In this document: positions 1-64,000 of the stretch, in pieces
Position numbering within the stretch: the stretch's first letter is position 1
Layout of the letters: each line of letters starts with the position of its first letter
Assembly: GCA_965214865.1 (NCBI GenBank)
Contig: CBDCCN010000001.1
Location: 451,747 to 515,746 of the forward strand
Origin: Vicinamibacterales bacterium
GTDB lineage: Bacteria > Acidobacteriota > Vicinamibacteria > Vicinamibacterales > UBA8438
Direction of reading: 5' to 3'
Length of the DNA: 64,000 nucleotides
Translations under genes and position numbers: made by a program
The notes under the pieces: generated by a model
Told to the model about the DNA's origin: nothing
The model's database searches: none
The model's input: only the letters and a program-made list of their open reading frames with translations

Positions 1-262
1 AGCGCCACCCGCAGGATTCCGACACACCCGCCAGCCGCGAACGCTTCAGGTCGTGCCGACCGACGTAACGATGCGTGATCCTTGACGCCGACACCGGGGC
101 GACGTACGGTTCCGTCCGTGGGACCCGACGACGCTGGGCGTATCGTGAATCGGACTGTGACTCGATCGCAGCGAAGCGAGCTGCCGGCCGACCGCAGGAT
201 CTGATGGATGTCGACTCCCTCTCAGCGGCAAAGGACGCCGAGACCCCGCAAGGAAGCAGCGA

Positions 263-1276
263 TCACTCGCGCCCCCGAGCAGCGGCCTCCGCCGCCCGGC
301 GCTCCTCCTCCCGCGCCCCGGCCAGGATGTTCGTCAGGCCGTAGTTCCCCTCGTGGCAGGCGTGCTCGAAGATGGGGCCGATGGTCCGCTTCATCGGCAT
401 CTCGGCCGTCCACGCCATGTCCCACGTCTCCGGGTCCTCCACCGTGAAGCGGTAGATCAGGGTGTCGTCGGCCACGCGGGTGAACCGTTCGGTGACCCGG
501 AGGGCCGGGCCGGAGCCGCGGAACGGGTTCTTGCCGTTGAAGTTGGCGGTCTCGACGACCAGAGTGTCGCCCTCCCAGCGGCCGCGCGACCGACCCATCC
601 ACCCCCGGGCGCCGGCCGGCGGCGCCGGGCGGCCGTCGAGCGGGATGATGCGCGCGTCATGGATCATCTCGACGAGGACCATGACGTAGTCGCGGTTCTG
701 GACGATGTGGTAGTTGCTGTTGTAACCGGCGTTCATCATCGGCGGTCCGGCGCCCCGCATGATGATGCAGCGGGCCCCGAGCGGCAGGTTCTCCGCCCGG
801 TCGTACTGCCCGCCGCGCGCCTCGCGGGCCGCCCGGCGCTCCTCGGCGCGGCGTCGCCCCTCCGCGTTCACCGCCGGGATTCTGCCGTCCGGCGGCTCGA
901 TGATCAGCGACGTCCGCAGGTTGCGCGCGAAGGTCGACTGGCTCCGGTCGAGCCCGAACTGCGTGAAGTCGTAGTGCACGTCCGGAATCGTGCCGGGGGT
1001 GGTCTGCGATGCCTCGCGCTCGGCCCTCCCCTGCTCGATGGCGGCCGCCTCCTCCGGCGTGTAGAACGCCTTGGTCACCGACGCGGGCCGTTCCAGCGGC
1101 GTGTACGTCTGGTTGGTCCAGAAGCCCTGCAGGTCCGGCTGGTCGTCCGGTGTCCGGGGCGCGGTGTAGGTCTGCCCCGCCGCCTCGCCAGCCGCTGCCG
1201 ACGGCCCCTTACCCGCAGCGGGGACGGCGGCCAGAGCGGTCACGATCCCGGCCGATACGAGAGCGCGATGGTTCAT
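263..1276 (-). CDS. exported conserved hypothetical protein, paralog A (C-terminal FEHACHEGNY motif)
   Basis: Track ORF 263..1339(-). I place the start at ATG 1276, with AAGGAG just upstream on the coding strand, which gives a signal-like N-terminus MNHRALVSAGIVTALAAVPAAG. Amino-acid composition is diverse, unlike the shadow frames. It is colinear with the 2672..3670 product (PPDGR(I/L)P, RCI..G..GPPM, H(D/N)ARIIP, WEG(D/E)TLV, FE(H/Y)ACHEGNY). Function not recognised. Confidence 0.7.
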   Translation of the reverse strand: MNHRALVSAGIVTALAAVPAAGKGPSAAAGEAAGQTYTAPRTPDDQPDLQGFWTNQTYTPLERPASVTKAFYTPEEAAAIEQGRAEREASQTTPGTIPDVHYDFTQFGLDRSQSTFARNLRTSLIIEPPDGRIPAVNAEGRRRAEERRAAREARGGQYDRAENLPLGARCIIMRGAGPPMMNAGYNSNYHIVQNRDYVMVLVEMIHDARIIPLDGRPAPPAGARGWMGRSRGRWEGDTLVVETANFNGKNPFRGSGPALRVTERFTRVADDTLIYRFTVEDPETWDMAWTAEMPMKRTIGPIFEHACHEGNYGLTNILAGAREEERRAAEAAARGRE

Positions 1277-1401
1277 CTCGAATCTCCTTCTCGCTGGTTC
1301 TCGCGGGGCGCGCATCCAGCCCCGCGGTTCAGCCGCCACGCAATCGATCCCGCGCCACTCGCCATCGAAGACGAGATGCGGCCGGCCATCGGACGATCCC
1401 G

Positions 1402-2466
1402 TTACTCGTCGAAGTGGACCTCCGCGATCGCGATCCCGCTCTCGCCCGCCACGGCGTACAGCAGGAAGATGCGGCCGCCGGCGGCGTCCTCGAAGATCGC
1501 GGGATCGCGGAGCTGGTTGACGTGCCCGTAGGCGGTGCTCCGGACGGACGGCTCCAGCGGCGCGTCGGCGCCCTCCCAGTCGAACTCCGGCCGCAGCACT
1601 TCGATGCCCGGCGTCTCCGTCCAGGTCATCCAGTCGCCGGAAAGATCAATCGTGCTCAGCTTGATGTGCTCCGGCGCCTCGTCCACCTGCGTCCAGAAGA
1701 CGTAGAGGGTGTCGTCCCGCTTCAGCAGCGCCGCGTGGCGCATGCCCGGGTTGAACAGCAGCGGCCCTTCCTCGAAACCGCTCAGCGGATCCCGCGACCG
1801 GTAGAACTGACCCGGCATCGACATGGCATAGGCATAGCCTTCGTGCGCGAACACGCGCATGTAGGTCCGGCCGAGACGCTCCGGCCGCGCCTGGAAGCGG
1901 ATGCCGTCGGGCGAGGTCGCCACGCGCGTCACCTGCGTGCTCACGCCGTCCAGGCCGTGGAAGTACATGACGATGCGGCGGTTGGCGTCGTCCACGTGCA
2001 CGTCCGGGGAAGCGATGTGGGGCGTCGTCGCCTCGAACAGACCGTCGTGCGACATCGGCACGCCGCGGCGCTCCTGCGACGCGCGCAGCCGGGCCGCGAT
2101 TTCCGGGGCGACCTCCGGCGGCTCGGTCAGGAAGTGCGAATCGGCGATCTGCAGGCTGCCGGGCGGGTGGATGGTCCACGGCCCGAGCAGGTCGTCGGAG
2201 TACGCCAAGCGGATGTACAGCCCCTTGTGGTCGGCGAAATAGAGGTAGTAGGCCCCGAGCGGGTCCTCGACCCACTCGGGAACCTCGATCAGGGACGGGC
2301 CCTGGATGTTCACGCCAATGCTCGGGTGCAGAGCAGGCGTGATGATCGGCCGGTCCAGGAGGCGCTCGACGCGCACCTCCGGATCTGTCGTCTGAGCGCC
2401 TACCGCGGCGGCGCCGAAAGCCATCGCCACGGCCGCGGCCACGACAAGCGTTCGCATCGTCGTCAC
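1402..2466 (-). CDS. exported beta-propeller glycoside-hydrolase-like protein (GH43/GH32/GH117-type fold suspected)
   Basis: Track ORF of 354 aa with a GTG start at 2466 and signal peptide TTMRTLVVAAAVAMAFGAAAVGAQ. Blocks YYLYFADHKG, LLGPWTIH, VMYFHG and RDPAIFEDAAGGRIFLLY resemble five-bladed propeller hydrolases from memory. Family assignment is unverified. Confidence 0.55.
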   Translation of the reverse strand: MTTMRTLVVAAAVAMAFGAAAVGAQTTDPEVRVERLLDRPIITPALHPSIGVNIQGPSLIEVPEWVEDPLGAYYLYFADHKGLYIRLAYSDDLLGPWTIHPPGSLQIADSHFLTEPPEVAPEIAARLRASQERRGVPMSHDGLFEATTPHIASPDVHVDDANRRIVMYFHGLDGVSTQVTRVATSPDGIRFQARPERLGRTYMRVFAHEGYAYAMSMPGQFYRSRDPLSGFEEGPLLFNPGMRHAALLKRDDTLYVFWTQVDEAPEHIKLSTIDLSGDWMTWTETPGIEVLRPEFDWEGADAPLEPSVRSTAYGHVNQLRDPAIFEDAAGGRIFLLYAVAGESGIAIAEVHFDE

Positions 2467-2478
2467 GTCGTCACCCCG

Positions 2479-2656
2479 TCACCCCTCCAGCGCTTCCCTG
2501 CGGTTGAACGCCGGCGCCTCCCGAAGGGTTGTCTTCAGGGCCTCCAGAAGCTCGGCTTCCGAAGCTTCCTGACAGCTTGACCTCGGGTACCTCCTCAATC
2601 CAGCCGATCCACCACCGCCCGGACTGCTTCATGACCGCCGTACAGGTGTCCTTCAT
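2479..2656 (-). pseudogene. hicB: HicB-like (UPF0150) antitoxin, frame-disrupted; no hicA partner
   Basis: The N-terminus MKDTCTAVMKQSGRWWIGWIEEVPEV is typical of HicB-family antitoxins. After ~2575 the family-like continuation CQEASEAELLEALKTTLREAPAFNRREALEG* lies in another frame, with its stop at 2479-2481. Removing one base in gaggtcaaGctgtcag restores a ~58-aa ORF. Confidence 0.6.
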
Positions 2657-2671
2657 GGCGCGCCCAACCGG

Positions 2672-3670
2672 TCACGGCCGGAGCTCGCGGCCCAGGCTCT
2701 CGAGACGCCGCGCCCCGGCGAGGATCCCGTACAGCCCGTAGTTCCCTTCGTGGCAGGCGTACTCGAAGAGCGGCCCGTCCGTCCGGCGGAACGGCATCAT
2801 CACCGTGTACGGCGCGGTGTAGACCGTCGGGTCCGTCACGGTGAACTCGTAGGCGACGGTGTCCGGGTCGATGCGGGTCAGCCGCTCGATCAGGTGCATG
2901 TCCGGCCCCGTGCCGCCGCTCTGCCCGCCCCGGAACTGCGTGGTCTCGATGACCAGGGTCTCCCCTTCCCAGTGCGCGCGGGACACGCCGGCGTACTGCC
3001 GGAACGGCGGCTTCGCGGTGTCGCTGTCGATCGGGATGATCCGCGCGTTGTGCACCATCTCGTTGAGAATGGTCACGTAACCCGGCGTCTGGAACACCAT
3101 CACGTTGTTGTTGTACGCGCTCGACCGCATCGGGGGACCCGAGTTGAAGCCCATGATGCAGCGGTCGGCGAGGCTGCGGTTCTCGTAGGAGTCGTAGCGG
3201 TGCTCCTCCTGGTAGGCGCGGCGCTGCGCCGCGGCCCGGACCGCGGCCTCGGTCCGCGGGGGCAGCCGGCCGTCGGGCGGGTCCACGATCAGCGACGTCC
3301 GCTTGTCGGAGGTCAGCTCGATGCCCCGTTCGTACCAGAACTCGTTGTAGGAAAGCACGCCACCCTCCGAACGCGGGCGGTAACCGGCCGCGCCCTTCTC
3401 GGGGTCGAAGAGGTCGCGGTTCAGCCGCACACGCTCCGCCGCCTCGAACGCGGCCGCGTCCTCCAGGGAGAGCCGCTCCCGTCCCTCGAACTGCGCGGGC
3501 CGCTGGAACGGCGTCAGGGTGCGGAACGTGAAGGTGCCGGACACGTCCGGCTGGCCGTCCGGCGTCCGCATCGGCATGGTGCGCTCCCCGGACTGGGCCG
3601 CAGCCGGCGGCGCCGCGAGCGCGAACACGACGGTCAGAACGAAGAACGCCGCGAGAGATTTCCTGAGCAT
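2672..3670 (-). CDS. exported conserved hypothetical protein, paralog B (C-terminal FEYACHEGNY motif)
   Basis: Track ORF 2672..3772(-). Start moved to ATG 3670, preceded by AAGGAGG. Signal peptide MLRKSLAAFFVLTVVFALAAPPAAAQ. Colinear with the 263..1276 product. Confidence 0.75.
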   Translation of the reverse strand: MLRKSLAAFFVLTVVFALAAPPAAAQSGERTMPMRTPDGQPDVSGTFTFRTLTPFQRPAQFEGRERLSLEDAAAFEAAERVRLNRDLFDPEKGAAGYRPRSEGGVLSYNEFWYERGIELTSDKRTSLIVDPPDGRLPPRTEAAVRAAAQRRAYQEEHRYDSYENRSLADRCIMGFNSGPPMRSSAYNNNVMVFQTPGYVTILNEMVHNARIIPIDSDTAKPPFRQYAGVSRAHWEGETLVIETTQFRGGQSGGTGPDMHLIERLTRIDPDTVAYEFTVTDPTVYTAPYTVMMPFRRTDGPLFEYACHEGNYGLYGILAGARRLESLGRELRP

Positions 3671-3828
3671 CTTCCAGCCTCCTTGCGCCGGCGACAGCCG
3701 GCGCCCTCTCGACCGATCACAGTAGACGCGGGCGCGTCCGAACGCAAGCGTCCCGATCGCCCTGCTCCACACCGTCCGGATGCCGCCCGTGCCTCAATCC
3801 TCCTCCTCCACACGGTCCGGATGCCGCG

Positions 3829-4250
3829 TCATCCAGGTCGTGACGGCGCCATCATCTCGTCGATGTCGCCGATCCGCCGCGTGAGGAGCTCGTGCAACTC
3901 GGGCGCCGTGACCTCGCCGTACCCATGCACCAGACGGTTGCGATAACGGGCCATCAGCACCAGCCGTTCCGACTGCTCCCGCGACACGACCTGCACCTCT
4001 CCGAGTTGGCGCGCGACCTCGGCGGACTCCGACGGACCGCGCGCGAATCCCTTGGCCAGCATGTGCCGGGCGATGTCCAGCAGCGCCTCGAGCGCCCGGC
4101 GCAGGTACGACTCGCCCGCGGCCACCATCCGCGGATCGCGGTGAAGTCGTCGAGGTCGTCCAGCGGCAACGTGCCGGCCTCGTCGAGCAGGCGGCGGATG
4201 AGGGCCACGCGGTCGGCGACGACCGCGCGGCTGACTCGCCCGGCAGTCAT
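3829..4250 (-). pseudogene. hepT: HepT (DUF86) toxin of an MntA-HepT pair, single frame disruption (or assembly indel)
   Basis: RNRLVHGY (Rx4HxY) motif. The first 38 codons from ATG 4250 (MTAGRVSRAVVADRVALIRRLLDEAGTLPLDDLDDFTA) are in one frame. The remaining ~100 codons (DPRMVAAGESYLRRALEALLDIARHMLAKGF...) are in another. One base appears missing near 4134-4140. ATGA overlap (4247-4250) with the mntA stop. Confidence 0.75.
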
Positions 4251-4642
4251 GTCGCGGGCGCGAGCAGCATCGCGCGGCGCGCCCTCTCGTACGGCAGCAG
4301 GTCGCCGGCGCGCCGCAGCACGTACAGATCGAAGAGGTCCGCGTCGAGCTCGCGCCTGGCGAAGATCCGGTCGCCGCGCACGATGGCCAGCGCCAGAAAC
4401 GGGGTGGCCCGCGCCGCGTCGACCAGATCGACGGGTGCACGTGTCGCCAGGTGCAGGGTTTCTTCCAGAGCGAGGGTCTTCCCGGTCGGCTGACGCGAAC
4501 CGTAGAGCACGCCCACGTCCAGATCCGAGTCCGGGCGCGCCGTCCCGTCTACTCGCGATCCGAACACGTACAGTGCGCACACGTCGCGGTCGTGTTCGGC
4601 GACGGCCCGGAGGGACCGCGTCGCACCTTCCGGCAACGGCAT
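4247..4642 (-). CDS. mntA: MntA-type minimal nucleotidyltransferase antitoxin
   Basis: Start moved to ATG 4642 within track ORF 4247..4831. NTase motif YVFGSRVDGTARPDSDLDVGVL (GS..DxD). 4-nt overlap with the downstream hepT. Confidence 0.8.
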   Translation of the reverse strand: MPLPEGATRSLRAVAEHDRDVCALYVFGSRVDGTARPDSDLDVGVLYGSRQPTGKTLALEETLHLATRAPVDLVDAARATPFLALAIVRGDRIFARRELDADLFDLYVLRRAGDLLPYERARRAMLLAPAT

Positions 4643-4868
4643 GCCGGAGTATACGCCCCCGACGACCCGCGTCGCGGCCGGTGAGGTACATACGCTGCTC
4701 GATGCGGCGACGATTGTCGCCGAACCTGTCGGGCTATCCTGCTCGTGGCGCCCGACCCTGTCGGACCCGCGGGACGACATGGTGGTGGAAACGGCAGTGA
4801 ACGGACAGGCGGACTTGCTGGTCACCTTCAATCTGCGGCACTTTCAGCCGGCGCCAAAGGACCTTTAG
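4641..4868 (+). pseudogene. 5'-truncated PIN-domain toxin remnant
   Basis: The C-terminal part of the 75-aa ORF (LSDPRDDMVVETAVNGQADLLVTFNLRHF) matches the C-terminal half of PIN_3/TIGR00305-like toxins. The N-terminal half is absent and that space is occupied by mntA on the opposite strand. Confidence 0.5.
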
Positions 4869-4932
4869 CTCTCGAGCGGGCCGGCGGCGGCCGACCGCCT
4901 GGACGGGGAGACGAGATGCCATGAACGGCGCC

Positions 4933-5006
4933 CCCGTCACGTCCTCTCACGACGGCGCCCGGAACGCCACCAGCGCTGCGGAGTTGATGCCGCCCACGGC
5001 GCGGTT
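4933..5006 (-). repeat. diverged 74-bp tandem copy of the 3' end of the PQQ dehydrogenase gene (relic ...NRAVGGINSAALVAFRAPS*)
   Basis: 4933-4975 matches 5007-5049 with 3 mismatches (cccgtcacgtcctctca(c/t)gacggc(gc/ag)ccggaacgccaccagcg). Weaker similarity continues for ~30 nt. The relic keeps its own stop codon (4947-4949) and the same 14 nt that follow the functional stop. Confidence 0.8.
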
Positions 5007-5020
5007 CCCGTCACGTCCTC

Positions 5021-7063
5021 TCATGACGGCAGCCGGAACGCCACCAGCGAGGGCGACTCGCCGCCGACGGTGAGTGCGATGTACTGCCGGCCGTCCAGCA
5101 GGTAGGTCATCGGCGTCCCGATGGCCCCGCCCGGCAGATCTATCGCGGCCAGGGCCTCGCCGGACGCCTTGTCGTAGGCGACGAGCTGCGGCCCGTCGTC
5201 CGCACCGCCGGCGGTCAGCGCCTGCACGAGCAGGGTCTTCGTCAGCAGCGGGCCGTTCCGGCCGCTGTCTCCGCCCAGCGGGGGCAGATCGAGGTGGCGC
5301 AGCAGCGGGTGGTTGCGGATGCGGTCGCCGTCGCCGAGGGGCGTCATCCAGAGGTGCTCCCCCGTGTTCATGTCGATGGCGGTCATCCGCGAGTACGGCG
5401 GCTTCCAGAGCGGCAGGCCCTGCGGCATGACCGGCGTCCGCCGCGGATTGCCGCCGTCGAGGAACGGCGCCCCGCCGCGGCTCAGGACGTACCGCAGGGT
5501 CGAATCCTCGCCCGGGGCCGGCTCGCGGAACCGCATCACCGAGTGGGCGTTCCGTGACGGGACATAGAGGACGCCGGTCTCCGGATCGACGGCCGCCCCG
5601 CCCCAGCTCGCCCCGCCGCCGGCGCTCGGGCGGAAGATCGTGCCGTCGAGGGACAGGGGCGTGTACAGCGGACCGAGGCGGAAACCCTCCACCGCCTCCA
5701 CCGCCATCCGGCGGACCTCCGGCGTGAAGTCGATGAGGTCGTCGAGGGTCGCGCCCTGGTATTCGAACGGGGCCGGCCGCGTCGGAAACGGCTGCGTCGG
5801 CGACAGCACCTCTCCTTCCAGGTCCGTGTCGGTCGCCACCGGCCGCTCTTCGATCGGCCAGATAGGCTCGCCGGTCACCCGGTCGAAGGCATAGACGAAG
5901 CCCTGCTTCGTCACCTGCGCCAGCGCCTTCACCCGGCGCCCGTCGACGGTGACGTCCAGCAGGTTGGGACCGGTCGGGTTGTCGTAGTCCCAGACGCCGT
6001 GGCGCACCATCTGGAAGTGCCAGACCCGCTGCCCGGTCTCCAGGTCGACGCAGACGAGGCTCTCCGCGAACAGGTTGTCGCCGATCCGGTGCCCGCCGTA
6101 GTAGTCCGAGGTCGGCGTGCTGGTCGGCAGGTAGACGTAGCCGAGCTCGGGGTCCGCCGCGATGCTGCCCCAGACGTTGGTGTTGCCGGAGTAGCGCCAC
6201 GCTTCGTCCAGCCACGTGTCGGAGCCGAACTCGTCGGCGCTCTGCGGCACGGTGTGGAAGTCCCACTTGTGCCGGCCGGTGCGGGCGTCGTAGGCGCGGG
6301 CGAACCCCGGCGCGTTCTCCCTCCCGAGCAGGTAGTCGTGCACCGACGAGCCGACGATGATCGTGTCGCCCACCACCAGCGGCGGCGAACGGGACGGCGG
6401 CGGCAGCCGGCTGGGGTTCTCGCGCGCCCGCGGGATGCCCTCCTCCAGGCTCACGCGCCCGTTGTCGCCGAAGTCCGTGGCCGGCAGACCCGTCCGCGCG
6501 TCGACCGCCGTCAGGTAGCCGTCGCCGGTGCCCCAGATGATGCGCGCCTCGTCGCCGTCCTCCCACCAGGCCACCCCGCGGTGGTTCCAGGGAGACGGCA
6601 GCGGCGGGCTGCCGGCCTCGTAGACGCGCGGGTTGTGGATCCAGAGCGTCTCCCCGGTGCGTGCGTCGACCGCCGCCGCCTGGTACAGCGGCGTCGCCAA
6701 GTACAGCACGCCGTCCACCATGAGCGGTGTCGCCGACAGGCGTGCGATGCCCGGCCGGGTCACCCAGAGATCCGGATTCGCCGCCTCGAGGCGCTCGAAG
6801 ACCGTCTCGGCCGCGACGAGGGAAACGCCGCTCTCGTCCTCGACCGGCAGATGCGTGTCGGCGGTGCGCCAGCGCCACGCCAGCTCCAGATCCGCGAAGT
6901 TGTCGCCGTCGATCTGGTCGAGCGGCGCGTACTTCGTGCCCCAGGCGTCGGCGGCATAGGTGCGCCACTCGCCCCCGGCGGCGCCCTGCTGTGCCCCGGC
7001 GGGCGCGGCCGCCAGCCACGCGACCAGCAGCGCGCCCCCCAGGATCCCTGTACTCCGGCTCAT
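5021..7063 (-). CDS. PQQ-dependent dehydrogenase, glucose/quinate-dehydrogenase-like, periplasmic
   Basis: Start at ATG 7063 within track ORF 5021..7573. Signal MSRSTGILGGALLVAWLAAAPAGAQQ. 680 aa with PQQ-propeller blocks (ATPLMVDGVLYLATP, DARTGETLW, NVWGSIAADPELGYVYLPT, HGVWDYDNP, GGASWGGAAVDPETGVLYV). Confidence 0.85.
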   Translation of the reverse strand: MSRSTGILGGALLVAWLAAAPAGAQQGAAGGEWRTYAADAWGTKYAPLDQIDGDNFADLELAWRWRTADTHLPVEDESGVSLVAAETVFERLEAANPDLWVTRPGIARLSATPLMVDGVLYLATPLYQAAAVDARTGETLWIHNPRVYEAGSPPLPSPWNHRGVAWWEDGDEARIIWGTGDGYLTAVDARTGLPATDFGDNGRVSLEEGIPRARENPSRLPPPSRSPPLVVGDTIIVGSSVHDYLLGRENAPGFARAYDARTGRHKWDFHTVPQSADEFGSDTWLDEAWRYSGNTNVWGSIAADPELGYVYLPTSTPTSDYYGGHRIGDNLFAESLVCVDLETGQRVWHFQMVRHGVWDYDNPTGPNLLDVTVDGRRVKALAQVTKQGFVYAFDRVTGEPIWPIEERPVATDTDLEGEVLSPTQPFPTRPAPFEYQGATLDDLIDFTPEVRRMAVEAVEGFRLGPLYTPLSLDGTIFRPSAGGGASWGGAAVDPETGVLYVPSRNAHSVMRFREPAPGEDSTLRYVLSRGGAPFLDGGNPRRTPVMPQGLPLWKPPYSRMTAIDMNTGEHLWMTPLGDGDRIRNHPLLRHLDLPPLGGDSGRNGPLLTKTLLVQALTAGGADDGPQLVAYDKASGEALAAIDLPGGAIGTPMTYLLDGRQYIALTVGGESPSLVAFRLPS

Positions 7064-7128
7064 CGGACGCGCGCTCCTGTCGATGTCGCTCTCCCGCGGA
7101 ACGGTGCACACCCCCGCGCCGACGCGGG

Positions 7129-7935
7129 CTACTTGAGATCGGCGAACGACACGTCGCGCGCCCGGAACGCCGCGGTCAGCAGGCGGCCCGCGTTCACCGC
7201 GGCCGGCCAGCCAGCGTAGAAGGTGACGTGCAGGACCACTTCGGACAGCTCCTGCGGGGTGACGCCGTTCTGGTCGAGAGCGCGGTCGATGTGCAGCCGC
7301 AGTTCGTTGGTGACGTACAGGGCCTGATTCACCGCCACCGTGACGAGGCTGCGGTCGCGCTTCGACAGCAGCGGCCGTTCCCAGATGTCGCCATAGAGCA
7401 GGCTGTTGCGCAGCGCGCCGAGCCGCGGCGCCGCCGCGTACGCGTCGCTCAGCCCGCCGGGCGTCGTGATCGCCTCCGGCAGATCCGGCGCGCGCGGCAG
7501 GTCGCCCAGCGTCAGCCCCCGCGCCTCGAACGCCTCGGCCGCCGTCAGCGACGCCTGCACCCCGGTCGGCCACCCCGCGTAGAAGGTGACGTGCAGGATG
7601 ATCTCGGAGATCTCCTCCGGCGTCAGTCCGTTGTCGAGGCCGCGCGGGACGTGAATCGCAAGCTCCTCCCGCGCCAGGGCCTGGAGGGCCGCGATCGTGA
7701 TCAGGCTCCGGTCCCGTTTCGACAGGTAGGGACGCTCCCAGATCTCGCCGTAGACCAGCGAGTTCCGGAGTTCACGCAGATACGGGGAGCCGGCGTACAG
7801 ATCGGGCGCCGGGAGGGCCGGCGCAGCGGTCTGCTGCGCCGCCGCGGGCGCGGCGCCGACCGTCGGGTGTCCCAGGACGCCGGCGAACGCCACGGCGGCG
7901 GCGGCCAGGAGGTTGGCTGGACGTGATTTCTTCAT
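7129..7935 (-). CDS. exported tandem carboxymuconolactone-decarboxylase (AhpD-like) family protein
   Basis: Start at ATG 7935 (GGGGAG upstream) inside the artificial 919-aa track ORF. Signal MKKSRPANLLAAAAVAFAG. Two repeats of the CMD pattern (WERP.LSKRDRSL(I/V)T(I/V)A, HVTFYAGWP). Confidence 0.8.
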   Translation of the reverse strand: MKKSRPANLLAAAAVAFAGVLGHPTVGAAPAAAQQTAAPALPAPDLYAGSPYLRELRNSLVYGEIWERPYLSKRDRSLITIAALQALAREELAIHVPRGLDNGLTPEEISEIILHVTFYAGWPTGVQASLTAAEAFEARGLTLGDLPRAPDLPEAITTPGGLSDAYAAAPRLGALRNSLLYGDIWERPLLSKRDRSLVTVAVNQALYVTNELRLHIDRALDQNGVTPQELSEVVLHVTFYAGWPAAVNAGRLLTAAFRARDVSFADLK

Positions 7936-8492
7936 GATCGATGCTCCCCGGCGATCCGGAAACCTCGGTTTCGGCATCCTGCCGGCCCCGTCCGTTCGAC
8001 CCTTTCCGCGGGCGACCCACGGCGGCTGCATTTCCTGTCGTGCGGCGCGCGGCCGGTGAAGGACGACTACCCACCGCCACGCGCCCACGTTCTCCGCGAC
8101 AAGCTTGTCGGCTTGCGTGATCCCGTCATCGAAGAGCGTACTGTATTCCATGAGCCGCGGCATCCAGCGAGCCACACCACGGCGTCTCGTGTTGCACACC
8201 GGCGGGCATGGCGATGGGATCACCAGTCGCGGCACGCGGCCGGACACGGTGTTCGGCATCGCGATCGCTCCGGACCGCATCACTGTCGACGAGTGACCGG
8301 ACCGCCAGTCCGATCGCCTCCTCCATCCGTTCAGTGTAAACGGGTTGCGATGCGCCCGACTGCGCCGCCGGCCGGGCTGCCAGGTGACGAGCTTGTCGGT
8401 TCGGCGGTATGCCTTCGTTCGTCGTATCCTTCGCATCGCGTTCAACAAGGTAACCCGCTTCTCGGTGGCGTTCGGTGGCAAGCTGGTGACGG

Positions 8493-9776
8493 TCAGGATT
8501 CGGGCATCCGGAGCCGGCGGCAACGCGCCGCCGCCGAACCGCCGGGGAAACGGCCGGAGCGGCGGACTCGGCGCGCGGCGAGGTCTACCGCCGGACCGAT
8601 CGGGGCTGGCGGCGGCGCCCGGTCGGCAAGCCCCATCAGCCGCTCGACGACGACCCGCTGCACGGATCGCCGCACCGCCCGCTCGTAGGCCGTATCGGCC
8701 CGGGCCTCGAATCCGGCGTCGATCAGCGCGTCGAGCACCTCGCCCAGGCCGGGCAGCGTCTCGTCGAGCATGGCCTGCTCCACCAGCCGCGCCGCGCGGG
8801 CGGGGGTCAGAATCTGCGAGACGGTCAGGTCCGCCGCGACGATGGCCGGCGTCAGCGCGTCGAAGACCGGACCGGTGCGGCGCGGAAACAGCTCCCGGTG
8901 CAGGCCGTGACCCGGCGGCCGGGGCGGGATCTGCTGCAGCACGCTCTCCGGCAGCGTCAGCTCCGCCGGGTCGAGCGTGCGCAGCAGCGCGGCCAGCGCC
9001 GCGCGTTGCCGATCGCCCGCAACCGGAGTCAGCGGCACCCGGCCGTCGCTCCGCAGCGCGTAGACGTAGTCCACGCCGCCGAGGGCGGACGCCGCCGCGT
9101 CGATCTGATAGCGATGGTGCAGGTAGAGCGGCACCAGCGCCTCTTCCAGCGTCGCCAGGGGCCGGCCGGCGGGAATCGCGCTCTCGCCGAAGCGGTCGAG
9201 GGCGACGCGGCGCACCTGCAGCATGCGCTCCAGTTCGCGGGCCGGATCGGTCCCGTTGGCCCACTGGTGGACCCGCGGGTGGACGGCGGTGTCCTGGTTG
9301 GTCAGGTAGCGCAGGTCTTCCTCCCACGCCTCGTCCAGCAGCCGGCGCAGCGCCGACGCCGCGTCGGCGTCCGCCGGATGGTCCCGATAGCCGTACGCGA
9401 TCGCCACCTTGTCCCACGCGCCGATGCCGACGTCGTAGGCGTCGGAGAGGTCGATCTGCGCGTCGGGCCCCAGCGTCACCAGCGGATGCGGATAGTCCAT
9501 GACCGAGATCCGCCCCCGGCTGCTCGCGTAGTAGTTGTGGCCGAGCCCCAGCGTGTGCCCGACCTCGTGGGCCGACAACTGGCGGATCCGGGCCAGGGCC
9601 AGCTCGGCCAGCGCCGGCGGCTCCTCGTCGCCGCGCAGATAGGGCGAGAGCAGCCCTTCGGCGATCAGGTAGTCCTGCCGGACGCGCAGCGACCCGAGGG
9701 TGACGTGTCCCTTGATGATCTCGCCGGTGCGTTCGGTCCGTCCTCTCGTCAGCCTCTGCAAGCGCGGCGCCGTCAA
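8493..9776 (-). pseudogene. zinc metalloprotease (DUF5117/DUF4953-type), N-terminal ~350-400 aa missing
   Basis: HEVGHTLGLGHN lies only ~70 aa from the ORF start, whereas I recall it mid-protein in ~800-aa family members. The fragment begins at ...TGEIIKGHVTLGSLRVRQDY. A short further family-like piece (APDGIDIRD) lies upstream in another frame (to ~9880). No signal peptide or plausible start. Confidence 0.6.
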
Positions 9777-9910
9777 TCCCGAATGTCGATGCCGTCCGGG
9801 GCGACAGCGAGTCCCGAAGGCACGTTCGGTCTGCGTCCCCTGCTTGCAATGCCTTGGCGTGACCCGGCGTGACGACGCGCAGCAACAAGCTTGGGGAACG
9901 GCGTCGCGGA

Positions 9911-9976
9911 CTACTCGAGATCGGAGAACGACACGTCCCGGGCCCGGAAAGCGCGGTCAGCAGACGCCCCGCGTTC
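9911..9976 (-). repeat. relic of a CMD-family gene 3' end (...AFRARDVSFSDLE*), ~85% identical to 7129..7195
   Basis: ctactcgagatcggagaacgacacgtcccgggcccggaaagcgcggtcagcagacgccccgcgttc aligns with ctacttgagatcggcgaacgacacgtcgcgcgcccggaacgccgcggtcagcaggcggcccgcgttc, with a few mismatches and one 1-nt gap. No gene body precedes it. Confidence 0.75.
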
Positions 9977-10044
9977 GCGCGACGGGGACGTCCAGCGGGC
10001 CTCCAATCGGGGACCCGAAGTGGGAACCTGCGTGCGTCGAACCG

Positions 10045-10980
10045 TCAGTCGCGGAACGGCTCGGATTCGTGGACTACCACCCGGAAGCGCCGGAAGCGGC
10101 TGTAGGTGGCGGTGCCGTCGACGCGCGAGCGGCTCCGGCGATTGCTGTACCGCTCCCGCATCTCGACCGGCACGAGGTGGTCCAGCGCTTCGGGCTGCTC
10201 GTAGCGCACGGTGACCAGCGACTCGACGTCGTCGTCCTCGATAGCGAGCTCGGTGACCAGCACGCGGCCCGCGGCCGGCTCGATCCAGTAGCGGCCCCGC
10301 GCCGGCAGATTGCCGCCCCGACGGCGGCGGATGACGGTGGTCGGCCACGTTTCCCGGAACGCGACCACCCAGACGTCGCGGTCCGGCCCGTCGATGCCCA
10401 GGCTCGGCGATCGGTCCCGCACGCGCTCGAACTCGAACCGCGGCTTGTACGACTGACGCAGGAAGAGCAGGGCCAGGGTCGGCGTGTTCGTGTTGCGCTG
10501 GACGTCGCCGACGTTGTAGCGCGCGCTGTCGGTCAGGATGCCCTGTACCTGCCGGTCCAGCGTGGCCGCGCCTTCGAGAAAGAGCTGGGTCAACCGCTCT
10601 TCGCGGTCACGCACCCGGCTGCCGTTGGCCTCGAAGACGTCCCGGAAGCCGAAGTACCGCTCCGAGCCTTCCGGCCGCACGAGCAGGTAGTCGGACCGTA
10701 GCGTGACCCGCTCGTAGGAGTCGGTCCCGAACCGCCCGAACCCCGCCTGCGACGAGGCTCGCTGCTGGTAGCGCTCCTCCATCACGACGCCGGAAAGCTG
10801 CGCATGGAGCGCTTCGACGTACCCGGTGGCGCGGGCCAGCACGGTCGGCAGCGACGGTTCCTGCGCGCGGCTCGCCGGCGGCGACGCGACCCCCTGCGCC
10901 AGCCCGGCGCTGATCGCCAGCGCCGCGAGCCAGCGGATCCGCAGGCCGGCGACTGCGCGTCCGACATCTCGTCCCTGCAT
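10045..10980 (-). CDS. exported conserved hypothetical protein
   Basis: Track ORF 10045..10989. ATG 10980 is preceded by GGGAGG. The N-terminus is signal-like (LRIRWLAALAISAGLAQG). Non-shadow composition. No family recognised. Confidence 0.65.
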   Translation of the reverse strand: MQGRDVGRAVAGLRIRWLAALAISAGLAQGVASPPASRAQEPSLPTVLARATGYVEALHAQLSGVVMEERYQQRASSQAGFGRFGTDSYERVTLRSDYLLVRPEGSERYFGFRDVFEANGSRVRDREERLTQLFLEGAATLDRQVQGILTDSARYNVGDVQRNTNTPTLALLFLRQSYKPRFEFERVRDRSPSLGIDGPDRDVWVVAFRETWPTTVIRRRRGGNLPARGRYWIEPAAGRVLVTELAIEDDDVESLVTVRYEQPEALDHLVPVEMRERYSNRRSRSRVDGTATYSRFRRFRVVVHESEPFRD

Positions 10981-11060
10981 CGAGGCCACCTCCCTGCGAC
11001 TATACCGACGGCTGCGGCGTTCGGCCAGCGCGGACCGGTTGGCCGTATCGGCGAGTGCGG

Positions 11061-12866
11061 TCAGGCGGTCGGACGGGAGGCCGGCCGCGGCACGGCAGCG
11101 GCCCGCACCAGTTCCCAGCCGTGGAACACCAGCGCCAAGCCGGTGAACCGCGCCGTCCGGTACTCCCGGCGCAGCGTCTCGTCAGCCAGATACCGGGGCA
11201 GTTGCGCCGCCGCCTCTTCCGCCGCCGCATCCACCGCCCGCTCGTCCTGCTCGCCCCGCTTGACGTACTTGAGCTCGATCACGTAGCCGTGGCCCATGTC
11301 CGGAAAGCTGACCAGGTTCGGCGCCAGACAGATGTCGGCATAGCCCTTGCCGAGCTCCCGCTCGGAGTGGAACACGAAGTGCTCCGTGGCGCCCAGGTAG
11401 GCCGCCAGGAAGCCTTGCAGCACCTTCTCTCCGGCGATGTAGTCGCGGATGCCCGTCTGGCGGGCGATGGCCTCCGCCAGGTAGTCGAGCACCGGGCGCC
11501 ACGCGCCGCGGTAGGCCATCCCGTGGATGCGACGCTCCAGCGCGTAGAAGTCGGCGGCGAACGCGCCGACATCCTCGAACCCCTCGCGCAGGTGGCCGTA
11601 CAGCAGCCGCCTGACGGTCTGGTTGGGGATGCCCAGGCGCGGCATGCCCTCGACCGTCCCGCGGATGCTGAGCAGGCCGAAGTAGTGCAGCAGGGAGAGG
11701 AAGTGCTCGCGCTCGCTCAGCCGCTGCAGCGGAAAGCTGGCGCGGATGCGGCTGTCCGCCTGTTCCTCCGCGATCAAGTGGCGGAGCAGGTCGAAGTTGC
11801 CGTTCAGCTCGGCCTCGCCCTTCGGGACGTACTCCTGCGCGCTCGCCTGGCGGTCGACCAGCAGCAGGTGGCGCAGCTTGCCGTAGTCGATGCGGACGTT
11901 GTGGTCGATCAGGTCGCGGGGCGCGCCCCGGTTCGCAATCGACTCCCGCAGGTAGTGGAGCACCATGTCGGTGTTGTAGACGTCGCTCGTCACTCCTTCG
12001 GCGAAGCGGTAGCCGTCGTACCACTTGCGCATCACGTCCAGCGCGGCGTCGACGTCCTGGTCGAGGGCGCCGTGGTAGCGGTACGTCCGGAGGACGTCCC
12101 GCACCTCGCCCTCGGTGAAACCGAGCATCTCGTTGAACCCAGGCCGCAGACTGATGTTCGTGCCGATGTTGAAGCCGCTGGTGACGTCGTCCATGGTGAT
12201 CGGCGAGACGCCGGTGACGAACAGCCGCTCGACGGATCCGGTCTGGGTCGTGCCGGCCTTCAGGGTGCCGAAGAAGTTGCGGAAGAAGCCGCCGCCGTGG
12301 GTGAACGAATGGTACGCGTCGGCGCCCTGGTGGGCGAGGATGGTGTTGGCGAAGTTGTCGTACTCGTCGATCAGCACGTACAGCGGGATGTCGTGGTCGC
12401 CGACATACAGAAACAGCTCGTCGAGCTGGCCGGTGATCGACGGCCGCCCGAGGATGGCGCGCGCCGCCTCCCCGTCGAACAGGTCCCGATTGCGGCGCAG
12501 CGCGTACCGCAGATGGCTGGTGCAGTAGTCCTCGAAGTGCTCCTCCAACGTCGGCAACGCCTGCTTGAACGCCGAGAAGTCGAAGTACAGCACGACGTAG
12601 CGGCTCTGGTTGCCCGTCGGCTCCCGGCCGACGTCGGTGCCGGCAAAAACGGCCTCGAAGTCCTTGACCTGAGTGCGGTCGTAGTAGGCGTTCAGCATCG
12701 TCAGCCACAGCGACTTGCCGAACCGCCGCGGCCGGATGAAGAACACGAAGCGCTCCTGCTCCAACGTGCGGACGAAGCGCGTCTTGTCCACGTAGAGGCA
12801 GCCGTCGAGACGAATCCCGCGGAAGTTGCCTCGCCCGTAGGGAATCGGCGGGTACTGCGCCGGCAC
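11061..12866 (-). CDS. AAA-ATPase-like + PD-(D/E)XK nuclease family protein (PF09820/PF08011-type)
   Basis: 601 aa with a GTG start. N-terminal YVDKTRFVRTLEQERFVFFIRPRRFGKSL and C-terminal ELGKGYADICL...GYVIELKY are the hallmarks of this two-domain family as I recall it. Confidence 0.85.
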   Translation of the reverse strand: MPAQYPPIPYGRGNFRGIRLDGCLYVDKTRFVRTLEQERFVFFIRPRRFGKSLWLTMLNAYYDRTQVKDFEAVFAGTDVGREPTGNQSRYVVLYFDFSAFKQALPTLEEHFEDYCTSHLRYALRRNRDLFDGEAARAILGRPSITGQLDELFLYVGDHDIPLYVLIDEYDNFANTILAHQGADAYHSFTHGGGFFRNFFGTLKAGTTQTGSVERLFVTGVSPITMDDVTSGFNIGTNISLRPGFNEMLGFTEGEVRDVLRTYRYHGALDQDVDAALDVMRKWYDGYRFAEGVTSDVYNTDMVLHYLRESIANRGAPRDLIDHNVRIDYGKLRHLLLVDRQASAQEYVPKGEAELNGNFDLLRHLIAEEQADSRIRASFPLQRLSEREHFLSLLHYFGLLSIRGTVEGMPRLGIPNQTVRRLLYGHLREGFEDVGAFAADFYALERRIHGMAYRGAWRPVLDYLAEAIARQTGIRDYIAGEKVLQGFLAAYLGATEHFVFHSERELGKGYADICLAPNLVSFPDMGHGYVIELKYVKRGEQDERAVDAAAEEAAAQLPRYLADETLRREYRTARFTGLALVFHGWELVRAAAVPRPASRPTA

Positions 12867-13269
12867 ACAGCCAGTTTACCTCACCGGCCCTGCCGCGGCC
12901 TCACACCCTCACCCCCGGTCGCCGACCGCGGCCTCGACGAGGGACCGGGGCGTTCGACAGGTGAACCCAGCGTGGCCGCCTGTATCGACGGCCTCCGTGT
13001 ACGTACATCTCGACGAGGAGGACTCGGGGCGCTCGACGGGCGAACCGGCCCCGCCCTGGCCAAATGGGCAAAAGCGCCCGTCAACTTGGTAACATGGGCT
13101 GGTAACGCGATTCGATATTCGCCATGGTCTCGGCCATGGCGTGTCGGGACACGGAAGCCCGAACGGTTGCCGAAGGGGCTTCGCTGCCCGGGCGGCCGTC
13201 CTGGCGACGGCTGTATGAGCAGGCGCGAGGTCGTGCCGAGGCGGCGGAAGCGCGGTCGGAAGCACTGAA
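12867..13269. promoter_or_regulatory. divergent intergenic region between the PD-(D/E)XK gene and the giant helicase gene
   Basis: Assigned by position only (403 nt between divergent starts). A locally AT-richer core at 13081-13125 carries a direct repeat TGGTAAC at 13087 and 13100. No promoter consensus could be assigned with confidence. Confidence 0.3.
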
Positions 13270-16200
13270 GTGGGCGGAGGTGAAGCCGGACGGCGCGTGA
13301 GTAGCGGAGCGGCCGACGCCCCGCCGGACCCCGGCCGGGCCGCGTCGCAGGATGACGCCTCCTTCCGGCCGCCCTGCGTCTCCTTGGATCTCGAGGTCGG
13401 CAGGGACGACAGGATCCATGCCCTCGGGGCAGTGCGGGCTGATACCGGCCGCAGTCTGACGCATTCGGGCGGCGGTCTGGCCGACGCGCTGGAAAGGCTG
13501 GACGACTTCGCCGCGGGCGCGTCCTTCCTGCTGGGACACAACCTGATTGCCTTCGACCTGCCCCGCCTGGAGGCGGCGAAACCGGCCCTCCGGCTTCTGA
13601 AACTCCCGGCCGTCGACACGCTGCGTCTCAGCCCGCTCGCCTTCCCCCGCAACCCCTATCACAGTCTCGTCAAGCACTACCAGGACGGCGGTCTGAAGCG
13701 CGGCCGGGTGAACGATCCCGAGATCGACTCCCGCATTGCGCTGAAGCTCTACGGCGACGAGTGCGAGGCGCTGGCGAAGGCCGCACCGGACCTGCTCGCC
13801 GCATGGCACTGGCTGTGCACCCCCGAGCCCGGGGGCGTGGACCGCGCCCTGGACGGGCTCTTCTGCCGGCTTCGGAGGGCGGACCGGCCGTCGCGGACGG
13901 CGGCTGGGGCGGCGATCGGACAGCGGCTGGAGAACGCCGCCTGCGCGACCCGGGCACGCGATGTCGTTGCGCAAGCGGACCAACTCGGCTGGCCGCTGGC
14001 CTATGCCCTGGCATGGCTCTCCGTGGCGGGCGGCAACTCGGTGATGCCGCCCTGGGTGCGCCACCGGTTTCCGGAAGCGGGGCGACTGGTGCGCCGCCTC
14101 AGGGACGCCGCCTGCACCGATCCGGCCTGCGGCTGGTGCCGGGAGCGCCATGACGCGGTCAGGGAGCTGAAACGCTGGTTCGGTTATGACGGTTTTCGTC
14201 CCGAGCCGGCGGATGCCGACGGCAGACCCATGCAGCAGGCCATCGTCGAGGAGGCGATGGCGGGAAGACATGTTCTGGGCATCTTGCCCACCGGGACGGG
14301 GAAGTCGCTCTGCTACCAGATCCCCGCGCTGTCGCGCTACGACAAGACCGGTGCGCTGACGGTCGCGATATCGCCCCTGGTCGCCCTGATGGCGGACCAG
14401 GTGGCCGGCCTGGAGCAGCGCGGCATCGGCTGCTGCGTGACCGTCAACGGGCTGCTGTCGATGCCGGAGCGGGGCGGCGCCCTGGACCGGATCCGGCTGG
14501 GAGACGCCGGCATCCTGCTGATCTCGCCGGAGCAGTTGCGCTCGCGCTCCCTGCGGCGGGTTCTGGACCAGCGCGAGATCGGCGCCTGGGTGCTGGACGA
14601 GGCGCACTGCCTGTCGAGCTGGGGTCACGACTTCCGGCCCGACTACCGCTATGTGGGGCGTTTCATCCGCGAGAAAGCAGGTGAAGGACCGATACCTCCG
14701 GTCCTGTGCCTGACCGCGACCGCCAAACCCGATGTCGTCGGGGACATCGCCCGGCACTTTCGGAACGAACTCGGTATCGAACTGGCCGTGTTCGACGGCG
14801 GCGCGGAACGCGCCAATCTCGCCTTCGAGGTGATCCCGACCACGGGAGGAAAGAAGTTCTCGGACATCCTTCAGGCCCTGACGTTTCATCTGCCGCCCGA
14901 CGCGCAGGGCGGCGCGATCGTCTACTGCGCGACGCGGCAGCAGAGCGAGGACGTCGCGGAATACCTTCAGTCGAAGGGGGTCGCCGCGGACCGTTTCCAC
15001 GCGGGCCTGCCTCCGGAGACGAAGAAGGAGGTGCAGCGGCGCTTCATCGCCGGCGAGTTGCACGCGATCGCGGCCACCAACGCGTTCGGGATGGGGATCG
15101 ACAAGCCGGACGTGCGGCTGGTCGTCCACGCCGACATACCGGGCTCGCTCGAGAACTATCTCCAGGAGGCCGGCCGCGCAGGGCGCGACCGCGACCCGGC
15201 GCGCTGCGTTCTGCTCTATGCGGCGAACGACGTCGAGCGCCAGTTCGGCATGTCGGCGCGCTCGCGTCTCACCCGCGCGGAGATCCACGGGATCCTGAGA
15301 GCCCTGCGCAATCTCGACCGGAAGAAGCGCTTCGACGGCGACGTGGTGGCGACCGCCGGCGAGATCCTCGGGGAGGACGAGGAGAAGGTATTCGAACGCG
15401 ACTCCGCGACCGACGACACCCGGGTGCGCACCGCCGTCGCCTGGCTGGAGGAGTCGCAACTCCTCACCCGCGAGGAGAATGTCGTGCAGGTGTTCCCGTC
15501 CTCGCTCCGGGTGAGTACGGTCGACGAGGCCGAACGGCGGCTCGCCAACGCAAGGATCGCGGATGTGTATCGCAGGCAGCTTCTGCTGATCGCGGAAGCT
15601 CTGATCGGCGCGGGCGCCGACGAGGGGGTGAGCACGGACGAGCTGATGGGGATCTCGGGGCTGAGTCCGGAACGGGTGCGCGGCGCCCTGTACGACCTGG
15701 AGCGGTTCGGCATCGCCGACAACGACACGGCGCTGACCGCGTTCGTCCACACCGGCGTGCACCGCTCGTCGCGGAAACGCCTCGAAGAGGCGGTTGCCTT
15801 GGAGACCGCTCTCATCGCCCACATGCAGGAGGCCGCTCCCGACCTCGGAAAGGGAGACAGTTCGTCACTCCACCTGCGTATCGCCGCCCAGGTGCTGCGG
15901 GACCGGGGTCTGGCCGATCCGCTGCCGGAACTGCTGTTCCGGATCGTCCGGAGCATCGCCTTCGACGGAAGGGGCGAGGACCATGGCGCCGCGGGCAGCC
16001 TCACGGTCCGCAAGCGGGATGCGGAGACCGCGCGGATTACGCTGAACCGCGAATGGGTCGCACTGGAGAAGACCGCCGGCATGCGCCGCGAGGCGGCCGG
16101 CCGACTGCTCGAACATCTGCTCGACTGCCTGCCGCCCGGCAGCCGTGGCACCGATCTTCTGGCAGAGACCACGCTCGGAAAACTCCTGCAGGCGATCGAG

Positions 16201-18483
16201 TCCGACCTGGTGCTCAAGAGCAAGGTGAGGAACCCGGCCAAACTGCTGGACCGGGCCCTGCTCTGGCTCCACGAGCTGGAGGTGATCCGCCTCAACAAGG
16301 GGCTGGCGGTGTTCCGCCCGGCCATGACGATCCGGCTGGCGCAACGGGACCGCCGCGGCTTCTCCAGGGCGGACTTCGAGCCCCTTGCGCTTCACTACAG
16401 GGGACAGGTGCTGCAAATCCACGTCATGGTGGAGTTCGCCGAGCGCGGCCTCGCGGCCATGAGCGAGGCGCTGCGTCTGGCCATGGACTACTTCGCACTC
16501 ACGCAGGAGGGGTTTCTCGCCCGCTGGCTGCCTGGTCGGGACCGGGAGATCGGCCGGCAGACGACGCCCGCCTCCTGGCGCGCCATCGTCGAGAGCCTGG
16601 GGAACCCGGTCCAGCAGCGCATCGTGGCCGACGAGCGGGAACGGACCAACGTCCTGGTCCTCGCAGGGCCCGGTTCGGGCAAGACGCGCGTGCTGGTGCA
16701 CCGCATCGCCTGGCTGATCCGCGTCAGACGGGAGAACGCCCGGGGCATCCTCGCGCTGGCCTACAACCGTCACGCGGCCGTCGACATCCGTCGCCGGCTG
16801 ACGGAGATGATCGGCGACGACGCGCGCGGCGTGACGGTGCTCACCTGCCACGCGCTTGCCATGCGCCTGGCGGGCCAGAGCTTCACCGGCCGGTCGGAGC
16901 GCCCGGACGACGGGACGTTCAGGGACGTGATGCGCCGTGCCGTCGCGCTGCTCCGCGGTGAGGAGCTGTCGCCGGAGGAGGCGGACGAGCGCCGCGAGCG
17001 CCTGCTCGCGGGCTTCCGGTGGATTCTCGTCGACGAGTACCAGGATGTCGGTCCGGAACAGTACGAGCTGATATCGGCGCTGGCCGGACGGACAATGGAA
17101 GGCGACGCGGGCAAGCTCACACTGTTCGCCGTCGGCGACGACGACCAGAACATCTATGCCTTCAACGGAGCGTCGGTGGAGTTCATTCGGCGCTTCGAGG
17201 CCGACTACGGGCCGAAGCCCACCTACCTGACCGCCAACTACCGTTCGACGGCCCATATCGTGGAGGCGGCCAATGCGGTGATCGAGCCGGCGCTGAACCG
17301 CATGAAGGCGGGGCATCCCATCCATGTCGACCGCGCGCGAGAGAAGGACCCGCCGGGCGGAGCGTGGGCGGCGCTGGACCCGGTTTCGCGCGGGCGGGTG
17401 CAGATCCTGCCGGCCGGAGGCGACCCGGTCGGCCAGGCGCGGGCCGTCATGGCGGAGTTGCTGCGTCTCTCCGAGCTGGCGCCGGAATGGGACTGGTCGC
17501 GGTGCGCGGCCATCGCGCGCGAGTGGGAGTATCTGGTTCCGGTGCGGGCGTTCTGCGAGGCGCACAACCTCCCGGTACAGATGGCGAACGAGGACATCCC
17601 GAATTTCTGGCGCCTGCGGGAAACTCGGGCGTTCGTCGAATCGCTGCGCCGGCGCAAAACGCGAATTGTCGACGGCGCGTCCCTGCGCGGGTGGGCCGAC
17701 GCGGGGTCGTCTGATCCCTGGCACGATCTGCTGCGGCAGGCGGTGGAGGAACATGCGGTGGAAACCGGCGGCGGAGAAACGCCGGTGGACCACTTCATCG
17801 AGTGGCTGGCCGAGTGGGGCCGGGACATACGCCGCCGCCAGCGGGGGCTGCTGCTGCTCACCGCCCATCGCGCCAAGGGGCTGGAGTTCGATCATGCGGC
17901 GGTCCTGGACGGCGGCTGGGACCGCGTGGGCCGCGACGAGGATCCGGACGCGCCGCGCCGGCTGTACTACGTGGCGATGACGCGGGCGCGGCAGACGCTG
18001 ACGCTGGCGAGGCTCGACGGCTCCCGGAGCTTCCTTGCCGAACTGGCTGACCATCCCGCCACGATCCGCCGCGAGGCTGCCGAGCTTCCCCCGTGCCCGG
18101 AGGCGGTGGAGTATCGCCATGTCCGGCCCACCCTTCAGGAGGTCGATCTGGGGTTCGCCGGGCGCCGCCGCGCCGGCGATCCGATACACGGCGCCATCAC
18201 CGCACTGTCGATCGATGATCCCCTGGACGTGCGGGTCGGAAAGGACGGGCGTTGGACGTTGCTGGACCGGGCCGGCCGAACCGTGGGACGCCTCGCCGGG
18301 TCGTTCAGGCCGCCGTCCGGGTCACGGTGCCGGTCGGCGGCAACGTTCGCGGTCGTGGGCTGGAGCCGGGAGGCGTCGGACCCGAAATACCGCGACGCCA
18401 TGAGATGCGATGCCTGGGAGGTGGTCGTGCCCGAACTGGTGTTCGAGCGATGTCGACGGTCACCGAGATCTGCGTCAAAGTGA
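13270..18483 (+). CDS. 1,737-aa fusion: DEDD 3'-5' exonuclease - RecQ-type SF2 helicase - unknown ~450 aa - UvrD/PcrA-type SF1 helicase - C-terminal domain
   Basis: Single uninterrupted ORF; GTG 13270 or 13297 is the possible start. Exonuclease motifs: SLDLEV, GHNLIAFDLP, NDPEIDS. RecQ motifs: PTGTGKS, DEAH, HDFRPDY, QEAGRAGRD. UvrD motifs: AGPGSGKT, DEYQD, TAHRAKGLEF, YVAMTRAR. Confidence 0.9.
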   Translation: MGGGEAGRRVSSGAADAPPDPGRAASQDDASFRPPCVSLDLEVGRDDRIHALGAVRADTGRSLTHSGGGLADALERLDDFAAGASFLLGHNLIAFDLPRLEAAKPALRLLKLPAVDTLRLSPLAFPRNPYHSLVKHYQDGGLKRGRVNDPEIDSRIALKLYGDECEALAKAAPDLLAAWHWLCTPEPGGVDRALDGLFCRLRRADRPSRTAAGAAIGQRLENAACATRARDVVAQADQLGWPLAYALAWLSVAGGNSVMPPWVRHRFPEAGRLVRRLRDAACTDPACGWCRERHDAVRELKRWFGYDGFRPEPADADGRPMQQAIVEEAMAGRHVLGILPTGTGKSLCYQIPALSRYDKTGALTVAISPLVALMADQVAGLEQRGIGCCVTVNGLLSMPERGGALDRIRLGDAGILLISPEQLRSRSLRRVLDQREIGAWVLDEAHCLSSWGHDFRPDYRYVGRFIREKAGEGPIPPVLCLTATAKPDVVGDIARHFRNELGIELAVFDGGAERANLAFEVIPTTGGKKFSDILQALTFHLPPDAQGGAIVYCATRQQSEDVAEYLQSKGVAADRFHAGLPPETKKEVQRRFIAGELHAIAATNAFGMGIDKPDVRLVVHADIPGSLENYLQEAGRAGRDRDPARCVLLYAANDVERQFGMSARSRLTRAEIHGILRALRNLDRKKRFDGDVVATAGEILGEDEEKVFERDSATDDTRVRTAVAWLEESQLLTREENVVQVFPSSLRVSTVDEAERRLANARIADVYRRQLLLIAEALIGAGADEGVSTDELMGISGLSPERVRGALYDLERFGIADNDTALTAFVHTGVHRSSRKRLEEAVALETALIAHMQEAAPDLGKGDSSSLHLRIAAQVLRDRGLADPLPELLFRIVRSIAFDGRGEDHGAAGSLTVRKRDAETARITLNREWVALEKTAGMRREAAGRLLEHLLDCLPPGSRGTDLLAETTLGKLLQAIESDLVLKSKVRNPAKLLDRALLWLHELEVIRLNKGLAVFRPAMTIRLAQRDRRGFSRADFEPLALHYRGQVLQIHVMVEFAERGLAAMSEALRLAMDYFALTQEGFLARWLPGRDREIGRQTTPASWRAIVESLGNPVQQRIVADERERTNVLVLAGPGSGKTRVLVHRIAWLIRVRRENARGILALAYNRHAAVDIRRRLTEMIGDDARGVTVLTCHALAMRLAGQSFTGRSERPDDGTFRDVMRRAVALLRGEELSPEEADERRERLLAGFRWILVDEYQDVGPEQYELISALAGRTMEGDAGKLTLFAVGDDDQNIYAFNGASVEFIRRFEADYGPKPTYLTANYRSTAHIVEAANAVIEPALNRMKAGHPIHVDRAREKDPPGGAWAALDPVSRGRVQILPAGGDPVGQARAVMAELLRLSELAPEWDWSRCAAIAREWEYLVPVRAFCEAHNLPVQMANEDIPNFWRLRETRAFVESLRRRKTRIVDGASLRGWADAGSSDPWHDLLRQAVEEHAVETGGGETPVDHFIEWLAEWGRDIRRRQRGLLLLTAHRAKGLEFDHAAVLDGGWDRVGRDEDPDAPRRLYYVAMTRARQTLTLARLDGSRSFLAELADHPATIRREAAELPPCPEAVEYRHVRPTLQEVDLGFAGRRRAGDPIHGAITALSIDDPLDVRVGKDGRWTLLDRAGRTVGRLAGSFRPPSGSRCRSAATFAVVGWSREASDPKYRDAMRCDAWEVVVPELVFERCRRSPRSASK

Positions 18484-18557
18484 ACGCGAGTCGGTTCAGA
18501 CGCCCGTCCCATTGCCGTGTTCGTCAAGGTCTTGAAGAAGATGACGGCTGTGGTCGC

Positions 18558-18621
18558 TGTGCAAACCGCGTCTGCGCGGTTTGCACACGCCTGTGGGCGC
18601 GGTTGTTTGCGTCCACAGGCG
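18558..18621 (+). terminator. two adjacent perfect GC-rich hairpins 75 nt after the helicase stop (terminator or structured RNA/operator)
   Basis: Hairpin 1 pairs 18558-18570 tgtgcaaaccgcg with 18575-18587 cgcggtttgcaca (13 bp, loop tctg). Hairpin 2 pairs 18588-18596 cgcctgtgg with 18613-18621 ccacaggcg (9 bp, 16-nt loop). No U-tract follows. Confidence 0.35.
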
Positions 18622-18866
18622 TGTCGGCGTCCACAGCCTCCGGGCTGGCGCGGCGAGCGGCGGTTCGTTCGGATAGCGTAGACAGCGGACGCAGACGTGG
18701 GGTGAGGGCCCGGGTACAGTCGGCTGCCTCGCCCGCGCCCGCCGCTCGGCGACACGACCGCCGAACGACGCCCTTGCTCTGCACCCGACAATCCTGTAGA
18801 ACGTGCATCCGTAACCCGCCGCGTTTCGTCGACAACCCAGCCGCGGCATCGGAGGAATCCAGAACG

Positions 18867-19712
18867 ATGAGTGACGTATCGACCGGAGCCGAGTTCAAGC
18901 AACAGTTGCGGGAGGGGACTCCCAAGCTGGGGCTGTTCCTCAACTCGCACAGTCCCACCGTGGCCGAGCAGCTCGCCCACAGCGGCTACGACTGGCTGCT
19001 GGTGGATTCACAGCATGGCCCGATGGGCTTCGAGACCCTGTCTGCAATGATCGCCGGCATCTCCAGCGGCGGCGCGAAGTCGCTGGTGCGGGTCGCCGGC
19101 TGCCACGACCGCGGCGGCATCCAGCAGTCGCTCGACGTGGGCGCCGACGGCGTGCTGGTGCCGTACATCAACACCGCCGAGGAGGCGCGGCAGGCGGTGA
19201 GCTGCTGCCGCTATCCGACGGCAGGCACCCGCTCGGTCTACTTCCCGCAGCGCAGCATGAACAAGGGCGGCCTGCTGGGCTACGCCGGCGCCGCCAACGA
19301 CAACGTGATCGTGGCGCTGCAGGTGGAGACGGCCGACTGCATCGCGAACATCGACGAGATCGCCGCGGTGCCGGGGGTCGACCTGCTGTTTCTCGGACAG
19401 AACGACCTGTGCATGTCGCTCGGCCTCTACGAGAAGTACCAGTTCCCCGAAATGTACTTTTCGGACGAGCTGCGCGACGCGACCGACCGGCTGCGGGCGG
19501 CCGCCGCGAAGAACGACGTGATTCTCGGGCTCTTCCTGTTCGGAACCGACCGGGTCGGCGAGTTCCTGGAAAAGGGCTTTCCGTTCATCAGCGTAGGCAA
19601 CGATCTGCACCACGTCCTGACCCAGGCCGGGACGTACGTCGGCAACGTCGAAGCGATTTCGCAGGACAGGGGCAGGCAGCCCTGGCGGCGCCGCGAGACG
19701 GCGCTGTTCTAG
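18867..19712 (+). CDS. HpcH/HpaI-family aldolase (2-keto-3-deoxy-acid aldolase)
   Basis: ATG 18867 with GGAGGA 11 nt upstream. 281 aa with GYDWLLVDSQHGP, VRV, VPYINTAEEA, QVET and DLLFLGQNDL blocks typical of the family. Confidence 0.85.
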   Translation: MSDVSTGAEFKQQLREGTPKLGLFLNSHSPTVAEQLAHSGYDWLLVDSQHGPMGFETLSAMIAGISSGGAKSLVRVAGCHDRGGIQQSLDVGADGVLVPYINTAEEARQAVSCCRYPTAGTRSVYFPQRSMNKGGLLGYAGAANDNVIVALQVETADCIANIDEIAAVPGVDLLFLGQNDLCMSLGLYEKYQFPEMYFSDELRDATDRLRAAAAKNDVILGLFLFGTDRVGEFLEKGFPFISVGNDLHHVLTQAGTYVGNVEAISQDRGRQPWRRRETALF

Positions 19713-19730
19713 AAACACGACCGGCAAGAG

Positions 19731-19760
19731 AACGGGAGGACGGCTATCCGTCTTCCCGTT
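19731..19760. terminator. hairpin between convergent aldolase and spondin-like genes (possible bidirectional terminator)
   Basis: aacgggaggacgg-ctat-ccgtcttcccgtt forms a 13-bp stem with one G-U pair. It starts 19 nt after the aldolase stop and overlaps the last codons of the minus-strand gene. Confidence 0.4.
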
Positions 19761-20541
19761 CCACCACCAGTCTTGTGAACGGTACGTCCCGCACGTCCGC
19801 GGGAAGCGCTTCGATGGGCCCGATCGGTTCGTGCGGGGTGACGTCGGCGTTCCGCGCGGTGAACGTCGTCCCGCTGTCCGTTCCCGCGTCGTAGCCCATC
19901 AGGTCCATCTCGATCCGCGGCGCCCAGCATGCTCCCTGACGCAGGTTGCTCCCGTCGACGCCGACGAACCAGTCCGGACTGGGCGCGATCATCGACACCA
20001 GGGTCAGGAACGGGAACGCCTCGTCGACGTCGAACGCGAGCGTGACCGTGCCGGGTGATGAAAAGGAGGCTTCCTCCCCGCGGATGCAGCCGCCCGCACG
20101 CCCGCGGTCGACCTCGGCCTGCACCTCGTCGCAGAACGCGGTGACGGCGCCGGTCTCCGCCATGCTCTCGATGCCGTCGGTGGCGATGCCGCCGCTGTTC
20201 CAGAACGAGACGTCCCCGCCGTGCGTGGTTCCGACCACGCGGGAGAAATGCGCGCCGGACGGAAACGGCGGCGAACTGCCGTGGGACGTCGCGTTCCACG
20301 TCGCCCTGAACGTCACGCCGTACGTCGCCGACCGGGAGCACTCCACCGTCGCTCCGGGAGTCATCTCGGTTCCGGACGGGGACAGCGGCGCACCATCACC
20401 TTCGGCGCAGCCGGCCCACCCGGCCGGACAGACCGCGACGATCAAGGCGAGCCACCGTCTCCTGCCCGTTCGATCCGCTCCGCCGGGGCGCCGGCCGGCG
20501 GATGACGGCCGCGCTCCGCTCGGCGTCGATTCCCGGCCCAC
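19744..20541 (-). CDS. Spondin_N domain lipoprotein
   Basis: Lipobox-like LIVAVCPAGWAGC. Blocks YGVTFRATW, HFSRVVGTTH and MIAPSPDWFVGV are characteristic of Spondin_N (PF06468) as recalled. Start uncertain. Confidence 0.7.
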   Translation of the reverse strand: MGRESTPSGARPSSAGRRPGGADRTGRRRWLALIVAVCPAGWAGCAEGDGAPLSPSGTEMTPGATVECSRSATYGVTFRATWNATSHGSSPPFPSGAHFSRVVGTTHGGDVSFWNSGGIATDGIESMAETGAVTAFCDEVQAEVDRGRAGGCIRGEEASFSSPGTVTLAFDVDEAFPFLTLVSMIAPSPDWFVGVDGSNLRQGACWAPRIEMDLMGYDAGTDSGTTFTARNADVTPHEPIGPIEALPADVRDVPFTRLVVEREDG

Positions 20542-20556
20542 AAGTGCTCCTCCGCG

Positions 20557-21963
20557 CTACGGCGCCAGCCGGCGGATGACGCCGTCGTGCTTGTTGAGCA
20601 GGAAGACCCGACCGCCGGGTCCCGTGTCGATGCGCACGTCCGCGCGGTTGGCCGGCGGGCGCCCCCGGCTGACGTTCTGCTCCCGGATCAACTGCAGCAG
20701 CGTCTTCGGACCGCCCCCGTCGTCGAACAGGACGCGGCGCATCGCGTCCTGGCCGCCGGCCGGCGGATCGTCGGCCGGGAAGTGGAAGACCTCGCCGCTG
20801 GGACCGTCCCCGAACAGCACCAGGTCCTCGAGCTGCGGAATGGCGTCGTCCCGGTAGACGACGAGGCCGGTCGCCGCGGAACTGCGCTGGAAGAGGGGAT
20901 CGAGCTGCCCGTACTCCACCACCGGATAGGTCAGGCCGGCCTCGCCGCGCGGATCGACGAGGCTGACGGCGCGGCGGCTGATGAACCGGAAGCTCCCCTC
21001 CCAGTCGTTCCAGCCGAGGTTGCCGCCCCGCGGCACGAGGCTGATCTCCTCGACGATGTTCTGGCCGATGTCGGCGACGAACAGGTTGCCGTTCCGCGTG
21101 TCCCAGGCGAAGCGCTGCGGATTGCGGACCCCGTAGGCGTAGATCTCGCCGAGCGTGCCGGCGTCGCCGTCGCTCGCGAAGGGGTTGTCCGCGGGGATGC
21201 CGTACCGGCCGTTCGCGCTGTTCGAGCCGAGCGGATCGATGCGCAGGATCTTGCCCAGGATCGAACCGAGGTTCTGGGCGAGGTCGAGCGGATCGCCGCC
21301 GCTGCCGCCGTCCGCCGATCCGACGTAGAGAAGGCCGAAATCGGGATCGCCGGGCGCCGCGAGCGGATTGAAGCCGAGCTGTCCGCCGTTGTGGTTGCGG
21401 AACGGCTGCTCCACGCGCAGCAGCTCGCGCGGCGGGCCGCCGTCGTAGACCGCGGCGGCGGAATCCGCGGCCGTCCACTCCAGCAGGATCGTGTCCTGCG
21501 CGTCGGCGCCGCCGTGCGGTACGAAGTCCGCCGGCGGCGCCGTGTTGCTCGTGTCCGTCCAGGTGTAGAGCTTGCCGAAACCCGGCGCGCCGGGCCGGCC
21601 GAACTGCGGATGGACCGCGAAGCTCTGGAATCCCCGCTCGCGGCGGGAGGCCTCGACGTCGAGCCCCCAGCGCGGATCCGTGAGATCGAGATAGCGCGTC
21701 ACCGTCGCGCCGTCGTAGCTGACGGTGTAGACGAAGCCCCACATGTCGTTCACGAACAGGCGTCCGGTGCCCGGCTCGTCGACCAGCCGCATCATCCGCG
21801 CCGCCGCGCCGCCGACGAACGGCAGCGACGCGAACTCCTCGACGCCTACGGTGATGACGCCCTCGGTCGCGGGAAGGGGGTCCGGGAACGGGTCGTTGGT
21901 GGTCTGGCCGGCGACCGCCGAGGCCGCCAGCACCACCGCCGCCGCGCCGAGACGCACAATCAT
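20557..21963 (-). CDS. PQQ-dependent sugar (glucose/sorbosone) dehydrogenase, soluble GSDH family
   Basis: 468 aa with signal MIVRLGAAAVVLAASAVAGQ. Blocks QPFRNHNGGQLGFNP, YAYGVRNPQRFAWD and FVADIGQNIVEEI are typical of PF07995-type enzymes. Confidence 0.85.
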   Translation of the reverse strand: MIVRLGAAAVVLAASAVAGQTTNDPFPDPLPATEGVITVGVEEFASLPFVGGAAARMMRLVDEPGTGRLFVNDMWGFVYTVSYDGATVTRYLDLTDPRWGLDVEASRRERGFQSFAVHPQFGRPGAPGFGKLYTWTDTSNTAPPADFVPHGGADAQDTILLEWTAADSAAAVYDGGPPRELLRVEQPFRNHNGGQLGFNPLAAPGDPDFGLLYVGSADGGSGGDPLDLAQNLGSILGKILRIDPLGSNSANGRYGIPADNPFASDGDAGTLGEIYAYGVRNPQRFAWDTRNGNLFVADIGQNIVEEISLVPRGGNLGWNDWEGSFRFISRRAVSLVDPRGEAGLTYPVVEYGQLDPLFQRSSAATGLVVYRDDAIPQLEDLVLFGDGPSGEVFHFPADDPPAGGQDAMRRVLFDDGGGPKTLLQLIREQNVSRGRPPANRADVRIDTGPGGRVFLLNKHDGVIRRLAP

Positions 21964-21967
21964 TGAT

Positions 21968-22489
21968 CTATCGCCCTTCGTAGACGTACTGCATGGTCGT
22001 CCGGACGCTCCGCTCCGGCGCCGCGAAGTCGCTGTACTCGTCGGGGACGCGGTAGGCCGCTACCACGTCGTCCACCGAGCGGCCGGCGGCTTTCCCGTTC
22101 TGCGCCTTGCTGACCACGTCGTTGTAGAACGCGCTGAAGTCGACGAACTCGGCCCAGGTGACCGGCGTCGGGTTGTGGCCCGGAATCACCGTGTCCACGT
22201 CCGGGATGCCGGCGGCCGCCTTCCCGAGCGTGGCGCCGAACGCGGTCGCGCTGCCGTTGCCGTTGACCACGTCGATGAACGGCAGGCCCTTGCGCTGGAA
22301 CATGGCGAAGATCGCGGTGTTGCCGCCGCCGCCCATCCCCTGCACCGTCGAGGCGTTGGCCAGCATGTAGAGGTTGTCGGTGATCTGCTGGACTTCGAGG
22401 TCCACCCGTTCCTGCTGCGCCTCGTGGGTCGCGGCCGTCACCAGAACACCGGTCAGCGTCAGAATTCCCAGGCACGCACTTCGTCTCAT
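21968..22489 (-). CDS. MBL-fold-hydrolase-derived protein lacking the metal-binding core (apparent in-frame internal deletion)
   Basis: ATG 22489 with GGAGGA upstream. 173 aa. N-terminal DNLYMLANAS..GGGGNTAIF and C-terminal GLPFIDVVNGNGSATAF...VDTVIPGH...AGRSVDDVVAAYRVPDEY match the two ends of ~300-aa exported MBL-fold proteins. The HxHxDH segment between them is absent. Confidence 0.5.
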   Translation of the reverse strand: MRRSACLGILTLTGVLVTAATHEAQQERVDLEVQQITDNLYMLANASTVQGMGGGGNTAIFAMFQRKGLPFIDVVNGNGSATAFGATLGKAAAGIPDVDTVIPGHNPTPVTWAEFVDFSAFYNDVVSKAQNGKAAGRSVDDVVAAYRVPDEYSDFAAPERSVRTTMQYVYEGR

Positions 22490-22708
22490 CTCTCGCTTCC
22501 TCCTCCGGCGCCGGAATACGGCCCGCGCGTCACTATAACCTGCGCCGCCAGGATCGGGTCGTCGGGCGGCGGCAGGGCGGCGGCGCCGGGCGGAGCTGCC
22601 CGCGGGTTCATCCGGCTGCCCGAACCGCTCCGAACCGCACCCGGCGTTTCCCGCAGAGGTAGAATCGGGGCGTCCGGCGCAACACACGGCGCCACGGGAG
22701 TCCCTACC

Positions 22709-24324
22709 ATGCACCGAGAGCAACCGACGTTGACGCGCACGCGACGGTTCCTGGTTCTCTTCACCCTGGTTCTGATCGCCGCTCCTCTCGCCGCGCAACA
22801 GGAACAACGATTCGACCTGCTCGTTCGCGGCGGCCGGGTGGTCGACGGCGCCGGAAACCCGTGGGTGCGCGCCGACGTCGCGGTGCGCGGGGACCGGATC
22901 GTGCGCATCGGCCATCTGCCGAACGCGACCGCCGAGCACGTGATCGACGCCGAGGGACTGGTCGTGGCGCCCGGATTCATCGATCCGCACACCCACGCGG
23001 TGCGCGGCATCTTCGACGTGCCGACGGCGGACAACTACCTGCTGCAGGGGGTCACGACGCTGACCGAGGGCAACGACGGCAGCTCGCCGTGGCCGATCGG
23101 CGAGCACCTGGCGCGGATCGCGGAGACCGGCATCAGCCCGAACTGGGGGGTCTTCGCCGGCCAGGGAACCATCCGGCGCGCCGTGATGGGGAGCGACGAC
23201 CGCGACCCGACGCGGGACGAGCTCGACCGGATGCGGGCGCTCGTCGCCGAGGCGATGGAAGAAGGCGCCTTCGGACTGTCGACCGGGTTGTTCTACGTCC
23301 CCGGCAGCTTCACCTCGACGGAGGAGGTCATCGCACTCTCCGAGGTCGCGGCGGAGTACGGCGGCATCTACATCTCGCACATGCGCGACGAGGCGCTGCG
23401 CCTGCTCGACTCGGTGCGGGAGACCATCCGGATCGGCGAGGAGGCGGGCATCCCGGTGCAGATGACCCACCACAAGGCGATCAGCCGCGACATGTGGGGC
23501 CGGAGCGCCGACAGCCTCGCGCTGGTGGACGCCGCGCGGGCGCGCGGGGTGGACATCACGATCGACCAGTATCCCTACACCGCCTCGCAGACGGGATCAC
23601 CGCGGTGGTCCCGCAGTGGGCGCAGGCGGGCGGGACGCAGGAGCTGATCGCACGGCTGCAGGACCCGGAAACGCGCCGGCGCATTCGGGAGGAGATCGTC
23701 TATCGCATCGAGCACGACCGCGGCGGCGGCGATCCGGCGAACATCGTGATCGGCCTCTGCACGTGGGACCGGACGCTGGAGGGCAAGAGCCTCGCCGACA
23801 TTCTCGCCGAGCGGGAGATCGAGGTCACCGTGGCCCACGCCGCGGACCTGGTCATGGAGATCGTCGAGCGCGGCGGCGCCCGGGCCATCTACCACGCGAT
23901 GGACGAGGGCGACGTCGAGCGCATCATGCAGCACCCGGCCACCGCCATCGGCTCCGACGGCGGCGTCTCGGTCTTCGGCGCCAGCGTGCCCCACCCGCGC
24001 GAGTACGGCGCGTTCGCCCGCGTCCTCGGGCGTTACGTGCGGGAGCGCGGCGTGCTGACGCTGGAAGAAGCCGTGCGCAAGATGAGCGGCGCCACCGCCC
24101 AGCGGCTCGGCCTGCAAGACCGCGGCCTGCTGCGCGAGGGGTTCTTCGCCGACGTCGCCGTCTTCGATCCCGACCGCGTCATCGACCGCGCCACCTTCCC
24201 GGAGCCGCACCAGTACGCCGAGGGCGTCGAGTACGTGCTGGTCAACGGCGCCCTGGTGGTCGACGGCGGCGAGCATACGGGCGCGCGTCCGGGCCGTGTG
24301 CTCTACGGGCCGGGCCGGCGCTGA
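22709..24324 (+). pseudogene. D-aminoacylase (N-acyl-D-amino-acid deacylase), one frame disruption (or assembly indel)
   Basis: ATG 22709. Signal/anchor FLVLFTLVLIAAPLAAQ. GFIDPHTHA metal motif. Frame A ends ...DQYPYTASQTG. Frame B continues ITAVVPQWAQAGG...GSDGG...VLVNG to 24324. One base appears missing at ~23593-23596 (acgggatc). Confidence 0.8.
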
Positions 24325-24369
24325 TCCGGTCGCGCCATCGGGATGACCGGCCCCGTCGATTCCGCCGCG

Positions 24370-25578
24370 TCAAGCATGCCGAACGTCGTCCGCCGAATCC
24401 GGACGCAGGTCGAACGTCACCCGGACGAAACGGTTGCGCTCGTCGCTGACGAGGGCCGGCTCGGTCCCGTTGAAGCGCGTCATGGCGTGGCGCATCGTCA
24501 GCCAGCCCCGCCCGCGGCGCTCCATCAATCCGCGGACGACCATGGCGTTCGCCATCATCTCGTTGCGCGAGCGCGGTGCGCCGCCCTGCCGCGCCTGCTC
24601 CACCGTCATGTGGTTCGGCAAGGCGCCCGGGCTCGTGACCACGACGCGGTCGTCGAACACCTCCAGCAGGATCTGGGATCCGACGATGGCGTAGTCCCGA
24701 TGGATGACCGCGTTGACCAGCGCCTCGCGCAGGACGTGCTCCGGCAGCGGTGGAACGTCCCGGCGATGGAGCCCCTGGTAAACCTCGCGTCTTCCCAGGC
24801 TCCGAAACCACCCCATCGCACGGCTCACCTGATCTTCCAGACGCCCCTTGCCCTCCCCGGCGCTCAACACGTCGGCCGCCTGATCGGCGCCGCCGTATGC
24901 GGCGCACTGCACGAACAGACTCAGCGTGTGCGGATAGGCCTGGGGATCGCGTCCGAACACCATCAACCCGTATAGCGTGGGACGGAGCACGCCGCCCAGC
25001 TCGTCGACGACGCCGGCGTTCCGCAGGTCGTCGTCGCGCGCCGGCTGCGGCGCCTCCTCGGTCTCGAGTCCCTGGGAACGCATGAAGGACCGGACGGCGC
25101 CGAAGTCGACGTCCTCGATGGAAGCGGACGGAACGACCTGCTTCTCGGTGAGGACGAACCCGAACGCGTTCAGCAGCTCCTGAAGCTCCGACGGCGACGG
25201 CGCCACCGTCGCCCGGCTGCATCGAATCCAGAATCGGCCGTCGGACACGAACGGCTCGTAGCCGCGCTGGTGGCGATGCACGTCGACCCAGTGCACCCAC
25301 CCGTTGCCGGTATCGCGGCGCCCGCACCGTGCGGTGATCGGCTTGCCGCAGCCGGTGTGCAGCAGGTTCGCCAGCCGTTCCTGCACGGCATCAGGACTCG
25401 CGCCGACGCCGACAACCGTTCCGTCGTCGTCGACGCCGAGCACCAGCAGCCCGCCGTCGCCGTTCGCGAAAGCGCACAGGGTCCGGGCGATGGCGCGCAA
25501 ATCTCCGCTGCTGCGTTTGAACTCCGTGCGGGCATCTTCCCCCGCACCGATTCGCCGCTGCACGTCAGGCCATTCCAT
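24370..25578 (-). CDS. AlbA_2 (Schlafen-like) + HATPase_c_4 putative DNA-binding/ATP-binding protein, paralog 1
   Basis: ATG 25578. 402 aa with TEFKRSSGDLRAIARTLCAFANGDGGLLVLGVDDDG (AlbA_2) and LREALVNAVIHRDY (HATPase_c_4-like). Confidence 0.8.
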   Translation of the reverse strand: MEWPDVQRRIGAGEDARTEFKRSSGDLRAIARTLCAFANGDGGLLVLGVDDDGTVVGVGASPDAVQERLANLLHTGCGKPITARCGRRDTGNGWVHWVDVHRHQRGYEPFVSDGRFWIRCSRATVAPSPSELQELLNAFGFVLTEKQVVPSASIEDVDFGAVRSFMRSQGLETEEAPQPARDDDLRNAGVVDELGGVLRPTLYGLMVFGRDPQAYPHTLSLFVQCAAYGGADQAADVLSAGEGKGRLEDQVSRAMGWFRSLGRREVYQGLHRRDVPPLPEHVLREALVNAVIHRDYAIVGSQILLEVFDDRVVVTSPGALPNHMTVEQARQGGAPRSRNEMMANAMVVRGLMERRGRGWLTMRHAMTRFNGTEPALVSDERNRFVRVTFDLRPDSADDVRHA

Positions 25579-25637
25579 CGTCCTCGCGGCCGAATCGTTT
25601 GCGCCAACTCGACGAAACCTCACCGCGCGGGTTCGCG

Positions 25638-27287
25638 TCAATCCTGCGGCGGCTCGATTTGCGGATACTCGATGCCGAGCTGCTCCAGGTAGGTGTCGTA
25701 GCGTGACGGGTCGTAGTACAACTCCTCGAGCTGCGGCCTGAAGCGCTCCATGATGTCCCGGTTCAGCCAGATCGCCGGTTCGTCCTGCTCGCGCAGGAAC
25801 GTGGTGTACTGCCGGTCCTGCGTCTGGTTCTGGAAGTAGTCCCGCGCCTGCTGCACGAGCGCCGGCCGGAGCAGGAAGTCGAGCAGGGTCAGCGCCTGGA
25901 CCTTCGCCCCGGCGGTCGATCCCTTGTGGGCGATCGGCGTGGCCATGGCGATTCCCTTGTTCCAGTTGTGGCCCGCGCCTCCGGCGATGTTGGCCGGAAA
26001 CCGGAGGGTGGCGGTCGGCACCACCCACGAGATGTCGCCGATGTCGTCGGAGCCGCCGCCGCGCCGCTCGTTGTCCGGAATGCGCTCGGCGCCGTCCAGT
26101 TCCTCCTGCACCTTCGTCAGCAGGCCCTGATCCTCCACGCCGAGCATCTTCTGCACGGCGCGGGCGAAGCGCTGATCGTCCTCCGACCAGTCGGGCATCC
26201 CGACCCGCTGGATGTTGGCGAACATCGTCTCGGCGATCACCCGGTTGTGGTGCTGCGGCCAGGCTGCGCCGAGGACGCGCGACGTGACGGTGGTGTCGGT
26301 CATCTTCGCCGCGCCTTCGGCCATGGCGTCCCCGATCCGCCACATCCGCATGATGTTGTCGTAGTCGCTCTCGCGGAAGAAGTACCAGACGCTGGCGGTC
26401 GGCGGCACCACGTTCGGCTGGTCGCCGCCGTCGCTGATGACGTAGTGCGAGCGCTGCTGGATGCGCAGGTGCTCGCGGCGGAAATTCCAGCCGATGTTCA
26501 TCAGCTCGACCGCGTCGAGCGCGCTGCGGCCGTTCCAGGGGTCGCCGGCGCCGTGCGCCGATTCCCCTTCGAAGGTGTACTCGACCGAGACCATCCCGTT
26601 GCCGCGGCTGTCGCCCCAGGCGGTCGTCATTGCGCTGCTGACGTGGCTGTAGAGGACGATGGCGACGTCGTCGAACACCCCCGCCCGAACGAAGTGCGCC
26701 TTGCCGCCGAGCTGCTCCTCGGCGATGCCGGGCCAGATCACGAGCGTGCCGTCGATCTGCTCCCGTTCCATGATCTCCTTCACGGCGAGAGCCGCCGCGA
26801 TGTTGACCGCCTGGCCCGAGTTGTGCCCCTCGCCGTGCCCCGGCGCCCCCTCGATCAGCGGCCGGCGGTACGCCGCGCCGGGCATCTGCGACGACCTCGG
26901 GATGCCGTCGACGTCGCTGCCGAGCGCGATCACCGGTCGCCCGGAGCCCCACCGGGCGAGCCAGCCGCTCGGCATTCCCGCCGTGCCCAGCTCGATCTCG
27001 AAACCCTCCCGCTCGAGGATCCCGGTGAGGTAACGCTGGGTCTCGAATTCCTGGAAGCCGAGTTCGGCGAAGCTGAACTGGCTGTCGACCATCCGCTGGA
27101 TGAAGACGCGGCGATCGTCGACGTCCGCGATCACCGCGGCCTTGAGCTGCTCCAGCCGGTCTTCGGCCGCGGACTGTGACCCGGCGCCGGGCCGCGGCCC
27201 GGCGGCAGTGACGCCGGCGGTTCCCGCGGTGGCGACGACGGCGGCGGTGGCTGCAACGACGACCTGTCTCGAGAGCATGAAGCGCAC
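25638..27287 (-). CDS. M20-family amidohydrolase (AbgB / aminobenzoyl-glutamate-utilization-like)
   Basis: GTG 27287 or ATG 27278, after GAGGAGGA. Blocks AELGFQEFET, ALGSDVDGIP, GHGEGHNSG and ESAHGAGDPWNGRSALDA. Confidence 0.85.
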   Translation of the reverse strand: MRFMLSRQVVVAATAAVVATAGTAGVTAAGPRPGAGSQSAAEDRLEQLKAAVIADVDDRRVFIQRMVDSQFSFAELGFQEFETQRYLTGILEREGFEIELGTAGMPSGWLARWGSGRPVIALGSDVDGIPRSSQMPGAAYRRPLIEGAPGHGEGHNSGQAVNIAAALAVKEIMEREQIDGTLVIWPGIAEEQLGGKAHFVRAGVFDDVAIVLYSHVSSAMTTAWGDSRGNGMVSVEYTFEGESAHGAGDPWNGRSALDAVELMNIGWNFRREHLRIQQRSHYVISDGGDQPNVVPPTASVWYFFRESDYDNIMRMWRIGDAMAEGAAKMTDTTVTSRVLGAAWPQHHNRVIAETMFANIQRVGMPDWSEDDQRFARAVQKMLGVEDQGLLTKVQEELDGAERIPDNERRGGGSDDIGDISWVVPTATLRFPANIAGGAGHNWNKGIAMATPIAHKGSTAGAKVQALTLLDFLLRPALVQQARDYFQNQTQDRQYTTFLREQDEPAIWLNRDIMERFRPQLEELYYDPSRYDTYLEQLGIEYPQIEPPQD

Positions 27288-27673
27288 AATCGTCCTCCTC
27301 GACACCTCGGCATGGGGCGCGCCCGCAACACGCCGCGGTTCATCCCGTGACGGACAGGCGTACGATGCGTCACCGCTTGCGCATGCGCGCGGTGAACGCA
27401 CTCGGCGGAGAAGTCACCGGCCGAAGATCTCCTTTACCGGACCGATGCGCCGGCATCGCCGGCAATGCGGCGCGCTCAAGGCGAAGCCGGAAAATCGGCA
27501 ATGGCGGTCGCGACGTGCGTCTCGCCGCTCCCGCAGGCACGCTCGCGGCCGTATCCGTCCCGCCACGGTCCGTGTACACCGTGACGCCGTGCGCGGAAAC
27601 AGCGCGAAGACGGACCGGTCAACGGAAATCATAGCAGTGGTCCGTGAGCGGCGGCCCCGGCGCAGTGCGAGGA

Positions 27674-28468
27674 TCATCCGCGCCGGGCGGGCGGGGAGGC
27701 GTCCGAACCGAGGGGTCTGGCCGGCACCCCTGCATAGGTACCGGGTCCGTCCAGGGTCACGTGCTTCGGCACCAGGCTCAACGCGCCGATCTGCACGCCG
27801 GGACCGATGGTCACGCCGATGCTGATCAGCGATCCGAGCCCGATGGTGGCGTGGTCTCCCAAGCGCACGGGCGCCGTCTTCACGAAGCCGCGCTCGACCG
27901 TATGGCCCGACAGGTGAACGTCGCCGCCGATGACCACGTCGTCGCCGAACTCGAGCAGGTTGTGGTCGCTCACCGCCAGGCTGTTCACGTACACGCGGCG
28001 TCCGACGCGGGCGCCGTTCAGGCGCAGGTAGGCGCTCCAGATGGGCGTCCCACGGAACAGCGTGCCCGCGAACAGGCGCACGATGTGGATCGCGACCATG
28101 TAGCGCACCCAGTCCAGCAGCGGCCAGTCGAGATCGGCGAGTCGCATGTCGGCGTCCGGTCGCGTCCGCCAGCCGGTCACGCGGGTGGCGACGGCCGATG
28201 CGAACATCAGCACGATCGCGAACAGCGCGTACGACGGGACGACGGCGAAGCTCGCGGCGACCATCCGGGCGGCGGGGTCGCCGGCGGTCCACGCGATCAG
28301 CGGCTCCCACACCGCCATGACCGGCAGTACGGCGAGACCGCAGACGATGCCCTGGACGACCACGAGCGTCGCCACGGTCCACGCGAGACGCGCGCTCCCG
28401 GCGGCTGTTCCTGCACCCCGCGGCCGGGACTCGCGCCCGGAGGCCGGCTCCGGCTCCAAATCACTCAT
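27674..28468 (-). CDS. membrane protein with left-handed beta-helix (hexapeptide) domain resembling the NRPS terminal domain TIGR02353
   Basis: ATG 28468. 264 aa with two or three hydrophobic helices (LAWTVATLVVVQGIVCGLAVLPVMAVW; MVAASFAVVPSYALFAIVLMFASAVA). These are followed by LRLNGARVGRRVYVNS..FGDDVVIGGDVHLSGH...LGDHATIGLGSLI..GVTIGPGVQIGALSLV. Confidence 0.65.
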   Translation of the reverse strand: MSDLEPEPASGRESRPRGAGTAAGSARLAWTVATLVVVQGIVCGLAVLPVMAVWEPLIAWTAGDPAARMVAASFAVVPSYALFAIVLMFASAVATRVTGWRTRPDADMRLADLDWPLLDWVRYMVAIHIVRLFAGTLFRGTPIWSAYLRLNGARVGRRVYVNSLAVSDHNLLEFGDDVVIGGDVHLSGHTVERGFVKTAPVRLGDHATIGLGSLISIGVTIGPGVQIGALSLVPKHVTLDGPGTYAGVPARPLGSDASPPARRG

Positions 28469-28706
28469 CGCGCAAATCCCCTGCCGGCACGACGGATCCG
28501 CCGCCGGTCGCGCCCATGGCGCAACGAGCAACGAACGCGCCGGCCGGCCCGTGCGATCGGCATCGCGTCGCCGCTACCCCGCGTCGAGCTCGTCGTACGC
28601 GACGCCGAGCACGCCGCGCAGGCTGAGCAGCGGAAACGGCGACACGTGGCCCTCGAACCCGCCTTCTCCATGCTGCCTGTGTCGAGTTTCGCGCGCGGCG
28701 GCGCCG

Positions 28707-29291
28707 TCACTGGCCGAATACGTCGTCGACGAGGAATTCGAGCGCCGGCACGCTGGTTGCAGCCAACCTGTCGCCGCGTCGTCGCACCTGTTGCCGCGCG
28801 TATCCATCGGGGCCGGATCCAGTATAGACGGTGACGGTGCGCGCCTCGACGTCCACCAGCCACGCCTCCGGGATGCCGGCCTTGCCGTACCGGGGCACCT
28901 TCTCCAGCCGGTCGTAGCGCAGGGACGAGTCGGCCACCTCGATGACGAGCAGGATGTCGCCCGGCTCGGGATGGCGATCGGCGTAGGCGTCGCTCCGGCG
29001 CGCAACCACCAGATCGGGTTGCGGCTCGGTATGCCTGCCCAGGCGCACCGGGTTCTGGATGCGCACGTGCGCCCGGCCGGCCAGGCGTGTCACGATCAAC
29101 TCGTTCAGGCGATCCACGAACCACGCGTGCGGCGGGCCGATGGGCGTCATTTCCAGAATTTCCCCATCGATGAGCTCCACGCGGTCGTCCTCGGAGAAGA
29201 TCCCCGCTTCGCCCATGCGGGCGAACTCGTCGACGGTAAAGCGGTACCGCTGGACCTCGGCCACGCGTGCCGGTTCTGCCGCTACCGCCAT
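28707..29291 (-). CDS. Uma2-family (DUF820) endonuclease, copy 1
   Basis: ATG 29291 after GAGGAG. YRFTVDEFARMGEAGIF...VELIDGEI.EM, PDLVV and LVIEVADSS...DRLEKVPRYGKAGIPEAWLVD. Confidence 0.85.
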   Translation of the reverse strand: MAVAAEPARVAEVQRYRFTVDEFARMGEAGIFSEDDRVELIDGEILEMTPIGPPHAWFVDRLNELIVTRLAGRAHVRIQNPVRLGRHTEPQPDLVVARRSDAYADRHPEPGDILLVIEVADSSLRYDRLEKVPRYGKAGIPEAWLVDVEARTVTVYTGSGPDGYARQQVRRRGDRLAATSVPALEFLVDDVFGQ

Positions 29292-29431
29292 GGTGCGCTC
29301 CTCTCGTGTGCCGAGCGAGCCATGCCGCATCATAGCCAATCGGCGACGGGGATGGTCACCCAGGTAGAATCGGACTGTCGGAGCCTCGGGCTGCTACGGG
29401 CGCGGCACCGGCAGTCGAAGGAGCGTACCCA

Positions 29432-30547
29432 ATGACACCACATCTCCTGCGTTCCCGGATCATGCGTCGCGGCGCGCCGGCGACCCTCGTCCTCGCCGTC
29501 TGGACGGTGGGCGCACCCGTCCTCGGCCAGGAAACGGCCTCCGCCACTCCCCCGGTGGTCTGGGTGCTGGCGACCGGCGGAACGATCTCCGGCGGCGGCG
29601 CTTCCGCGACCAGTCTGACCGAGTACCGGGCGGGCGCCTTCTCGGGCGAGGAACTCGTCGCGGCGGTGCCGGACCTGGCGCGGCACGCGACGATCCGGGT
29701 CGAGCAGGTCGCCAACGTCGGCAGCCCCAACATCACCTTCGACGACTGGGTTACGCTCGCCAGCCGCATCGACGCCATCTTCCGCGACGAACCAGCCACG
29801 GCGGGGGTCGTGATCACGCACGGCACCAACACGCTGGAAGAGACGGCCTACTTCCTCAACCTGACGGTCCGCCACGACCGGCCGGTGGTGCTGGTGGGCG
29901 CGCAGCGGCCGGCCACCGCCATCAGCGCCGACGGCCCGCTCAACCTGCTGAACGCGGTGCGCACGGCGGCGGCTCCGGAGGCGCGCGGCAAAGGGGTGCT
30001 GGTCGTCATGAACGACGAGATCAACGCCGCCCGCGACGTGACCAAGACCAGCACCTACCGGATCGAGACGTTCAATTCCCGGGACCTCGGGTTTCTCGGC
30101 TACGTGGACGGCGACCGGGTGGCCTTCTACCGGCAGCCGACGAAGCGCCATACCGCCGACTCGGAGTTCGACCTGACCGGTGTCACGGCGTTTCCGCGCG
30201 TCGACATCGTCTATTCGTACGTCGAGCCGAACCCGGTGCTGATCGAGGCGCTGATCGACGACGGGGTCGACGGCATCGTGCTGGCCGGCACCGGCGCCGG
30301 CGGCATGTCGCGCCGCGAGCGCGACGCGCTGGAGCGTGTGGCCGCGCTGCCGGCCGACGCCAGACCGGTCATCGTGCGATCGAACCGGGTCGGGAGCGGC
30401 CGCGTCGTACCGCGCACCGCGGATGACGAGCTCGGCATGGTCGCCGCGGACACCCTGAACCCGCAGAAGGCGCGCATCCTGCTGATGCTCGCCCTCACCC
30501 GGACCCGCGAACTCGACGAGATTCGCAGGATGTTCCGGGAGTACTGA
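29432..30547 (+). CDS. ansB: L-asparaginase, type II (periplasmic)
   Basis: AAGGAG upstream of ATG 29432. Signal peptide, then VLATGGTISG, ITHGTNTLEETAYFL and LVGAQRPA motifs. Confidence 0.9.
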   Translation: MTPHLLRSRIMRRGAPATLVLAVWTVGAPVLGQETASATPPVVWVLATGGTISGGGASATSLTEYRAGAFSGEELVAAVPDLARHATIRVEQVANVGSPNITFDDWVTLASRIDAIFRDEPATAGVVITHGTNTLEETAYFLNLTVRHDRPVVLVGAQRPATAISADGPLNLLNAVRTAAAPEARGKGVLVVMNDEINAARDVTKTSTYRIETFNSRDLGFLGYVDGDRVAFYRQPTKRHTADSEFDLTGVTAFPRVDIVYSYVEPNPVLIEALIDDGVDGIVLAGTGAGGMSRRERDALERVAALPADARPVIVRSNRVGSGRVVPRTADDELGMVAADTLNPQKARILLMLALTRTRELDEIRRMFREY

Positions 30548-30639
30548 GCCACCCGGACCCGACAGCGCGGCACTGCTCATTCCGGCGGTAGCCCGTGTCG
30601 AAACGTCGCCGGCGTTCGCCGACGCGGTCCCCGCCGGCG

Positions 30640-32382
30640 TCAGCGGCCCTCCGACGGCAGGGCGAAGACCCAGATCACGCCCCCCTGCGGCACCAGCTTC
30701 TCGGCGTCGAAGTGGGCGTTCACGGCGCGCTGCATTCCCGCCGCATCGACGCCCCAGCCGGACTGCACCGCGACGTACTGCACGCCGTCGATCGCGTAGG
30801 ACGACGGCACGCCGATGATCCCCGAATTGGTCCGCTGCTCCCAGAGGACCTCGCCGGTCTCGGCGTCGAACGCCCGGAAGTGGCGGTCGTTGGTGCCGCC
30901 CGCGAAGATCAGGCCGCCGCCGGTGGCGAGAATCGGCCCCCAGTTCTGCGAGGTGCCGAACTCGTGCGTCCAGACCGGCTCGCCGGTGGCGAGGTTCCAG
31001 GCCTGGATCTCGCCGATGTGGTCGGCGTCGTCCACCACGAACACCGTCTGCGACGCGCCCGTGAAGCCGCGGCCCGGCACGTAGTCCACCTCCACGCCGA
31101 CCATGGTCGAGCAGAGGTTCTCGTTCGCGGGGATGTAGAGGTATCCGGTCTGCGGGCTGTAGGCGGCCGGCGGCCAGTCCTTGCCGCCCCACAGCGACGG
31201 GCAGAAGGTGGCCGGCTTGTTCGTTCCGGGCTTGCGCTCGAGGTCGTACTCCGGCCGGCCGGTGACCGGATCGATGGCCGTGAACACGTTCTGGTCCACG
31301 TAGGGCTGCGCGGAGACGAAGCCGATGGAGTCCGCCTTCCGTTCCAGTATCCACAGGTACCCGTTGCGGGCCGGGTGGACCAGCGTCGGAATGGTGCGGC
31401 CGTCGCGCGGGACGTCGATCAGGAGCGGCGCCGAGACCTCGTCCCAGTCCCACGAGCCGTTGTGGTGGTACTGGTGATATCCCTTCAGTTCGCCCGTGTC
31501 GGCGTCGAACGCGACGACGGAGTTGGTGTAGAGGTTGTCGCCGGGCCGCTGGTCCCCGATCCACGGGCCCGGGTTGCCGGTGCCCCAGTAGGTCAGGTTG
31601 AGTTCCGGGTCGTACGACCCGGTGATCCAGATCGAGGCGCCGCCGGTGCGCCACGTCTCGCCCGGCCACGTCTCGTTACCCGGCTCCCCCGGTCCCGGAA
31701 TGGTGTGCGAACGCCACACTTCGTCGCCGGTCTCGGGATCGAGCGCCACCACGAAGCCGCGGATGCCCCGCTCGCCGCCCGACGCGCCGACCATCACCTT
31801 GCCGTTCGCCAACAGCGGCGCGATCGTCATGTAGTAGCCGGTCCGGTAGTCGGCGACCGCGGTCTCCCAGACCACCTCGCCCGACACCGCGTCGAGGGCG
31901 ACCACGAACGCGTCGTGCGTCGTATGGAAGACCTTGTCGCCGTAGAGGCCGACGCCGCGGTTGGTGCGGTGCGGGTGGGCCATGTCCTCCGGGAACTGCC
32001 GGTTGTAGATCCAGAGCTGCTCGCCGGTCCGCGCATCGATGGCGATGACCCGGTCCTCGGGCGTCGTCACGAACATCATGCCGTCGTTGACTATCGGCGG
32101 CGACTCGTGACCGGACGTCACGCCGGTCGACATCGACCACACCGGCACGAGATCGGCCACGTTCTCCGTCGTGATCTGGTCGAGCGGGCTGTAGCCCCAG
32201 CTATCGTAGGTGCGGCGGTACATCAGCCAGTCCCTCGGATCGCCGGCGCGCAGCCGCTCGTCGGTGACCGGCGCATACGAAACGTCCGGCTCCTGCGCCG
32301 GCGTCACCTCCGAGGCCAGCGTCACGGCCAGCGCACCGGCCATCCCCATCGCGACCCATCTCCCGAACCGCAGTGTCGTCAT
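30640..32382 (-). CDS. PQQ-dependent dehydrogenase, methanol/ethanol (quinoprotein ADH) family, no vicinal Cys-Cys
   Basis: ATG 32382 after GGAGGAGG. Signal MTTLRFGRWVAMGMAGALAVTLA. Blocks GHESPPIVNDGMMFVTTP, NRGVGLYGDKVF, GTGNPGPW and SWDWDE. The region equivalent to CCDxxNRG reads HPHRTNRG. Confidence 0.85.
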   Translation of the reverse strand: MTTLRFGRWVAMGMAGALAVTLASEVTPAQEPDVSYAPVTDERLRAGDPRDWLMYRRTYDSWGYSPLDQITTENVADLVPVWSMSTGVTSGHESPPIVNDGMMFVTTPEDRVIAIDARTGEQLWIYNRQFPEDMAHPHRTNRGVGLYGDKVFHTTHDAFVVALDAVSGEVVWETAVADYRTGYYMTIAPLLANGKVMVGASGGERGIRGFVVALDPETGDEVWRSHTIPGPGEPGNETWPGETWRTGGASIWITGSYDPELNLTYWGTGNPGPWIGDQRPGDNLYTNSVVAFDADTGELKGYHQYHHNGSWDWDEVSAPLLIDVPRDGRTIPTLVHPARNGYLWILERKADSIGFVSAQPYVDQNVFTAIDPVTGRPEYDLERKPGTNKPATFCPSLWGGKDWPPAAYSPQTGYLYIPANENLCSTMVGVEVDYVPGRGFTGASQTVFVVDDADHIGEIQAWNLATGEPVWTHEFGTSQNWGPILATGGGLIFAGGTNDRHFRAFDAETGEVLWEQRTNSGIIGVPSSYAIDGVQYVAVQSGWGVDAAGMQRAVNAHFDAEKLVPQGGVIWVFALPSEGR

Positions 32383-32457
32383 GTCCTCCTCCACCCGCAT
32401 GCGTGCATCGCACGCCGTCGGTACCTGCACGTACGGCTGCGAACGCCTCCGGCCGCA

Positions 32458-33495
32458 CTATCCATCCAACGTGGTCATCAGTACCCACATCGGATTGTTG
32501 CCCACCTCGTAGGTTTCGAGAGGTGTCAGATCGCCGCTCTCGTGATCCACGCGGTACGACGCGAGCCGCCCCGACTGCTGGCCGGCCGCGAACAGGAAGC
32601 GCCCGTCCGGATCGAGGCCGAAGGCGCGCGGCACCGGCTCGGTCCCCACCCGGCCGGCCGCCGTCAGCCGCCCGGTGGTGTCGTCCACCCGGAAGCTCGC
32701 GACGCTGTTGTGGCCGCGGTTCGGCGCGAACAGGAATTCGCCCGTGGACGAGATGCGGATCTGCGAGCAGGTGTTGTTGCCCGTGTAGCCGGCCGGCAGC
32801 GTGGAGATGGTCTGCAGCGGCGCCAGCGTGCCCTTGTCGGAGTCGATCGAGTACGCCGTCACGCTGCTCCCCTGCTCGTCCGAGAAGTAGACGACGTCGA
32901 GGAACGGGTGGAACGCCAGGGCCCGCGGCCCCAGGTACTCCTCGGGAGCGTGGAACGGCGGGTCGTTCGGCGTCAGGCGGCCGGTCCGCTCGTCGAACCC
33001 GAACTGGTAGATCCGGTTCGGCCCCCGGTTGGCGATGTGCGGGACGTAGGCGAACCGGTTCGATCGGTCGGTCAGGATCGCATGCGCGCCGTGCGCGGTG
33101 TAGCGCCACTCGACGGGCGGGAACGTCGCCACGCCGTCGTCGTTCACCGCGTGCACCGCCGCCGTGCTCTGGTAGTAGTAGGCCGAGAGCACGAAGCGCC
33201 CGGTCCGGTCGGTGGAGACGTAGACCGGCTCGCCCTGCAGCGGCGTCGTGCCGAGAAACGACAGGCTCCCGGTCCGTTGATCGACCCGGAAGCTGGAGAT
33301 CTCCTGGCTGCCCCGCCGCCCGACGTAGAGCACGCGCTTGTCGGGCGAAAGCGCCAGCGGCGCCGGCCCGCCCTCGATCGCCACGTCCTCCTGCCAGCTC
33401 AGCGCGCCGGTGGAGGAGTTCGTCGTGAAGATCGAGATCCTATCGTCATCCTGAAGCGCGACGTACATGTGATGCCGCGTCTGCCGCCTGCTCAT
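32458..33495 (-). CDS. lactonase, 7-bladed beta-propeller (6-phosphogluconolactonase-like, PF10282-type)
   Basis: ATG 33495 after AGGAAGG. Repeated blades ...P..LALSPDKRVLYV, FVLSAYY, AFHPFLDVVYFSDEQGSSV, GEFLFAPNRGHNSV, GRFLFAAGQQSG. Confidence 0.8.
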   Translation of the reverse strand: MSRRQTRHHMYVALQDDDRISIFTTNSSTGALSWQEDVAIEGGPAPLALSPDKRVLYVGRRGSQEISSFRVDQRTGSLSFLGTTPLQGEPVYVSTDRTGRFVLSAYYYQSTAAVHAVNDDGVATFPPVEWRYTAHGAHAILTDRSNRFAYVPHIANRGPNRIYQFGFDERTGRLTPNDPPFHAPEEYLGPRALAFHPFLDVVYFSDEQGSSVTAYSIDSDKGTLAPLQTISTLPAGYTGNNTCSQIRISSTGEFLFAPNRGHNSVASFRVDDTTGRLTAAGRVGTEPVPRAFGLDPDGRFLFAAGQQSGRLASYRVDHESGDLTPLETYEVGNNPMWVLMTTLDG

Positions 33496-33620
33496 CGTGC
33501 ACCTTCCTGATCCTGGGACATGGTCTTGCGCGGTGCGCCGAGCCGGTCGCAACGAGCGGCCGGCGGGTCGCAGCGGCGGGCGACCGCCGACGCGTCCCGC
33601 CGCCGATCGAGAACCGGCTG

Positions 33621-34205
33621 CTAGAGTTCCCGAACGCGCACGTTGCGGAACTTCACCACGCCCAGGCCGTACTGCAGGGCGATCGGGCCGTCGGTGAACT
33701 GCGTGTCCTCGACGTCGACCATGTGCAGTCCGTTCAGCGTCACCAGGATCCGCGAGCCTTCCACGCGGATGTCGTAGCTGTTCCACCGCCCGCCGGTCAT
33801 GACCACGCTGCTCGGCGGCGCGATGTGGACGATGCCGCCGGTGCGGTAGGTCTGGTCGGCGCGGGTGTCGTAGATGTTCACCTCGTACGAGTTGCGGTCG
33901 TTGACGCTCCCGGGATCGGCGCAACGGACGAAGATGCCGCTGTTGGCCGGCTCGTCCACCCAGAAGTCCAGGGTCAGGTGGAAGTCGGCGTACGACTCCT
34001 TCGTCACCAGGAAGCCGCTGCCGCTGTTCGCCTGCACGACGCCGTCGACGATTTCCCAGTTGGCGTCGCCGATCGGGTTGAAGTTGTCCAGATCGGAGCC
34101 GTCGAACAGGACCGTGAAGTCCTCCTGGGCGGACACGCCCGGCAGGTGGACGCCGGCGATTCCGATGCCGAGCAGACAGAGAACGACGATTGACGCGCGC
34201 TTCAT
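33621..34205 (-). CDS. DUF1080 (3-keto-disaccharide hydrolase-like) exported protein
   Basis: ATG 34205 after GGAGG. Signal MKRASIVVLCLLGIGIAGV. Blocks LFDGSDLDNF, ANSGIF.R and YEVNIYD...GPIALQY...VKFRNVRVREL. Confidence 0.85.
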   Translation of the reverse strand: MKRASIVVLCLLGIGIAGVHLPGVSAQEDFTVLFDGSDLDNFNPIGDANWEIVDGVVQANSGSGFLVTKESYADFHLTLDFWVDEPANSGIFVRCADPGSVNDRNSYEVNIYDTRADQTYRTGGIVHIAPPSSVVMTGGRWNSYDIRVEGSRILVTLNGLHMVDVEDTQFTDGPIALQYGLGVVKFRNVRVREL

Positions 34206-34432
34206 GTGGAGCCTCCCTCCAGGTTTTCGTGGCAGGCGGCGAGTATAGCGCGACCCGCCAACGCGCCCCATCGCGGCGCGACCGGACGCGCGCCGCCGAT
34301 CGCCTCCTTTCTGACGCCGATGCCCGCTCCGGGGCGCAGCACTTCGCCGGCCCGGAGGGAGAGCCGGCGATGCGGTCGTCGCCGCTTCCTTCAGCGGCCA
34401 CGCCGGCAGCTCGAGCGCCGCCGCCGAAGCGG

Positions 34433-35446
34433 CTACGCCAGCAGCTCGAGCAGCGCCGCCGACACGCCGTCTGGCCGTTGCGGCGCCAGGTCGTGCCCCG
34501 CGCCCTCGACGATACGCCGCGCCACGAGGTTCGTGAACCGCCGCCGGTCCCCCGTGGGGTCGTCCGACGGCCGGCCGAAGCCGCTGTCGTTGCCGCGCAG
34601 CACGATGGCCGGCACCGTGACCGGCGGCCGCGCGGCCAGTTGCCGCTCGACGTCGAGGAAGCGCTCCTCGCCCGGCGCGTAGCCGTGCCGGTGCCGGTAG
34701 GAGTGAATCACGACGTCGACGAAGTCCGCGTTGTCGAACGCGGCGGCCGAGCGGTCGTACGCCTCGTCGGTGTACTCCCAGGTCGGCGACCAGGTCTCCC
34801 ACAGATAGCGGATGATCGCGTGGCGGTTCGCCTCCAGGCCGGCCCTGCCCCGCTCCGTGTTGAAGTACCACTGGTACCAGAGACGGGCCTCGGCCGCCGC
34901 CGACGGCGAGGGAGCCGACGGCGACACGGTGTCCTGCACGGAATAGCCGCCGATGGCGACCTGTGCACGCACCCGCTCGGGATGCAGGATGGAGGTAATG
35001 CACGCGGCGCGGTTGCCCCAGTCGAAGCCGGCCAGCGCCACCTGCTCCAGGCCGAGGGCAGCGGCGAAGTCGGAGACGTCCTGGGCTATCGCCGCCTGCT
35101 CCGCCATCCGCGGGGCGTCGGGATCCCGGAAACGGGTCGTGCCGTAGCCGCGCAGGTACGGCACGAGCACCCGGTAGCCGGCTTCGGCCAGGGGCGGCAC
35201 GACGCCGTCCCACGCGCGGATGTCGTAGGGGAAACCGTGCAGGAGGATGATCGGGAATCCGGCGGGGTCGCCGCTCTCCTCGTAGCCGATCTCCAGCACC
35301 TCGGTCTCGACGGAACGCAACACGGCCGGGGCGGCACCCGCCTGCGCCGGCGCCCGCGCGCCTCCGGCACGCGTCGAGCCGCCGGCCGCCGCCAGCGCGC
35401 CGGCGACGCCCGCGCTCTTCAGGAACTCTCTCCGGCTCGGACCCAT
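34433..35446 (-). CDS. Tat-exported alpha/beta hydrolase (epoxide-hydrolase-like)
   Basis: ATG 35446 after GAGGAGGA. Twin-arginine SRREFLK. Blocks ILLHGFPYD and GFDWGNR. Confidence 0.85.
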   Translation of the reverse strand: MGPSRREFLKSAGVAGALAAAGGSTRAGGARAPAQAGAAPAVLRSVETEVLEIGYEESGDPAGFPIILLHGFPYDIRAWDGVVPPLAEAGYRVLVPYLRGYGTTRFRDPDAPRMAEQAAIAQDVSDFAAALGLEQVALAGFDWGNRAACITSILHPERVRAQVAIGGYSVQDTVSPSAPSPSAAAEARLWYQWYFNTERGRAGLEANRHAIIRYLWETWSPTWEYTDEAYDRSAAAFDNADFVDVVIHSYRHRHGYAPGEERFLDVERQLAARPPVTVPAIVLRGNDSGFGRPSDDPTGDRRRFTNLVARRIVEGAGHDLAPQRPDGVSAALLELLA

Positions 35447-35483
35447 GACCGTTCCTCCTCGGCGATGGCGTGGTTCGTCCAGG

Positions 35484-36816
35484 CTACTTCCTGATGCTGT
35501 AGAGCTTCGACGTGGTGCGAATCAGCAGCCGGTCGCCGGCGATGGCCGGCGACGCCATGGCCATCTCGTCCAGGCTGTTGACGCCGATCACCTCGTACTC
35601 GCGGCCGGCGCGGATCACGTAGGTGTCGCCCTGCTCGCTCAGGGCGAAGATCCTGCCGTTGTAGGCCCACGGCGACGACGTGAAGCTGGCCCCCACGCGG
35701 ATCCGCCGGCGCCCGTAGACCGGCTCGCCGGTGACCGCGTCGTAGGCCTCGAAGAAGCCGCGGTCGAGCAGGCTGTAGTAGATGTCGCCGTAGATCAGCG
35801 GCGAGGTGTTGTAGTTGCCGGCCCGCGGCTGGTACCAGGCGACGTACTCGTTCGACCGTTCACCTTCGGCGAGCGTGATGTCGCCGCTCGCGCCGGGCCG
35901 GATCGCGTAGGCCGGACGGTGTTCGTCGCGGAAGTAACCGGAGTTGACATACACCAGACCGTGGCTCGAGAACGGCGTCGCGATGGCCGCCCACGACATC
36001 CGCCCGTCCATCTCCCACAGCAGTTGTCCGTCGAGATCGTACGAGCGGATGCGGTTGACCCCGGAGGTCACGATCTCGGTGCGCAGCGCGTTCTCCCACA
36101 CGTAGGGCGTGGCCCAGGTGGACACCTCGTCGCGCGCCGTCCGCCACAGCTCTTCGCCGGTCCGCTTGTCGAGCGCCGCGAGCCACGACTCCTCCTCGTT
36201 GTCGTAGAGGATGATCACTTTTTCGCCGTACACCACGGGGCGAGGAGGCGGAACCCCACTCGGAACGGGTGCGCCGATCGGGAATCATGACGCGCCAGAC
36301 CTCGTTGCCCTCCATGTCGAAGGCATAGAGCCCCAGGTCGCCGAAGCGGACGTAGACGTGCTCGCCGTCGGCGGCCGGCGTCTCCGACGCGTAGGTGTTC
36401 TTCATGTGGCGCGGGAAGGCCGGCCGGCCGTGGTTCACCGAGCGCTGCCACAGGACCGCGCCGGTCTCCAGGTCCAGGCAGTAGACGCGCCAGTCATGCT
36501 CCAGCGGCACCGGCTCCGGCCGTCCCCGCGGCGCGTACAATCCGGGCTTCGGCTGCTCGAACTCCCCCACCGCGGTGACCGTGGTCAGGAAGACGCGATT
36601 TCCCCAGACCACCGGGCTGGACCAGCCGAGCCCGGGAATGTCGGTTACCCACTCGACGTTCTCCGTCCGGCTCCACTGCTCCGGCAGGTCCGGGTTGTCG
36701 GCCACCGCCGCGTTCATGGTCGGCCCCCGGAAGTGCGGCCAGTTGTCGTTCGCCGCCGCCGGCTGCGCCGGGGCAAGAGCCGCCGGGAGACAAAGGGTGA
36801 GCACCATCCGCTTCAT
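35484..36816 (-). pseudogene. PQQ-like (BamB-type) beta-propeller repeat protein, one frame disruption (or assembly indel)
   Basis: ATG 36816 after GGAGG, with a signal peptide. Frame A runs to ...SEWGSASSP. Frame B continues VVYGEKVIILYDNEEESWLAALDKRTGEELW... to 35484. There is one extra base in the run gggg at 36237-36240. Confidence 0.75.
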
Positions 36817-37904
36817 CGGTTGACCTCCAGTCAGCGCCCGGTCATGCCATCCCGTTCCGCGGCATTTCCGGCTCCACGTTCGTGGACCGGCTCCGGTCCG
36901 TTTTGCCGTTCGGTCATGCCCGCCCGTTCCGAAGGACGGCGACCCCCTCTACATCATCGCACGCACGGCGATGGCGCGTAACCTCCCGCGGCCACGGGGC
37001 GCCGTGGCCGGCGCCGGGTGGCTCAGCCTGCGCTGCGTGCGCGTCCGAGCATGGTACGCGTCCGTACAGAAGAAAGGGCCCCGACCCGTGCGGATCGGAG
37101 CCCTCTCAAGTTGGCCTGCGATGGTGGCGTTGGGTTTACCCCGTCTGCGGGGCGTCCCGCCACCCGTCGGAGTGCGGGAGGTCCCTACGAGGACGCCACC
37201 TCCGCAGAGCCCGTATCATGGTCGTCCACTGGATCACCTCCTTGCTTGGGCACACCTTTTCAACGGCGGGTCCCAACCCGCCCGGCCCCCGGCGTCGCCC
37301 AGACCCGCCGGTTGCCGCCGCGCCGAGGCGCGGCAGGGTCTCCTTGATACTCGGCCACCGGGCGCCGGTTGTCAAATCGCGCCGCGGCGGCGCCGCGCGG
37401 TGGACCGCCCCGCCGAGCCGCGGGATCCCCCCTCCCGGCGCCTTGCCCGTCGCGACCCGGAATCATGATGTGCGCCGACGAAGTGCCGACCTCCATGACC
37501 CAGGAACCGGCCCGGGTGTAACTGCCCTCCTCGGTCGGGAAAACCCGTCGAATCGCCGTTGGCGAACAGGACGGCGATGGTGATGTGCATGTTCGCCGAT
37601 TCGGCGTCCGCACCGTTCAGCGTATAGCAGACGCTGCCGAAGGCGGACACCTCGCGGGTGCCGTTCGCCTCGGCCTCCTCCCGCCGCGCGGGCGACATCG
37701 CCCCGCGTCGGTTACATCATCGCACGTGACGAGCCGCGGCGGCGGCCTCTCGGTCCCCGGAAACGCAATGCACTTCCCGGCTCCGAACCCCGGCGTGCAA
37801 AGAACTCCTTGGCGGGGGTGACCGGCGGGCGGCGCCGGCGCAGGTCGACTACCATCGGAGGACGGCGGCGGTGCACCGCCGCCGTCGCCGGAACCTACCT
37901 GAGC

Positions 37905-38127
37905 CCGGGCTACGGCTTCGGACTGGGCTGCGGTGGTCGTGGACGCGGAATCTACGCGCCGGGACAACGACGGCGTGTTCCGCTGGGCCGGCGCCGCGAA
38001 CACCTATTTCCGGATTCGACCCCGGCGGCCGAGCTGATCGGCATGGTCTGGACCCAGTTCAACCCGTTCGCGGCCTACGACCTCGAGCGGGAGTTCCAGG
38101 ACGCTCGTCTACGAGGCGCTGCAGTGA
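37905..38127 (+). pseudogene. C-terminal relic of a beta-lactamase-family serine hydrolase, multiple frame disruptions
   Basis: Pieces from three frames join to give PGYGFGLG.AVVVDAESTRRDNDGVFRWAGAANTYFRI(D)PAAELIGMVWTQFNPFAAYDLEREFQD(L)VYEALQ*. A possible upstream part of the same gene is WITSLLGHT at 37229-37255, plus an SxxK-like region near 37090. The upstream extent is uncertain. Confidence 0.5.
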
Positions 38128-38141
38128 CCATTCACGCGCGG

Positions 38142-39793
38142 CTACTCGTCGAGGCCGAACGTGTATACCGTGTTCCCCACCGCCCATGGTGACGTACTGC
38201 GCCCCGTCGACCGCGTAGGTCATCGGGTTGGCGTTGACCGGGCCGCCGAGCGGGATGTGCCAGAGCTCCTCGCCGCTCTCCGCGTCGAGCGCGAAGAAAT
38301 AGCCGTCGACGGTCGCGCTGAATACGACGTCGCCCGCCGTGGTCAGTACCCCCGGAGCGGGGCCCGCGGCTTCATCTCGAACTCCCAGCGGACGTCGCCG
38401 GTGGTCGGATCGATGGCGCCCGGATCGCGCTCCGGTAGTTGTCCATCGGCTGCGGCGACTGCACGCCGCCGCCGGTATAGCGCTCGCCTTCCACGTAGTC
38501 CTCGTCGCGGGATGAAGAACTCCCCCTCGCCGTCGAACGCGTTGACGTACAGCAGCCCGGTGCGCGGGGTTGTAGGCGGGGCGACCACCAGTTGGTCGCG
38601 CCGCCGGCGGTGGGGCGCCACCACGGTCCCGCCGGGCGTCGGGAAGGTGTCCGGGCAGCCGGATCGGCCGGCCGTTCTCGTCGAGCCCCTCCGCCCAGGT
38701 CTGCAGCGCGAACGCCTTGCCGAGCAGGAACTCGCCGGGTCTCGCGATCCAGGGTGTAGTAGAAGGCGTTGCGGTTCGCCCAGAGCATCGCCTTGCGCGG
38801 CCCGTCCTCCATCTCGATGTCGGCGAGCACCGGGATCTGGATGGCGTCCCAGTCGTGGACGTCGTGCGGCGTGAACTGGAAGTACCACCGCATCTCGCCC
38901 GTATCGCCGTCGAGGGCGAGCACCGAGTCGGCATACAGGTTGTCACCCTCGCGCACGTCGCCGTTCCAGTCCGGACCGGGGTTGCCGGTGCCCCAGTAGA
39001 CCAGGTCGAGCTCGGGATCGTAGGAGCCGGTGATCCAGGTCGGCGAGCCGCCGGTGCGCCACGAATCGCCGGCCCAGGTCCGGTTGTCGGGGTGGTCCGG
39101 CCCCGGAATCGTGTAGGTCCGCCACACGCGCTCCCCGCTCTCGGCGTCGTACGAGTCGAGGAACCCGCGGATGCCGAACTCCCCGCCGGCGATGCCGGTC
39201 ACCACCCGGTCCTTGACGACGAGCGGCGCCGCGGTCTTGCTGTAGCCGCCCCGGTAGTCCGCCACCTCGGCGTCCCAGACCAGGTTGCCGGTGCGTGCGT
39301 CGATGGCGACGAGATGGGCGTCGAGGGTGCTCATGTAGAGCGTCTCGCCCAGGATGGCGACGCCGCGGTTGTTGCGCCCGCAGCAGATGCGCAGGTCGTC
39401 CGGCAGCGGATGCTCGTAACGCCAGAAGGGGCGTCCGCTCGTCGCGTCGACCGCCGTCACGTTGCTGGGCGACTCGGTGATGAACATCACCCCGTCGACC
39501 ACCAGCGGGGTCGTCTCCGTGCGATCGAGCTGGCGGATGTTGTAGGCCCACTTCAGTTCCAGGCCGGCGACGTTGGTCCTGTCGATCCGGTCGAGCCGGC
39601 TGAAGCGCTGGCCGTCGAGCGTGCCGTTGTACATCAGCCAGTTGTGCGGCTCGTCCGCCGCGGCGAGCAGGCGCTCCCAGGTGACCGGCGCGAACTGCGG
39701 CACGCCGTCGCCGGCGGCCGGCTCCTGCGCGGTCGCCGGCGAGGCGGAGGCGAACAGGGCGACGGCGACGAAGATGGCAACCCGTCGTCTCAT
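38142..39793 (-). pseudogene. PQQ-dependent alcohol dehydrogenase (Cys-Cys type); 3' third carries ~9 frame changes
   Basis: ATG 39793 after GAGGAG, with a signal peptide. It is intact to ...NAFYYTLDRET and includes RICCGRNNRGVA and HDVHDWDA. From ~38790 to the stop at 38142 the family sequence hops among all three frames (GEFLLGKAFALQTWAEGLDENGRPIRLPG / PDTFPTPGGTVVAP / GGATNWWSP / TGLLYVNAFDGEGEFFI / RDEDYVEGERYTGGGVQSPQPMDNYRSAIRA / IDPTTGDVRWEFEMKPRAP / GVLTTAGDVVFSATVDGYFFALDAESGEELW...VTMGGG / NTVYTFGLDE*). The shifts are mostly at C or G runs. Confidence 0.8.
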
Positions 39794-39884
39794 GGCTTCA
39801 TGCTCCTCTGCCCGGCCGGACGGCATGTCGTCCAACCGGCACACGTGATGTCCTGGCGGTATCGGCGAACCGGCCCCGCCCCCG

Positions 39885-40886
39885 CTACTCCGGCGCGGGG
39901 AAGTACGCGATCATCCCGCCCCGGTTCGTCCCGAGCCAGATCTCGCCGCCGATGCGGACCGCCGCGGTCGACGCCTCGAAGCCGTCGATCCGCGGGTGCC
40001 GGAAGATCCGCCGGACCTCCAGCGTCTCGGGATCGATGATCGCCACGTTGGAAGTCTCCTCCGGCGTCCCGTAGTCGCCGTGCCCCGCGGCCAGGATCAA
40101 CGCGCCGCCGTTTATCGACCGCAGGTTGTCGGGCCGGAAGCCGATCGGCACCACGTCCTTCTGCCGCGGCGTCCTGCCGCGCGACAGCCGCGTGAGCTTC
40201 TCGCCGCGCCAGCCGGCCACGTACAGCCAGCGGCCGTCGGGCGCTATCTCCAGGCCGTTCGGCGTCGTGTCGTCGGTGCCCGGGATCACCGACCAGCCCC
40301 GGGCGGTACTCCACTCCCAGACGTCCCCGGTGGACGTGCTCGTCGCGGCGAAGCCTCCTTCGGGAAGCGCCACCACCGAGTTCAGGCGCAGGCCCTCCGG
40401 CGCCACCGCGCACCCGACCCACTCGAGGGTCACCGGCAGCGCGCCGGCGTCGAGCTCGAACACTTCGATCGACTCGCGCCGGCCGTGGTGCACGACGTAC
40501 AGCGCATGCACGCCGTCCTCCCCCGGCTTCAGGTACAGGCCGTGCGCCCTGAACTCGTTCTGCTCCAGCTCCTCCGCGTCCAGGGGACCCGGACACGCCG
40601 GATAGGTCGCCGTGTCGAGACGCTCGGTCCGCTCCGCCGTCGGGAAGAGGACCGACGTGGTCTTGTCCGCCACGTCGACGAGGTGGATCCGACCGCCCTC
40701 CCGATTGCCGGACACGACGACCCACTCGGCGCCGGGCACGATGGCGAGATCTTCCGGGCCGACCAGGCCGCAGATGAAGCGGATGTCGCCGACCGGCTCG
40801 CAGCCGTCCGCCCCCTGCTCCGCGGCGACCCAGGTCCCCGACAGCACCACCGCAACGCCCAGGGCCAGAAGCTTCCCTGTTCTCAC
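39885..40886 (-). CDS. exported six-bladed beta-propeller protein (arylesterase/paraoxonase/SMP-30-like)
   Basis: GTG 40886 after GGGAGGG, with a signal peptide. HGLYLKPGEDGVHALYVVHHG, PNGLEIAPDGRWLYVAGW and similar blocks. Family assignment is from memory only. Confidence 0.6.
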   Translation of the reverse strand: MRTGKLLALGVAVVLSGTWVAAEQGADGCEPVGDIRFICGLVGPEDLAIVPGAEWVVVSGNREGGRIHLVDVADKTTSVLFPTAERTERLDTATYPACPGPLDAEELEQNEFRAHGLYLKPGEDGVHALYVVHHGRRESIEVFELDAGALPVTLEWVGCAVAPEGLRLNSVVALPEGGFAATSTSTGDVWEWSTARGWSVIPGTDDTTPNGLEIAPDGRWLYVAGWRGEKLTRLSRGRTPRQKDVVPIGFRPDNLRSINGGALILAAGHGDYGTPEETSNVAIIDPETLEVRRIFRHPRIDGFEASTAAVRIGGEIWLGTNRGGMIAYFPAPE

Positions 40887-41083
40887 GATGTCCCTCCCGG
40901 CCGTTCATCGCCGGCTCTCGACCGTCGCCACGCGGCCGTCGCGGTCGCGATCCCCTTACGACCGCCGCGAAACCTGCAAATCACCACGATGATACTTCAG
41001 CGACGAGAAGGCAGTTTCCGCCATGGATCCGCCATCGGACGCCGGGTCGACAGGACATCTTCAGCGGCGCGAATCTCGCATGG

Positions 41084-41664
41084 ATGCCGGGTGTTGCCAT
41101 GGCGTTCATGCAGGGTGTCCAGCCGCGCGTCGGCTTCACCGACCTCCTGAACATGCCGGAGGATGGACGCCGCTACGAGATCTACGAAGGGGAGCTCGTC
41201 GTGGTCCCGTCGCCGCTGCCGCGCCACCAATTGGCCGTGCTGGCCATCGTCCGGATTCTGGACGCCTACGTCACCAGGCGCGGCGGCATCGTCTTGACTG
41301 CCCCGCTCGACATCGAGTTAGACGAGTACGACGTTGTGCAACCGGACGTCCTGTTCTTCCGGGCGGAGCGCCGCCACCTGTTGCAACCGCACATCGTGAC
41401 CCGGCACGCGCCGGACATCGCGGTCGAGGTGCTCTCACCCTCTACGGCCTCGACGGACCGCGGCCGAAAGACGCGGACGTTCGCGCGCTACGGTGTCCCG
41501 GAGTACTGGATCGTCGATCCTGTCCTCCAGCAGATCGAGATCCATGCGCTCGAGGACGGCGCGCCTACCGGGAAGCGCCGGGCGCAGCGGGGGACGAGAT
41601 CGTGCAATCCGTCCTGCTCCCGGAGCTGACGTTCGAGGCGGCGCGCGTCTTCGAACGCCCATAG
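41084..41664 (+). pseudogene. Uma2-family (DUF820) endonuclease, copy 2, one frame disruption (or assembly indel)
   Basis: RYEIYEGELVVVPSP, QPDVLFF, PDIAVEVLSPST and ARYGVPEYWIVDP. After ...IEIHALEDGA the family-like end YREAPGAAGDEIVQSVLLPELTFEAARVFERP* is in another frame. The shift lies in gcgcgcc at ~41560-41566. Confidence 0.75.
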
Positions 41665-41773
41665 AGGGGGCGTTACCAGGGCCGGGAGCGCGGGCCGGGG
41701 CGCTTCGGCCCGCTACCACCGACCGGCGGTCCGACTGCACGGTCCGGATCGGGCCGCGCGACGCCCGCGACGG

Positions 41774-42718
41774 CTACACCACCCGGTGCAGCAACGCTTC
41801 GCCGGCCGCGAGCCGCCGGCAGTTCTCCACGGCCACTGCCAGGCTCCGCTCCAGCGTCTCGCGCGTCAGCCACGCGAGGTGCGGCGTGCAGACCACGTTG
41901 TCGAGTTCGAGAAGCAAGTTGCCCGCAGCCGTCGGCTCGGTCTGGAAAACGTCGAGGCCGGCGGCGCCGATACGGCCGGACCGGAGTCCCTCGACGAGCG
42001 CCGCCTCGTCGATCAGCCCGCCGCGCGCCGTGTTGACGATGACCGCGCCCGGCTTCATGCGGGCGATGGCGCCGGCGTCGATCAGTCGCTCGGTCTCCGG
42101 AGTGAGCGGCACGTGGAGCGAGACGACGTCACTCTCGGCCAGCAGGCCCGCGAGCGGGCGGCGCTCTCCCACCGCATCCGGCTTCTCGCTGCGGCTGGCG
42201 AACAGCAGGCGCGCCCCCATCGCCTGCAGAACCGGGGCGAGTCGGCGCGGCACGGCGCCGTACCCCACCAGCCCGACGGTCCGGCCGCATACCTCGCCGT
42301 AGCGGTCCTGGAGATCCGCCGGCAGGCTCCAGCCCCGCCCGGACCGCGTCGCCGCATCGAGCTGGCTCACGCGCCGCAGCGCGCCCAGCATGAGCAGCAG
42401 CGTCATCTCGGCGACGGCCTGCGTGTTGGTGCCGGGCATGTTGCAGACGGCGACGCCCCGCCGCCGGGCCGCCTCCAGATCGATGGTGTTGACGCCGACC
42501 CCGATCTTCTGGATCAGCCGCAGGCGCGGCGCCGCGGCGACGACCTCCGCGGTGACCGGTTCGAGCAGATGCCACAGGGCCCCCGTTGCGGGCAGGAGTC
42601 GCCCGAAGAGGGCACGGTCGGACGTCGCGCAGACGGTGACGGAAAGTCCTTCGCGCTCGAGCGCCGCGAGCCGCCTCGTCAGACCGGGACCGGCCGCATA
42701 GTGGTAGACGACGTTCAT
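41774..42718 (-). CDS. D-isomer-specific 2-hydroxyacid dehydrogenase (NAD-binding)
   Basis: ATG 42718. 314 aa with GLVGYGAVPRRLA (GxGxxG), NTARGGLIDE and the PHLAW signature. Confidence 0.85.
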   Translation of the reverse strand: MNVVYHYAAGPGLTRRLAALEREGLSVTVCATSDRALFGRLLPATGALWHLLEPVTAEVVAAAPRLRLIQKIGVGVNTIDLEAARRRGVAVCNMPGTNTQAVAEMTLLLMLGALRRVSQLDAATRSGRGWSLPADLQDRYGEVCGRTVGLVGYGAVPRRLAPVLQAMGARLLFASRSEKPDAVGERRPLAGLLAESDVVSLHVPLTPETERLIDAGAIARMKPGAVIVNTARGGLIDEAALVEGLRSGRIGAAGLDVFQTEPTAAGNLLLELDNVVCTPHLAWLTRETLERSLAVAVENCRRLAAGEALLHRVV

Positions 42719-42972
42719 GACTGGTGACGCCGCAACGACGCAACGACACGGACACCCACCGCCGCGTAGGCCGGTCTCGACGTTCTGACCGGCGCCGCCG
42801 CAACGACGCAGCGACCCCGTGCCGCCGCCGCGCTGCGGATATGCAACCGGCCGGTCGGGCCCGCCGCGGGCGACGCCCCACCCGTTATCGTACGCAAGTG
42901 GGCGGGTATGTTCGTACTCTCCATGCCCCGCCCGCCGGCGGGCGGGACGCCGCTCGTTATCATACGCGGACG

Positions 42973-43983
42973 GTGCCCGCACCCGATCCCGTCATCGTGG
43001 CCGCGCTCCGGCGCATGGGCATCGTCGGGCGTCCGGCGCCGCCTCCGATGACCCCCCTTGCCGGCGGCGTTTCCTCGGACATCTGGCGCGTGGATCTTCC
43101 CGCCGGACCGATCTGCGTGAAGCGGGCGCTGGCCAGATTGAAGGTCGACGCGGTCTGGGAGGCGCCGGTCGAGCGGAACCGCTACGAATGGGAGTGGCTG
43201 CGCGAGGCGGACCGCATCGCACCGTCGAGCGTGCCGCCGCTCGTCGCGCACGACGCCGAGGCGGGCTGCTTCGCGATGGGCTTCCTGGATCCGGCGGCCC
43301 ATCCCCTCTGGAAGGCGCAGCTCCGGGACGGCATCGCCAGCGAGACCACCGCGCGCGCGGTCGGGGAACGCCTGGTCGCGATCCACAACGCCACCGCCGG
43401 CCGCGCGGACGTTCGGGCGCGCTTCGCCACCGACGACATCTTCTACGCGATCCGGCTGGAGCCGTACCTCGCGGCGACGGCGGCGCGGCATCCCGACCTC
43501 GCGGGTCCGCTGCAGGTAATCGTCTCCCGCACGGCGGAGACGAAACGCGCGCTGGTGCACGGCGACGTCAGCCCGAAGAACATCCTGATCGGCCCGGAGG
43601 GCCCGATCTTCCTGGACGCCGAGTGCGCATGGTACGGCGATCCTGCGTTCGACCTGGCGTTCTGTCTGAACCACCTGCTGCTCAAGTGCCTCTGGACACC
43701 GTCCGCGACCGCCGCCTTCCTGCGTTCCTTCGACGCGCTGGCGGCGACGTACCTCGCGGAGGTTCAATGGGAGGGGCGAGCCGGGATCGAGGAGCGGGCG
43801 GCGCATCTGCTGCCCGGCCTGTTTCTCGCCCGCGTCGACGGCAAGTCGCCCGTCGAGTACGTCACCGCGGAAGCGGACCGGGAGCGCGTGCGGCGAACCG
43901 CCCGGCCGTTGATCCGGAAGCCGGTGTGCTCCCTCGGCGCGGTGCGGCAGGCGTGGGCCGCGGAGCTCGACCGGCCGGCGTAG
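42973..43983 (+). CDS. APH-fold phosphotransferase (aminoglycoside/methylthioribose-kinase-like), substrate unknown
   Basis: Start uncertain (GTG 42973 or ATG 43015). PLAGGVSSDIWRV, VKRAL, catalytic LVHGDVSPKNIL and FLDAECAWYGDPAFDLAF. Confidence 0.75.
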   Translation: MPAPDPVIVAALRRMGIVGRPAPPPMTPLAGGVSSDIWRVDLPAGPICVKRALARLKVDAVWEAPVERNRYEWEWLREADRIAPSSVPPLVAHDAEAGCFAMGFLDPAAHPLWKAQLRDGIASETTARAVGERLVAIHNATAGRADVRARFATDDIFYAIRLEPYLAATAARHPDLAGPLQVIVSRTAETKRALVHGDVSPKNILIGPEGPIFLDAECAWYGDPAFDLAFCLNHLLLKCLWTPSATAAFLRSFDALAATYLAEVQWEGRAGIEERAAHLLPGLFLARVDGKSPVEYVTAEADRERVRRTARPLIRKPVCSLGAVRQAWAAELDRPA

Positions 43984-44090
43984 CCAGCAACCACCCGACG
44001 GATCGAACACCGCGGACTCACCCTCCCAACGCCGCCGGCGACACGCAGGGGCGGTCCGCGGAACCGAGACAAAATGGATGGAGCCAACGC

Positions 44091-45509
44091 ATGACGACGT
44101 CATCGCACACGATCGAACGGGTGTCGGGCCGCCGGATCTGGGATTCGCGCGGACGTCCGACCGTCGAAGCGGACGTGCGTCTCCACGGCGGCGTCATCGG
44201 GCGGGCCATCGCGCCGGCCGGGGCCTCGACCGGCAGCGGCGAGGCGGTCGATCTGCGCGACGGCGGCGCATCCTTCGGCGGCCATGACGTGACGGCGGCC
44301 GTGCGCAACGTCAACGCGGAGATCGCACAGGCGTTGCGCGGGCGGGACGTAACCGATCAGGCCGCCCTGGATCGGACCCTGGTCGACCTCGACGGCACCG
44401 GGAACCGCGGCCGGCTCGGCGCCAACGCGCTCGTCGCGGTCTCGATGGCGGCGCTCCACGCCGCCGCCGGCGCCGCGGGCCGGCCATTGTGGCGCCATCT
44501 CCTCGGCGACGGCCCCGCCCTGCTGCCGCTGCCCGAGGTCCAGATCTTCGGCGGCGGCGCCCACGCCGGGCGGCGGGTCGACGTCCAGGACTTCATGGTG
44601 CTGCCGGTCGGGGCTGCAACCTTCGCGGAGGCGCTCGACTGGACGGCGGAGGTGTATCGGGCCGCCGGCGCGCGGATGGCGAAAGCCGGACGGCTGCACG
44701 GGGTCGCCGACGAGGGCGGCTACTGGCCGGCGTTCGACACGAACGAGGAAGCGCTGGAGTTCCTGCTGCGGGCCATCGAGGACGCCGGACGCACGCCCGG
44801 TGACGACGTGGCCATCTCGCTCGACGTCGCCGCCTCGGAGTTCCACGCCGGCGGGTGCTATCGACTCGGTCTCGATCGCCGGGAACTGGACAGCGACGCG
44901 CTCGCCGAGCTGCTGATTGGCTGGCTCGACCGGTATCCGATCGCCTCGATCGAGGATCCGCTGGCCGAGGACGACGTGACGGGGATGCAGCGCTTCACGA
45001 CCGCGGTGGGCGACCGCGTGCAGATCGTCGGCGACGACTACCTGGTGACCAGCGCGGCGCGGGTCGAGCGGGCCGCCCGCGACGGCGCCTGCAACGCGCT
45101 CCTCGTCAAGCCCAACCAGGCCGGCACGGTGACCGAGACGCGGTCCGCGCTCGAGGCGGCGCGGGCCGCCGGTTTCGACACCATCGTCTCGGCCCGCTCG
45201 GGCGAGACGGAGGACGTGACCATCGCCCACCTGGCGGTCGGCTGGCGGGCCGGCCAGTTCAAGGTCGGATCGTTCGCCCGCTCGGAGCGGATGGCCAAGT
45301 GGAACGAGGTGCTGCGGATCGAGGAGGCGGCGGGTGACGCGGCCGCGTTCGCCGCGGCGGTCCGGCCAGCGGCGACGCAGGCCCGGTCTCTGGTCGGCCG
45401 ACCGCTTCGCCTGTCCCGCGTTCACGCTCGACTGGCCGCCGGCGGAGTGACAGAATCAGGGGGTCGGCGCCACCGCCGGCAACATGCACCCGATGCGACA
45501 AGAAAGTGA
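44091..45509 (+). CDS. eno: enolase-family protein (divergent enolase) with ~45-aa C-terminal extension
   Basis: ATG 44091. SRGRPTVEADV, PAGASTGSGEA, DVAASEF, IEDPLAEDD, KPNQAGTVTET and SGETEDVTIAHLAV. After ...WNEVLRIEEAAGDAA the ORF runs on to 45509, overlapping the next gene, so the true 3' end is uncertain. Confidence 0.8.
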   Translation: MTTSSHTIERVSGRRIWDSRGRPTVEADVRLHGGVIGRAIAPAGASTGSGEAVDLRDGGASFGGHDVTAAVRNVNAEIAQALRGRDVTDQAALDRTLVDLDGTGNRGRLGANALVAVSMAALHAAAGAAGRPLWRHLLGDGPALLPLPEVQIFGGGAHAGRRVDVQDFMVLPVGAATFAEALDWTAEVYRAAGARMAKAGRLHGVADEGGYWPAFDTNEEALEFLLRAIEDAGRTPGDDVAISLDVAASEFHAGGCYRLGLDRRELDSDALAELLIGWLDRYPIASIEDPLAEDDVTGMQRFTTAVGDRVQIVGDDYLVTSAARVERAARDGACNALLVKPNQAGTVTETRSALEAARAAGFDTIVSARSGETEDVTIAHLAVGWRAGQFKVGSFARSERMAKWNEVLRIEEAAGDAAAFAAAVRPAATQARSLVGRPLRLSRVHARLAAGGVTESGGRRHRRQHAPDATRK

Positions 45510-45519
45510 GGCGACAGCG

Positions 45520-46485
45520 ATGAGAGTTTCCAGCCTGACGGCGATTGGCCTGGCCGCAGCGATCGGACTCGGTGCGCCCGTGGCAGTGAACGCGCAGACC
45601 GACGACGCGGCGGGGGCGTTCGTACGGGTGGCCACCGGCTACAGCCTGACCCCGAACATCACGTACCATCGCGCGGGCGGACAGGATCTGACCCTCGACG
45701 TCTACCGGCCCCGCGCCGCGTCGGGACCGAGCCCGACGCTCATCTACATTCACGGCGGCGGCTGGACCAACGGCAGCCGGCAGGCCTCCGCGCTGACCTT
45801 CCTCCCCTACCTGGAGATGGGCTGGAGCGTGGTCAACGTCTCCTACCGGCTGGCCGACGCCGCGCACGCGCCGGCCGCGGTCGAGGACTGCCGCTGCGCC
45901 CTGCGCTGGGTCTACCGCAACGCCGGGCAGTTCAACTTCGACCTCGACCGGATCGTGGTGACCGGCAACTCCGCCGGCGGACACCTGTCGCTGACCACCG
46001 GCATGCTGCCGGCATCGGCCGGACTCGACCGCCAGTGCCCCGGCGACCGGCGCCGCCTCTGGACCACCGGCGCGACGTCGACCGCCCCGCTCGAGGTCGC
46101 GGCGATCGTCAACTGGTACGGCATCACCGACGTCTACGACCTGGCCCACCGAACGCCGGGAACCTCCGGGAACTTCACCGAGGCGTGGCTGGGGAGCCGC
46201 AGCGACCGCGACGCGGTGGCGAGGCGCGTCTCGCCGACCAACTACGTGAACGGCGACACCCCGCCGATCCTCACCATCCACGGCGACGCCGACTCGATCG
46301 TGCCCTACGACCACGCGACGCGCCTGCACGCGCTGCTCGACGAGTGGGGCGTGCCGAACCGGCTCGTCACGATCGAGGGCGGCGGGCACGGCGGGTTCAG
46401 CCCGGAGGAGAACCAGCGCATCTACGCGGCGATCCGGGCGTTCCTCGGCGAGCACGGGCTGGGGCCCGAACCGTCGAACGACTGA
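45520..46485 (+). CDS. exported alpha/beta hydrolase (HSL/carboxylesterase type)
   Basis: ATG 45520, with a signal peptide. HGGGW oxyanion motif, GNSAGG nucleophile elbow and a late HGDAD...GGGH. Confidence 0.85.
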   Translation: MRVSSLTAIGLAAAIGLGAPVAVNAQTDDAAGAFVRVATGYSLTPNITYHRAGGQDLTLDVYRPRAASGPSPTLIYIHGGGWTNGSRQASALTFLPYLEMGWSVVNVSYRLADAAHAPAAVEDCRCALRWVYRNAGQFNFDLDRIVVTGNSAGGHLSLTTGMLPASAGLDRQCPGDRRRLWTTGATSTAPLEVAAIVNWYGITDVYDLAHRTPGTSGNFTEAWLGSRSDRDAVARRVSPTNYVNGDTPPILTIHGDADSIVPYDHATRLHALLDEWGVPNRLVTIEGGGHGGFSPEENQRIYAAIRAFLGEHGLGPEPSND

Positions 46486-46661
46486 CGCCCGCCACGGGGT
46501 CTGGGTGCGCCAACCGCGGCGAACGAGCTGCTGCGCCGACGCGGCGGGCCGGAGGCCGTGGTGGGAACGATATGCGGGGCGGTCGGTCAGGAACGGCTCG
46601 GACTCGTGAACCAGGCCGCCGCCCCGCTACGCGCCACCAAGCCGTTCGGTCAGCAAGCGCA

Positions 46662-48386
46662 TCAGCCCAGCTCGGGATGCTGCAGGTGGTGGTCGGTCGC
46701 CGCCTGCCAGGCGTGCGCGAGGCGCAGGATCTCCGCCTCGCCGAACAGCTTCCCCGTGAAGCGCAGGCTGGTCGGCGAGCCCTCGAAGAAGCCGCTCGGC
46801 ATGCTGATCTCCGGGTGGCCGGTCAGGTTCGTCAGCCGCAAGTCGCTGCCGACGAACAGATCGAGGTCGCCGAGCGTCTCGTGCACCTGCTCGATGATCT
46901 GCATCCGCAGGCGGTTCGCCTGCAGGTAGGCGATGGCCGGGACGAACCGCGACGCCCGAAAGCTGTCGGGCCAGCGGCTCTCCTCCGGCGCCTCGCGCAT
47001 GCCGTCCAGCTCGGCGTTCACCGTCGGCACGTCGAATGCCGCCGCCGCCTCCGTGCCCAGAATGAAACCGATGGCGTCGGCCGGCACGTCCGGCAGGTCG
47101 AGCGGCGCCAGTCTCACCCCCAAGCCGCGCAGCGTGTCGAGGGCAGCCCGGTTGTTCGCCAGCGTCTGCCGCTCCCGCGCCGCGCGCCCCGGGCTCTGGG
47201 GATCGTCCTCGATGGCGGCCTCGTCGAAGCTCGAGCGGAGGTAACCCACCCGCAGGCCGGCGAGGTCGGCCTCCGCGTCCCAGTTGAACGGCACGTCGAG
47301 AACCGTGTTGTCCCGCCCGTCCGGTCCCCGGATGGCGTCGAACACGAGCGCGCAGTCTTCGGCCGACCGGCACATCGGTCCGATCTTGTCCATCGTCCAG
47401 CTCAGGGCCATCGCGCCAAACCGGCTCACCCGGCCGAACGTCGGACGCAGGCCGGTGACTCCGTTGCGGGTCGAGGGCGAGATGATGGATCCGCGCGTCT
47501 CGGTCCCGATCGCGAAACCGACGAGCCCCGCGGCGGTCGCCGCCCCCGAGCCGGCAGACGACCCGCTCGCCCCCTGTTCCGGGTTCCAGGGGTTCCGCGC
47601 CCGGCCGCCGAACCAGCGGTCTCCCGACGCCAGGGCCCCCATGGAGAGCTTGGCGGCGAGAATCGCCCCTGCCTCGGTCAACCGCGTGTACACCGTGGCG
47701 TCCGTGTCGATGGTCTGCCGCCGATAGGGGGACGCCCCCCAGGTCGTGCGGGTGCCGCGGACGGCGAGCAGGTCCTTCGCTCCCCACGGGATCCCGTGCA
47801 GCGGCCCGCGGTAGATGCCCGCCGCGATCTCCTCGTCGGCCTGCCGGGCCTGGCGCCGTGCGATGTCTTCCGTGTAGCTGACCACGCAGTGCAGGGTCGG
47901 GTCGTGCCGCCGCAGCCGGGACAGGTACAGCTCGGTCAGCTCGGACGGCTTCACCTGCCGGGTCTCGATCAGCTTCGCCAGGTGCGTGACGGGCAGGAAC
48001 GCCAGATCCTCGTCGGTGGACGGCATCGCCACCGCGATCTCCGCGCGCCGCATCGGACGGCGTTCGGCAGGCAGCGTCATCCCGGGCGGCGCCGGGTTGA
48101 ACACGATGGCCGGCTGCGCGGCGTTGCCGAGGTTGGCGGCGCGCAGCGTCCGGACGTCCGGCCGGCCGCCGGGTCGGTTGAGGCGCTCGGCTATACGCTC
48201 CAGATCCTCCGGGGGAAACGCCAGCCCGGCGATGCGCTGCGCCGCCGCGAGCATCTCCACCGTTACCTCGTCGGCGTCCTGCGCCACCGCCGCTAGCGCG
48301 CCGGGCATCAGGGCGGACGTGATCCCCGCCGCCGACAGGCCGGTGATGAAACGCCGCCGGTTCACCGCGAGCTTCTGTTCATCCAT
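46662..48386 (-). CDS. Tat-exported amidase (amidase-signature family)
   Basis: ATG 48386. Twin-arginine NRRRFITGL. AS signature GGSSAGSGAATAAG..FAIGTETRGSIISP. Confidence 0.85.
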   Translation of the reverse strand: MDEQKLAVNRRRFITGLSAAGITSALMPGALAAVAQDADEVTVEMLAAAQRIAGLAFPPEDLERIAERLNRPGGRPDVRTLRAANLGNAAQPAIVFNPAPPGMTLPAERRPMRRAEIAVAMPSTDEDLAFLPVTHLAKLIETRQVKPSELTELYLSRLRRHDPTLHCVVSYTEDIARRQARQADEEIAAGIYRGPLHGIPWGAKDLLAVRGTRTTWGASPYRRQTIDTDATVYTRLTEAGAILAAKLSMGALASGDRWFGGRARNPWNPEQGASGSSAGSGAATAAGLVGFAIGTETRGSIISPSTRNGVTGLRPTFGRVSRFGAMALSWTMDKIGPMCRSAEDCALVFDAIRGPDGRDNTVLDVPFNWDAEADLAGLRVGYLRSSFDEAAIEDDPQSPGRAARERQTLANNRAALDTLRGLGVRLAPLDLPDVPADAIGFILGTEAAAAFDVPTVNAELDGMREAPEESRWPDSFRASRFVPAIAYLQANRLRMQIIEQVHETLGDLDLFVGSDLRLTNLTGHPEISMPSGFFEGSPTSLRFTGKLFGEAEILRLAHAWQAATDHHLQHPELG

Positions 48387-48481
48387 GGTGCGGTCACCCT
48401 CGCCTGGACACGTTCCGCCTGGAACCCGAAGATAATCCCGTATAGGGTACATGACGAGCGGTCTTGTATCCGGGTGGGATC

Positions 48482-48718
48482 ATGCCAGTCATGCCAGTAC
48501 GATTCAACATCACGATGGACGAAATGCTCTACCGCCGGCTGAAGGATGCCTGCCCGCCGAAGGGCGTCAGTCGCTTCATCAGCGACGCCGTGCGCGCCCG
48601 CCTTCATCCCGATCAGGACGCGCTCGAAGCCGGTTACAAGGCGGCGGCTCGCGAAGCGTGGCGCACCGAGCTGGCGGACGCCTGGGAAGTCACCGAAGTC
48701 GAAGATTGGCCGCAATGA
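48482..48718 (+). CDS. ribbon-helix-helix antitoxin upstream of a MazF/PemK-like gene
   Basis: MPVMPVRFNITMDEMLYRRLKDACPPKGVSRFISDAVRARL fits an RHH pattern. The stop overlaps the ATG of the next gene (ATGA at 48715-48718). Confidence 0.65.
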   Translation: MPVMPVRFNITMDEMLYRRLKDACPPKGVSRFISDAVRARLHPDQDALEAGYKAAAREAWRTELADAWEVTEVEDWPQ

Positions 48719-48921
48719 AGGGATACCCGCGTCGCGGAGACGTCTACTGGGTATCGCTCGATCCGGTACGAGGCGCCGAGATGTCGAGTCGCTCTACCCG
48801 GGCGAGGCCATCGTGTCGGTGAAGGGCAAGCGGGCTCGAGTTCTCGGAGACCAGATTCGATCGCTCGATCGGCAAAGACTGCATGGCCGCAGCGGGCGGC
48901 GTCGACGCGTTAGTCGACTAA
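48715..48921 (+). pseudogene. mazF: MazF/PemK-family toxin relic (internal deletion plus frame changes)
   Basis: N-terminus MKGYPRRGDVYWVSLDPVRGAE. The usual ~30-35 aa core (..RP.VVVS..........VVP.TS) is missing. The family resumes in another frame as LYPGEAIVSVKGKRARVLGDQIRSLDRQRL. The end is unclear. Confidence 0.6.
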
Positions 48922-48979
48922 CTGTTGCGCGTCTTCGAGACGCTCTGGCTCTTCGCGCCGTGACGGCGCGCGGCCGAAT

Positions 48980-49300
48980 TCACCAGCCGTACTGCCCCTT
49001 CGACACCAGCGCGAACGATTCCCGGACGAGCGCCCGCAGGACGTTCATGTCGATGTCCTCGAGCTTTTTGATGTAGAGGCACGACTTCCCGGTCGTGCAG
49101 CGGCCGAGCTTCTTCATCAACGCATCGTGCCGCTGGAAGCCGGTCATGATGTAGACGGTCAGGCTCTGCTTGCGCGGCGACACCCCGGTCTCCATCCAGT
49201 CGCCTTCGCGCCCGGTCGGGTACTTGTAGTGGTAGCTGCCGAACCCGATGATGCTGTCACCCCACATCGCCGACGGTTCACCAGTGACGTCGGCCATCAA
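48980..49300 (-). CDS. DUF1801 (YdhG-like) domain protein; family homology continues upstream without a canonical start
   Basis: MWGDSIIGFGSYHYKYPTGREGDWMETGVSPRKQSLTVYIMTGF...TGKSCLYIKKLEDIDMNVL. Upstream in frame (to ~49400) VEAFLDRIENAKRREDCRSVVEL is also family-like, but no ATG/GTG/TTG precedes it after the in-frame stop. Confidence 0.7.
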   Translation of the reverse strand: MMADVTGEPSAMWGDSIIGFGSYHYKYPTGREGDWMETGVSPRKQSLTVYIMTGFQRHDALMKKLGRCTTGKSCLYIKKLEDIDMNVLRALVRESFALVSKGQYGW

Positions 49301-49447
49301 CTCGACGACGCTACGGCAATCCTCCCGTCGCTTGGCGTTCTCGATGCGGTCGAGGAAGGCCTCGACGAGCGCGTCCGCAACCAGCTCGTCGAACTCATCC
49401 AGCCGTGAGGCGCGAACCGCGGATGACTCCGACCATCCGCCTATCGC

Positions 49448-49984
49448 TCACAGCCCTGTCTCGCGGTCCTCGAACACCCGTTTCAACGCCTCGCGCGCCG
49501 CCCGATGAACCGGCACCCCCGGCAACACCTCGTCCTTGATCCGGATCGCCTCACCCTCGTTGCCGACTCCCAATTCCCTGCACAGCACCGCGATATCATC
49601 CCGGTCCTTGAACCTGCCCGCCACAAGCTTCATGGCCAGCAAGTGCTGCGCCGAGGCACCCGTCACGGTCAGATATTGCGACTGGTACAACGTCCCCGCC
49701 CGCTCGTCGGCCCCCTTCGGCAACACGACCGCCGCCGGCTCGTTGAACCACCCTTCCTCGAAGCCGCGGCGCCTGCCCACCGCTCGTGCCGCCTCCGTGA
49801 GCTTTTCGCGGCCGCTGTCAACACGCACGTCGAGATCCACCGTTCTCCGATTGCGGTCGAAAGCCACGCTCATAGCGGCGCCGCCGAACAGGTAGACATG
49901 CGCCCGCGCGCCTCGCATTCCCAGTTCCGCCGACAACTCCTCGAACAGCTCGAGAACCTGCTTACGGCCAAGGGGTCCAGCCAA
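49448..49984 (-). CDS. minimal nucleotidyltransferase (MNT/AbiEii/DUF6036-like)
   Basis: NTase motif VYLFGGAAMSVAFDRNRRTVDLDV, later HLLAMKLVAGRFKDRDDI. Start uncertain: TTG 49984 preceded by GGGGAGGGG, or GTG 50032. Overlaps the upstream gene's 3' end. Confidence 0.65.
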   Translation of the reverse strand: MAGPLGRKQVLELFEELSAELGMRGARAHVYLFGGAAMSVAFDRNRRTVDLDVRVDSGREKLTEAARAVGRRRGFEEGWFNEPAAVVLPKGADERAGTLYQSQYLTVTGASAQHLLAMKLVAGRFKDRDDIAVLCRELGVGNEGEAIRIKDEVLPGVPVHRAAREALKRVFEDRETGL

Positions 49985-50567
49985 ATCGCTCCCCTCCCCG
50001 CGCGTCGAGATCCCGGGGGTCCGGAATCGCACCGTGCCGCAAGAACGCGGCGGGCGCGAACATCACCGAGTACAGTCGCGCCCAGGGCGTATCAGCCAGC
50101 ACCCACGTGCTGTCCAGGAACCGCTCGCGCTCGTCCACCCATCCCGGCCGCTCGTGACCGTGTAGCCAGGCCACGTGCTCCACCATCGCCGCTACGAGCG
50201 CGTCCCACTTCGTCCCGGTCAGCGGCACCCGCGCCCCAAGCGCCTCGTGCTGCTCCTCCGCGCTCCGCGCGTGGAAACTCCGCGGGAGCTGACACACGAT
50301 CCAGCGGGCGGTATCTTCCTCCGACCACCCCTCCTCGACGCCCCGCAGAAAATCCGCCAGCAGCAGCGGCGGCAGATCCGCCCCTCCGACCCGCTCAGCC
50401 GCCGCGTGTGCCACTTTCTCGGACTCCGGCAAGTTCCCGTCCGACTTGTCCGCGGCGCGTACAGACCATCCGCCGCGCCTCCTGACCCCCATCACCGCCG
50501 CCGTCCTCGCCCGCGCCTGCTCGAACTCCCGCCGCGCAGCCCGCGCGGATCCCGGATGCCACACCAA
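49962..50567 (-). CDS. hypothetical protein, upstream partner of the minimal nucleotidyltransferase
   Basis: 201-aa ORF (TTG/GTG start) with non-shadow composition in its C-terminal 150 aa (WSEEDTARWIVCQLPRSF..., KWDALVAAMVEHVAWLHGHERPGWVDERERFLDSTW). No family recognised. Starts 39 nt after the RHH gene stop. Confidence 0.5.
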   Translation of the reverse strand: MVWHPGSARAARREFEQARARTAAVMGVRRRGGWSVRAADKSDGNLPESEKVAHAAAERVGGADLPPLLLADFLRGVEEGWSEEDTARWIVCQLPRSFHARSAEEQHEALGARVPLTGTKWDALVAAMVEHVAWLHGHERPGWVDERERFLDSTWVLADTPWARLYSVMFAPAAFLRHGAIPDPRDLDARGGERFGWTPWP

Positions 50568-50606
50568 ATTATGTCACCACCATCGGGTCTCCACTTTCTC
50601 CATTTT

Positions 50607-50807
50607 CTACATCGTGACATTCCCGCGCTTCGGCTCCGCGGGGGCGATCTCCGGCTTGCTCTCGCGGGCGAACAGCATGTTGAACGCCTCCCCGCAGATC
50701 GCATGGAGCGTCGCGCCCCGGTCGAGCGCCAGCCGCTTCAGCTCGTCCCGGACAATCGCCGGTACGTGCACCGTCAGCGACACGGTGCCGACTCGACCTG
50801 GCGGCAC
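50607..50807 (-). CDS. ribbon-helix-helix (CopG/ParG-like) small DNA-binding protein
   Basis: 66 aa with a GTG start. VSLTVHVPAIVRDELKRLALDRGATLHAICGEAFNMLFAR fits a beta-strand plus two-helix RHH pattern. Confidence 0.6.
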   Translation of the reverse strand: MPPGRVGTVSLTVHVPAIVRDELKRLALDRGATLHAICGEAFNMLFARESKPEIAPAEPKRGNVTM

Positions 50808-50944
50808 AGCCGCCGGCGAACGGCGATCTCCGAAGGTTGATCACGGCGCCCGGCACACCATCGCACGGACGCTTCCGGTGATCCCGCTGCTCGATCAGCT
50901 TCGCGTTTTCCTTCGAGGCGTTCGATGCGCACGTCCCGATGATC

Positions 50945-51021
50945 CCCCCAGCGGCGTTTCTCGGTGAGACGGCGCTCCTCTTCGGCCGTGGCCTGGCCTC
51001 GCCGAGGGCCGATGCGAATCC
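50945..51021 (-). repeat. 77-bp perfect copy of an internal AlbA_2-gene segment (copy 1, intergenic)
   Basis: cccccagcggcgtttctcggtgagacggcgctcctcttcggccgtggcctggcctcgccgagggccgatgcgaatcc is identical to 52855..52931. It encodes IRIGPRRGQATAEEERRLTEKRRWG on the minus strand. The flanks are unrelated. Confidence 0.95.
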
Positions 51022-51119
51022 GCCTCTTCAAGGAATAAGGGAGGATTGATCTGCGTGGAGACGCTGCGGGAAACGGGGAGCCCCGGTGGCCGCCGCGCGC
51101 CGGCCGGGTCCGGCTGGCC

Positions 51120-52106
51120 TCAACACCCGCTATCGAGACGCCTGAGCAACTCCCGTGCGAGGTTGCAGAAGTCCGTGTAGCAGTCACGGACCGCCTGTTG
51201 ATGCGCACCGATGGCGCCGTGGGCCGGCTTCAGCAGGAACATGGGGCGGTTCGCCTCCTGCGCCATCGGCATGAGCGAGCGGTAGTCCTTCAGGTGCGCC
51301 AGACAGTTCGCGTCCTGGCCTTCCGGCACGGATGGCGGACCGCTTTCCGTTACGGCTTTCGCGTATTCCGACGGGATCCTGTCGATCCACCGGCCGTAGG
51401 CCTGGACGGGTCTGGACAGTCGGGTGGAGTGCCGCATGATGACGTAGCCGAGCGGCTTCATGTTGCCCGCCGGCAATCGAATGTCCAACTCCGCCGGCTT
51501 CCTTGCGGCGCGCTCCCGCCAGGCGTTCCGCCAATCCCTGAGAATCGGCCCCACGTTTCTCAATCCCTGCAAGGAAAACAGGTCGGGAGCCAGGGGAATG
51601 ACGACACGGTCGCCGGCGACCAGGGCGGCGCGGTTGATCGCGCCGAGATTCGGACCGACGTCCAGCAGCGCCAGGTCCGCTCCGAACTGCTCTCCGGCCC
51701 GTGAGATCAACCGCGCGAACGCCGTCGTGACGCGGAACGCCCGCTTGTCCCCGTCCAGACACTTCGGCCATTGCGTGGAGAGCTCGTCTTCCCTTCTGGA
51801 GAGCCCGAGATCGCCCATCAGCAACCCGATCTTCTCGCCGATTTCCTCGACGTGCGGAGACTCGACGATATCCCCGGTGCCCTCGAACAGCGGGGCGACG
51901 CCCTCGTCAATCGTGCCCTGGTTCCCATTTCTCCACAGACGTTCCAACTCTGTCTCGTCAAGAAACATCCCCGTCAGGTTGGCCTGGGGATCCAGGTCCG
52001 CGGCGATGACGCGCCGGCCGCGCTCCCCGAGCATCCAGGCCAGGTGATAGACGAGCGACGTCTTGCCCACGCCCCCCTTGTTGTTGAAGAAGGCGACGGT
52101 CGTCAT
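51120..52106 (-). CDS. ParA/Soj-like deviant Walker-A ATPase (long, 328 aa)
   Basis: MTTVAFFNNKGGVGKTSLVYHLA, DLDPQANLT and LLDVGPNLG. The ATG overlaps the stop of the upstream AlbA_2 gene (ATGA 52103-52106). Confidence 0.85.
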   Translation of the reverse strand: MTTVAFFNNKGGVGKTSLVYHLAWMLGERGRRVIAADLDPQANLTGMFLDETELERLWRNGNQGTIDEGVAPLFEGTGDIVESPHVEEIGEKIGLLMGDLGLSRREDELSTQWPKCLDGDKRAFRVTTAFARLISRAGEQFGADLALLDVGPNLGAINRAALVAGDRVVIPLAPDLFSLQGLRNVGPILRDWRNAWRERAARKPAELDIRLPAGNMKPLGYVIMRHSTRLSRPVQAYGRWIDRIPSEYAKAVTESGPPSVPEGQDANCLAHLKDYRSLMPMAQEANRPMFLLKPAHGAIGAHQQAVRDCYTDFCNLARELLRRLDSGC

Positions 52107-53292
52107 GGCCGCCTCCGAACGGTGACGAGGACGAACACGTCCTGAACGTCGAACTCCGGCGGTGGATTACCGTTTTCCGCCAACGTCCTGCGCGCCGTTT
52201 CTATGCCGATTCCGAAGCGCTGCATGAAGCCCATGTTCTTCATCGCTTCCGCGATGGTGGGGTTGCGGTAGGAGGTCGCTCCCTGTCCGAAATTGTCGCG
52301 TCCGACTTCCCCGAACGCGGTGCCCGGGCTCAGGATTTCCACACGGTCGACGAGCCAGGAGATCCGCACGGGAGTGTTTGAACTCTCGTAGTTTCTGTGA
52401 ATCGCCGCGTTGCGGAGGAGTTCGCGGAGGGCCTCGTAGGGATAGCTTCGTTCCTCGACGTGCCGTTCTCCGCGCGTATCGAGCGCATGGGGAATGTTCA
52501 ACCTCAGCAAACGGTCCGCTTCCCGCAACTGCTCCGGCAACGGTCCGGAAAGTTCAGCATGGTCGAGTATCTCATCCGTCACGGCGGTCCCGCCGTAGCG
52601 GACGAACTGCAGATATGCTCCGGGAAACCAGTACCGCGGATCCCTGCCCAGCATGAGGATCGCCGTGACCGTGGGCGCACCGTTCCGCGCCACGAGACGC
52701 AGCGCCTGCAGTTGCTCCTCCCGATTACGGCGGTTCTCCGTCAGGACTTCCGGAGAAACCGCACAGGGCAGGTAGTCGTTCTCTCGAACGCCCGCATGTC
52801 CAGGTCGGCCTTCACCGTCGCCCCGGCGACGCCCTGCATGTCGTAGGGAACGTTCCCCCAGCGGCGTTTCTCGGTGAGACGGCGCTCCTCTTCGGCCGTG
52901 GCCTGGCCTCGCCGAGGGCCGATGCGAATCCAGCACCGGCCGTCCGCCTTTAGCGGCGGATTGTCCGAGGGCTCGACCTGGACTACCGCGACGTCGCAGT
53001 TGCGCAGCCGCTTCCTGGCGACCTCCATGACGGGGAAAGGCAGGATCTTCCCGTCCGTCCGCAGCCCGCCGAGCGTCCGGAGCAAGCCGTCGTCGATGGC
53101 CGAGCCGGCACAGCTTCCGTCGTCTCCCAATCCGATGAAGAGAAGTCCCGGTGCTCCGTTCCCCGGCAGATCGTTGGCGAACGCGCATATCGCCTCCCGG
53201 AACTTGTCGAGATCCCGCACGGACGTGGTGAATTCCACACCGTCGCTCTCGCCGCTCTCGATTCGGTCGAGCAGTTCTTCGTCGCCCAGCAT
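52103..53292 (-). pseudogene. AlbA_2 (Schlafen-like) + HATPase_c_4 protein, paralog 2, one frame disruption (or assembly indel)
   Basis: ATG 53292 after GGAAGGAAG. ESDGVEFTTSVRDLDKFREAICAFANDLPGNGAPGLLFIGLGDDG. Frame A ends ...DLDMRAFER. Frame B continues NDYLPCAVSPEVLTENRR...LRELLRNAAIHRNY... to 52103. The shift is in gagaga at ~52779-52786. Confidence 0.8.
52855..52931 (-). repeat. 77-bp perfect repeat, copy 2 (inside the AlbA_2 paralog 2 coding sequence)
   Basis: Identical to 50945..51021. The spacing between copies is 1,910 bp. Confidence 0.95.
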
Positions 53293-53566
53293 GCCTCTTC
53301 CTTCCGGTTTCCGATGCGAAGTCTTCGTCCGATTATGACGCCGGATGTGCGCGGCGAGTGATCGGCGCCCCCCTGCGGGGCCGGGAGGCACCTCGGACAG
53401 GTTCCGCGTCGCACCGGGAACGGCGGCCGGATTCACCAGCCGTACCGACCCTTCGACACCCGTTCGCAGGACTCCCGCGCGGGCTCGCGGCAAGGTGGGA
53501 CGAGCGAACGACGGGCGTGAGAGGGGCCGCGGTTCCGCCGGCGGGCGGAGACCGCGGCCCCGAGGA

Positions 53567-56500
53567 CTACCAGCTCAACTGCGTCGACAGCCGCAGCATC
53601 CGGCCGAGCACGTAGCGGCTCGGCTGCGCATAGACGCCCGACGTGTAGTTGTAGGACGCCTCGGCGTACCACACGTCGGTGTTCGTCACGTTGTAGATCT
53701 CGAGCTGCGGGCGGAACTCCATGCCGCCGGCGTTGCCGATCCACTGGAAGCTGAAGTTCAGCATGTTCGTCCGCGGCAACTGGTGGATCGTGCCGGCCGG
53801 CGCGACCGGCACCGTGATCGACGACTGCACCATGTCGGGTATGACCGGCATGCCCGGCTCGCAGGGCGCGCCGTTGATGGTGGCGCCGTGACACCGCGGC
53901 GCGCGGCCGTGGGACCCGCCGTCGGCGGTGTACACCGTGTTCCGGTTGATGAGCCAGTTGACCGGCAGCAGCTCGTCCACGCGCTGGATGTCCCCCGTCA
54001 ACCGGCCCGTCACACTGTTCAGCACCAGGCTGAACTGCATGTTCGCAGGCAGCGGGAAGTAGCCGCCGAGCTTGAAGTCGTTCTTGAAGTCGACCCCGTC
54101 GTAGGCGACCTGCGCGCCGCCCGGCAGGCTGACGTTGTACCGGTTCATGTCGTTGCGGTCGCAGAAGCGGTCCCCGTTCGGGTCGCCCCGGTTGTCGCAC
54201 TCGCTCGTGATCTTGCGCTGCGTGGTCAGGCTGGAGATGAGCTGTCCCCCGCCCGGCAGCCGGGCGTTGAGCGCCAACTCGATCCCGTTGTAGACGCCGG
54301 TGTGGCCGATCGGGTTGGTGACGAGGTTGTCCACCTGTCCCACCAGGTCCGTGCCCGCCAGGTCGTAGACGTTGAAGACCTCGCCGTTGAGCGGGTTCAC
54401 CACCTCGACCGCGCGGAACGACCCCGGCGCCTCCCAGTGCCGGTTGTAGATGAACATCCCCTCGTAGCCGGTGTCGGTGAAGAGGATGTCGTGGAACGAC
54501 CGGCGGTACCAGCCGACGCTGAGGGAGACGTTGCGCGTGAGCTCCCGCTCCACGCTGACCGACGTCTCGATGTTCCACTCGCGCACCAGATCCGGGTCGA
54601 TGTCGTCGAGGCGGCGCGTGCCGAAGTTCGGGGGCAGCCGGGCGAAGTCGAGCTCGTGGTCCTGCACGATGCTGTCGCCGTTCGGATCGCTCCACGGAAG
54701 GGCGAACGTCGTCAGCGCCATCGGATTCACCCGGTTCGGCAACGCCGTGGTGGTCGGGGTCAGGTACTTCCCGGTGCTGAACTTCAGCGCGGTGCGGGCG
54801 TCGCCGAAGACGTCCCACGCGACGCCGATGCGCGGCGACCACTCGGGCCCCCAGCAGGGCACGCAGGTCACCTCGGCGAAGTCGCGTCCCCTGGCGAAGC
54901 GGCCGTCCGGGACGCGCTGCGGGGGCACCGACCCGTTGAGCCAGTCGGCGCGCAGGCCGCCGGTGATCGTCACCCGGTCGACGGTCCAGGCGTCCTGGAT
55001 GAACCAGCCGGTCTCCTTGACCGAGTTCAACCGGATGAACGGGTAGTTGCCTGCCAGCACCTCGTAGGCGCGCCCGTCGCGGATGTTCATCCGGCTGATG
55101 TCGCCGTTGTTGAAGCGGTGCTGCTCGGCTGTGCCCCAGGCGTAGGAGAAACCGGTCTTGAAGTTGTGCGACCCCGTGACGTAGGACACCGAGCTCATCA
55201 CCCGCTCGCCCGGCAGGTTCCAGGAGAAGTCCTCCACCGAATCGAACTGGATGTTCCGGTCGAGGTCGCGCTTGTGCACGAACTGCAGCCAGTTGTCCGA
55301 CCAGCGCGGGAAGACGGTGTTCGGTTGCGGGTCGCTGCAGCAGTCGGCGACGCCGGAGCTCCCGTAACCCGCCTCGATCAGCAGCCGGCTGCTGATCGTC
55401 GAGGTCCACTTCGCCTGTCCCTGCCAGTAGGGCGCGTGGTGCCAGCCCTGGCCCTTGTTCTGGTAGTTGCGGGCGGTCTCCGGGTCGGGACCGCGCTGGT
55501 CGTCGAGCAGGAATGCGGATTGAATCCAGGCAGACTCCGGGGTGGCGCGCCACGTGCCGCGGTAGCGGGCCTCGTGCGGCAGGTCGATGAACGGTCCGCG
55601 CCGCTTGTTCAGCCGATCGAGGGTGGCGCTGAACTTGTTGTTCGGATTCGCCTGCCAGGTGAGCCGGGTGACGCTGGAGATGATGTCCTCCTCGTTGAAG
55701 AACTGGCTCCGGTCGTCGAACAGCCAGCCCGGCTCCGGCGTCCACGCGCCCCAGTAGCGGACCGACTCGTGGAACCAGAGCTGGTCCTGGACGATCGGCC
55801 CGCCGATCGACCCGGAGTAGTCGAACAGCTTGTTGAAGTCGGCCGCCTCGGTCGTGCCCGCCTGCCGCAGCCGGTCGGAGTAGTTGTTGGCGATCCAACC
55901 GCCCGCGGTGTGGCCGACGTAGCCCTGGCCGCTGAAGGTGTTGCCGCCTTCCTTCGGGATGATGTTCATGACGACGCCGCCCGCCTGCATCTCGGCGTTG
56001 CCGCCGCCGCCGCCCGCCTGCACCGCCATCTCCTGCGTGGCCAGGTCCTGGTTGTACATGACCGGGACGCCTTCGAGGGCCAGCAGGTCGAGGGCCATGC
56101 CCTCCTGCATCACGGTGGTGTGCTTGGCGTTGGCGCCGCGCGCCTCGAGCTGCAGGTCGTTGACGTAGCGCGAGCCGCCGACGTCTACCCCCGCCATCGA
56201 CACGCCGGGCACCATCATCGCCTGGGTCCAGGGGCTGCCGGTGTTGATGACGTTGTCGAGCACCTCGCGGGAGAGCACCTGCACGCGGGCCGCCTGCTGC
56301 ACGTCGACCACCGGGGCCGCGCCGGAGACGGTCACCGTCTCCTCGAGGGCGCCGACCGACAGTTGCACGTCCAGCTCCGCCGTGAACTCCGACGGCAGGT
56401 CGAAGTTCTCCTGCACCACCGTGCCGAAGCCGGCCAGCGAGAAGGTCAGGCTGTAGATGCCCGGCCGCAGGTTGACGATGCTGTAGCGCCCCTGGCCGTC

Positions 56501-56689
56501 GGTCACGGCGACGCGGCTGCCCTCGATGAGCGCCGGACTCGAAGCCTCCACCGTGACACCCGGAAGGATGCCGCCGGTGTTGTCGGTGACCTGGCCGCCG
56601 ATCGCGCTCTGGGCCGCGGCCGACGCCGGCCACAGCGCCAATCCCGCGACGAGGAGCCAGGCGTACTGGGTCCTACGGACGCACTGCAC
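53567..56689 (-). CDS. TonB-dependent receptor with N-terminal CarboxypepD_reg domain
   Basis: 1,040 aa. GTG 56689 after GGAGGTGA, with a signal peptide. GQVTDNTGGILPGVTVEA...GRYSIVNLRPGIYSLTFSLAGF, then ETVTVSG and a long beta-barrel ending ...LRLSTQLSW. Confidence 0.9.
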   Translation of the reverse strand: MQCVRRTQYAWLLVAGLALWPASAAAQSAIGGQVTDNTGGILPGVTVEASSPALIEGSRVAVTDGQGRYSIVNLRPGIYSLTFSLAGFGTVVQENFDLPSEFTAELDVQLSVGALEETVTVSGAAPVVDVQQAARVQVLSREVLDNVINTGSPWTQAMMVPGVSMAGVDVGGSRYVNDLQLEARGANAKHTTVMQEGMALDLLALEGVPVMYNQDLATQEMAVQAGGGGGNAEMQAGGVVMNIIPKEGGNTFSGQGYVGHTAGGWIANNYSDRLRQAGTTEAADFNKLFDYSGSIGGPIVQDQLWFHESVRYWGAWTPEPGWLFDDRSQFFNEEDIISSVTRLTWQANPNNKFSATLDRLNKRRGPFIDLPHEARYRGTWRATPESAWIQSAFLLDDQRGPDPETARNYQNKGQGWHHAPYWQGQAKWTSTISSRLLIEAGYGSSGVADCCSDPQPNTVFPRWSDNWLQFVHKRDLDRNIQFDSVEDFSWNLPGERVMSSVSYVTGSHNFKTGFSYAWGTAEQHRFNNGDISRMNIRDGRAYEVLAGNYPFIRLNSVKETGWFIQDAWTVDRVTITGGLRADWLNGSVPPQRVPDGRFARGRDFAEVTCVPCWGPEWSPRIGVAWDVFGDARTALKFSTGKYLTPTTTALPNRVNPMALTTFALPWSDPNGDSIVQDHELDFARLPPNFGTRRLDDIDPDLVREWNIETSVSVERELTRNVSLSVGWYRRSFHDILFTDTGYEGMFIYNRHWEAPGSFRAVEVVNPLNGEVFNVYDLAGTDLVGQVDNLVTNPIGHTGVYNGIELALNARLPGGGQLISSLTTQRKITSECDNRGDPNGDRFCDRNDMNRYNVSLPGGAQVAYDGVDFKNDFKLGGYFPLPANMQFSLVLNSVTGRLTGDIQRVDELLPVNWLINRNTVYTADGGSHGRAPRCHGATINGAPCEPGMPVIPDMVQSSITVPVAPAGTIHQLPRTNMLNFSFQWIGNAGGMEFRPQLEIYNVTNTDVWYAEASYNYTSGVYAQPSRYVLGRMLRLSTQLSW

Positions 56690-56987
56690 GATTCACCTCC
56701 GTTCCGTGAGTGTTTCCGACGAACGAGGCGCGCCGGAGATATAGCGGAGACCTATGGAGGGACCAGCTTCGGCAGCGGAAGGGAGACACGACGCGGCGCA
56801 GGCCGGTCTGCATCGATGAGGCCGCGGACCATCGCCGCGGAGAAGTTCGCCCCAGCATCGCTTCCGCTCTCCGGGTGAACGCCAACCACCGACGACGCGA
56901 ACTCGACCGACGCGTGACCCGGACCGGAGCCGCGGCGCGCGGGGGCGCGGGCGGTGGCCGGGCAGCCTCCTCACTATACTCCTGACA

Positions 56988-57023
56988 GTCCCCGGCGTCC
57001 CCGGCGTCCCCGGCGTCCCCGGC
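56988..57023. repeat. 4 x 9-bp perfect tandem repeat (gtccccggc) in the divergent promoter region
   Basis: Read directly: units at 56988, 56997, 57006 and 57015. They lie between the receptor gene start (56689) and the 57172 gene start, next to a TATAGT-like hexamer on the minus strand (rev-comp of 56973-56978). Confidence 0.9.
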
Positions 57024-57171
57024 GCATGCACGCACGGACCGTTCACGAACGTGTCGGGACGCCCGCCCTTGACGTTCGTCCTCCGCCGGGGCATGCTCGG
57101 CACGAACGGCTGCCGCCGGCCGTCGGCCGTCACCGCCGGGCGCCGGCCGGACCGCAACACGGAGGACCGCC

Positions 57172-59370
57172 ATGAGCAAGCGTTTCGCAGGAGCGTCGGT
57201 CGTCGCCGTGCTCGTCGCCGCGGCGCTGGTCACCCTGTCCGCGTCCGGCCGCGCCGCGGGCGAGGTGCAGGCCGAAGACGCGGACATCAGCGGCGTGGTC
57301 ACCAGCGCGAACGGCCCCGAGGAGGGCGTCTGGGTCATCGCCGAGACTACGTCCCTGCCGACGAAGTTCGTCAAGAGCGCGGTGACGGGCGACGGCGGCC
57401 GGTACCTGATTCCCGACCTGCCGGACGCGACCTACGACGTGTGGGTGCGCGGCTACGGGCTGCTCGACTCGGAGCCGGTGACCGCCGCGCCGGGCGACAC
57501 GGTGGACATCGAGGCGACGGCGGCCGCGACGCCGGCCGAGGCGGCCCGGATCTACCCCGCCAACTACTGGTACTCGCTCATCCGCCCGCCGGCCCCGGCC
57601 GAGTTCCCCGGCACCGGGGAGGACGGCAACGGCATCGCCGCCAACCTGCGGCACCAGGACCAGTGGGTCGACATCCAGAAGCAGGGCTGCATGCTGTGCC
57701 ACCAGCTCGGCAGCCGCATCATCCGCGAGATCGACAACCTCGACCAGTTCGACTCCAGTCTCGAGGCCTGGGACCACCGCGTCCGCATGGGCCAGCGCGG
57801 CGGGCAGATGACCAACGTCATGAACCGCTTCGGCCGCGGGCGCGGCCTGCAGATGTTCGCCGACTGGAGCGACCGGATCGCCGCCGGGGCGGTGCCGCCG
57901 GCCCCGCCCCGGCCCCGGGGTGTCGAGCGCAACGTCGTTGTCTCGATGTGGGAGTGGGGCACCGAGATCGACTACATCCACGACGAGATCACGACCGACA
58001 AGCGCGATCCGACCGTCAACGCCGGCGGCCCGGTCTACGGCGTGAACATCTCCAACGACGCGCTCACGATCCTCGACCCGGCGACCCACACCGCCACCAG
58101 CCTCGACGTCCCGCTGCGCGTCGACCCCGACACCGTGCCGGGGATGATCGCGCTCTCGATGCCGGCGCCGTCGCGGTTCTTCGGGGACGAGCTGATCTGG
58201 AACGACCCGGCCAACCCGCACAACCCGATGATGGACCGGAAGGGTCGGGTGTGGATGACCTCGGCGATCCGCAACCGCGCCAACCCCGACTACTGCAGGG
58301 AGGGTTCGGACCATCCCTACGCGCAGTACTTCCCGCTGGCCGGCGGCTTCCGGTCGGCGGTGTTCTACGAGCCGGACCAGGAGCAGTTCGTGCTGGTCGA
58401 CACCTGCTTCGGGACCCACCACCTGCAGTTCGCCGAGGACGAGAACGACACCCTCTACTTCAGTGGCGGCGGGCAGGTCATCGGCTGGATCGACACGCGG
58501 CTCTACGACGAGACAGGCAACGAGCAGCTCGCCCAGGGCTGGTGCCCGACCGTGCTCGACACCAACGGCGACGGCGTGATCACGAAGCCGTGGAACGAGC
58601 CGGCGCAGCGCGGGCGGGAGGTCGGGCACGACCCCGCCCTCGACACGCGCGTGTCCATCGGCAGCTACGGCGTCATCGCCGACCCGACCGACGAGAAGGC
58701 GGTCTGGATCAGCTCGAACCGGTTCCCGGGCCGGCTCGCCCGGCTGCACGTCGGCGACGACCCGCCGGCGAGCTGCGTGACCGAGATGTACGAGGTGCCG
58801 TCGGTCCTCGATCCGAACGTGCCGCCGGAGAAGCGCGGGTTCGGCTCGCGCGGGATCGACATCGACCGCGACGGCGTCGTCTGGACGGCGCTGTCCGGAT
58901 CGAGCCACCTCGCCAGCTTCGACCGGCGCCAGTGCGCCGTGCACAACGGTCCCAGCACGGCCGAAGGGCGGCACTGCGTCGAAGGCTGGACCCTCTACCC
59001 CACGCCCGGCCCCACGATTCCCGGCACCGAACCGCCGGTGCGGGCCGACTACCACTACTACAACTGGGTGGACCAGTGGAACACCCTCGGCCTGGGCAAG
59101 GACGTGCCGATCGCCACCGGATCGAACTCGGATTCGCTGCTGGCCCTGGATCCGGACACCGGGGAGTGGATCGTGCTGCGGGTGCCCTATCCGCAGGGCT
59201 TCTTCACCCGCGGACTCGACGGCCGCATCGACGATCCGGACGCCGGCTGGAAGGGGCGCGGCGTGTGGGCCACCTACGGCGCGGCGGTCACCTGGCACAT
59301 CGAGGGCGGCGTCGGCGTCAAGCCGGGGATGCTGAAGTTCCAGGTGCGTCCGCATCCGCTCGCCAACTGA
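57172..59370 (+). CDS. exported CarboxypepD_reg-domain protein with a single CxxCH heme-binding motif
   Basis: ATG 57172 after GGAGGA, with a signal peptide. ISGVVTSANGPEEGVWV...GRYLIPDLPDATYDVWVRGYG. CMLCH within WVDIQKQGCMLCHQLG. 732 aa. No named function recalled. Confidence 0.8.
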   Translation: MSKRFAGASVVAVLVAAALVTLSASGRAAGEVQAEDADISGVVTSANGPEEGVWVIAETTSLPTKFVKSAVTGDGGRYLIPDLPDATYDVWVRGYGLLDSEPVTAAPGDTVDIEATAAATPAEAARIYPANYWYSLIRPPAPAEFPGTGEDGNGIAANLRHQDQWVDIQKQGCMLCHQLGSRIIREIDNLDQFDSSLEAWDHRVRMGQRGGQMTNVMNRFGRGRGLQMFADWSDRIAAGAVPPAPPRPRGVERNVVVSMWEWGTEIDYIHDEITTDKRDPTVNAGGPVYGVNISNDALTILDPATHTATSLDVPLRVDPDTVPGMIALSMPAPSRFFGDELIWNDPANPHNPMMDRKGRVWMTSAIRNRANPDYCREGSDHPYAQYFPLAGGFRSAVFYEPDQEQFVLVDTCFGTHHLQFAEDENDTLYFSGGGQVIGWIDTRLYDETGNEQLAQGWCPTVLDTNGDGVITKPWNEPAQRGREVGHDPALDTRVSIGSYGVIADPTDEKAVWISSNRFPGRLARLHVGDDPPASCVTEMYEVPSVLDPNVPPEKRGFGSRGIDIDRDGVVWTALSGSSHLASFDRRQCAVHNGPSTAEGRHCVEGWTLYPTPGPTIPGTEPPVRADYHYYNWVDQWNTLGLGKDVPIATGSNSDSLLALDPDTGEWIVLRVPYPQGFFTRGLDGRIDDPDAGWKGRGVWATYGAAVTWHIEGGVGVKPGMLKFQVRPHPLAN

Positions 59371-59516
59371 GCGACCGTGGGCCCGACCGGTCTCTCGAAC
59401 CGGTGAACCGGCGGCGCCCGCACCGTGAACCGGGAGCCCTCGCGGAGGCGATTCCGCGGGGGTCCCGGCGGTCCGCCGAGACGACTGCGACACGATCGAC
59501 GAACTGGAGGTACACG

Positions 59517-60512
59517 ATGAGAAACTGCATCCCCGCGCTGCTGGCGGCGGTCGTCGCGTTCGGCACGCTCGGCGCGGCCCCGGCCGCGGCCGGGGACGTC
59601 GAGATCACCGAGTGGGTGGTGCCCTGGGAGAACACCCGGCCGCGCGACCCCTACGTGGACGGCCAGGGACGCGTCTGGTTCGTCGGGCAGCGGGGCAACT
59701 ACCTCGCCTATCTGGACCCGGAGACGGGCGACTTCCGGCGCTACGAGCTCGACCCGGGCACCGGTCCGCACAACCTGATCGTCGACGACGACGGGTTCGT
59801 CTGGTATGCGGGCAACCGGGCCATGCACATCGGAAAACTCGACCCGGACACCGGAGACATCGAGAAGTTCATGATGCCGACTCCCGACGCCCGGGATCCG
59901 CATACGCTGACCTTCGACCACAACGGCGACATCTGGTTCTCCGTGCAGGGCGGCAGCTTCGTCGGCAAGCTGGGCACGCGGACCGGCACCGTCGATCTCA
60001 TCCCCGTCGAGGGCCGCGGCCGGCGCCCCTACGGCATCGTGGTCGACGCGAACAACCGCGCCTGGTTCTGCCAGTTCGGCACGAACAAGCTCGCCACCGT
60101 CGACCCGGAAACGCTGGAGCTCGAGGAGTTCGACCTTCCCCGCGCCGAGGCGCGGCCGCGCCGGCTGGCCCTGACGTCGAACGGACACCTGTGGTACGTC
60201 GACTACGCGGGCGGCAACCTCGGGCGCTTCGATCCGGCCACCGGCGAGGTGCGGGAATGGGCGGTCCCGGGCGGCGCCGGGGCGCGGCCGTACGGGATGT
60301 CGGTGGACGACCGGGACCGGCTGTACTTCGTGGAGTCGGGGACCATGCCGAACCGGTTCGTCGGCTTCGACCCGGCCACCGAAGAGTTCTTCGCCGAGAC
60401 GGAGATCGCGAGCGGCGGCGGGACCGTGCGCCACATGTACTACCACGCGCCGGGGCGCGAGATCTGGTTCGGCACCGACACGAACAACATCGGCCGCGCG
60501 CGCGTGCCGTAG
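59517..60512 (+). CDS. exported Vgb (virginiamycin B lyase)-like beta-propeller protein
   Basis: ATG 59517 after GGAGG, with a signal peptide. Repeated blades (DPYVDGQGRVWFVG, GPHNLIVDDDGFVWYAG, DPHTLTFDHNGDIWFS, RPYGIVVDANNRAWFCQ, PRRLALTSNGHLWYVD, RPYGMSVDDRDRLYFVE). Confidence 0.8.
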   Translation: MRNCIPALLAAVVAFGTLGAAPAAAGDVEITEWVVPWENTRPRDPYVDGQGRVWFVGQRGNYLAYLDPETGDFRRYELDPGTGPHNLIVDDDGFVWYAGNRAMHIGKLDPDTGDIEKFMMPTPDARDPHTLTFDHNGDIWFSVQGGSFVGKLGTRTGTVDLIPVEGRGRRPYGIVVDANNRAWFCQFGTNKLATVDPETLELEEFDLPRAEARPRRLALTSNGHLWYVDYAGGNLGRFDPATGEVREWAVPGGAGARPYGMSVDDRDRLYFVESGTMPNRFVGFDPATEEFFAETEIASGGGTVRHMYYHAPGREIWFGTDTNNIGRARVP

Positions 60513-60541
60513 CCAACCAACCCTCTCCGGGAGTCTGCACC

Positions 60542-61309
60542 GTGCTGCGGCGCGGACTCCCGGCCCGGAAGCACTTGGCCCAGTACGACACCATCGCCGA
60601 AGCGTACCGGGACTCGAAGCAGCTCCCGTTCCGCAAGGCCATCGAGCGCTACACGCTGTTCGAGGCGCTGGGCGACGTTCGCGGAATGACGGTGCTGGAC
60701 CTCGCCTGCGGCGGGGGTTTCTACACCCGCCTGCTCAAGCGGGCCGGCGCCGCCCGGGTCACCGGGGTCGACGTTTCGGCGGAGATGATCCGCCTGGCCG
60801 AGCACGAGGAGGCACGGACTCCGCTCGGCTGCGCGTATCTCCGCCGGGACGTCGCCGACCTCGAACCGGAGCCCGGAGCAACGGATCTGGTCGTGGCCAT
60901 GTACCTGCTGCACTACGCCGGCACCCCGGCGAATCTCCTCCGCTTCCTGCGGGTCTGCCACGCCGCGCTGCGGCCCGGCGGACGGATCGTCGGCTTCAAC
61001 GACAACGTCCTGAAGCCTCCGCGGGGGACGGTGTCGTGGCGCCAGTACGGCGTCGAGAAGACAGGTCCTCCGTCGGCCCCGAACGAAGGAGACCCGATCC
61101 GCTACCGGTTCACCAATCCCGACGGCCGGCAGTTCGAGTTCCACAATTTCTTCCTGAAGCCGGAGACCTACCACGACGCTTTCCGGGAAGCCGGATTCCA
61201 CGACTTCCGCTGGCTCGGCGTCTCCCTGGAGCCCGGCGAGCGGAACAACCCCTTCTGGGACGACTTCCTCGCCAACCCTCCGGTGATTGCCTACGCGGCG
61301 GCGAAGTAG
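60542..61309 (+). CDS. class I SAM-dependent methyltransferase
   Basis: GTG 60542. Motif I VLDLACGGGFYT. Later GGRIVGFN. Confidence 0.75.
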   Translation: MLRRGLPARKHLAQYDTIAEAYRDSKQLPFRKAIERYTLFEALGDVRGMTVLDLACGGGFYTRLLKRAGAARVTGVDVSAEMIRLAEHEEARTPLGCAYLRRDVADLEPEPGATDLVVAMYLLHYAGTPANLLRFLRVCHAALRPGGRIVGFNDNVLKPPRGTVSWRQYGVEKTGPPSAPNEGDPIRYRFTNPDGRQFEFHNFFLKPETYHDAFREAGFHDFRWLGVSLEPGERNNPFWDDFLANPPVIAYAAAK

Positions 61310-61417
61310 ACTTGACGGCGATCGGACCGCCCGACGGTGCGCGGGCCGCCGCGGATCCCGAACCATCGGAGGACCGCGACTCCGGAGCGTCGGAGGAGGA
61401 TCCGGAGGAGCGAGACG

Positions 61418-62635
61418 ATGAGCCGTTTTCGAGTCGGACCGGGGTTCCTGGTCGCCGCCGCGTTCATCGGACCGGGAACCCTGGTCACCGCGAGCCGTGC
61501 GGGCGCCGGATACGGGACCACGCTGCTCTGGGCGGTCCTGTTCTCGGTGGTCACCACCGTCATCCTGCAGGACATGGCGGCGCGGGTCGGCCTCGCCGGC
61601 CGGCGCGGGTTCGCCGAGGCCATACGCGACAGCCTCGCGAACCCCCTGCTCCGGGCGGGGGCGCTCGGCCTCATCGCGACGACCATCCTGGTCGGCAACG
61701 CGGCGTTCCAGACCGGCAACCTGCTCGGCGCGTCGCTCGGCGTCAGCCTCCTCACGGGGCTGCCGCAGGGGCTGCTGGTCGCGATCGTCGGCGGGCTGGC
61801 CGGCGCCCTGCTGATGACCGGCACCTACCGGACGATTCAGAACGCGCTGGTCGCCCTGGTGGGACTGATGAGCGTGGTGTTCCTTCTGACCGCCGTCCTC
61901 ACCGCTCCCGACCTCGGCGAGCTGCTTTCCGGGCTGCTGATCCCGCGGGTCCCTCCGGGAGCGCTGCTCACGGTGCTGGCGCTCATCGGCACCACCGTCA
62001 TTCCCTACAACCTCTTCCTCCACGCCAGCGCCGTCCTCGAACGGTGGCCGGACGCGGACCGGAACGAACGGAACATCCGCGAGAGCCGGCAGGATACGCT
62101 GTTCTCGGTGGCGCTCGGGGGCCTGATCACGGCCGCGGTGGTGATCGCCGCCTCGCCGCTGCTCGGGCAGGGCGCGGACGCCGCCGACGCGGCGACGGTG
62201 GCGGCGCGCCTCGAACCCCTGCTCGGGAGCGCGGCGCCGCTGTTCTTCGGGATCGGACTCTTCTCCGCCGGCCTGACTTCGGCGATCACCGCGCCGCTGG
62301 CCGCCGCCTACGCGGCAGGCGGCGCGATGGGCTGGGGAACCGATCTGCGAAGCGGCCGCTTCCGCCTGCTCTGGGGCTTCGTGCTGCTGACCGGCATGTT
62401 CTGCGGCATCTTCCTGGGCGCGTCGCCGTACCAGATCATCCTGCTCGCCCAGGCCGGAAACGCCGTGGTGCTGCCGCTGGCCCTGGTGCTGCTGCTGATC
62501 GTCGCGAACCGCAGCGGCATCATGGGCCGGTACCGCAACTCGCGGCTCGCCAACGTCCTCGGCGCGTTCGTGGTTTTCGTGATCGTCGGACTATCGATGG
62601 TTCAGTTGGCCCGGGTTTTCGGTCTGGCGGGGTAG
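61418..62635 (+). CDS. mntH: NRAMP-family divalent metal transporter
   Basis: ATG 61418 after GGAGGAG. GPGFLVAAAFIGPGTLVTAS, multiple TM segments and GTTVIPYNLFLHAS. Confidence 0.85.
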   Translation: MSRFRVGPGFLVAAAFIGPGTLVTASRAGAGYGTTLLWAVLFSVVTTVILQDMAARVGLAGRRGFAEAIRDSLANPLLRAGALGLIATTILVGNAAFQTGNLLGASLGVSLLTGLPQGLLVAIVGGLAGALLMTGTYRTIQNALVALVGLMSVVFLLTAVLTAPDLGELLSGLLIPRVPPGALLTVLALIGTTVIPYNLFLHASAVLERWPDADRNERNIRESRQDTLFSVALGGLITAAVVIAASPLLGQGADAADAATVAARLEPLLGSAAPLFFGIGLFSAGLTSAITAPLAAAYAAGGAMGWGTDLRSGRFRLLWGFVLLTGMFCGIFLGASPYQIILLAQAGNAVVLPLALVLLLIVANRSGIMGRYRNSRLANVLGAFVVFVIVGLSMVQLARVFGLAG

Positions 62636-62652
62636 CGTAGTACTCCGACACG

Positions 62653-63441
62653 GTGCACACCCCCATGACCCGGACGGAAAGGCCGCCGGACGGATTGACG
62701 CGGATCCCTTCCGGGAACGGCGCTGCATCGCCCCACGGTGCGGAACCAGCCCGCCGCCTCGTGGATGCCGGCGGCTGGCGCACCGCCGCGGGCGCCGGCG
62801 CTCTGGCGGCGTCCTCGAGGTCTACACGTGCGAGCGCGAGTACTTCCTGGCGCACCGCCGCGGGCGCCGGCGCTCTGGCGGCGGCGCTGCTGGCGGCGGC
62901 GCCGCCGTCCGCGGCTCCACTGCCGGAGGCGGCCTACCTCGACGGTCCTCCGCCGGCCCACGCCGGCGGCTTCGGCGGCGACACCTGCCACGCCTGCCAC
63001 TTCGAGAACGACCTCGACGCCCCCGGCGGCTCGCTCACCCTCGGCGGCGTGCCGGACACGTTCGACCCGTCCGTGACCTACCGCATCACGGTGTCCCTGG
63101 AGCGGCCGGGGATGGAGCGCGCCGGTTTCCAGCTCGCGGCGCGCGCGGGCGGCGGGGACGAAGCAGGCGGACCGGCAGGCACGCTGGAAGTCGTGGACGG
63201 CGACGAGCGCGTCCAGGTCGTCACCGCTTCGGACGGCGTGACTTACGCCCAGCACACGGCGCCGGGAACCGCGCTCACCGGCCCGGAGACGACCTCCTGG
63301 ACCGTCGAATGGCGCCCGCCCGCCATCGACGCGGCGGCGGTCGTCTTCCACGCGGCGGCCAACGCCGCGAACGACGACGCATCGGAGTTCGGGGACTTCA
63401 TCTACACCGCGTCGGCGGCGGCGCGTCCCGCCAGCCCGTGA
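62653..63441 (+). CDS. exported hypothetical protein with a CxxCH motif (start uncertain; GTG 62761 possible)
   Basis: GGFGGDTCHACHFEND, GFQLAAR, VTYAQHT and FHAAANAANDDASEFGDFIY. The N-terminal region contains an in-frame duplicated signal-peptide-like segment. Confidence 0.65.
   Translation: MHTPMTRTERPPDGLTRIPSGNGAASPHGAEPARRLVDAGGWRTAAGAGALAASSRSTRASASTSWRTAAGAGALAAALLAAAPPSAAPLPEAAYLDGPPPAHAGGFGGDTCHACHFENDLDAPGGSLTLGGVPDTFDPSVTYRITVSLERPGMERAGFQLAARAGGGDEAGGPAGTLEVVDGDERVQVVTASDGVTYAQHTAPGTALTGPETTSWTVEWRPPAIDAAAVVFHAAANAANDDASEFGDFIYTASAAARPASP
62775..62883 (+). repeat. 37-bp perfect direct repeat with 72-bp period inside the 5' end of the CxxCH gene
   Basis: ctggcgcaccgccgcgggcgccggcgctctggcggcg occurs at 62775-62811 and 62847-62883. 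It encodes WRTAAGAGALAA twice, in frame. Confidence 0.9.
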
Positions 63442-63584
63442 CGAGCCGGTCAAGGGCGGCGGTCGGGAGCCGCTCCACGAATCGACCGCCGTTGCTATGA
63501 TTCGTATTCGCTGTCGTCAGGGACGCTCAGGGAAAGGATCATCTTGCACGCCGCCAGGGTATCGACAGCCGCAGGATGGCTGCC

Positions 63585-64000
63585 ATGAGGACGGTGGGTT
63601 TCGTCGGCTGGCGCGGGATGGTCGGCTCGGTTCTGCTGGACCGGATGCAGTCGGAGGGCGACTTCGGCGGCTGCGAACCGGTGTTCTTCTCTACCTCCCA
63701 GGCTGGACAGCAGGGTCCCGAAGCCGGGGGCGGCGAGGCGTTGCGTGATGCGAACGACGTCCGGGCCCTCGCCGAAACCGACGTCGTGGTGACGTGCCAG
63801 GGCGGCGACTACACGAAGTCCGTCCACGGCGCGCTGCGGGAGACCGGCTGGAACGGCTACTGGATCGACGCCGCGTCCGCGCTGCGCATGAACGACACCA
63901 GCGTCGTCATCCTCGATCCGGTGAACCGCCGCGTCATCGACCAGGCCCTCGACGCCGGCACGAAGGACTTCATCGGGGGCAACTGCACCGTCAGCCTGAT
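63585..64000 (+). CDS. asd: aspartate-semialdehyde dehydrogenase, 5' part (runs off the window)
   Basis: Not in the track because no stop falls inside the window. My own translation gives MRTVGFVGWRGMVGSVLLDRMQSEGDF...VVTCQGGDYT...GYWIDAASALRMNDTSVVILDPVN...FIGGNCTVSL, closely parallel to E. coli Asd as I remember it. An alternative in-frame ATG is at 63576. Confidence 0.9.
   Translation, partial: MRTVGFVGWRGMVGSVLLDRMQSEGDFGGCEPVFFSTSQAGQQGPEAGGGEALRDANDVRALAETDVVVTCQGGDYTKSVHGALRETGWNGYWIDAASALRMNDTSVVILDPVNRRVIDQALDAGTKDFIGGNCTVSL

Follow-up and report, generated by a model that had tools for sequence, protein, structure and literature searches.

What does a single bacterial protein do that carries an exonuclease and two helicase motors, and does it act with the gene beside it? 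The question is raised by a locus in the window, by which we mean the whole 64,000-nt stretch of Vicinamibacterales DNA that was analysed. The large open reading frame (13270..18483, plus strand) is complete. It has a GTG start at 13270 and encodes 1,737 aa, just as the earlier note had described this 5.2-kb ORF; the database copy starts 9 codons later (13297) and has 1,728 aa. The five-part domain order proposed in that note is correct. The note also placed a divergent 601-aa AAA-ATPase-like and PD-(D/E)XK protein 403 nt away, and both the ORF and its Pfam domains are there (PF09820 at aa 9-229, PF08011 at aa 479-588). The features of the locus are as follows.

11061..12866, minus strand: gene of the 601-aa protein with PF09820 (AAA-ATPase-like) and PF08011 (PD-(D/E)XK) domains, from Pfam
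12867..13269, no strand: divergent intergenic region of 403 nt between the 601-aa gene and the fusion
13270..13374, plus strand: N-terminal leader, aa 1-35, poorly conserved and shared at the DNA level with homologous loci L001 and L003 only
13375..13779, plus strand: predicted DnaQ-fold 3'-5' exonuclease domain, aa 36-170, from profiles, AlphaFold, Foldseek and conserved residues
13780..14199, plus strand: helical linker with a four-Cys (putative Zn) site, aa 171-310, from model and alignment
14200..15249, plus strand: RecQ-family SF2 helicase core, aa 311-660, motifs I-VI intact, without the RecQ Zn/RQC/HRDC tail
15250..16599, plus strand: family-specific middle region, aa 661-1110, modelled as a helical hairpin with 3-4 winged-helix-like modules and one helix of 44 residues
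16600..18024, plus strand: UvrD/PcrA/Rep-type SF1A helicase core, aa 1111-1585, every motif intact
18025..18447, plus strand: C-terminal domain, aa 1586-1726, ending W-E-V-x-x-P-E-L-V-F-E
18448..18483, plus strand: 11-residue lineage-specific tail, a read-through that follows a small indel in the window and L001
18558..18624, no strand: two adjacent perfect or near-perfect hairpins just 3' of the fusion stop

The fusion is a one-chain helicase-nuclease of a widespread, uncharacterised family that is currently annotated merely as 'RecQ family ATP-dependent DNA helicase'. Searches of Pfam, NCBIfam and the PDB confirm both a RecQ-type SF2 core and a UvrD-type SF1 core. Pfam places DEAD at aa 319-488, Helicase_C at aa 544-640, UvrD-helicase/AAA_19 at aa 1115-1298 and UvrD_C at aa 1528-1580 (for the SF1 core, PF00580 at 1.9e-38 and PF13361 at 6.2e-11). 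Residues D40, E42, D96, D153, K345, D443/E444, K1138 and D1255/E1256 are invariant or nearly so across 42 homologs of 36-66% identity.

The SF2 core belongs to RecQ at the subfamily level, with 303.9 bits against a cut-off of 219.8 for recQ_fam (TIGR00614). That alignment spans model positions 13-338 of 470 only, and therefore the Zn/RQC/HRDC tail is absent. The alignments to RecQ structures in the PDB run no further than about residue 345-364, and neither Pfam nor NCBIfam finds RQC or HRDC, which bears out what had been read from the letters. The protein falls short of the RecQ equivalogs TIGR01389 (336.8 vs 640.2 bits) and PRK11057 (257.9 vs 1015 bits), with the equivalog alignment covering model positions 5-336 of 591 only. 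The SF1 core is a member of the UvrD/PcrA/Rep family by its N-terminal and UvrD_C domains, and K1138, D1255/E1256 and the other motif residues are invariant. It scores 161.7-170.5 bits against the UvrD, PcrA and Rep equivalogs, whose cut-offs are 911-1144 bits. The region between the motors (aa 660-1110) had been described as lacking any recognised motif, with a possible winged helix. Both remarks stand, and the one winged helix has become 3-4 modules in the model. Sequence-profile searches of the PDB and Pfam match neither this region nor the C-terminal one, and Foldseek of the middle-region model against the PDB and BFVD gives nothing below E=0.01, just scattered wHTH proteins. The C-terminal domain is the least conserved part of the fusion, with a mean column identity of 44% and no conserved catalytic-type residues. 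Most relatives end in ...VFEPDR; the 11-residue tail is seen in the window and L001.

The exonuclease takes more argument. Pfam does not detect it in the window protein. The best match by sequence is a weak one to the DinG exonuclease (E=0.15), and RNase_T and DNA_pol_B_exo1 profiles match the N-terminus weakly in a few family members. An AlphaFold model of the N-terminus (pLDDT 86.9, pTM 0.80) is matched by Foldseek at probability 1.00 to the exonuclease domain of E. coli Pol II (E=6e-4), the DnaQ domain 8h2f and S. aureus DinG 9ii8, and at 0.97 and 0.84 to T7 DNA polymerase and TREX1. By predicted structure, then, this is a DnaQ-fold (RNase-H-like) 3'-5' exonuclease domain, and the fold agrees with the DEDD exonuclease that the earlier note had placed at aa ~36-165. 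The acidic residues of ExoI-ExoIII are nearly universal among the homologs (D40 and E42 in 41/42 each, D96 and D153 in 42/42). Further conserved stretches are GHN..FD96, D116-T-L, PYH131..K135 and N148-D-P-x-x-D153, and H131 and K135 are invariant. The fifth DEDD residue is the general base, His (DEDDh, H-x4-D) or Tyr (DEDDy, Y-x3-D). Here the position is Asn in 37/42 homologs, otherwise Pro, Gln or Ser, and His or Tyr in 0/42; in the alignment this position stands opposite the ExoIII His of DinG. The domain thus has the fold and the four metal-binding carboxylates of the DEDD exonucleases but not their His or Tyr. Nuclease activity of the fusion is a prediction because the general base is replaced in this way.

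A Cys cluster, CTDPACGWC (aa 282-290), had been noted ahead of the RecQ core. Its C282, C287 and C290 are indeed invariant, but the actual site also includes C225. Each of the four is present in 42/42 homologs, and H294 is not invariant. In most of the closest comparisons no other part of the protein has a dN/dS as high as that of the linker holding this site (aa 171-310), at 0.3-0.8 (0.4-0.8 in the three closest).

How is the family distributed? The architecture is kept down to ~31% identity. A search with the middle domain gives 248 clusters (50% identity) at E<1e-30, and in full-length matches this domain sits at ~aa 630-1110 of proteins of 1,700-1,900 aa. At least 12 phyla have full-length copies. 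Such copies are also carried by 22 plasmids, among them large rhizobial and Rhodobacterales replicons. It must be noted that the family is found in the cultivable, tractable Allochromatium vinosum DSM 180, Cereibacter sphaeroides, C. azotoformans, Rhizobium, Cupriavidus, Massilia and Thiothrix. The closest relatives of the window protein are in Vicinamibacterales (94% amino-acid identity) and Spirochaetia (92%), at dS 0.10-0.13 and 94-95% nucleotide identity. DNA homology among the closest relatives is confined to the ORF and ends at its limits, which argues for recent cross-phylum transfer. Judged from the sequences, the family has recently been passed from one bacterial phylum to another one gene at a time. 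The window copy is an acquired, patchily distributed accessory gene that behaves as mobile and needs no fixed partner, and the earlier inference of acquisition is well founded in this respect. The near-identical copies in Acidobacteriota and Spirochaetota are a clean marker of recent inter-phylum gene flow, apparently in sponge-associated communities. The weaker GC3 bias that had been seen by eye in this patch is not borne out. The helicase has a GC3 of 0.86 and the 601-aa gene 0.94, inside the 0.80-0.96 range of the other window ORFs. Overall GC dips only from ~0.71 to 0.68-0.70, and gene GC follows flank GC across hosts (r=0.79).

The copies are under purifying selection (dN/dS 0.17-0.35), and conservation is high over the whole length, with at least 54% identity between proteobacteria and acidobacteria. 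The N-terminus of the copy at locus L005 is mosaic. IS elements, frameshifts or stop codons have broken about 7 of 80 copies (~9%). Inheritance is vertical, with syntenic flanks, in lineages of Latescibacterota, Accumulibacter, Chloroflexota and Pseudomonadales. The 2.9 million viral contigs of IMG/VR hold only ~5 true family members, and a few IMG/VR-contig copies are co-located with Mu-like or terminase genes and DNA methylases.

Does the fusion have a partner? The divergently paired module proposed in the earlier note does not survive a tblastn search of all window neighbours against 80 homologous loci. The PF09820/PF08011 gene adjoins the helicase in 2/81 loci only, the window and L005. 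Linkage is rejected: outside the window the gene is found in 1/80 loci, as a truncated paralogue (Pfam-confirmed) in the same upstream divergent position. The two PF09820/PF08011 copies are 31% identical whereas the helicases are 92% identical, and therefore they were not transferred together. The upstream genes of L001, the closest relative of the window gene, are unrelated. No PADLOC or NCBIfam model matches the 601-aa protein. The idea of any conserved partner is rejected as well, with no recurrent neighbour across the 80 loci. All-against-all clustering of the flanking ORFs gives a best cluster in 16/80 loci, kilobases away, and 161 different Pfam families are found among 120 immediate neighbours.

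The surroundings are less clear-cut. Enrichment next to known defence genes had been put forward in the note as something to score. Restriction, Abi, toxin-antitoxin, CRISPR and IS genes are often nearby, but the control genes are also defence-rich. The two nearest neighbours on each side include matches to type IV, type I and type IIG restriction, AbiE and Hma, and the outer ends of the same flanks beyond them match Hhe, HmaB, HEC-01 and DrmD. A type I restriction-modification system adjoins the gene on Allochromatium pALVIN01, a type I-D CRISPR array lies 4 kb away on Thiothrix pTfr153, and RES, BrnT, HipA and VapC toxins are near it on Cereibacter, Rhizobium and Sulfitobacter plasmids. Several copies have IS elements beside them. 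Within 10 kb one often meets restriction, Abi, Hma, Hhe and toxin-antitoxin genes; these are counts of HMM hits rather than of called systems, with no genome-wide background, and the control consists of more distant genes of the same loci. Many loci, the window included, sit among ordinary metabolic genes, and most copies are chromosomal with no mobility genes nearby.

The DNA around the ORF adds little. Nothing in the 403-nt intergenic region matches a sigma-70-like promoter, and up to ~13284 the sequence is without homology to other loci. The hairpins at 18558..18624 lie inside a ~70-bp segment that L001 lacks in a downstream region otherwise homologous to that of the window. Scanning both intergenic regions for promoters and terminators gave nothing informative. 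SOS/LexA boxes are not enriched upstream (0 in beta/gamma loci, 2/18 in alphaproteobacterial loci). No conserved flanking motif or terminal repeat was found across 70 loci, and the sole flanking inverted repeat in the window (29 nt, 76%, 12906/18680) is at chance level.

Our preferred reading, at a chance slightly short of even, is that the fusion works alone, as an accessory helicase-exonuclease that would resect the 3' strands of foreign DNA, and that its likeliest role is anti-mobile-element defence. We infer this function; any role, in defence or repair, is a predicted one. Helicases of the RecQ family and of the UvrD/PcrA/Rep family move 3'->5' along ssDNA, and nucleases of the DnaQ fold take nucleotides off 3' ends. 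Foreign DNA that is invading or replicating (phage, plasmid or conjugative ssDNA) would offer 3' tails, nicks or gaps at which the fusion would load. The duplex would be unwound by one motor or by both as they track the 3'-ended strand, and the tethered exonuclease would degrade that strand. The result would be a one-chain 3'-strand resection machine akin to the RecB arm of RecBCD, WRN, ExoDinG or Hna. Holding the duplex and coupling the two motors may fall to the winged-helix array and the Zn module, and the variable linker and C-terminal domain may be sensing or regulatory surfaces.

We favour defence because the architecture and its intact catalytic motifs are fixed over >240 clusters at 50% identity, and because the gene behaves as accessory and mobile (at least 12 phyla, the 22 plasmids, the low cross-phylum dS, 7/80 copies broken). 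The mosaic L005 N-terminus, the overall dN/dS and the faster linker are further reasons, as are the lack of an obligate partner, the defence-type surroundings and the lack of upstream SOS-box enrichment. Several things count against this reading. The PADLOC and NCBIfam matches are domain-level only. Many loci, the window too, are ringed by metabolic genes. The neighbour enrichment is a rough HMM-hit count whose same-locus control is also defence-rich. The whole-length conservation and vertical syntenic inheritance would equally suit a DNA-maintenance enzyme. The Asn in place of the exonuclease's general base weighs against it too, since it leaves nuclease activity a prediction. We also know of no worked-out precedent for two same-polarity motors in one chain. 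There is a functional precedent in Hna, a single protein with helicase and 3'-5' ssDNA exonuclease that is a proven one-gene phage defence (PMC13381803). Somewhat more tentatively still, we propose that the family is a new one-gene immune system in which a winged-helix scaffold would couple a RecQ motor, a UvrD motor and a DnaQ-fold exonuclease lacking the His for finding and resecting foreign DNA, and which would be traded between phyla in dense communities such as sponge microbiomes.

The main rival is an accessory enzyme of DNA repair or recombination. We consider it unlikely, though it deserves real weight. The fusion would be a horizontally acquired all-in-one factor for 3' ends, gaps, stalled forks or bulky adducts of host DNA. 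Its action would resemble that of WRN or of the MrfA helicase / MrfB exonuclease pair, and hosts would retain it for survival in DNA-damaging niches such as sponge tissue. Each module does come from a genome-maintenance family, and MrfA and MrfB are reportedly a repair pair of helicase and DnaQ-like exonuclease, which gives a precedent. The very high whole-length conservation under purifying selection (dN/dS about 0.2), the vertical persistence with conserved flanks in the four lineages named above and the many loci amid metabolic genes all fit such an enzyme. A core repair gene is not expected to be patchily spread, recently transferred across phyla, carried on plasmids and disrupted in ~9% of copies. 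The lack of SOS-box enrichment upstream and the frequent restriction, Abi, toxin-antitoxin and CRISPR neighbours also count against it.

One can imagine instead a plasmid or prophage helicase-nuclease that aids establishment, replication or competition of its element, by anti-defence or by exclusion of rival elements. The plasmid copies, the few viral copies beside Mu-like or terminase genes and methylases, the adjacent IS elements and the inter-phylum DNA homology that ends at the ORF limits are all in keeping with this. We judge it quite improbable: most copies are chromosomal with no mobility genes close by, true members are rare among viral contigs, and the flanks show no conserved motif or terminal repeat and only the chance-level inverted repeat. 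In its extreme form the ORF is a selfish unit that promotes its own ORF-precise transfer, and we give this hardly any credence because there are no terminal repeats or conserved flanks. A two-gene surveillance module, with the PF09820/PF08011 protein and the fusion as sensor and effector, has in its favour the adjacent divergent pair in the window and the truncated gene in the same place in L005, and is largely refuted by the partner missing from 79/81 loci, the discordant identities, the unrelated L001 upstream genes and the lack of any fitting model, so that it is next to incredible.

With defence by 3'-strand resection as the preferred reading, how does the fusion compare with known systems? 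The note could match the arrangement to no named system, and this holds. PADLOC gives domain-level matches to DpdF, PsyrT and GajB only, with no full-length match to any named system, and no solved structure spans the whole architecture. Literature searches found neither a description of the architecture nor experiments on any family member.

The note had also likened the exonuclease-RecQ layout to that of WRN. Both have an N-terminal DnaQ-fold 3'-5' exonuclease and then a RecQ core (the WRN helicase core matches at E=1.6e-51). However, WRN has a DEDDy site, RQC and HRDC, whereas the fusion has Asn at ExoIII and, by Pfam and NCBIfam, neither RQC nor HRDC. It adds the four-Cys site, the winged-helix array, a full UvrD-type helicase and the C-terminal domain, and is thus not a WRN-type protein. 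The best sequence matches to the SF2 core are bacterial RecQ proteins (E. coli, Cronobacter, Deinococcus; 4tmu at 5.8e-65, 1oyw at 9.5e-63), but the fusion lies under the RecQ equivalog cut-offs, does not align to the Zn-binding, WH and HRDC parts and is three times longer. With UvrD/PcrA/Rep it shares all SF1A motifs (best solved match E. coli UvrD, 9.7e-38), but it is far under their equivalog cut-offs and is joined to RecQ and an exonuclease.

Among defence proteins, DpdF and PsyrT are the top PADLOC matches over the RecQ core (6.1e-112 and 7.1e-87), but these cover aa ~293-683 of the fusion only. DpdF is the RecQ-like helicase of the Dpd 7-deazaguanine system, and PsyrT is a RecQ-like toxin. 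The NCBIfam DpdF score is 191.6 bits against a cut-off of 550 and there are no dpd genes near the fusion, so it is not a Dpd component; nor is there a PsyrA-like antitoxin nearby. GajB HMMs match up to 8.6e-47, over the SF1 core only. GajB adjoins GajA, an OLD-family ATPase-nuclease, whereas no GajA-like OLD nuclease is near the fusion, so this is not Gabija. ExoDinG (S. aureus / B. subtilis DinG) and Hna likewise put an SF2 helicase and a 3'-5' ssDNA exonuclease activity, predicted in the fusion, in one polypeptide, and the DinG exonuclease domain is both the best sequence match and a top fold match to the fusion N-terminus. Unlike the fusion, they have XPD/DinG-like rather than RecQ-like motors and no second SF1 motor. 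Hna is ~845 aa, with a DinG-like SF2 helicase and a C-terminal PD-(D/E)XK nuclease; the fusion was rejected as an Hna, every module being different (PMC13381803). RqlH was rejected too, since its architecture differs.

RecBCD, AddAB and AdnAB process DNA ends and restrict foreign linear DNA. Like the fusion, whose activity is predicted, they combine two helicase motors and a nuclease in one machine. They are built from several subunits, their motors are SF1 of opposite or single polarity and their nucleases are RecB-type PD-(D/E)XK, whereas the fusion joins an SF2 and an SF1A motor, both of them 3'->5' by family, to a DnaQ-fold nuclease in one chain. If active as predicted, it would be the first characterised enzyme to join an SF2 RecQ motor, an SF1A UvrD motor and a proofreading-type exonuclease in one polypeptide, and the mechanistic question would be how two motors of the same polarity cooperate.

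The exonuclease-RecQ-UvrD fusion and the PF09820/PF08011 gene are divergent ORFs separated by 403 nt, in a window of about 70% G+C. The Pfam domains of the two proteins are as follows.

13270..18483, + strand: exonuclease-RecQ-UvrD fusion, ORF of 1,737 aa (the large protein)
Large protein, aa 319-488: DEAD
Large protein, aa 544-640: Helicase_C
Large protein, aa 1115-1298: UvrD-helicase/AAA_19
Large protein, aa 1528-1580: UvrD_C
11061..12866, - strand: PF09820/PF08011 gene, ORF of 601 aa (the small protein)
Small protein, aa 9-229: PF09820
Small protein, aa 479-588: PF08011

The first motor belongs to the RecQ family. It scores 303.9 bits against TIGR00614 (NCBIfam cut-off 219.8) with an alignment confined to the helicase core, and its top PDB matches are bacterial RecQ cores (5.8e-65) whose alignments stop ahead of the Zn/RQC region. 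The top PDB match of the second motor is E. coli UvrD (9.7e-38). None of the NCBIfam equivalog cut-offs of RecQ, UvrD, PcrA, Rep and DpdF is reached by the large protein, and the shortfall is wide. Across 42 homologs of 36-66% identity, neither the two Walker A lysines nor the two DE motifs vary. Since Pfam, NCBIfam and PDB searches agree, the domain order, motif strings and residue numbers of the earlier note are correct. Its weaker GC3 bias was not reproduced: GC3 is 0.86 in the helicase, 0.94 in the 601-aa gene and 0.80-0.96 in the other ORFs of the window.

The N-terminus of the window protein has no Pfam match. A profile of 36 homologs finds the S. aureus DinG exonuclease as its best PDB match (E=0.15, aligned from ExoII through ExoIII), and a few family members touch the Pfam families RNase_T (0.0055) and DNA_pol_B_exo1. 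An AlphaFold model of aa 26-330, made with 45 homologs (38-89% identical), has high confidence (pLDDT 86.9, pTM 0.80), and its strands and helices follow the beta-beta-beta-alpha-beta-alpha order seen in DnaQ-like nucleases. Foldseek gives a probability of 1.00 for its matches to the E. coli Pol II exonuclease domain (6e-4), a DnaQ domain (8h2f) and S. aureus DinG, and lower ones for T7 DNA polymerase (0.97) and TREX1 (0.84). Among the 42 homologs D40, E42, D96 and D153 are invariant or absent just in one gapped sequence. These matches and the four acidic residues confirm the predicted fold and metal ligands, while nuclease activity is putative. The site is an unusual variant. Its fifth catalytic position is Asn in 37 of 42 homologs and His or Tyr in none, and a P-Y-H131-x-L-x-K135 motif is nearly invariant (K135 42/42, H131 41/42). 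In the linker that follows, C225, C282, C287 and C290 are each present in 42/42 and H294 is not conserved. Thus the Cys cluster noticed earlier is real, but its true extent is a four-Cys site ahead of the RecQ core.

The middle region (aa 640-1112) gives a model that is good locally (pLDDT 83.9) and whose domains are loosely packed (pTM 0.57). A helical hairpin leads into 3-4 winged-helix-like units, and a 44-residue helix then enters the UvrD core. Each repeated unit is helix-helix-helix-strand-strand, typical of winged helices, and the winged helix suspected from sequence is one of them. Foldseek found nothing similar to this model in PDB or BFVD at E<0.01; the weak matches are scattered wHTH proteins. 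The C-terminus (aa 1586-1726) is the least conserved part of the protein, with no match in PDB and Pfam profile searches and no conserved acidic or basic triad.

Searched at full length, the protein has matches in more than 120 clusters of 1,667-1,766 aa at 76-92% identity, and every named one is annotated 'RecQ family ATP-dependent DNA helicase'. With the middle region as query there are 248 clusters at E<1e-30 among 1.84 billion representatives; the shorter matches appear to be fragments. In full-length matches this region lies at about 630-1110 of 1,700-1,900-aa proteins down to 31% identity, thus the architecture is ancient and fixed. The best 80 loci in one-genome-per-species data are all essentially full length. 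Their hosts are Acidobacteriota, Spirochaetota, Binatia, Thermodesulfobacteriota, Latescibacterota, Chloroflexota, Gemmatimonadota, Nitrospinota, Actinomycetota, Cyanobacteriota, Poribacteria and alpha-, beta- and gammaproteobacteria, the cultured proteobacteria including Cupriavidus, Massilia, Telmatospirillum, Rhizobium, Rhodobacter and Allgaiera. Sponge holobionts are indicated by many of the record names (Poribacteria, Poriferisocius, Poriferisodalis). Two distant members were also seen. On Nostoc punctiforme pNPUN02 (L168, 6746-11764, about 30%) one member is annotated as three successive ORFs ('RecQ family helicase', 'UvrD-helicase domain protein', '3'-5' exonuclease'); it adjoins an ISNCY transposase and a pair made up of a very large N-6 methylase and a helicase. 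The gene there has either been split or is decaying. Bacteroides finegoldii (L169, 6893-11767) has a 1,624-aa relative at 30% identity that spans aa 39-1571 and lacks the C-terminal domain, with housekeeping-type genes on one side and a region of SSB, ParA and HTH genes on the other. The family may behave differently in Bacteroidota.

The window gene is 95.4% identical in DNA to another Vicinamibacterales copy (L001), and 94.2% and 92.3% to two Spirochaetia copies (L002 and L005). The homology starts at 13284-13385 and stops at 18448, continuing downstream only in L001 for about 250 bp. Synonymous divergence is 0.096, 0.13 and 0.19 respectively, values with which vertical descent across phyla is incompatible. 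The first ~310 codons of L005 (10001-10930, against window 13357-14199) have a dS of 0.36-0.55, 3-5x the 0.11-0.14 of the remainder, so alleles recombine and L005 is a recombinant mosaic. Long residence in a host is also possible. Gene GC tracks host GC (r=0.79, range 0.46-0.71), and same-lineage pairs have syntenic flanks of 78-92% identity. The gene is under purifying selection, though looser than is usual among core repair genes: overall dN/dS is 0.17-0.35, and for the linker it reaches 0.39-0.77 against L001, L002 and L005, the three closest copies. Disrupted copies make up 7 of the 80. L017, L036, L070, L076 and L039 have stops or frameshifts, and L068 (10306-11912) and L079 (11128-12590) have ~1.5-kb insertions, probably IS elements, with opposite-strand ORFs of 507 aa and 314 aa. 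Many fragments of the family lie on megabase contigs.

Across 70 non-redundant loci, the flanks have no motif or terminal repeat in common. In the window the helicase lies between the arms of a 29-nt, 76% complementary inverted repeat (12906-12934 / 18680-18708), whose right arm ends where the L001 homology stops. It is at chance level for 70% GC DNA and no counterpart was found in other loci, so we reject it. Right after the helicase stop there are two adjacent hairpins (18558-18624; 13-nt perfect and 16-nt 94% stems). The ~70-bp segment holding them is single-copy in the window and missing from the otherwise homologous L001 downstream DNA; it may act as a terminator, or else be a small palindromic insertion. 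Elsewhere in the window, GC falls to 0.65-0.68 at 48000-56000 with strongly negative skew at 49-51 kb. This patch holds a ParA/AAA_31 ATPase (51120-52166), a DUF6036 nucleotidyltransferase (49448-50062) and DUF1801, and may be a small island or plasmid-derived insert.

Genes of defence type are common around the helicase. Matches among its nearest neighbours include restriction genes of types IV, I and IIG, AbiEi/Eii and Hma. Farther out than the two closest genes, the outer flanks of L001-L035 carry Hhe, HmaB, HEC-01, a DrmD-like protein and methyltransferases. For one distal ORF there, the PADLOC models Hhe and PDC-S37 both give E=0, and others match HmaB, HEC-01A/B and DrmD; therefore several helicase loci lie inside multi-system defence regions. 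A rough count gives about 10 or more defence systems in ~600 kb, by estimate above typical genome-wide density, in host communities that are themselves defence-rich. In the window the helicase neighbours PQQ dehydrogenases, a Met-zincin, an HpcH aldolase and a Spondin_N protein. The 265-aa ORF at 19744-20541 (-) has a strong Spondin_N match (PF06468, 9.1e-41). This extracellular-matrix domain is found mostly in eukaryotes, and here it may be in keeping with life in association with a host (a sponge?). Some 6 kb downstream of the helicase gene lies an 860-aa ORF (24370-26952, -) that combines Schlafen AlbA_2 (PF04326) and HATPase_c_4 (PF13749), an architecture frequent in variable or defence-rich regions.

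We tentatively favour an anti-mobile-element role, at a little under even confidence, because the gene is mobile, is carried on plasmids, is often inactivated and tends to have defence-type surroundings, and because SOS boxes are not enriched upstream of helicase genes. An accessory repair or recombination role draws support from the whole-length conservation and the vertical inheritance at lineage level; we consider it less likely, but the main rival. Full-length copies are on 22 plasmids, including rhizobial megaplasmids. Allochromatium vinosum pALVIN01 and Thiothrix pTfr153 are among them; the Allochromatium plasmid copy adjoins type I restriction-modification and HNH, and the Thiothrix plasmid copy lies near a type I-D CRISPR locus and a WYL protein. 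RES and BrnT toxins are near the Cereibacter plasmid copies, HipA is near a Rhizobium one, and VapC/Phd with IS66 near a Sulfitobacter one. Viral contigs hold only ~5 true members (2.9 million searched), some adjoining Mu-like or terminase genes. That the fusion serves plasmids or phages seems improbable to us, and a small share of our confidence goes to no particular reading.

The divergent two-gene module of the earlier note is very improbable. The PF09820/PF08011 gene adjoins the helicase only in the window and in L005, where it is truncated and 31% identical; the corresponding position has a DDE transposase in L002 and unrelated genes in L001. Clustering of all flanking ORFs gave no recurrent neighbour, therefore the module is unsupported. 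The 120 nearest genes of 30 loci span 161 Pfam families, many of them metabolic. The earlier observation is thus confirmed and its interpretation partly borne out: the fusion exists, has no name, moves between hosts and plausibly serves in defence, but its pairing with the PF09820/PF08011 gene is incidental.

Motors of the RecQ family translocate 3'->5' along ssDNA, as do those of the UvrD/PcrA/Rep family, and DnaQ-fold nucleases attack 3' ends; therefore the three activities would converge on a 3'-ended strand. In the simplest model the fusion would be a single-chain resection machine: after loading at a 3' tail, a nick or a gap, it would unwind the DNA and degrade the strand that it tracks. 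The winged-helix array and Zn module could grip the duplex and couple the motors, and the variable linker and C-terminal domain might be regulatory or sensing surfaces. Hna is a single-protein helicase and 3'-5' ssDNA exonuclease, auto-inhibited by ATP and triggered by phage SSB (PMC13381803). It shows that a design of this kind can suffice for defence by itself.

The arrangement was said to match no named system, and this holds. Like WRN the fusion joins an exonuclease to RecQ, but it lacks RQC/HRDC and the fifth residue of DEDDy/DEDDh sites. It shares with ExoDinG and Hna a helicase and a 3'-5' exonuclease in a single chain, but has neither an XPD-type motor nor a PD-(D/E)XK nuclease. RecBCD and AddAB also have two motors and a nuclease; unlike the fusion they are multi-subunit. 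It scores below each equivalog of RecQ, UvrD and DpdF, and it has no GajA partner as in Gabija-type systems. A defining feature of each system is absent and no description of the architecture was found in the literature. Therefore the protein is a variant among helicase-nuclease fusions, one whose scaffold domain is uncharacterised and whose exonuclease site is unusual.

Follow-up and report, generated by a model that had tools for sequence, protein, structure and literature searches.

A probable decaying defence and toxin-antitoxin hotspot downstream of a TonB-dependent receptor gene in a Vicinamibacterales bacterium

Recently, ParA-effector immune systems have been predicted, an assignment that is purely computational and for which exactly the Schlafen and Sirtuin (SIR2) effector types are listed (Li, Burroughs and Aravind, bioRxiv 2026, doi 10.64898/2026.10.19.760177). 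Prokaryotic Schlafens are, by experiment, phage-defence tRNases (Nat Microbiol 2026, PMC13056530). In that work, Schlafen-HisKinase is the commonest prokaryotic Schlafen architecture (34%), HisKinase fusions are among the seven Schlafen constructs tested, and the member characterised in detail, RorSlfn5, works as a stand-alone gene and has an Ig-like sensor.

We analysed the 48,464-53,292 segment of a 64,000-nt window (the whole stretch of DNA under analysis, from contig CBDCCN010000001.1 of assembly GCA_965214865.1). Genes were assigned by Pfam domain search (Table 1), and the locus was compared with 14 same-genus Vicinamibacterales genomes (labelled G001 etc.) and with an independent assembly, L137 (GCA_964347755.1, a 31-kb contig). 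What the genes are, their orthology, the breakpoints, the copy numbers and the recurrence of the layout in the independent assembly are direct observations. The segment is probably a long-standing variable spot downstream of a core pair of TonB-dependent receptor (TBDR) and DUF1801 genes, at which defence, toxin-antitoxin (TA) and mobile DNA accumulate and erode. It comprises four unrelated units plus debris rather than a single island. The preliminary description of this DNA had correctly placed it between an amidase gene and the TBDR gene. Of the genes listed there, DUF1801, the nucleotidyltransferase (NTase), the 66-aa RHH, the ParA-like and the AlbA_2/HATPase_c_4 genes were recovered by Pfam, but Pfam matched neither the 84-aa "RHH antitoxin" nor the 201-aa ORF. 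Its view of the content as defence- or addiction-type agrees with the mazEF remnant, the NTase cassette and the Schlafen/ParA pair found here. Partial decay was also borne out, and the content varies among relatives as well.

Table 1. Features of the segment and its edges (window positions)
Feature	Position	Strand	Evidence
Small RHH-like antitoxin gene (mazE-type position), intact	48482..48718	+	Orthologues in G006, G008
mazF pseudogene	48715..48930	+	Alignment to intact 113-aa MazF of G006, G008
DUF1801 gene, displaced core gene	48980..49375 (ORF 48980-49300)	-	Pfam DUF1801, E 1.4e-11
Stretch containing the U-N cassette (~0.96 kb, intact), 5'-truncated ParG-like RHH, ~80-nt IS66-like scrap and 77-nt AlbA_2 copy	49376..51050		
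U-N cassette, ~0.96 kb, intact	49417..50378	-	Nucleotide homology between genomes
N: DUF6036 nucleotidyltransferase, AbiEii/MenT/ANT(2'')-like fold	49448..50032	-	Pfam and AF2 model
U: uncharacterised ~140-150-aa partner of NTase	49962..50492	-	Homologue comparison
ParG-like RHH, 3' two-thirds	50575..50822 (ORF 50607-50807, 66 aa)	-	Pfam Antitox_RHH PF20605, E 4e-11
IS66-like transposase scrap, ~80 nt, N-terminal coding region	50868..50946	-	Nucleotide match to genome copies
77-nt copy of AlbA_2 codons ~121-146	50945..51021	-	Repeat search
Long ParA-like ATPase, 328 aa, intact	51120..52106	-	Pfam AAA_31 E 2e-24, CbiA
AlbA_2 (prokaryotic Schlafen) + HATPase_c_4 (GHKL/histidine-kinase-like)	52103..53292	-	Pfam, two frames
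Decayed relic of DUF1801 3' end, last ~57 nt	53433..53489	-	Repeat search and alignment to relatives

The order TBDR, DUF1801, AlbA_2/HATPase_c_4 and long ParA-like gene is kept at orthologue-level identity in 7 of the 14 relatives. It is present in G001, G006, G007, G008, G010 and G011, and in G003 the portion from DUF1801 to ParA is on a contig of its own. In these seven the AlbA_2/HATPase_c_4 and ParA-like genes directly follow TBDR-DUF1801, with protein identities (84-87%) at the level of the flanking core genes. The TBDR-DUF1801-AlbA_2-ParA order is also seen on a metagenome contig, with a ParA of 90% identity. DUF1801 itself is single-copy and directly downstream of the TBDR gene in 13/14 relatives. 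Downstream of ParA the content varies (PQQ dehydrogenases, a beta-lactamase-family gene, VapBC, adenosine-deaminase scraps, IS elements and a TIR gene), and no RHH, U or N follows the relatives' AlbA_2-ParA modules. These modules decay independently: the ParA of G006 has an in-frame TAG, and the AlbA_2 of G011 is frameshifted. At the other end, the 84-aa antitoxin gene and mazF adjoin the amidase gene in the window, G006 and G008. Only 49376-51050 (~1.7 kb) has no counterpart at this locus in the relatives, and it is a patchwork of four different origins.

The preliminary description had favoured a single acquired genomic island, or one integrated plasmid/ICE remnant, decaying between the amidase and receptor genes. 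The segment has TA- or defence-like content and lower GC (0.659 vs 0.701 for the genome). Its GC3 (0.75-0.89 vs 0.91-0.96 in the flanks) is also lower, as had been judged by eye for parA/AlbA_2. However, the genome-wide GC3 has a median of 0.883 and a 10th percentile of 0.775; the segment lies between the 6th and 54th percentiles, a modest deviation. A direct repeat (48970-49036 / 53423-53489), the sole one flanking the segment, brackets most of it, but this repeat is a decayed relic of the core gene DUF1801, not an att site. The RHH scrap derives from an element type that carries tyrosine recombinases, which favours the island reading, but no integrase, tRNA or att-like boundary was found at the segment. 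The comparison with relatives that had been proposed went against a single insertion: several genomes of the genus have AlbA_2-ParA, DUF1801 and mazEF at this very locus, as diverged as the core flanks are, and the lineage-specific DNA is short and mosaic. The single-island explanation is unlikely and largely refuted by these synteny data. The proposed PADLOC search, together with NCBIfam, gave no system-level match for any module of the segment.

The variable-spot reading has to account for the position of DUF1801. Promoter, start codon and the first ~9 codons of the gene are missing. As noted previously, its homology extends upstream beyond any start codon; it sets in around codon 10 of the 140-aa orthologue (window 49375), and from that point only, the gene shares 86-89% nucleotide identity with orthologues. 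Its GC3 is host-like (0.92). An old relic of its 3' end still lies where the gene originally was, with the TBDR terminator on one side and AlbA_2 on the other, and aligns in place with the DUF1801 3' ends of the relatives. Its identity to each DUF1801 3' end is 73-78%, against the 87-92% that intact copies share among themselves. DUF1801 may have been displaced, and its start removed, by the same rearrangements that shaped the spot. Its downstream move with an upstream relic needs at least one old duplication, which none of the relatives shows. Neither this relic nor the 77-nt perfect direct repeat had been described before.

The 84-aa antitoxin starts at TTG 48464 in the ORF list, but ATG 48482 is likelier. 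It has no match in Pfam, NCBIfam or PADLOC, and the gene is also called in L137. Its orthologues in G006 and G008 (82-87% amino acid identity) are directly upstream of an intact mazF with a 4-nt ATGA overlap, and the MazF of G006 matches PemK_toxin (Pfam, E 9e-25). Compared with these genes, the mazF of the window, rightly described as gutted, is missing exactly 88 internal nt after 48782 (breakpoints 48782|48783) and, in a second deletion, 5 nt, and has lost its 3' end; homology stops near 48900 by blastn. The toxin gene is destroyed, leaving an orphan antitoxin.

The debris lies between the U-N cassette and the ParA-like gene. The 66-aa RHH, whose truncation had escaped the preliminary description, lacks the first ~31 codons of the gene, and its small parA partner is gone. 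Full-length homologues (97-105 aa, about 102) have a conserved N-terminal tail, absent here. Elsewhere their genes overlap the stop codon of one for a ParA of 213-232 aa, and Phage_integrase (tyrosine recombinase) genes adjoin. Nucleotide homology is limited to 50575-50822, and no RHH homologue was found in 150 genomes of the order. The scrap comes from a foreign plasmid-like or integrative element, in line with the suggested plasmid/ICE origin for this one piece. It is unrelated to the neighbouring 328-aa ParA-like gene. The IS66-like scrap is 89-92% identical to four other degenerate copies (C4:2953541, C4:2997011, C4:3020712 and C3:5707), the longest of which matches zf-IS66 under the gathering score (E 1.6e-4). 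The earlier statement that integrase, transposase and tRNA are all absent therefore fails for the transposase. The 77-nt AlbA_2 piece is repeated with 100% identity at 52855-52931, a 1910-nt period, and most likely represents what is left of a 1910-bp tandem duplication that was cut off.

That AlbA_2, ParA-like, RHH, U and N form one co-operating multi-gene defence operon is quite unlikely. The five genes share the minus strand and keep their order in two assemblies, and ParA followed by RHH resembles a type Ib partition pair. However, RHH homologues occur with U-N in 0 of 80 loci and elsewhere are paired with a different, small ParA. In addition, the RHH is 5'-truncated, an IS scrap and a gene fragment separate it from ParA, the relatives' AlbA_2-ParA pairs lack RHH, U and N downstream, and U-N is found alone in unrelated contexts. 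What had been taken for one co-directional array consists of four or more unrelated units with debris between them.

L137 has the same layout as this locus, with 99.79% identity across 13 kb. Of 22 SNPs between them, 15 lie inside 48464-53500 (binomial p = 0.005), an excess that would fit relaxed constraint. The AlbA_2 frameshift reported previously is a +2 (GA) insertion at 52784-52785 relative to four intact 395-aa orthologues, but the gene of L137 is intact (395 aa) and free of the insertion. Its absence from a 99.8%-identical assembly of the same layout points to strain polymorphism or assembly error. There is also a 1-nt indel between the assemblies at 49456. With its 4 contigs the genome has the look of a MAG, and the relatives are MAGs. 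That the 77-nt repeat, the duplicated DUF1801 end and the frameshift are all MAG assembly artefacts is most improbable despite this origin, a common de Bruijn k-mer size of 77 nt and the GA indel missing from the second assembly: L137 shares the gene order, the mazF deletions, the IS and RHH scraps and both 77-nt copies (there 1 nt apart), a third contig with an identical ParA protein is on record, and an artefact remains open only for the GA and 49456 indels.

The AlbA_2 stop overlaps the ParA-like start by 4 nt. The ParA-like protein has the Walker A motif KGGVGKT and matches PDB 3pg5 over its full length (E 9e-26). Wherever its orthologue occurs (7/14 relatives) an AlbA_2/HATPase_c_4 gene precedes it, and the pairing is kept in 8/8 paralogues checked in the genus and in 3/3 distant homologues, which carry the 4-nt overlap. 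Remote full-length ParA-like homologues have SIR2 as partner instead. In two other MAGs, the AlbA_2 + ParA pair lies between N6_N4 methyltransferase and ResIII/DEAD helicase genes. The pair, inherited and translationally coupled, matches the predicted ParA-effector systems and would act as a two-gene immune module, with its effector gene +2 frameshifted in this assembly and intact in the sister strain. According to the published prediction, the ParA-like protein would bind invading DNA and the Schlafen effector would then cleave RNA (tRNA), stopping the infected cell. The N-terminal motif of AlbA_2 is ESDGVEFT, and the orthologue group has E-x4-E-x-T vs the published E-x4-(E/D)-x-K; with T for K, RNase activity is not assured. 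Biochemical functions throughout, and the sequence in which events took place at the locus, are inferred.

Apart from the U-N cassette, the locus is an ordinary decaying defence/TA hotspot with ordinary genome wear. Two matches to U-N lie in unrelated contexts, one on metagenome contig L136 (92% identity) and one at G002:C1:1.64 Mb (90.5%); identity to five other Vicinamibacterales MAG loci is 81%. Genomes of the genus have 1-8 copies, the nearest of which sit at other loci, and an NTase follows U in 71 of 80 loci from several phyla. N scores 25.2 bits against Pfam DUF6036 (cut-off 23.6) and 17.2 bits against AbiEii, and its catalytic residues (GG...DxD and K...D..D) are intact in the alignment. 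Its start is uncertain (GTG 50032 or TTG 49984), and either overlaps U. The nearest PDB folds to its AF2 model (pLDDT 91) are ANT(2'')-Ia (prob 1.0, TM 0.53), MenT1 (0.95, 0.41), JHP933 and MenT4. The "unknown 201 aa" product has indeed no Pfam match, but the ORF from 50567 is over-long: the conserved part of U begins near 50378, and homologues (1105 clusters at 50% identity) are ~140 aa, which puts the real protein at ~140-150 aa. U has no match in NCBIfam or PADLOC either, and its helical AF2 model (pLDDT 88) has no fold match in PDB or BFVD. N may be a nucleotidyltransferase toxin and U its neutraliser or trigger sensor; natural U-N fusions (P0108, P0063) fit a two-domain enzyme equally well as a toxin-antitoxin pair. 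With a partner of no known fold, this cassette is the one item of the locus that is moderately new.

Compared with described systems, the amidase-proximal pair resembles mazEF (PemK/MazF type II TA) in the small upstream antitoxin, whose gene in G006 and G008 has a 4-nt overlap with a PemK_toxin gene, but here the toxin gene is destroyed and the antitoxin left alone matches no Pfam model. The PF20605 RHH resembles those of type Ib partition cassettes, whose full-length homologues overlap a small ParA stop in tyrosine-recombinase elements, but lacks the ParA partner and the conserved ~36 N-terminal residues. Like the commonest Schlafens of PMC13056530, the window protein has an AlbA_2 nuclease domain fused to a HisKinase-like domain, but it is coupled to a ParA-like ATPase and is without the K of Ex4(E/D)xK. 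The AlbA_2 + ParA pair departs from ParA-effector systems in its gene order, with the effector ahead of ParA, in the T that replaces the catalytic-motif K of the Schlafen motif and in the frameshift of the effector in this assembly. It resembles them in the operonic coupling of a deviant-Walker-A ParA-clade ATPase to an AlbA_2 + HATPase_c_4 protein, in a pairing conserved in paralogues and distant genomes, and in remote ParA relatives with Sirtuin. Unlike AbiE/MenAT, N is a DUF6036 protein below the Pfam AbiEii cut-off with a putative toxicity, natural U-N fusions exist, and U, which has neither Pfam family nor structural match, is neither an AbiEi-type wHTH nor a known MenA. U-N is nevertheless an intact, horizontally moving cassette resembling AbiE/MenAT: the two genes overlap with the NTase downstream, N carries both signatures (hGG...DxD and K...R..D..D) and has a model nearest to ANT(2'')-Ia, MenT1, JHP933 and MenT4, and the cassette is multi-copy per genome and moves between loci.

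The segment between the amidase gene and the TonB-dependent receptor gene (48464-53292) belongs to a 5.3 Mb source genome of 4 contigs and 70% GC, in which the window occupies C1:451747-515746, and is probably an ordinary defence/toxin-antitoxin hotspot eroding beside core genes. Pfam matches and ORF calls recovered between the two flanking genes the gene content named by the preliminary description. Rfam, promoter and terminator scans over the segment showed nothing noteworthy, and a PADLOC and NCBIfam profile search gave only weak P-loop, AbiEii and pAgo-associated matches with zero system calls.

Genes of the segment and its two flanks, in window coordinates
Feature	Position	Strand	Evidence
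Amidase gene (flank)	46662-48452	-	
Small antitoxin-like ORF, 4-nt overlap with mazF remnant	48482-48718	+	
DUF1801	48980-49300	-	Pfam
DUF6036 nucleotidyltransferase (N)	49448-50032	-	Pfam
Family-less ORF (carries U)	49962-50567	-	without Pfam match
PF20605 RHH	50607-50807	-	Pfam
ParA-like ATPase, 328 aa	51120-52106	-	Pfam
AlbA_2 + HATPase_c_4 gene, in two frames	52103-53292	-	ORF calls + Pfam
TonB-dependent receptor gene (flank)	53567-56689	-	

We compared 20 kb around the amidase orthologue from 16 relatives and then the receptor, DUF1801 and ParA loci; the same-genus relatives are Vicinamibacterales metagenome-assembled genomes (MAGs). DUF1801 belongs to the core genes: 13 of the 14 same-genus genomes have one copy, invariably just downstream of the receptor gene. 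It is followed directly by the intact AlbA_2/HATPase_c_4 gene (395 aa) and the ParA-like gene in seven of the 14 (G001, G003, G006, G007, G008, G010 and G011), and the order recurs on a contig from a metagenome, where ParA is 90% identical. The orthologues of these two genes show protein identities of 84-87%, level with the flanking core genes; judged by sequence, the pair is inherited at this locus. The antitoxin-mazF pair adjoining the amidase gene is common to G006 and G008, where MazF is intact (113 aa, PemK_toxin). Downstream of ParA the relatives carry a variable stretch of 6-8 kb with PQQ dehydrogenases, a beta-lactamase-family gene, VapBC, adenosine-deaminase pieces, IS elements and a TIR gene. 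Only window 49376-51050 lacks a counterpart at the locus in any relative. Therefore the locus is a variable spot, yet most of the supposed island is inherited.

These comparisons contradict a single accessory insertion, since AlbA_2 and ParA-like, DUF1801 and mazEF all occupy the same site in relatives. The preliminary description of one decaying 4.8-kb accessory island was largely right in what it observed and only partly right in its reading: the locus does vary, but the lineage-specific DNA is limited to the 1.7 kb without counterpart. The hotspot is made up of an inherited, predicted immune pair, an imported cassette of two genes (U-N), and the debris of a partition cassette and an IS. The source genome is among the smallest in the genus (up to 11.3 Mb), and at this locus it lacks the relatives' PQQ dehydrogenase, beta-lactamase-family and VapBC genes. 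Both observations fit a lineage that is prone to deletion and is shrinking. Taken together, the segment carries little weight beyond being a worked example of hotspot erosion beside core genes in an uncultured member of the Vicinamibacterales with a comparatively small genome.

The GC content of the segment is 0.659 as compared to 0.701 for the genome. GC3 of its genes is 0.75-0.89 (6th to 54th percentile of 2824 long ORFs) versus 0.91-0.96 in the flanks, and DUF1801 is host-like at 0.92. Genome-wide, GC3 has a median of 0.883 and a 10th percentile of 0.775, and therefore the lower values first noticed by eye, although real against the flanks, are only a modest deviation. No tRNA and no integrase ORF (ORF list and Pfam) were found in the segment, as had been stated. 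The accompanying statement that transposases are absent did not hold, because 50868-50946 is an IS66-like scrap, ~80 nt from the part of a transposase gene that encodes the N-terminus.

Set against the intact PemK_toxin genes in G006 and G008, mazF lacks precisely 88 nt behind 48782, so that the protein core is gone and the frame is shifted; a 5-nt deletion and the loss of the 3' end add to the internal deletion already recognized. The PemK/MazF toxin has zero Pfam matches in any window frame, and the antitoxin beside the dead gene is an orphan. For DUF1801, homology to orthologues starts at about codon 10 (window 49375), and neither an upstream start codon nor a ribosome-binding site was found. 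The family homology previously seen upstream of any usable start is that of a gene without its first ~9 codons. In relatives the whole gene fills the gap that separates AlbA_2 from the receptor terminator; at precisely that spot the source genome has a relic of 57 nt (53433-53489) left from the DUF1801 3' end. Its identity to each of the DUF1801 3' ends is 73-78%, against 87-92% among intact DUF1801 genes, so it is old. A shift of DUF1801 past the module would need an old duplication of at least its 3' end, followed by 5' loss in the upstream copy and a junction at codon ~10 with U-N. Models of tandem duplication plus deletion account for a 77-nt repeat in the segment but leave the old relic unexplained. 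A 67-nt flanking repeat (48970-49036 and 53423-53489) might have been an att site, used by an element that targets the 3' end of DUF1801; we rejected this because its upstream copy is the decayed relic, equally distant from all DUF1801 genes, because relic followed by whole gene is the reverse of the outcome of 3'-end integration, and because relatives have no second, relic-like DUF1801 copy.

By its sequence, the lineage-specific 1.7 kb combines DNA of four origins, namely U-N, an RHH scrap, the IS66-like scrap and the 77-nt repeat. The RHH scrap (50575-50822) corresponds to the 3'-terminal two-thirds of a PF20605 gene that encodes ~102 aa, and nucleotide homology is confined to it. Homologues of full length, 85-95% identical, are encoded in elements with tyrosine recombinases, Tn3 scraps and AbiTii, where they overlap the stop codon of a small ParA (213-232 aa); the scrap has neither the conserved N-terminal tail nor a small parA, and no homologue was found in 150 genomes of the order. 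From these contexts and missing parts, the RHH is a partition-gene scrap from a foreign element of plasmid-like or integrative type. U-N does not include it, and a partition pair of RHH66 with the 328-aa ParA-like protein was rejected, as the homologues pair with the small ParA instead. Four other IS66-like copies occur in the genome (C4:2953541, C4:2997011, C4:3020712 and C3:5707); all copies are degenerate, the best matching zf-IS66 with E 1.6e-4, below the gathering score. The three copies on contig C4 lie within 70 kb, near a ParA homologue (C4:2998916-2999776), and this cluster may be a second mobile-element graveyard. The 77-nt repeat (50945-51021, with its other copy at 52855-52931) repeats AlbA_2 codons ~121-146 without a mismatch. 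Its period of 1910 nt suggests a truncated second copy, which can be read as the stump of a tandem duplication of the AlbA_2 3' part, ParA and 98 nt, cut off perhaps by the IS.

An independent assembly (GCA_964347755.1) contains the locus on a 31-kb contig that is 99.79% identical to window 45119-58106, with the same gene order, mazF deletions, scraps and both 77-nt copies. This shared layout indicates that the arrangement is genuine. A k-mer artefact was rejected as the source of the 77-nt repeat, since its two copies in that contig differ by one SNP. Fifteen of the 22 SNPs between the assemblies fall inside 48464-53500 (p = 0.005). A 2-nt (AG) indel separates the assemblies at 56754/56755, ~65 nt upstream of the receptor start. 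In the window, AlbA_2 differs from four orthologues by an inserted GA (52784-52785), where the sequence context is GAGA. The independent assembly lacks this insertion and thus has an intact 395-aa gene, so that the frameshift reported earlier exists in the window but is a strain-level polymorphism or a consensus error.

The U-N cassette (49417-50378, minus strand) consists of U and the DUF6036 nucleotidyltransferase N. Copies of the cassette in unrelated contexts are on a metagenome contig (92% identity) and in a relative, G002 (90.5%). U is ~140 aa, and the 201-aa ORF is over-long. U forms ~1100 clusters at 50% identity and has zero Pfam, NCBIfam and PADLOC families, and Pfam found nothing on longer proteins with a C-terminal U domain. 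Its structural model is helical and confident (pLDDT 88), and Foldseek found no fold match in PDB or BFVD. Among 80 loci from MAGs of Vicinamibacterales, Bryobacterales, Holophagales, Proteobacteria and Chloroflexi, 71 have N behind U and overlapping it, and none has RHH beside U-N. Genomes of the genus carry 1-8 copies and the source genome three. The other two are at C4:1319243-1320167 (identity to the cassette of the window 57% for U, 39% for N) and at C3:92229-92971 (~40% and 43%), the latter looking fragmented. The MAGs with U-N (L029-L108) carry the bin names COS, SB06xx, IRC, RHO and Plut, which we take to be sponge- or coral-associated bins; if so, the family may be enriched in animal-associated symbionts.

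N scores 25.2 bits with DUF6036 (cut-off 23.6) and 17.2 bits with AbiEii, below the cut-off of 22.5. Its catalytic residues GG...DxD and K...D..D are retained in the alignment, the two DxD aspartates lying in a VDLDV motif. The N sequence had no match in PDB; its model (pLDDT 91) is nearest in Foldseek to ANT(2'')-Ia (prob 1.0, TM 0.53) and MenT1 (prob 0.95, TM 0.41), with MenT4 and JHP933 as further near folds. A 1-nt (G) indel at 49456 between the assemblies alters the last codons and stop of N. Past the TGA stop of N (49448-49450), the window sequence runs on in phase into the truncated DUF1801 reading frame. We found no papers on DUF6036 and little on COG2865. The cassette resembles AbiE and MenAT in its downstream nucleotidyltransferase, overlapping genes, multiple copies and mobility, but its partner U is new and not a known antitoxin type such as the AbiEi wHTH or MenA. 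Tentatively, U-N may represent a family of toxin-antitoxin or sensor-effector modules, based on a nucleotidyltransferase and so far undescribed, in which a MenT/AbiEii-like DUF6036 enzyme would be controlled by the helical U. Natural U-N fusions occur and could be either two-domain enzymes or fused sensor-toxins; in the latter case, a single fused protein would parallel fused toxin-antitoxin phage sensors. U-N is a compact and widespread nucleotidyltransferase module, apparently not yet characterised, and the fold predicted for U is confident but unmatched.

The AlbA_2/HATPase_c_4 and ParA-like genes are a conserved unit. The AlbA_2 stop and ParA start overlap by 4 nt; an AlbA_2/HATPase_c_4 gene precedes all 8 ParA-like paralogues checked in the genus and all 3 homologues from other MAGs, and these 3 show the 4-nt overlap as well. 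The ParA-like protein has a deviant Walker A, KGGVGKT, at residues 10-16, matches AAA_31 (E 2e-24) and CbiA (E 2e-12) in Pfam, and aligns with PDB 3pg5 over its full length. Two unrelated MAGs (L125 316-7975 and L129 1-7558) have a ResIII/DEAD/YagJ helicase gene downstream of the pair; upstream, L125 has an N6_N4 methyltransferase gene, giving a type III restriction-modification-like layout, and L129 a HATPase_c_3 gene. Remote full-length (~30%) ParA-like relatives on Vibrio, Salmonella and Spirosoma plasmids (L122 4001-5856, L123 4001-5919 and L124 4001-5889) are each followed by a coupled SIR2 gene, and the Salmonella pair is preceded by a DNA methyltransferase gene. The Vibrio SIR2 protein, the sole one scanned, matches ThsA, LmuA and Dsr2 models. 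Such an exchange of effectors, SIR2 for AlbA_2, is typical of immune systems. Within the genus, ParA of G006 has an in-frame TAG (G006:C1:4713972-4714937 = L015 6585-7574) and AlbA_2 of G011 is independently frameshifted (L118 4594-5768). This repeated decay suggests that the module is dispensable. A second, heavily degraded copy of the pair in the source genome (C4:1674569-1675187) retains the N-terminal 138 aa of ParA (58% identical, with a TAG) and a 37-aa HATPase_c_4 scrap.

Li, Burroughs and Aravind (doi 10.64898/2026.10.19.760177) predicted "ParA-effector systems" and proposed that ParA intercepts invading DNA and that, on failure, the effector kills the cell. Prokaryotic Schlafens (PMC13056530) are experimentally shown phage-activated tRNases with the catalytic motif Ex4(E/D)xK, and Schlafen-HisKinase is their commonest architecture. 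The AlbA_2/HATPase_c_4 and ParA-like pair most likely matches the predicted ParA-effector systems and, by analogy, would have an immune role. With several paralogues per genome, repeated inactivation and an intact sister-strain allele, it offers a natural on/off pair for testing the predicted ParA-effector immunity. The window copy, its orthologues and distant ParA-linked members carry the Schlafen motif as ESDxVEFT, with K changed to T, and some paralogues retain ESDRVERK. The pair is like the ParA-effector systems in that a ParA-clade NTPase is operonically coupled, across genomes, to a Schlafen and HisKinase-like effector, but the window orthologue group, with E-x4-E-x-T, differs from the published Schlafen motif.

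Follow-up and report, generated by a model that had tools for sequence, protein, structure and literature searches.

A probable decayed copy of a two-gene ParA-effector system, predicted to be immune, in a Vicinamibacterales genome

Background

Is a ParA-like ATPase gene that overlaps the end of an AlbA_2/HATPase_c_4 (Schlafen-like) gene part of a DNA partition cassette, or does the pair serve another purpose? The question is raised by a locus in a Vicinamibacterales bacterium, within a stretch of 64,000 nucleotides that was analysed as a whole (the window). An earlier note on this DNA had described the pair, together with a downstream RHH gene, as an unexplained module and had offered two possibilities: a partition cassette with AlbA_2 in the place of ParB, or an ATPase-driven system of two or three genes. 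The module is no longer wholly unexplained. In a preprint of October 2026, Li, Burroughs and Aravind group pairs of ParA and histidine-kinase-Schlafen proteins as predicted immune 'ParA-effector systems' (10.64898/2026.10.19.760177), a class that covers this combination. On balance we favour the view that the locus is a decayed copy of such a two-gene HisKinase-Schlafen system, predicted to be immune, with a restraint mechanism that is proposed below. The features of the gene pair are as follows.

51120..52106, minus strand: intact gene for a 328-aa ParA-like ATPase (SIMIBI, deviant Walker A; AAA_31, E 2e-24)
52103..52106, minus strand: ATGA stop/start overlap (translational coupling), read from the sequence
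52103..53292, minus strand: gene for a protein with Schlafen/AlbA_2, GHKL (HATPase_c_4) and C-terminal HTH-like parts ('Schlatpase'; Pfam, two frames)
52741..53292, minus strand: 183-aa truncated product with the Schlafen/AlbA_2 domain alone (ORF list)
52780..52785, minus strand: frameshift site, where the coding strand carries an additional GA (five relatives aligned at the DNA level)

The ParA-like ATPase

The 328-aa ORF opens with MTTVAFFNNKGGVGKTS, is assigned to AAA_31/CbiA by Pfam and carries the motifs NNKGGVGKT and DLDPQ. Both the ORF and the motif of the deviant-Walker-A ATPase reported earlier are therefore present. Residues 1-315 align with the 361-aa PDB chain 3PG5, end to end (E 9e-26). 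Across the family the Walker A, DxDPQ and Walker B motifs are invariant, and a KDYRSLMPMAQEAN.PMF block in the C-terminal part is nearly so. The 'long C-terminal extension' of the earlier note is thus correct as to length but is not an add-on unique to one protein: because 3PG5 aligns end to end and the block is nearly invariant, the extra length is a trait of the family. The dN/dS of the window ParA is 0.15-0.2 against three relatives (L085, L004 and L002); the value of 0.68 against a fourth (L003) was attributed to an unchecked coordinate problem. An AF2 model of the window protein reached a mean pLDDT of 47 with a 16-sequence alignment, too low for a fold search.

The Schlafen-GHKL protein and its frameshift

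Pfam assigns SLFN_AlbA_2 to the frame running from 53292 to 52741 (E 7e-12) and HATPase_c_4 to the frame that ends at 52103 (E 1.5e-16). The two frames are separated by a short insertion. At 52780-52785 the plus strand of the window reads TCTCTC where the relatives read TCTC, and in the DNA alignment at this GA site five relatives have TTCGAGAAC and the window TTCGAGAGAAC. The effector gene of the window locus is consequently not intact, the +2 (GA) insertion dividing its ORF over two frames. Judged from the alignment, the Schlafen gene is split after residue ~166, while the ParA gene is intact. According to the ORF list the upstream Schlafen frame stops at 52741-52743 after the insertion, and in the resulting 183-aa product PF04326 spans residues 15-128. 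Barring an assembly error at the frameshift, the window copy of the cassette has probably lost its function. This weakens the functional claim for the window copy and leaves its membership by descent untouched.

An AF2 model was built for the intact 395-aa ortholog in L085 (pLDDT 84.7), to which the window AlbA_2 protein is 84-93% identical, or 88% as a single value. It matches 3LMM over its full length (Foldseek, E 1e-18) as well as 2KYY, SLFN13 (5YD0), SLFN11 (7FEX) and the catalytic domains of VanS/PDK. In this model a Schlafen/AlbA_2 fold at the N-terminus thus precedes a GHKL (Bergerat) ATPase fold. Among solved structures the nearest to the two partners are 3PG5 and 3LMM (C. diphtheriae DIP2311); both are structural-genomics proteins and both are distant from the window proteins (identity ~30% and ~19%, respectively). 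In related Corynebacterium loci (C. diphtheriae itself lay outside the sample) the 3PG5-type gene follows that of a ~975-aa protein and not an AlbA_2 gene; among the loci retrieved there was no AlbA_2 gene adjoining a 3PG5-type gene.

Prokaryotic Schlafens are Mn-dependent tRNases with anti-phage activity and an Ex4(E/D)xK site (PMC13056530), and in SLFN-pAgo the GHKL domain drives the ATP-dependent tetramerisation that activates the Schlafen nuclease (10.64898/2026.05.29.728809). The window protein has the same order of parts as the Schlatpase of SLFN-pAgo RzAgo (10.64898/2026.05.29.728809) and as pSlfn (Nat Microbiol 2026, PMC13056530): AlbA_2 (PF04326), GHKL (PF13749) and a C-terminal HTH-like part. 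This is the architecture of the pSlfn-HisKinase(-HTH) proteins, which are the commonest prokaryotic Schlafen types in those papers. The catalytic Glu pair is also shared and is invariant in the window family (59 sequences: E15 in 59/59, E20 in 58/59 with Asp in the remaining one), as is the GHKL N..HR.Y block in the alignment. The Lys of the motif is different. The window gene keeps E15 and E20 but has T at position 22 (ESDGVEFT); across the family 32 sequences have K and 27 have T at this third position, T being the residue of the window's subclade. A second difference concerns the partner. The proteins in the two papers are single proteins with fused sensors and no conserved partner gene, whereas here a separate ParA-like ATPase is constant. 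The Schlatpase is predicted to be the RNase effector of the cassette.

Conservation of the gene pair

TCAT at 52103-52106 is the reverse complement of ATGA, which contains both the ATG of ParA and the TGA closing the HATPase_c_4 frame; the stop/start overlap had thus been read correctly. The earlier note had proposed a survey of gene neighbourhoods and had named a lack of conservation in other genomes as grounds for abandoning the idea of a module. The survey decisively gave the opposite result, the pairing ranking among the best-conserved traits of both families. Searching with the ParA protein gave 80 loci, 77 of which have an AlbA_2 gene immediately upstream; searching with the AlbA_2 protein gave 78, and in 70 of these an intact ParA gene comes next downstream. 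Of 59 intact pairs elsewhere, 47 have the identical 4-nt overlap. Pairwise distances of the two proteins are correlated (r = 0.54, Mantel p = 0.001), and there are at least three natural single-chain fusions (L013, 740 aa; P0136, 731 aa; P0226, 690 aa). The AlbA_2-ParA pairing is beyond chance. Paired loci range from Acidobacteriota to Cyanobacteria, Planctomycetota, Chloroflexota and methanogenic archaea; the two-gene cassette has a wide and patchy distribution and spreads horizontally.

Some Schlafen genes stand alone. The paralog at 24370..25578 (minus strand) has both domains and no ParA-like match nearby in the genome, as had been stated. Likewise, six of the 78 AlbA_2 orthologs, two close Vicinamibacterales relatives among them, have no ParA gene, so ParA is not strictly needed to tolerate the Schlafen protein.

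A tightly coupled, patchy and horizontally spread two-gene unit could also be a toxin-antitoxin-like addiction module, with the Schlafen RNase as toxin and ParA as its neutraliser, that stabilises genomic islets and has no anti-phage role. Such a module would fit the toxin-antitoxin-rich surroundings of the window copy (a PemK remnant, RHH genes and a DUF6036 nucleotidyltransferase pair) and the inactivation of the Schlafen gene beside an intact ParA gene, which is seen in the window and at five other loci (L001, L010, L017, L030 and L038). However, the reverse decay also occurs: the ParA gene has a frameshift in L136 and L162, and L002 and L024 encode a ParA with a degenerate Walker A motif. 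One-sided, toxin-only decay was considered as a toxin-antitoxin signature and is a weak one, since both genes decay. The orthologs that persist without a ParA gene also speak against an addiction module, a 328-aa ATPase is unlike known antitoxins, and the insertion into Hma and Type III restriction loci described below is what one would expect of defence cargo. We regard an addiction module as rather unlikely. Addiction and defence roles are not mutually exclusive.

The RHH gene and the partition reading

The earlier note had placed a 66-aa RHH gene 312 nt beyond ParA, and this gap is confirmed. The region between and beyond the two genes contains the following features.

49448..50567, minus strand: two overlapping ORFs, a 201-aa protein and a DUF6036/AbiEii-like nucleotidyltransferase (Pfam)
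50607..50807, minus strand: 66-aa RHH gene (Antitox_RHH; PF20605, E 4e-11)
50868..50946, minus strand: piece of the gene for an IS66-family transposase (N-terminal coiled-coil part), adjoining the 77-nt scar
50945..51021, unstranded: copy 2 of a 77-nt repeat, a stray piece of the AlbA_2 gene lying between ParA and RHH
52855..52931, unstranded: copy 1 of this perfect 77-nt direct repeat, within the AlbA_2 gene (codons ...RIGPRRGQATAEEERRLTEKRRWG)

A DNA-partition cassette could take either of two forms, with ParA and AlbA_2 as a ParB substitute or with ParA and RHH as a ParF/ParG-type pair. The window ParA has the deviant Walker A P-loop ATPase fold of ParABS and ParF-ParG systems and keeps the signature lysine required for ATP-sandwich dimers. 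The RHH gene lies downstream of it on the same strand, and the C-terminus of the AlbA_2 protein is DNA-binding-like. The surroundings do not bear this reading out. An RHH homolog accompanies the cassette in none of the 80 other loci (separate RHH homologs occur in two same-genus genomes), and the window RHH matches an antitoxin RHH family. There is also no conserved ParB or ParG partner next to ParA in the 80 loci, and no conserved third (small) gene after it. A 67-aa ORF in L005, L012 and L013 was considered as a third gene; it is apparently the split-off N-terminus of a downstream ResIII/helicase gene. The partner that ParA does have is a nuclease/ATPase with an invariant nuclease site. In addition, the window ParA is ~80-120 aa longer than ParABS and ParF-ParG proteins, with inserts that it has in common with 3PG5.

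The RHH gene is moreover parted from ParA by the AlbA_2-fragment/IS66-fragment junction. Copy 2 of the 77-nt repeat matches the AlbA_2 genes of relatives at 83-95%. The IS66 fragment corresponds, at 89-93% identity, to an inner section of a 1.85-kb element of which the genome has several copies and which codes for zf-IS66 and DDE_Tnp_IS66. Copy 2 joined to this fragment is more likely to be a rearrangement scar between RHH and ParA. A k = 77 assembly artefact was considered for the repeat and is disfavoured: the assembly has only 4 contigs, a genuine IS66 fragment abuts the repeat and the site is a synteny breakpoint. An IS66-associated rearrangement would have brought the RHH gene and its toxin-antitoxin-type neighbours beside ParA. 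The RHH gene is a neighbour, outside the cassette, and belongs with the toxin-antitoxin-type neighbours. Among these is the 201-aa/DUF6036 pair, of which related genomes have multiple copies; the two genes look like a toxin-antitoxin-like pair unrelated to the cassette. Broken remains of toxin-antitoxin genes and IS elements make up the islet that holds the window copy.

Centromere-like sequences and plasmids gave the same answer. No iterated centromere-like repeats flank the cassette, the 77-nt scar being the only significant repeat in 50000-54000. Relatives turned up in only 8 of 72,556 plasmid records, all at ≤32% identity and in other lineages, so that the clade is practically absent from plasmids; the partner of the single plasmid relative looked at (H2) is a SIR2 gene. 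The genes are chromosomal, in varied contexts and far from replication genes. A partition cassette with AlbA_2 in place of ParB, which has neither repeats, a conserved RHH gene nor a plasmid association behind it, is thus not supported, and we consider partition in either form extremely improbable. Of the second possibility in the earlier note, a system driven by the ATPase, the two-gene version stands and the three-gene version falls with the absence of RHH elsewhere. For annotation, the lesson is that the window ParA is not a partition gene and that the RHH protein is not its partner.

Genomic context

At least 10 of the 80 loci have the cassette inserted between HmaA and HmaB, and in four (L081-L084) it separates the Mod and Res genes of a Type III system. 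Further neighbours include NOV_C and AAA_15/AAA_21 proteins, and about one in two genes directly beside the cassette is either unique or a housekeeping gene. Defence-island enrichment is therefore partial. The GC content of the cassette is 64-65%, compared with 70% for the genome. With PADLOC v2.0.0, no system-specific model matches either protein: ParA gives P-loop-level matches to PDC-M28B only, and the AlbA_2 protein partial matches to pAgo-associated models only.

Of the nine Hma-embedded candidates HEC-01 to HEC-09, which fill the same HmaA-HmaB slot, HEC-01 to HEC-03 share with the cassette a logic of ATPase plus nuclease. For Hma-embedded genes, 7/9 tests validated defence (10.1101/2024.01.29.577857). 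The cassette is not among the named HEC systems of that work and, unlike these and PrrC, its ATPase is of the ParA type (SIMIBI) and not an ABC ATPase.

Such nesting could mean that the cassette is an accessory or guard of a host Hma, Type I or Type III system, or, from its HTH-like domain, a transcriptional regulator. Two further observations point the same way: in L087 an orphan AlbA_2 ortholog is directly upstream of a putative type I HsdM ORF (its N-terminus read by eye), and the SLFN-pAgo preprint reports module exchange with type I restriction systems (10.64898/2026.05.29.728809). Against this, ~60 of the 80 loci lack a neighbour of restriction type, 38 of the 73 genes next upstream are singletons, and no restriction system is adjacent in the window or its closest relatives. 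Because this is so for most loci, the window and its closest relatives, the cassette is self-contained, and from these comparisons an accessory or regulatory role appears quite unlikely. In a specific form of the idea, ParA would guard restriction-type machines by reading their state or that of the DNA, and would free the Schlafen tRNase when a phage disables restriction; this we hold to be a long shot. Were it true, the broken Schlafen genes beside intact ParA genes would reflect the cost of the trigger, and selection would have favoured insertion of the cassette into Hma, Type III and Type I loci. A partition-type ATPase would then be the basis of a second, PrrC-like layer of defence, the analogue being PrrC held by EcoprrI.

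Relationship to ParA-effector systems

The reading that we prefer is a decayed ParA-effector system. In the preprint (10.64898/2026.10.19.760177), PriB1/ConB1 ParA proteins are characterised by Asn at the first position of Walker A, an internal Val and a Gln two residues after the sensor-1 DxD. The window ParA reads FFNNKGGVGKTS and ADLDPQAN, in agreement with this description, and none of these positions varies in sets of 16 and of 59 family members. The ParA of the ConB1 assemblage is, according to the preprint, operonically coupled to a Schlafen RNase-histidine-kinase-type ATPase gene, and the same coupling is found here (77/80 and 70/78 loci, with 47/59 overlaps). The wide, patchy distribution described there is also that of the window cassette.

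There are three differences. The effector gene of the window copy is frameshifted. The C-terminal part of the window ParA clade is strongly conserved and not 'rapidly evolving', as it is called in the available text. Finally, the nesting in Hma and Type III restriction systems seen here is not mentioned in that text. The DNA-interception model set out in the same text assumes a 'rapidly evolving' C-terminal part of ParA (10.64898/2026.10.19.760177). The class is known by computational prediction, and the window cassette likewise.

An immune role (anti-phage or anti-plasmid) is predicted for the cassette because of its genomic context and the homology of its effector domains. In the mechanism that we propose, the ParA-like protein would be an ATP-driven dimer switch that senses or sequesters invading DNA and keeps the Schlatpase inactive. 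Once this control is overcome, the GHKL domain would drive oligomerisation and the Schlafen domain would cleave tRNA or rRNA, halting translation in the manner of abortive infection.

If the prediction is correct, the cassette joins the antiviral Schlafen tRNases, which extend from bacteria to humans, with partition-type ParA ATPases re-used as immune switches. The window itself, as a decayed copy, adds little to the case. The cassette as a whole is abundant, occurs in many phyla and in archaea and is compact (2.2 kb), and is thus a good experimental candidate. Relatives of the window ParA are also found with other effectors, for example in a SIR2 pairing (L172) and a RES fusion (P0224).

The cassette in the window

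The AlbA_2/HATPase_c_4 (Schlafen-GHKL, or 'Schlatpase') gene and the ParA-like ATPase gene, together the cassette, are located on the minus strand, as is the RHH gene that follows them.

Cassette genes and the adjoining RHH gene
53292 to 52103, minus strand: AlbA_2/HATPase_c_4 gene; Pfam SLFN_AlbA_2 in the 5' frame, HATPase_c_4 in the 3' frame
52106 to 51120, minus strand: ParA-like gene, 328 aa; Pfam AAA_31/CbiA
50807-50607, minus strand: RHH gene, 66 aa; PF20605 Antitox_RHH, 312 nt beyond ParA

The ATGA overlap of the AlbA_2 stop and the ParA start, described in an earlier note, was confirmed at 52106-52103. The AlbA_2 gene is divided between two reading frames, with an extra GA within 52780-52785 of the plus strand (TTCGAGAAC in five relatives versus TTCGAGAGAAC in the window). 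Its 5' frame stops at 52741, giving a 183-aa Schlafen-only product. Both halves are under strong purifying selection relative to their relatives (dN/dS 0.08-0.21; dS approximately 0.4-1.1) and the frameshift is therefore either recent or an assembly error. The GC content of the cassette is 64-65% compared with 70% for the genome.

Conservation of the gene pair

Close relatives of the ParA-like protein, about 328 aa in length, number in the thousands. The neighbourhood survey proposed in the earlier note was carried out using 80 genome loci from many phyla, retrieved with ParA. An AlbA_2/HATPase_c_4 homolog lies directly upstream on the same strand in 77 of these, and the identical 4-nt overlap occurs in 47 of 59 intact pairs. 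A survey seeded with AlbA_2, which extended to methanogens and a Nitrososphaera, provided 78 assessable loci: the ParA gene directly downstream is intact in 70, frameshifted in 2 and absent from 6. Pairwise protein distances of the two partners are correlated (r = 0.54, Mantel p = 0.001). Three single-chain AlbA_2(-HATPase_c_4)/ParA-like fusions were also found (L013, 740 aa; P0136, 731 aa; P0226, 690 aa). The RHH had been suggested as a third member of the module. This was not upheld: neither it, nor the 201-aa ORF and nucleotidyltransferase located beyond it, has a homolog across the 80 ParA-seeded loci, and no recurrent small third gene was found around the cassette.

Individual loci show a number of variations. 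The L013 fusion gene (L013:4783-7002) carries a short tandem duplication at the junction (IRKQEMIRIRKQETI), while in P0224 the ParA-like domain is fused to a C-terminal RES domain. Two otherwise full-length ParA genes have a degenerate Walker A: L002:3436-4416 (NNRGRVGTT) and L024:6001-7041 (SNKGEVGTT). In the latter locus the AlbA_2 gene is missing and ParA adjoins ORFs putatively resembling type I restriction genes. Insertion sequences break the AlbA_2 gene in L030 and L038, leaving the downstream ParA intact; in L038 a putative transposase ORF has a full AlbA_2 copy on one side and a C-terminal AlbA_2 fragment on the other. The ParA-like gene L007:4704-5795 is preceded by a gene for a 363-aa protein without AlbA_2 similarity, whose N-terminus, judged by eye, putatively resembles the HsdR PD-(D/E)xK domain. 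If this reading holds, the ParA clade of the cassette would here pair with another putative nuclease.

The encoded proteins

The AF2 model of an intact AlbA_2 ortholog (pLDDT 84.7) matches 3LMM (DIP2311 of Corynebacterium diphtheriae) over its full length. Further matches are 2KYY (an AlbA_2 domain), catalytic domains of histidine kinases and PDK, and the nuclease domains of SLFN13 and SLFN11. Both Schlafen glutamates and the GHKL N..HR.Y block are invariant across the family. At the Lys position of Ex4ExK, 32 sequences have K and 27 have T; the window has T.

In ParA, the Walker A, DxDPQ and Walker B motifs show the same invariance. Similarity to canonical Soj/ParA/ParF proteins is confined to the surroundings of the P-loop and Walker B. 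The protein had been credited with a long C-terminal extension. The extra length is real, but the block quoted is nearly invariant and the whole protein aligns with the uncharacterised 361-aa protein of PDB 3PG5 (E 9e-26); its length is therefore a family trait. Among solved structures, 3PG5 is the closest to the ParA-like protein and 3LMM the closest to the AlbA_2 protein. In related Corynebacterium loci (L173-L194), the 3PG5-type gene is preceded by a gene for a protein of approximately 975 aa and no AlbA_2 gene adjoins it.

Genomic context and interpretation

A partition cassette in which AlbA_2 replaces ParB had been proposed. Only 8 of 72,556 plasmids carry any relative, all with at most 32% identity (one is a ParA-SIR2 pair), and no centromere-like repeats are present near the cassette. 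We therefore reject partition, which appears highly improbable.

At least 10 of the 80 loci have the cassette nested between HmaA and HmaB (PADLOC E = 0), and in L081-L084 it separates Mod from Res in a Type III system. Further neighbours include NOV_C, AAA_15/AAA_21, SNF2 and DUF499 proteins. Many flanks are unique or housekeeping (of 73 upstream neighbours, 38 are singletons), and the two genes therefore constitute a self-contained, mobile unit. We consider it fairly probable that this is a conflict or defence cassette, inactive in this genome, in which a ParA-type switch governs a Schlafen RNase effector. The architecture, conservation and coupling of the pair are demonstrated here, as are its fusions, catalytic residues and nesting. 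On the proposed mechanism, the Schlafen protein would act as an RNase, ParA would control it, and the system would respond to a trigger with an abortive outcome. That the pair is purely an addiction module seems unlikely; that it is a restriction accessory or guard, slightly less likely again.

Systems of this kind have been predicted. Li, Burroughs and Aravind (bioRxiv October 2026, 10.64898/2026.10.19.760177) describe 'ParA-effector systems' of the ConB1 assemblage and put forward a model in which ParA intercepts the DNA of invaders and failure of interception releases the effector. The diagnostic residues given there are present in the window ParA. Prokaryotic Schlafens are phage-triggered tRNases (PMC13056530, 2026), and the AlbA_2-GHKL 'Schlatpase' becomes active when ATP drives its oligomerisation (10.64898/2026.05.29.728809). 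Neither report mentions a ParA partner, whereas this is constant in the cassette loci here. Genes embedded in Hma have been confirmed to act in defence in 7 of 9 cases (10.1101/2024.01.29.577857), but these do not include the AlbA_2-ParA pair, which also lacks a matching PADLOC model. The cassette is thus of a kind already known, as a prediction, and the window locus is a new, damaged member.

The probable spacer scar and the RHH gene

The 312-nt spacer between ParA and the RHH gene is probably a scar, much of it filled by two pieces. One, at 50945-51021, perfectly repeats 77 nt from inside the AlbA_2 gene (52855-52931) in direct orientation; the genome has no further copy. Abutting it, at 50868-50946, are 80 nt of a transposase gene of the IS66 family, and full copies of the source 1.85-kb element occur elsewhere in the genome.

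The scar lies where synteny with related genomes breaks down. Two close relatives within the Vicinamibacterales, L001 and L003, have the order TonB receptor, DUF1801, AlbA_2, ParA; L085 is similar, with PemK, PadR and MacB between receptor and DUF1801. The window order is TonB receptor, AlbA_2, ParA, scar, RHH, 201-aa ORF, DUF6036 nucleotidyltransferase, DUF1801. This comparison supports a probable rearrangement at the window locus.

Features beyond the RHH gene
49448-50567: 201-aa ORF (no family match) overlapping a DUF6036/AbiEii-like nucleotidyltransferase gene
within 48464-49076: PemK/MazF toxin gene remnant, middle deleted; first 20 and last ~37 profile positions left, in different frames
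48464-48718, plus strand: 84-aa ORF, RHH-like by eye, without a Pfam family, preceding the remnant

The RHH and the ORF-nucleotidyltransferase pair each recur elsewhere in related genomes, separately from one another. The DNA of that pair has many copies in same-genus and same-family genomes, like a toxin-antitoxin family. From the scar, the synteny, these recurring neighbours and the PemK remnant, we conclude that the cassette lies in a decaying toxin-antitoxin/IS islet and that the RHH is a secondary neighbour.

Other copies in the genome

A second, more degraded cassette remnant, of a different lineage, is located at C4:1674569-1675193 in the same genome. It retains the C-terminal part of an AlbA_2 gene (47% identity) and, after it, residues 1-138 of a ParA-like protein (60% identity) with an in-frame TAG. 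The AlbA_2 paralog at window positions 24370-25578 indeed has no ParA partner, as noted earlier, and carries the canonical motif. A third, distant ParA gene of the 3PG5 type (C4:2998916-2999776), with 32% identity and HKGGVGKT as its Walker A, is found immediately next to a copy of IS66. The gene is flanked by a small upstream ORF and a downstream ORF of 182 aa, and this region (C4:2998369-3000159) may represent another system of the ParA-effector type.
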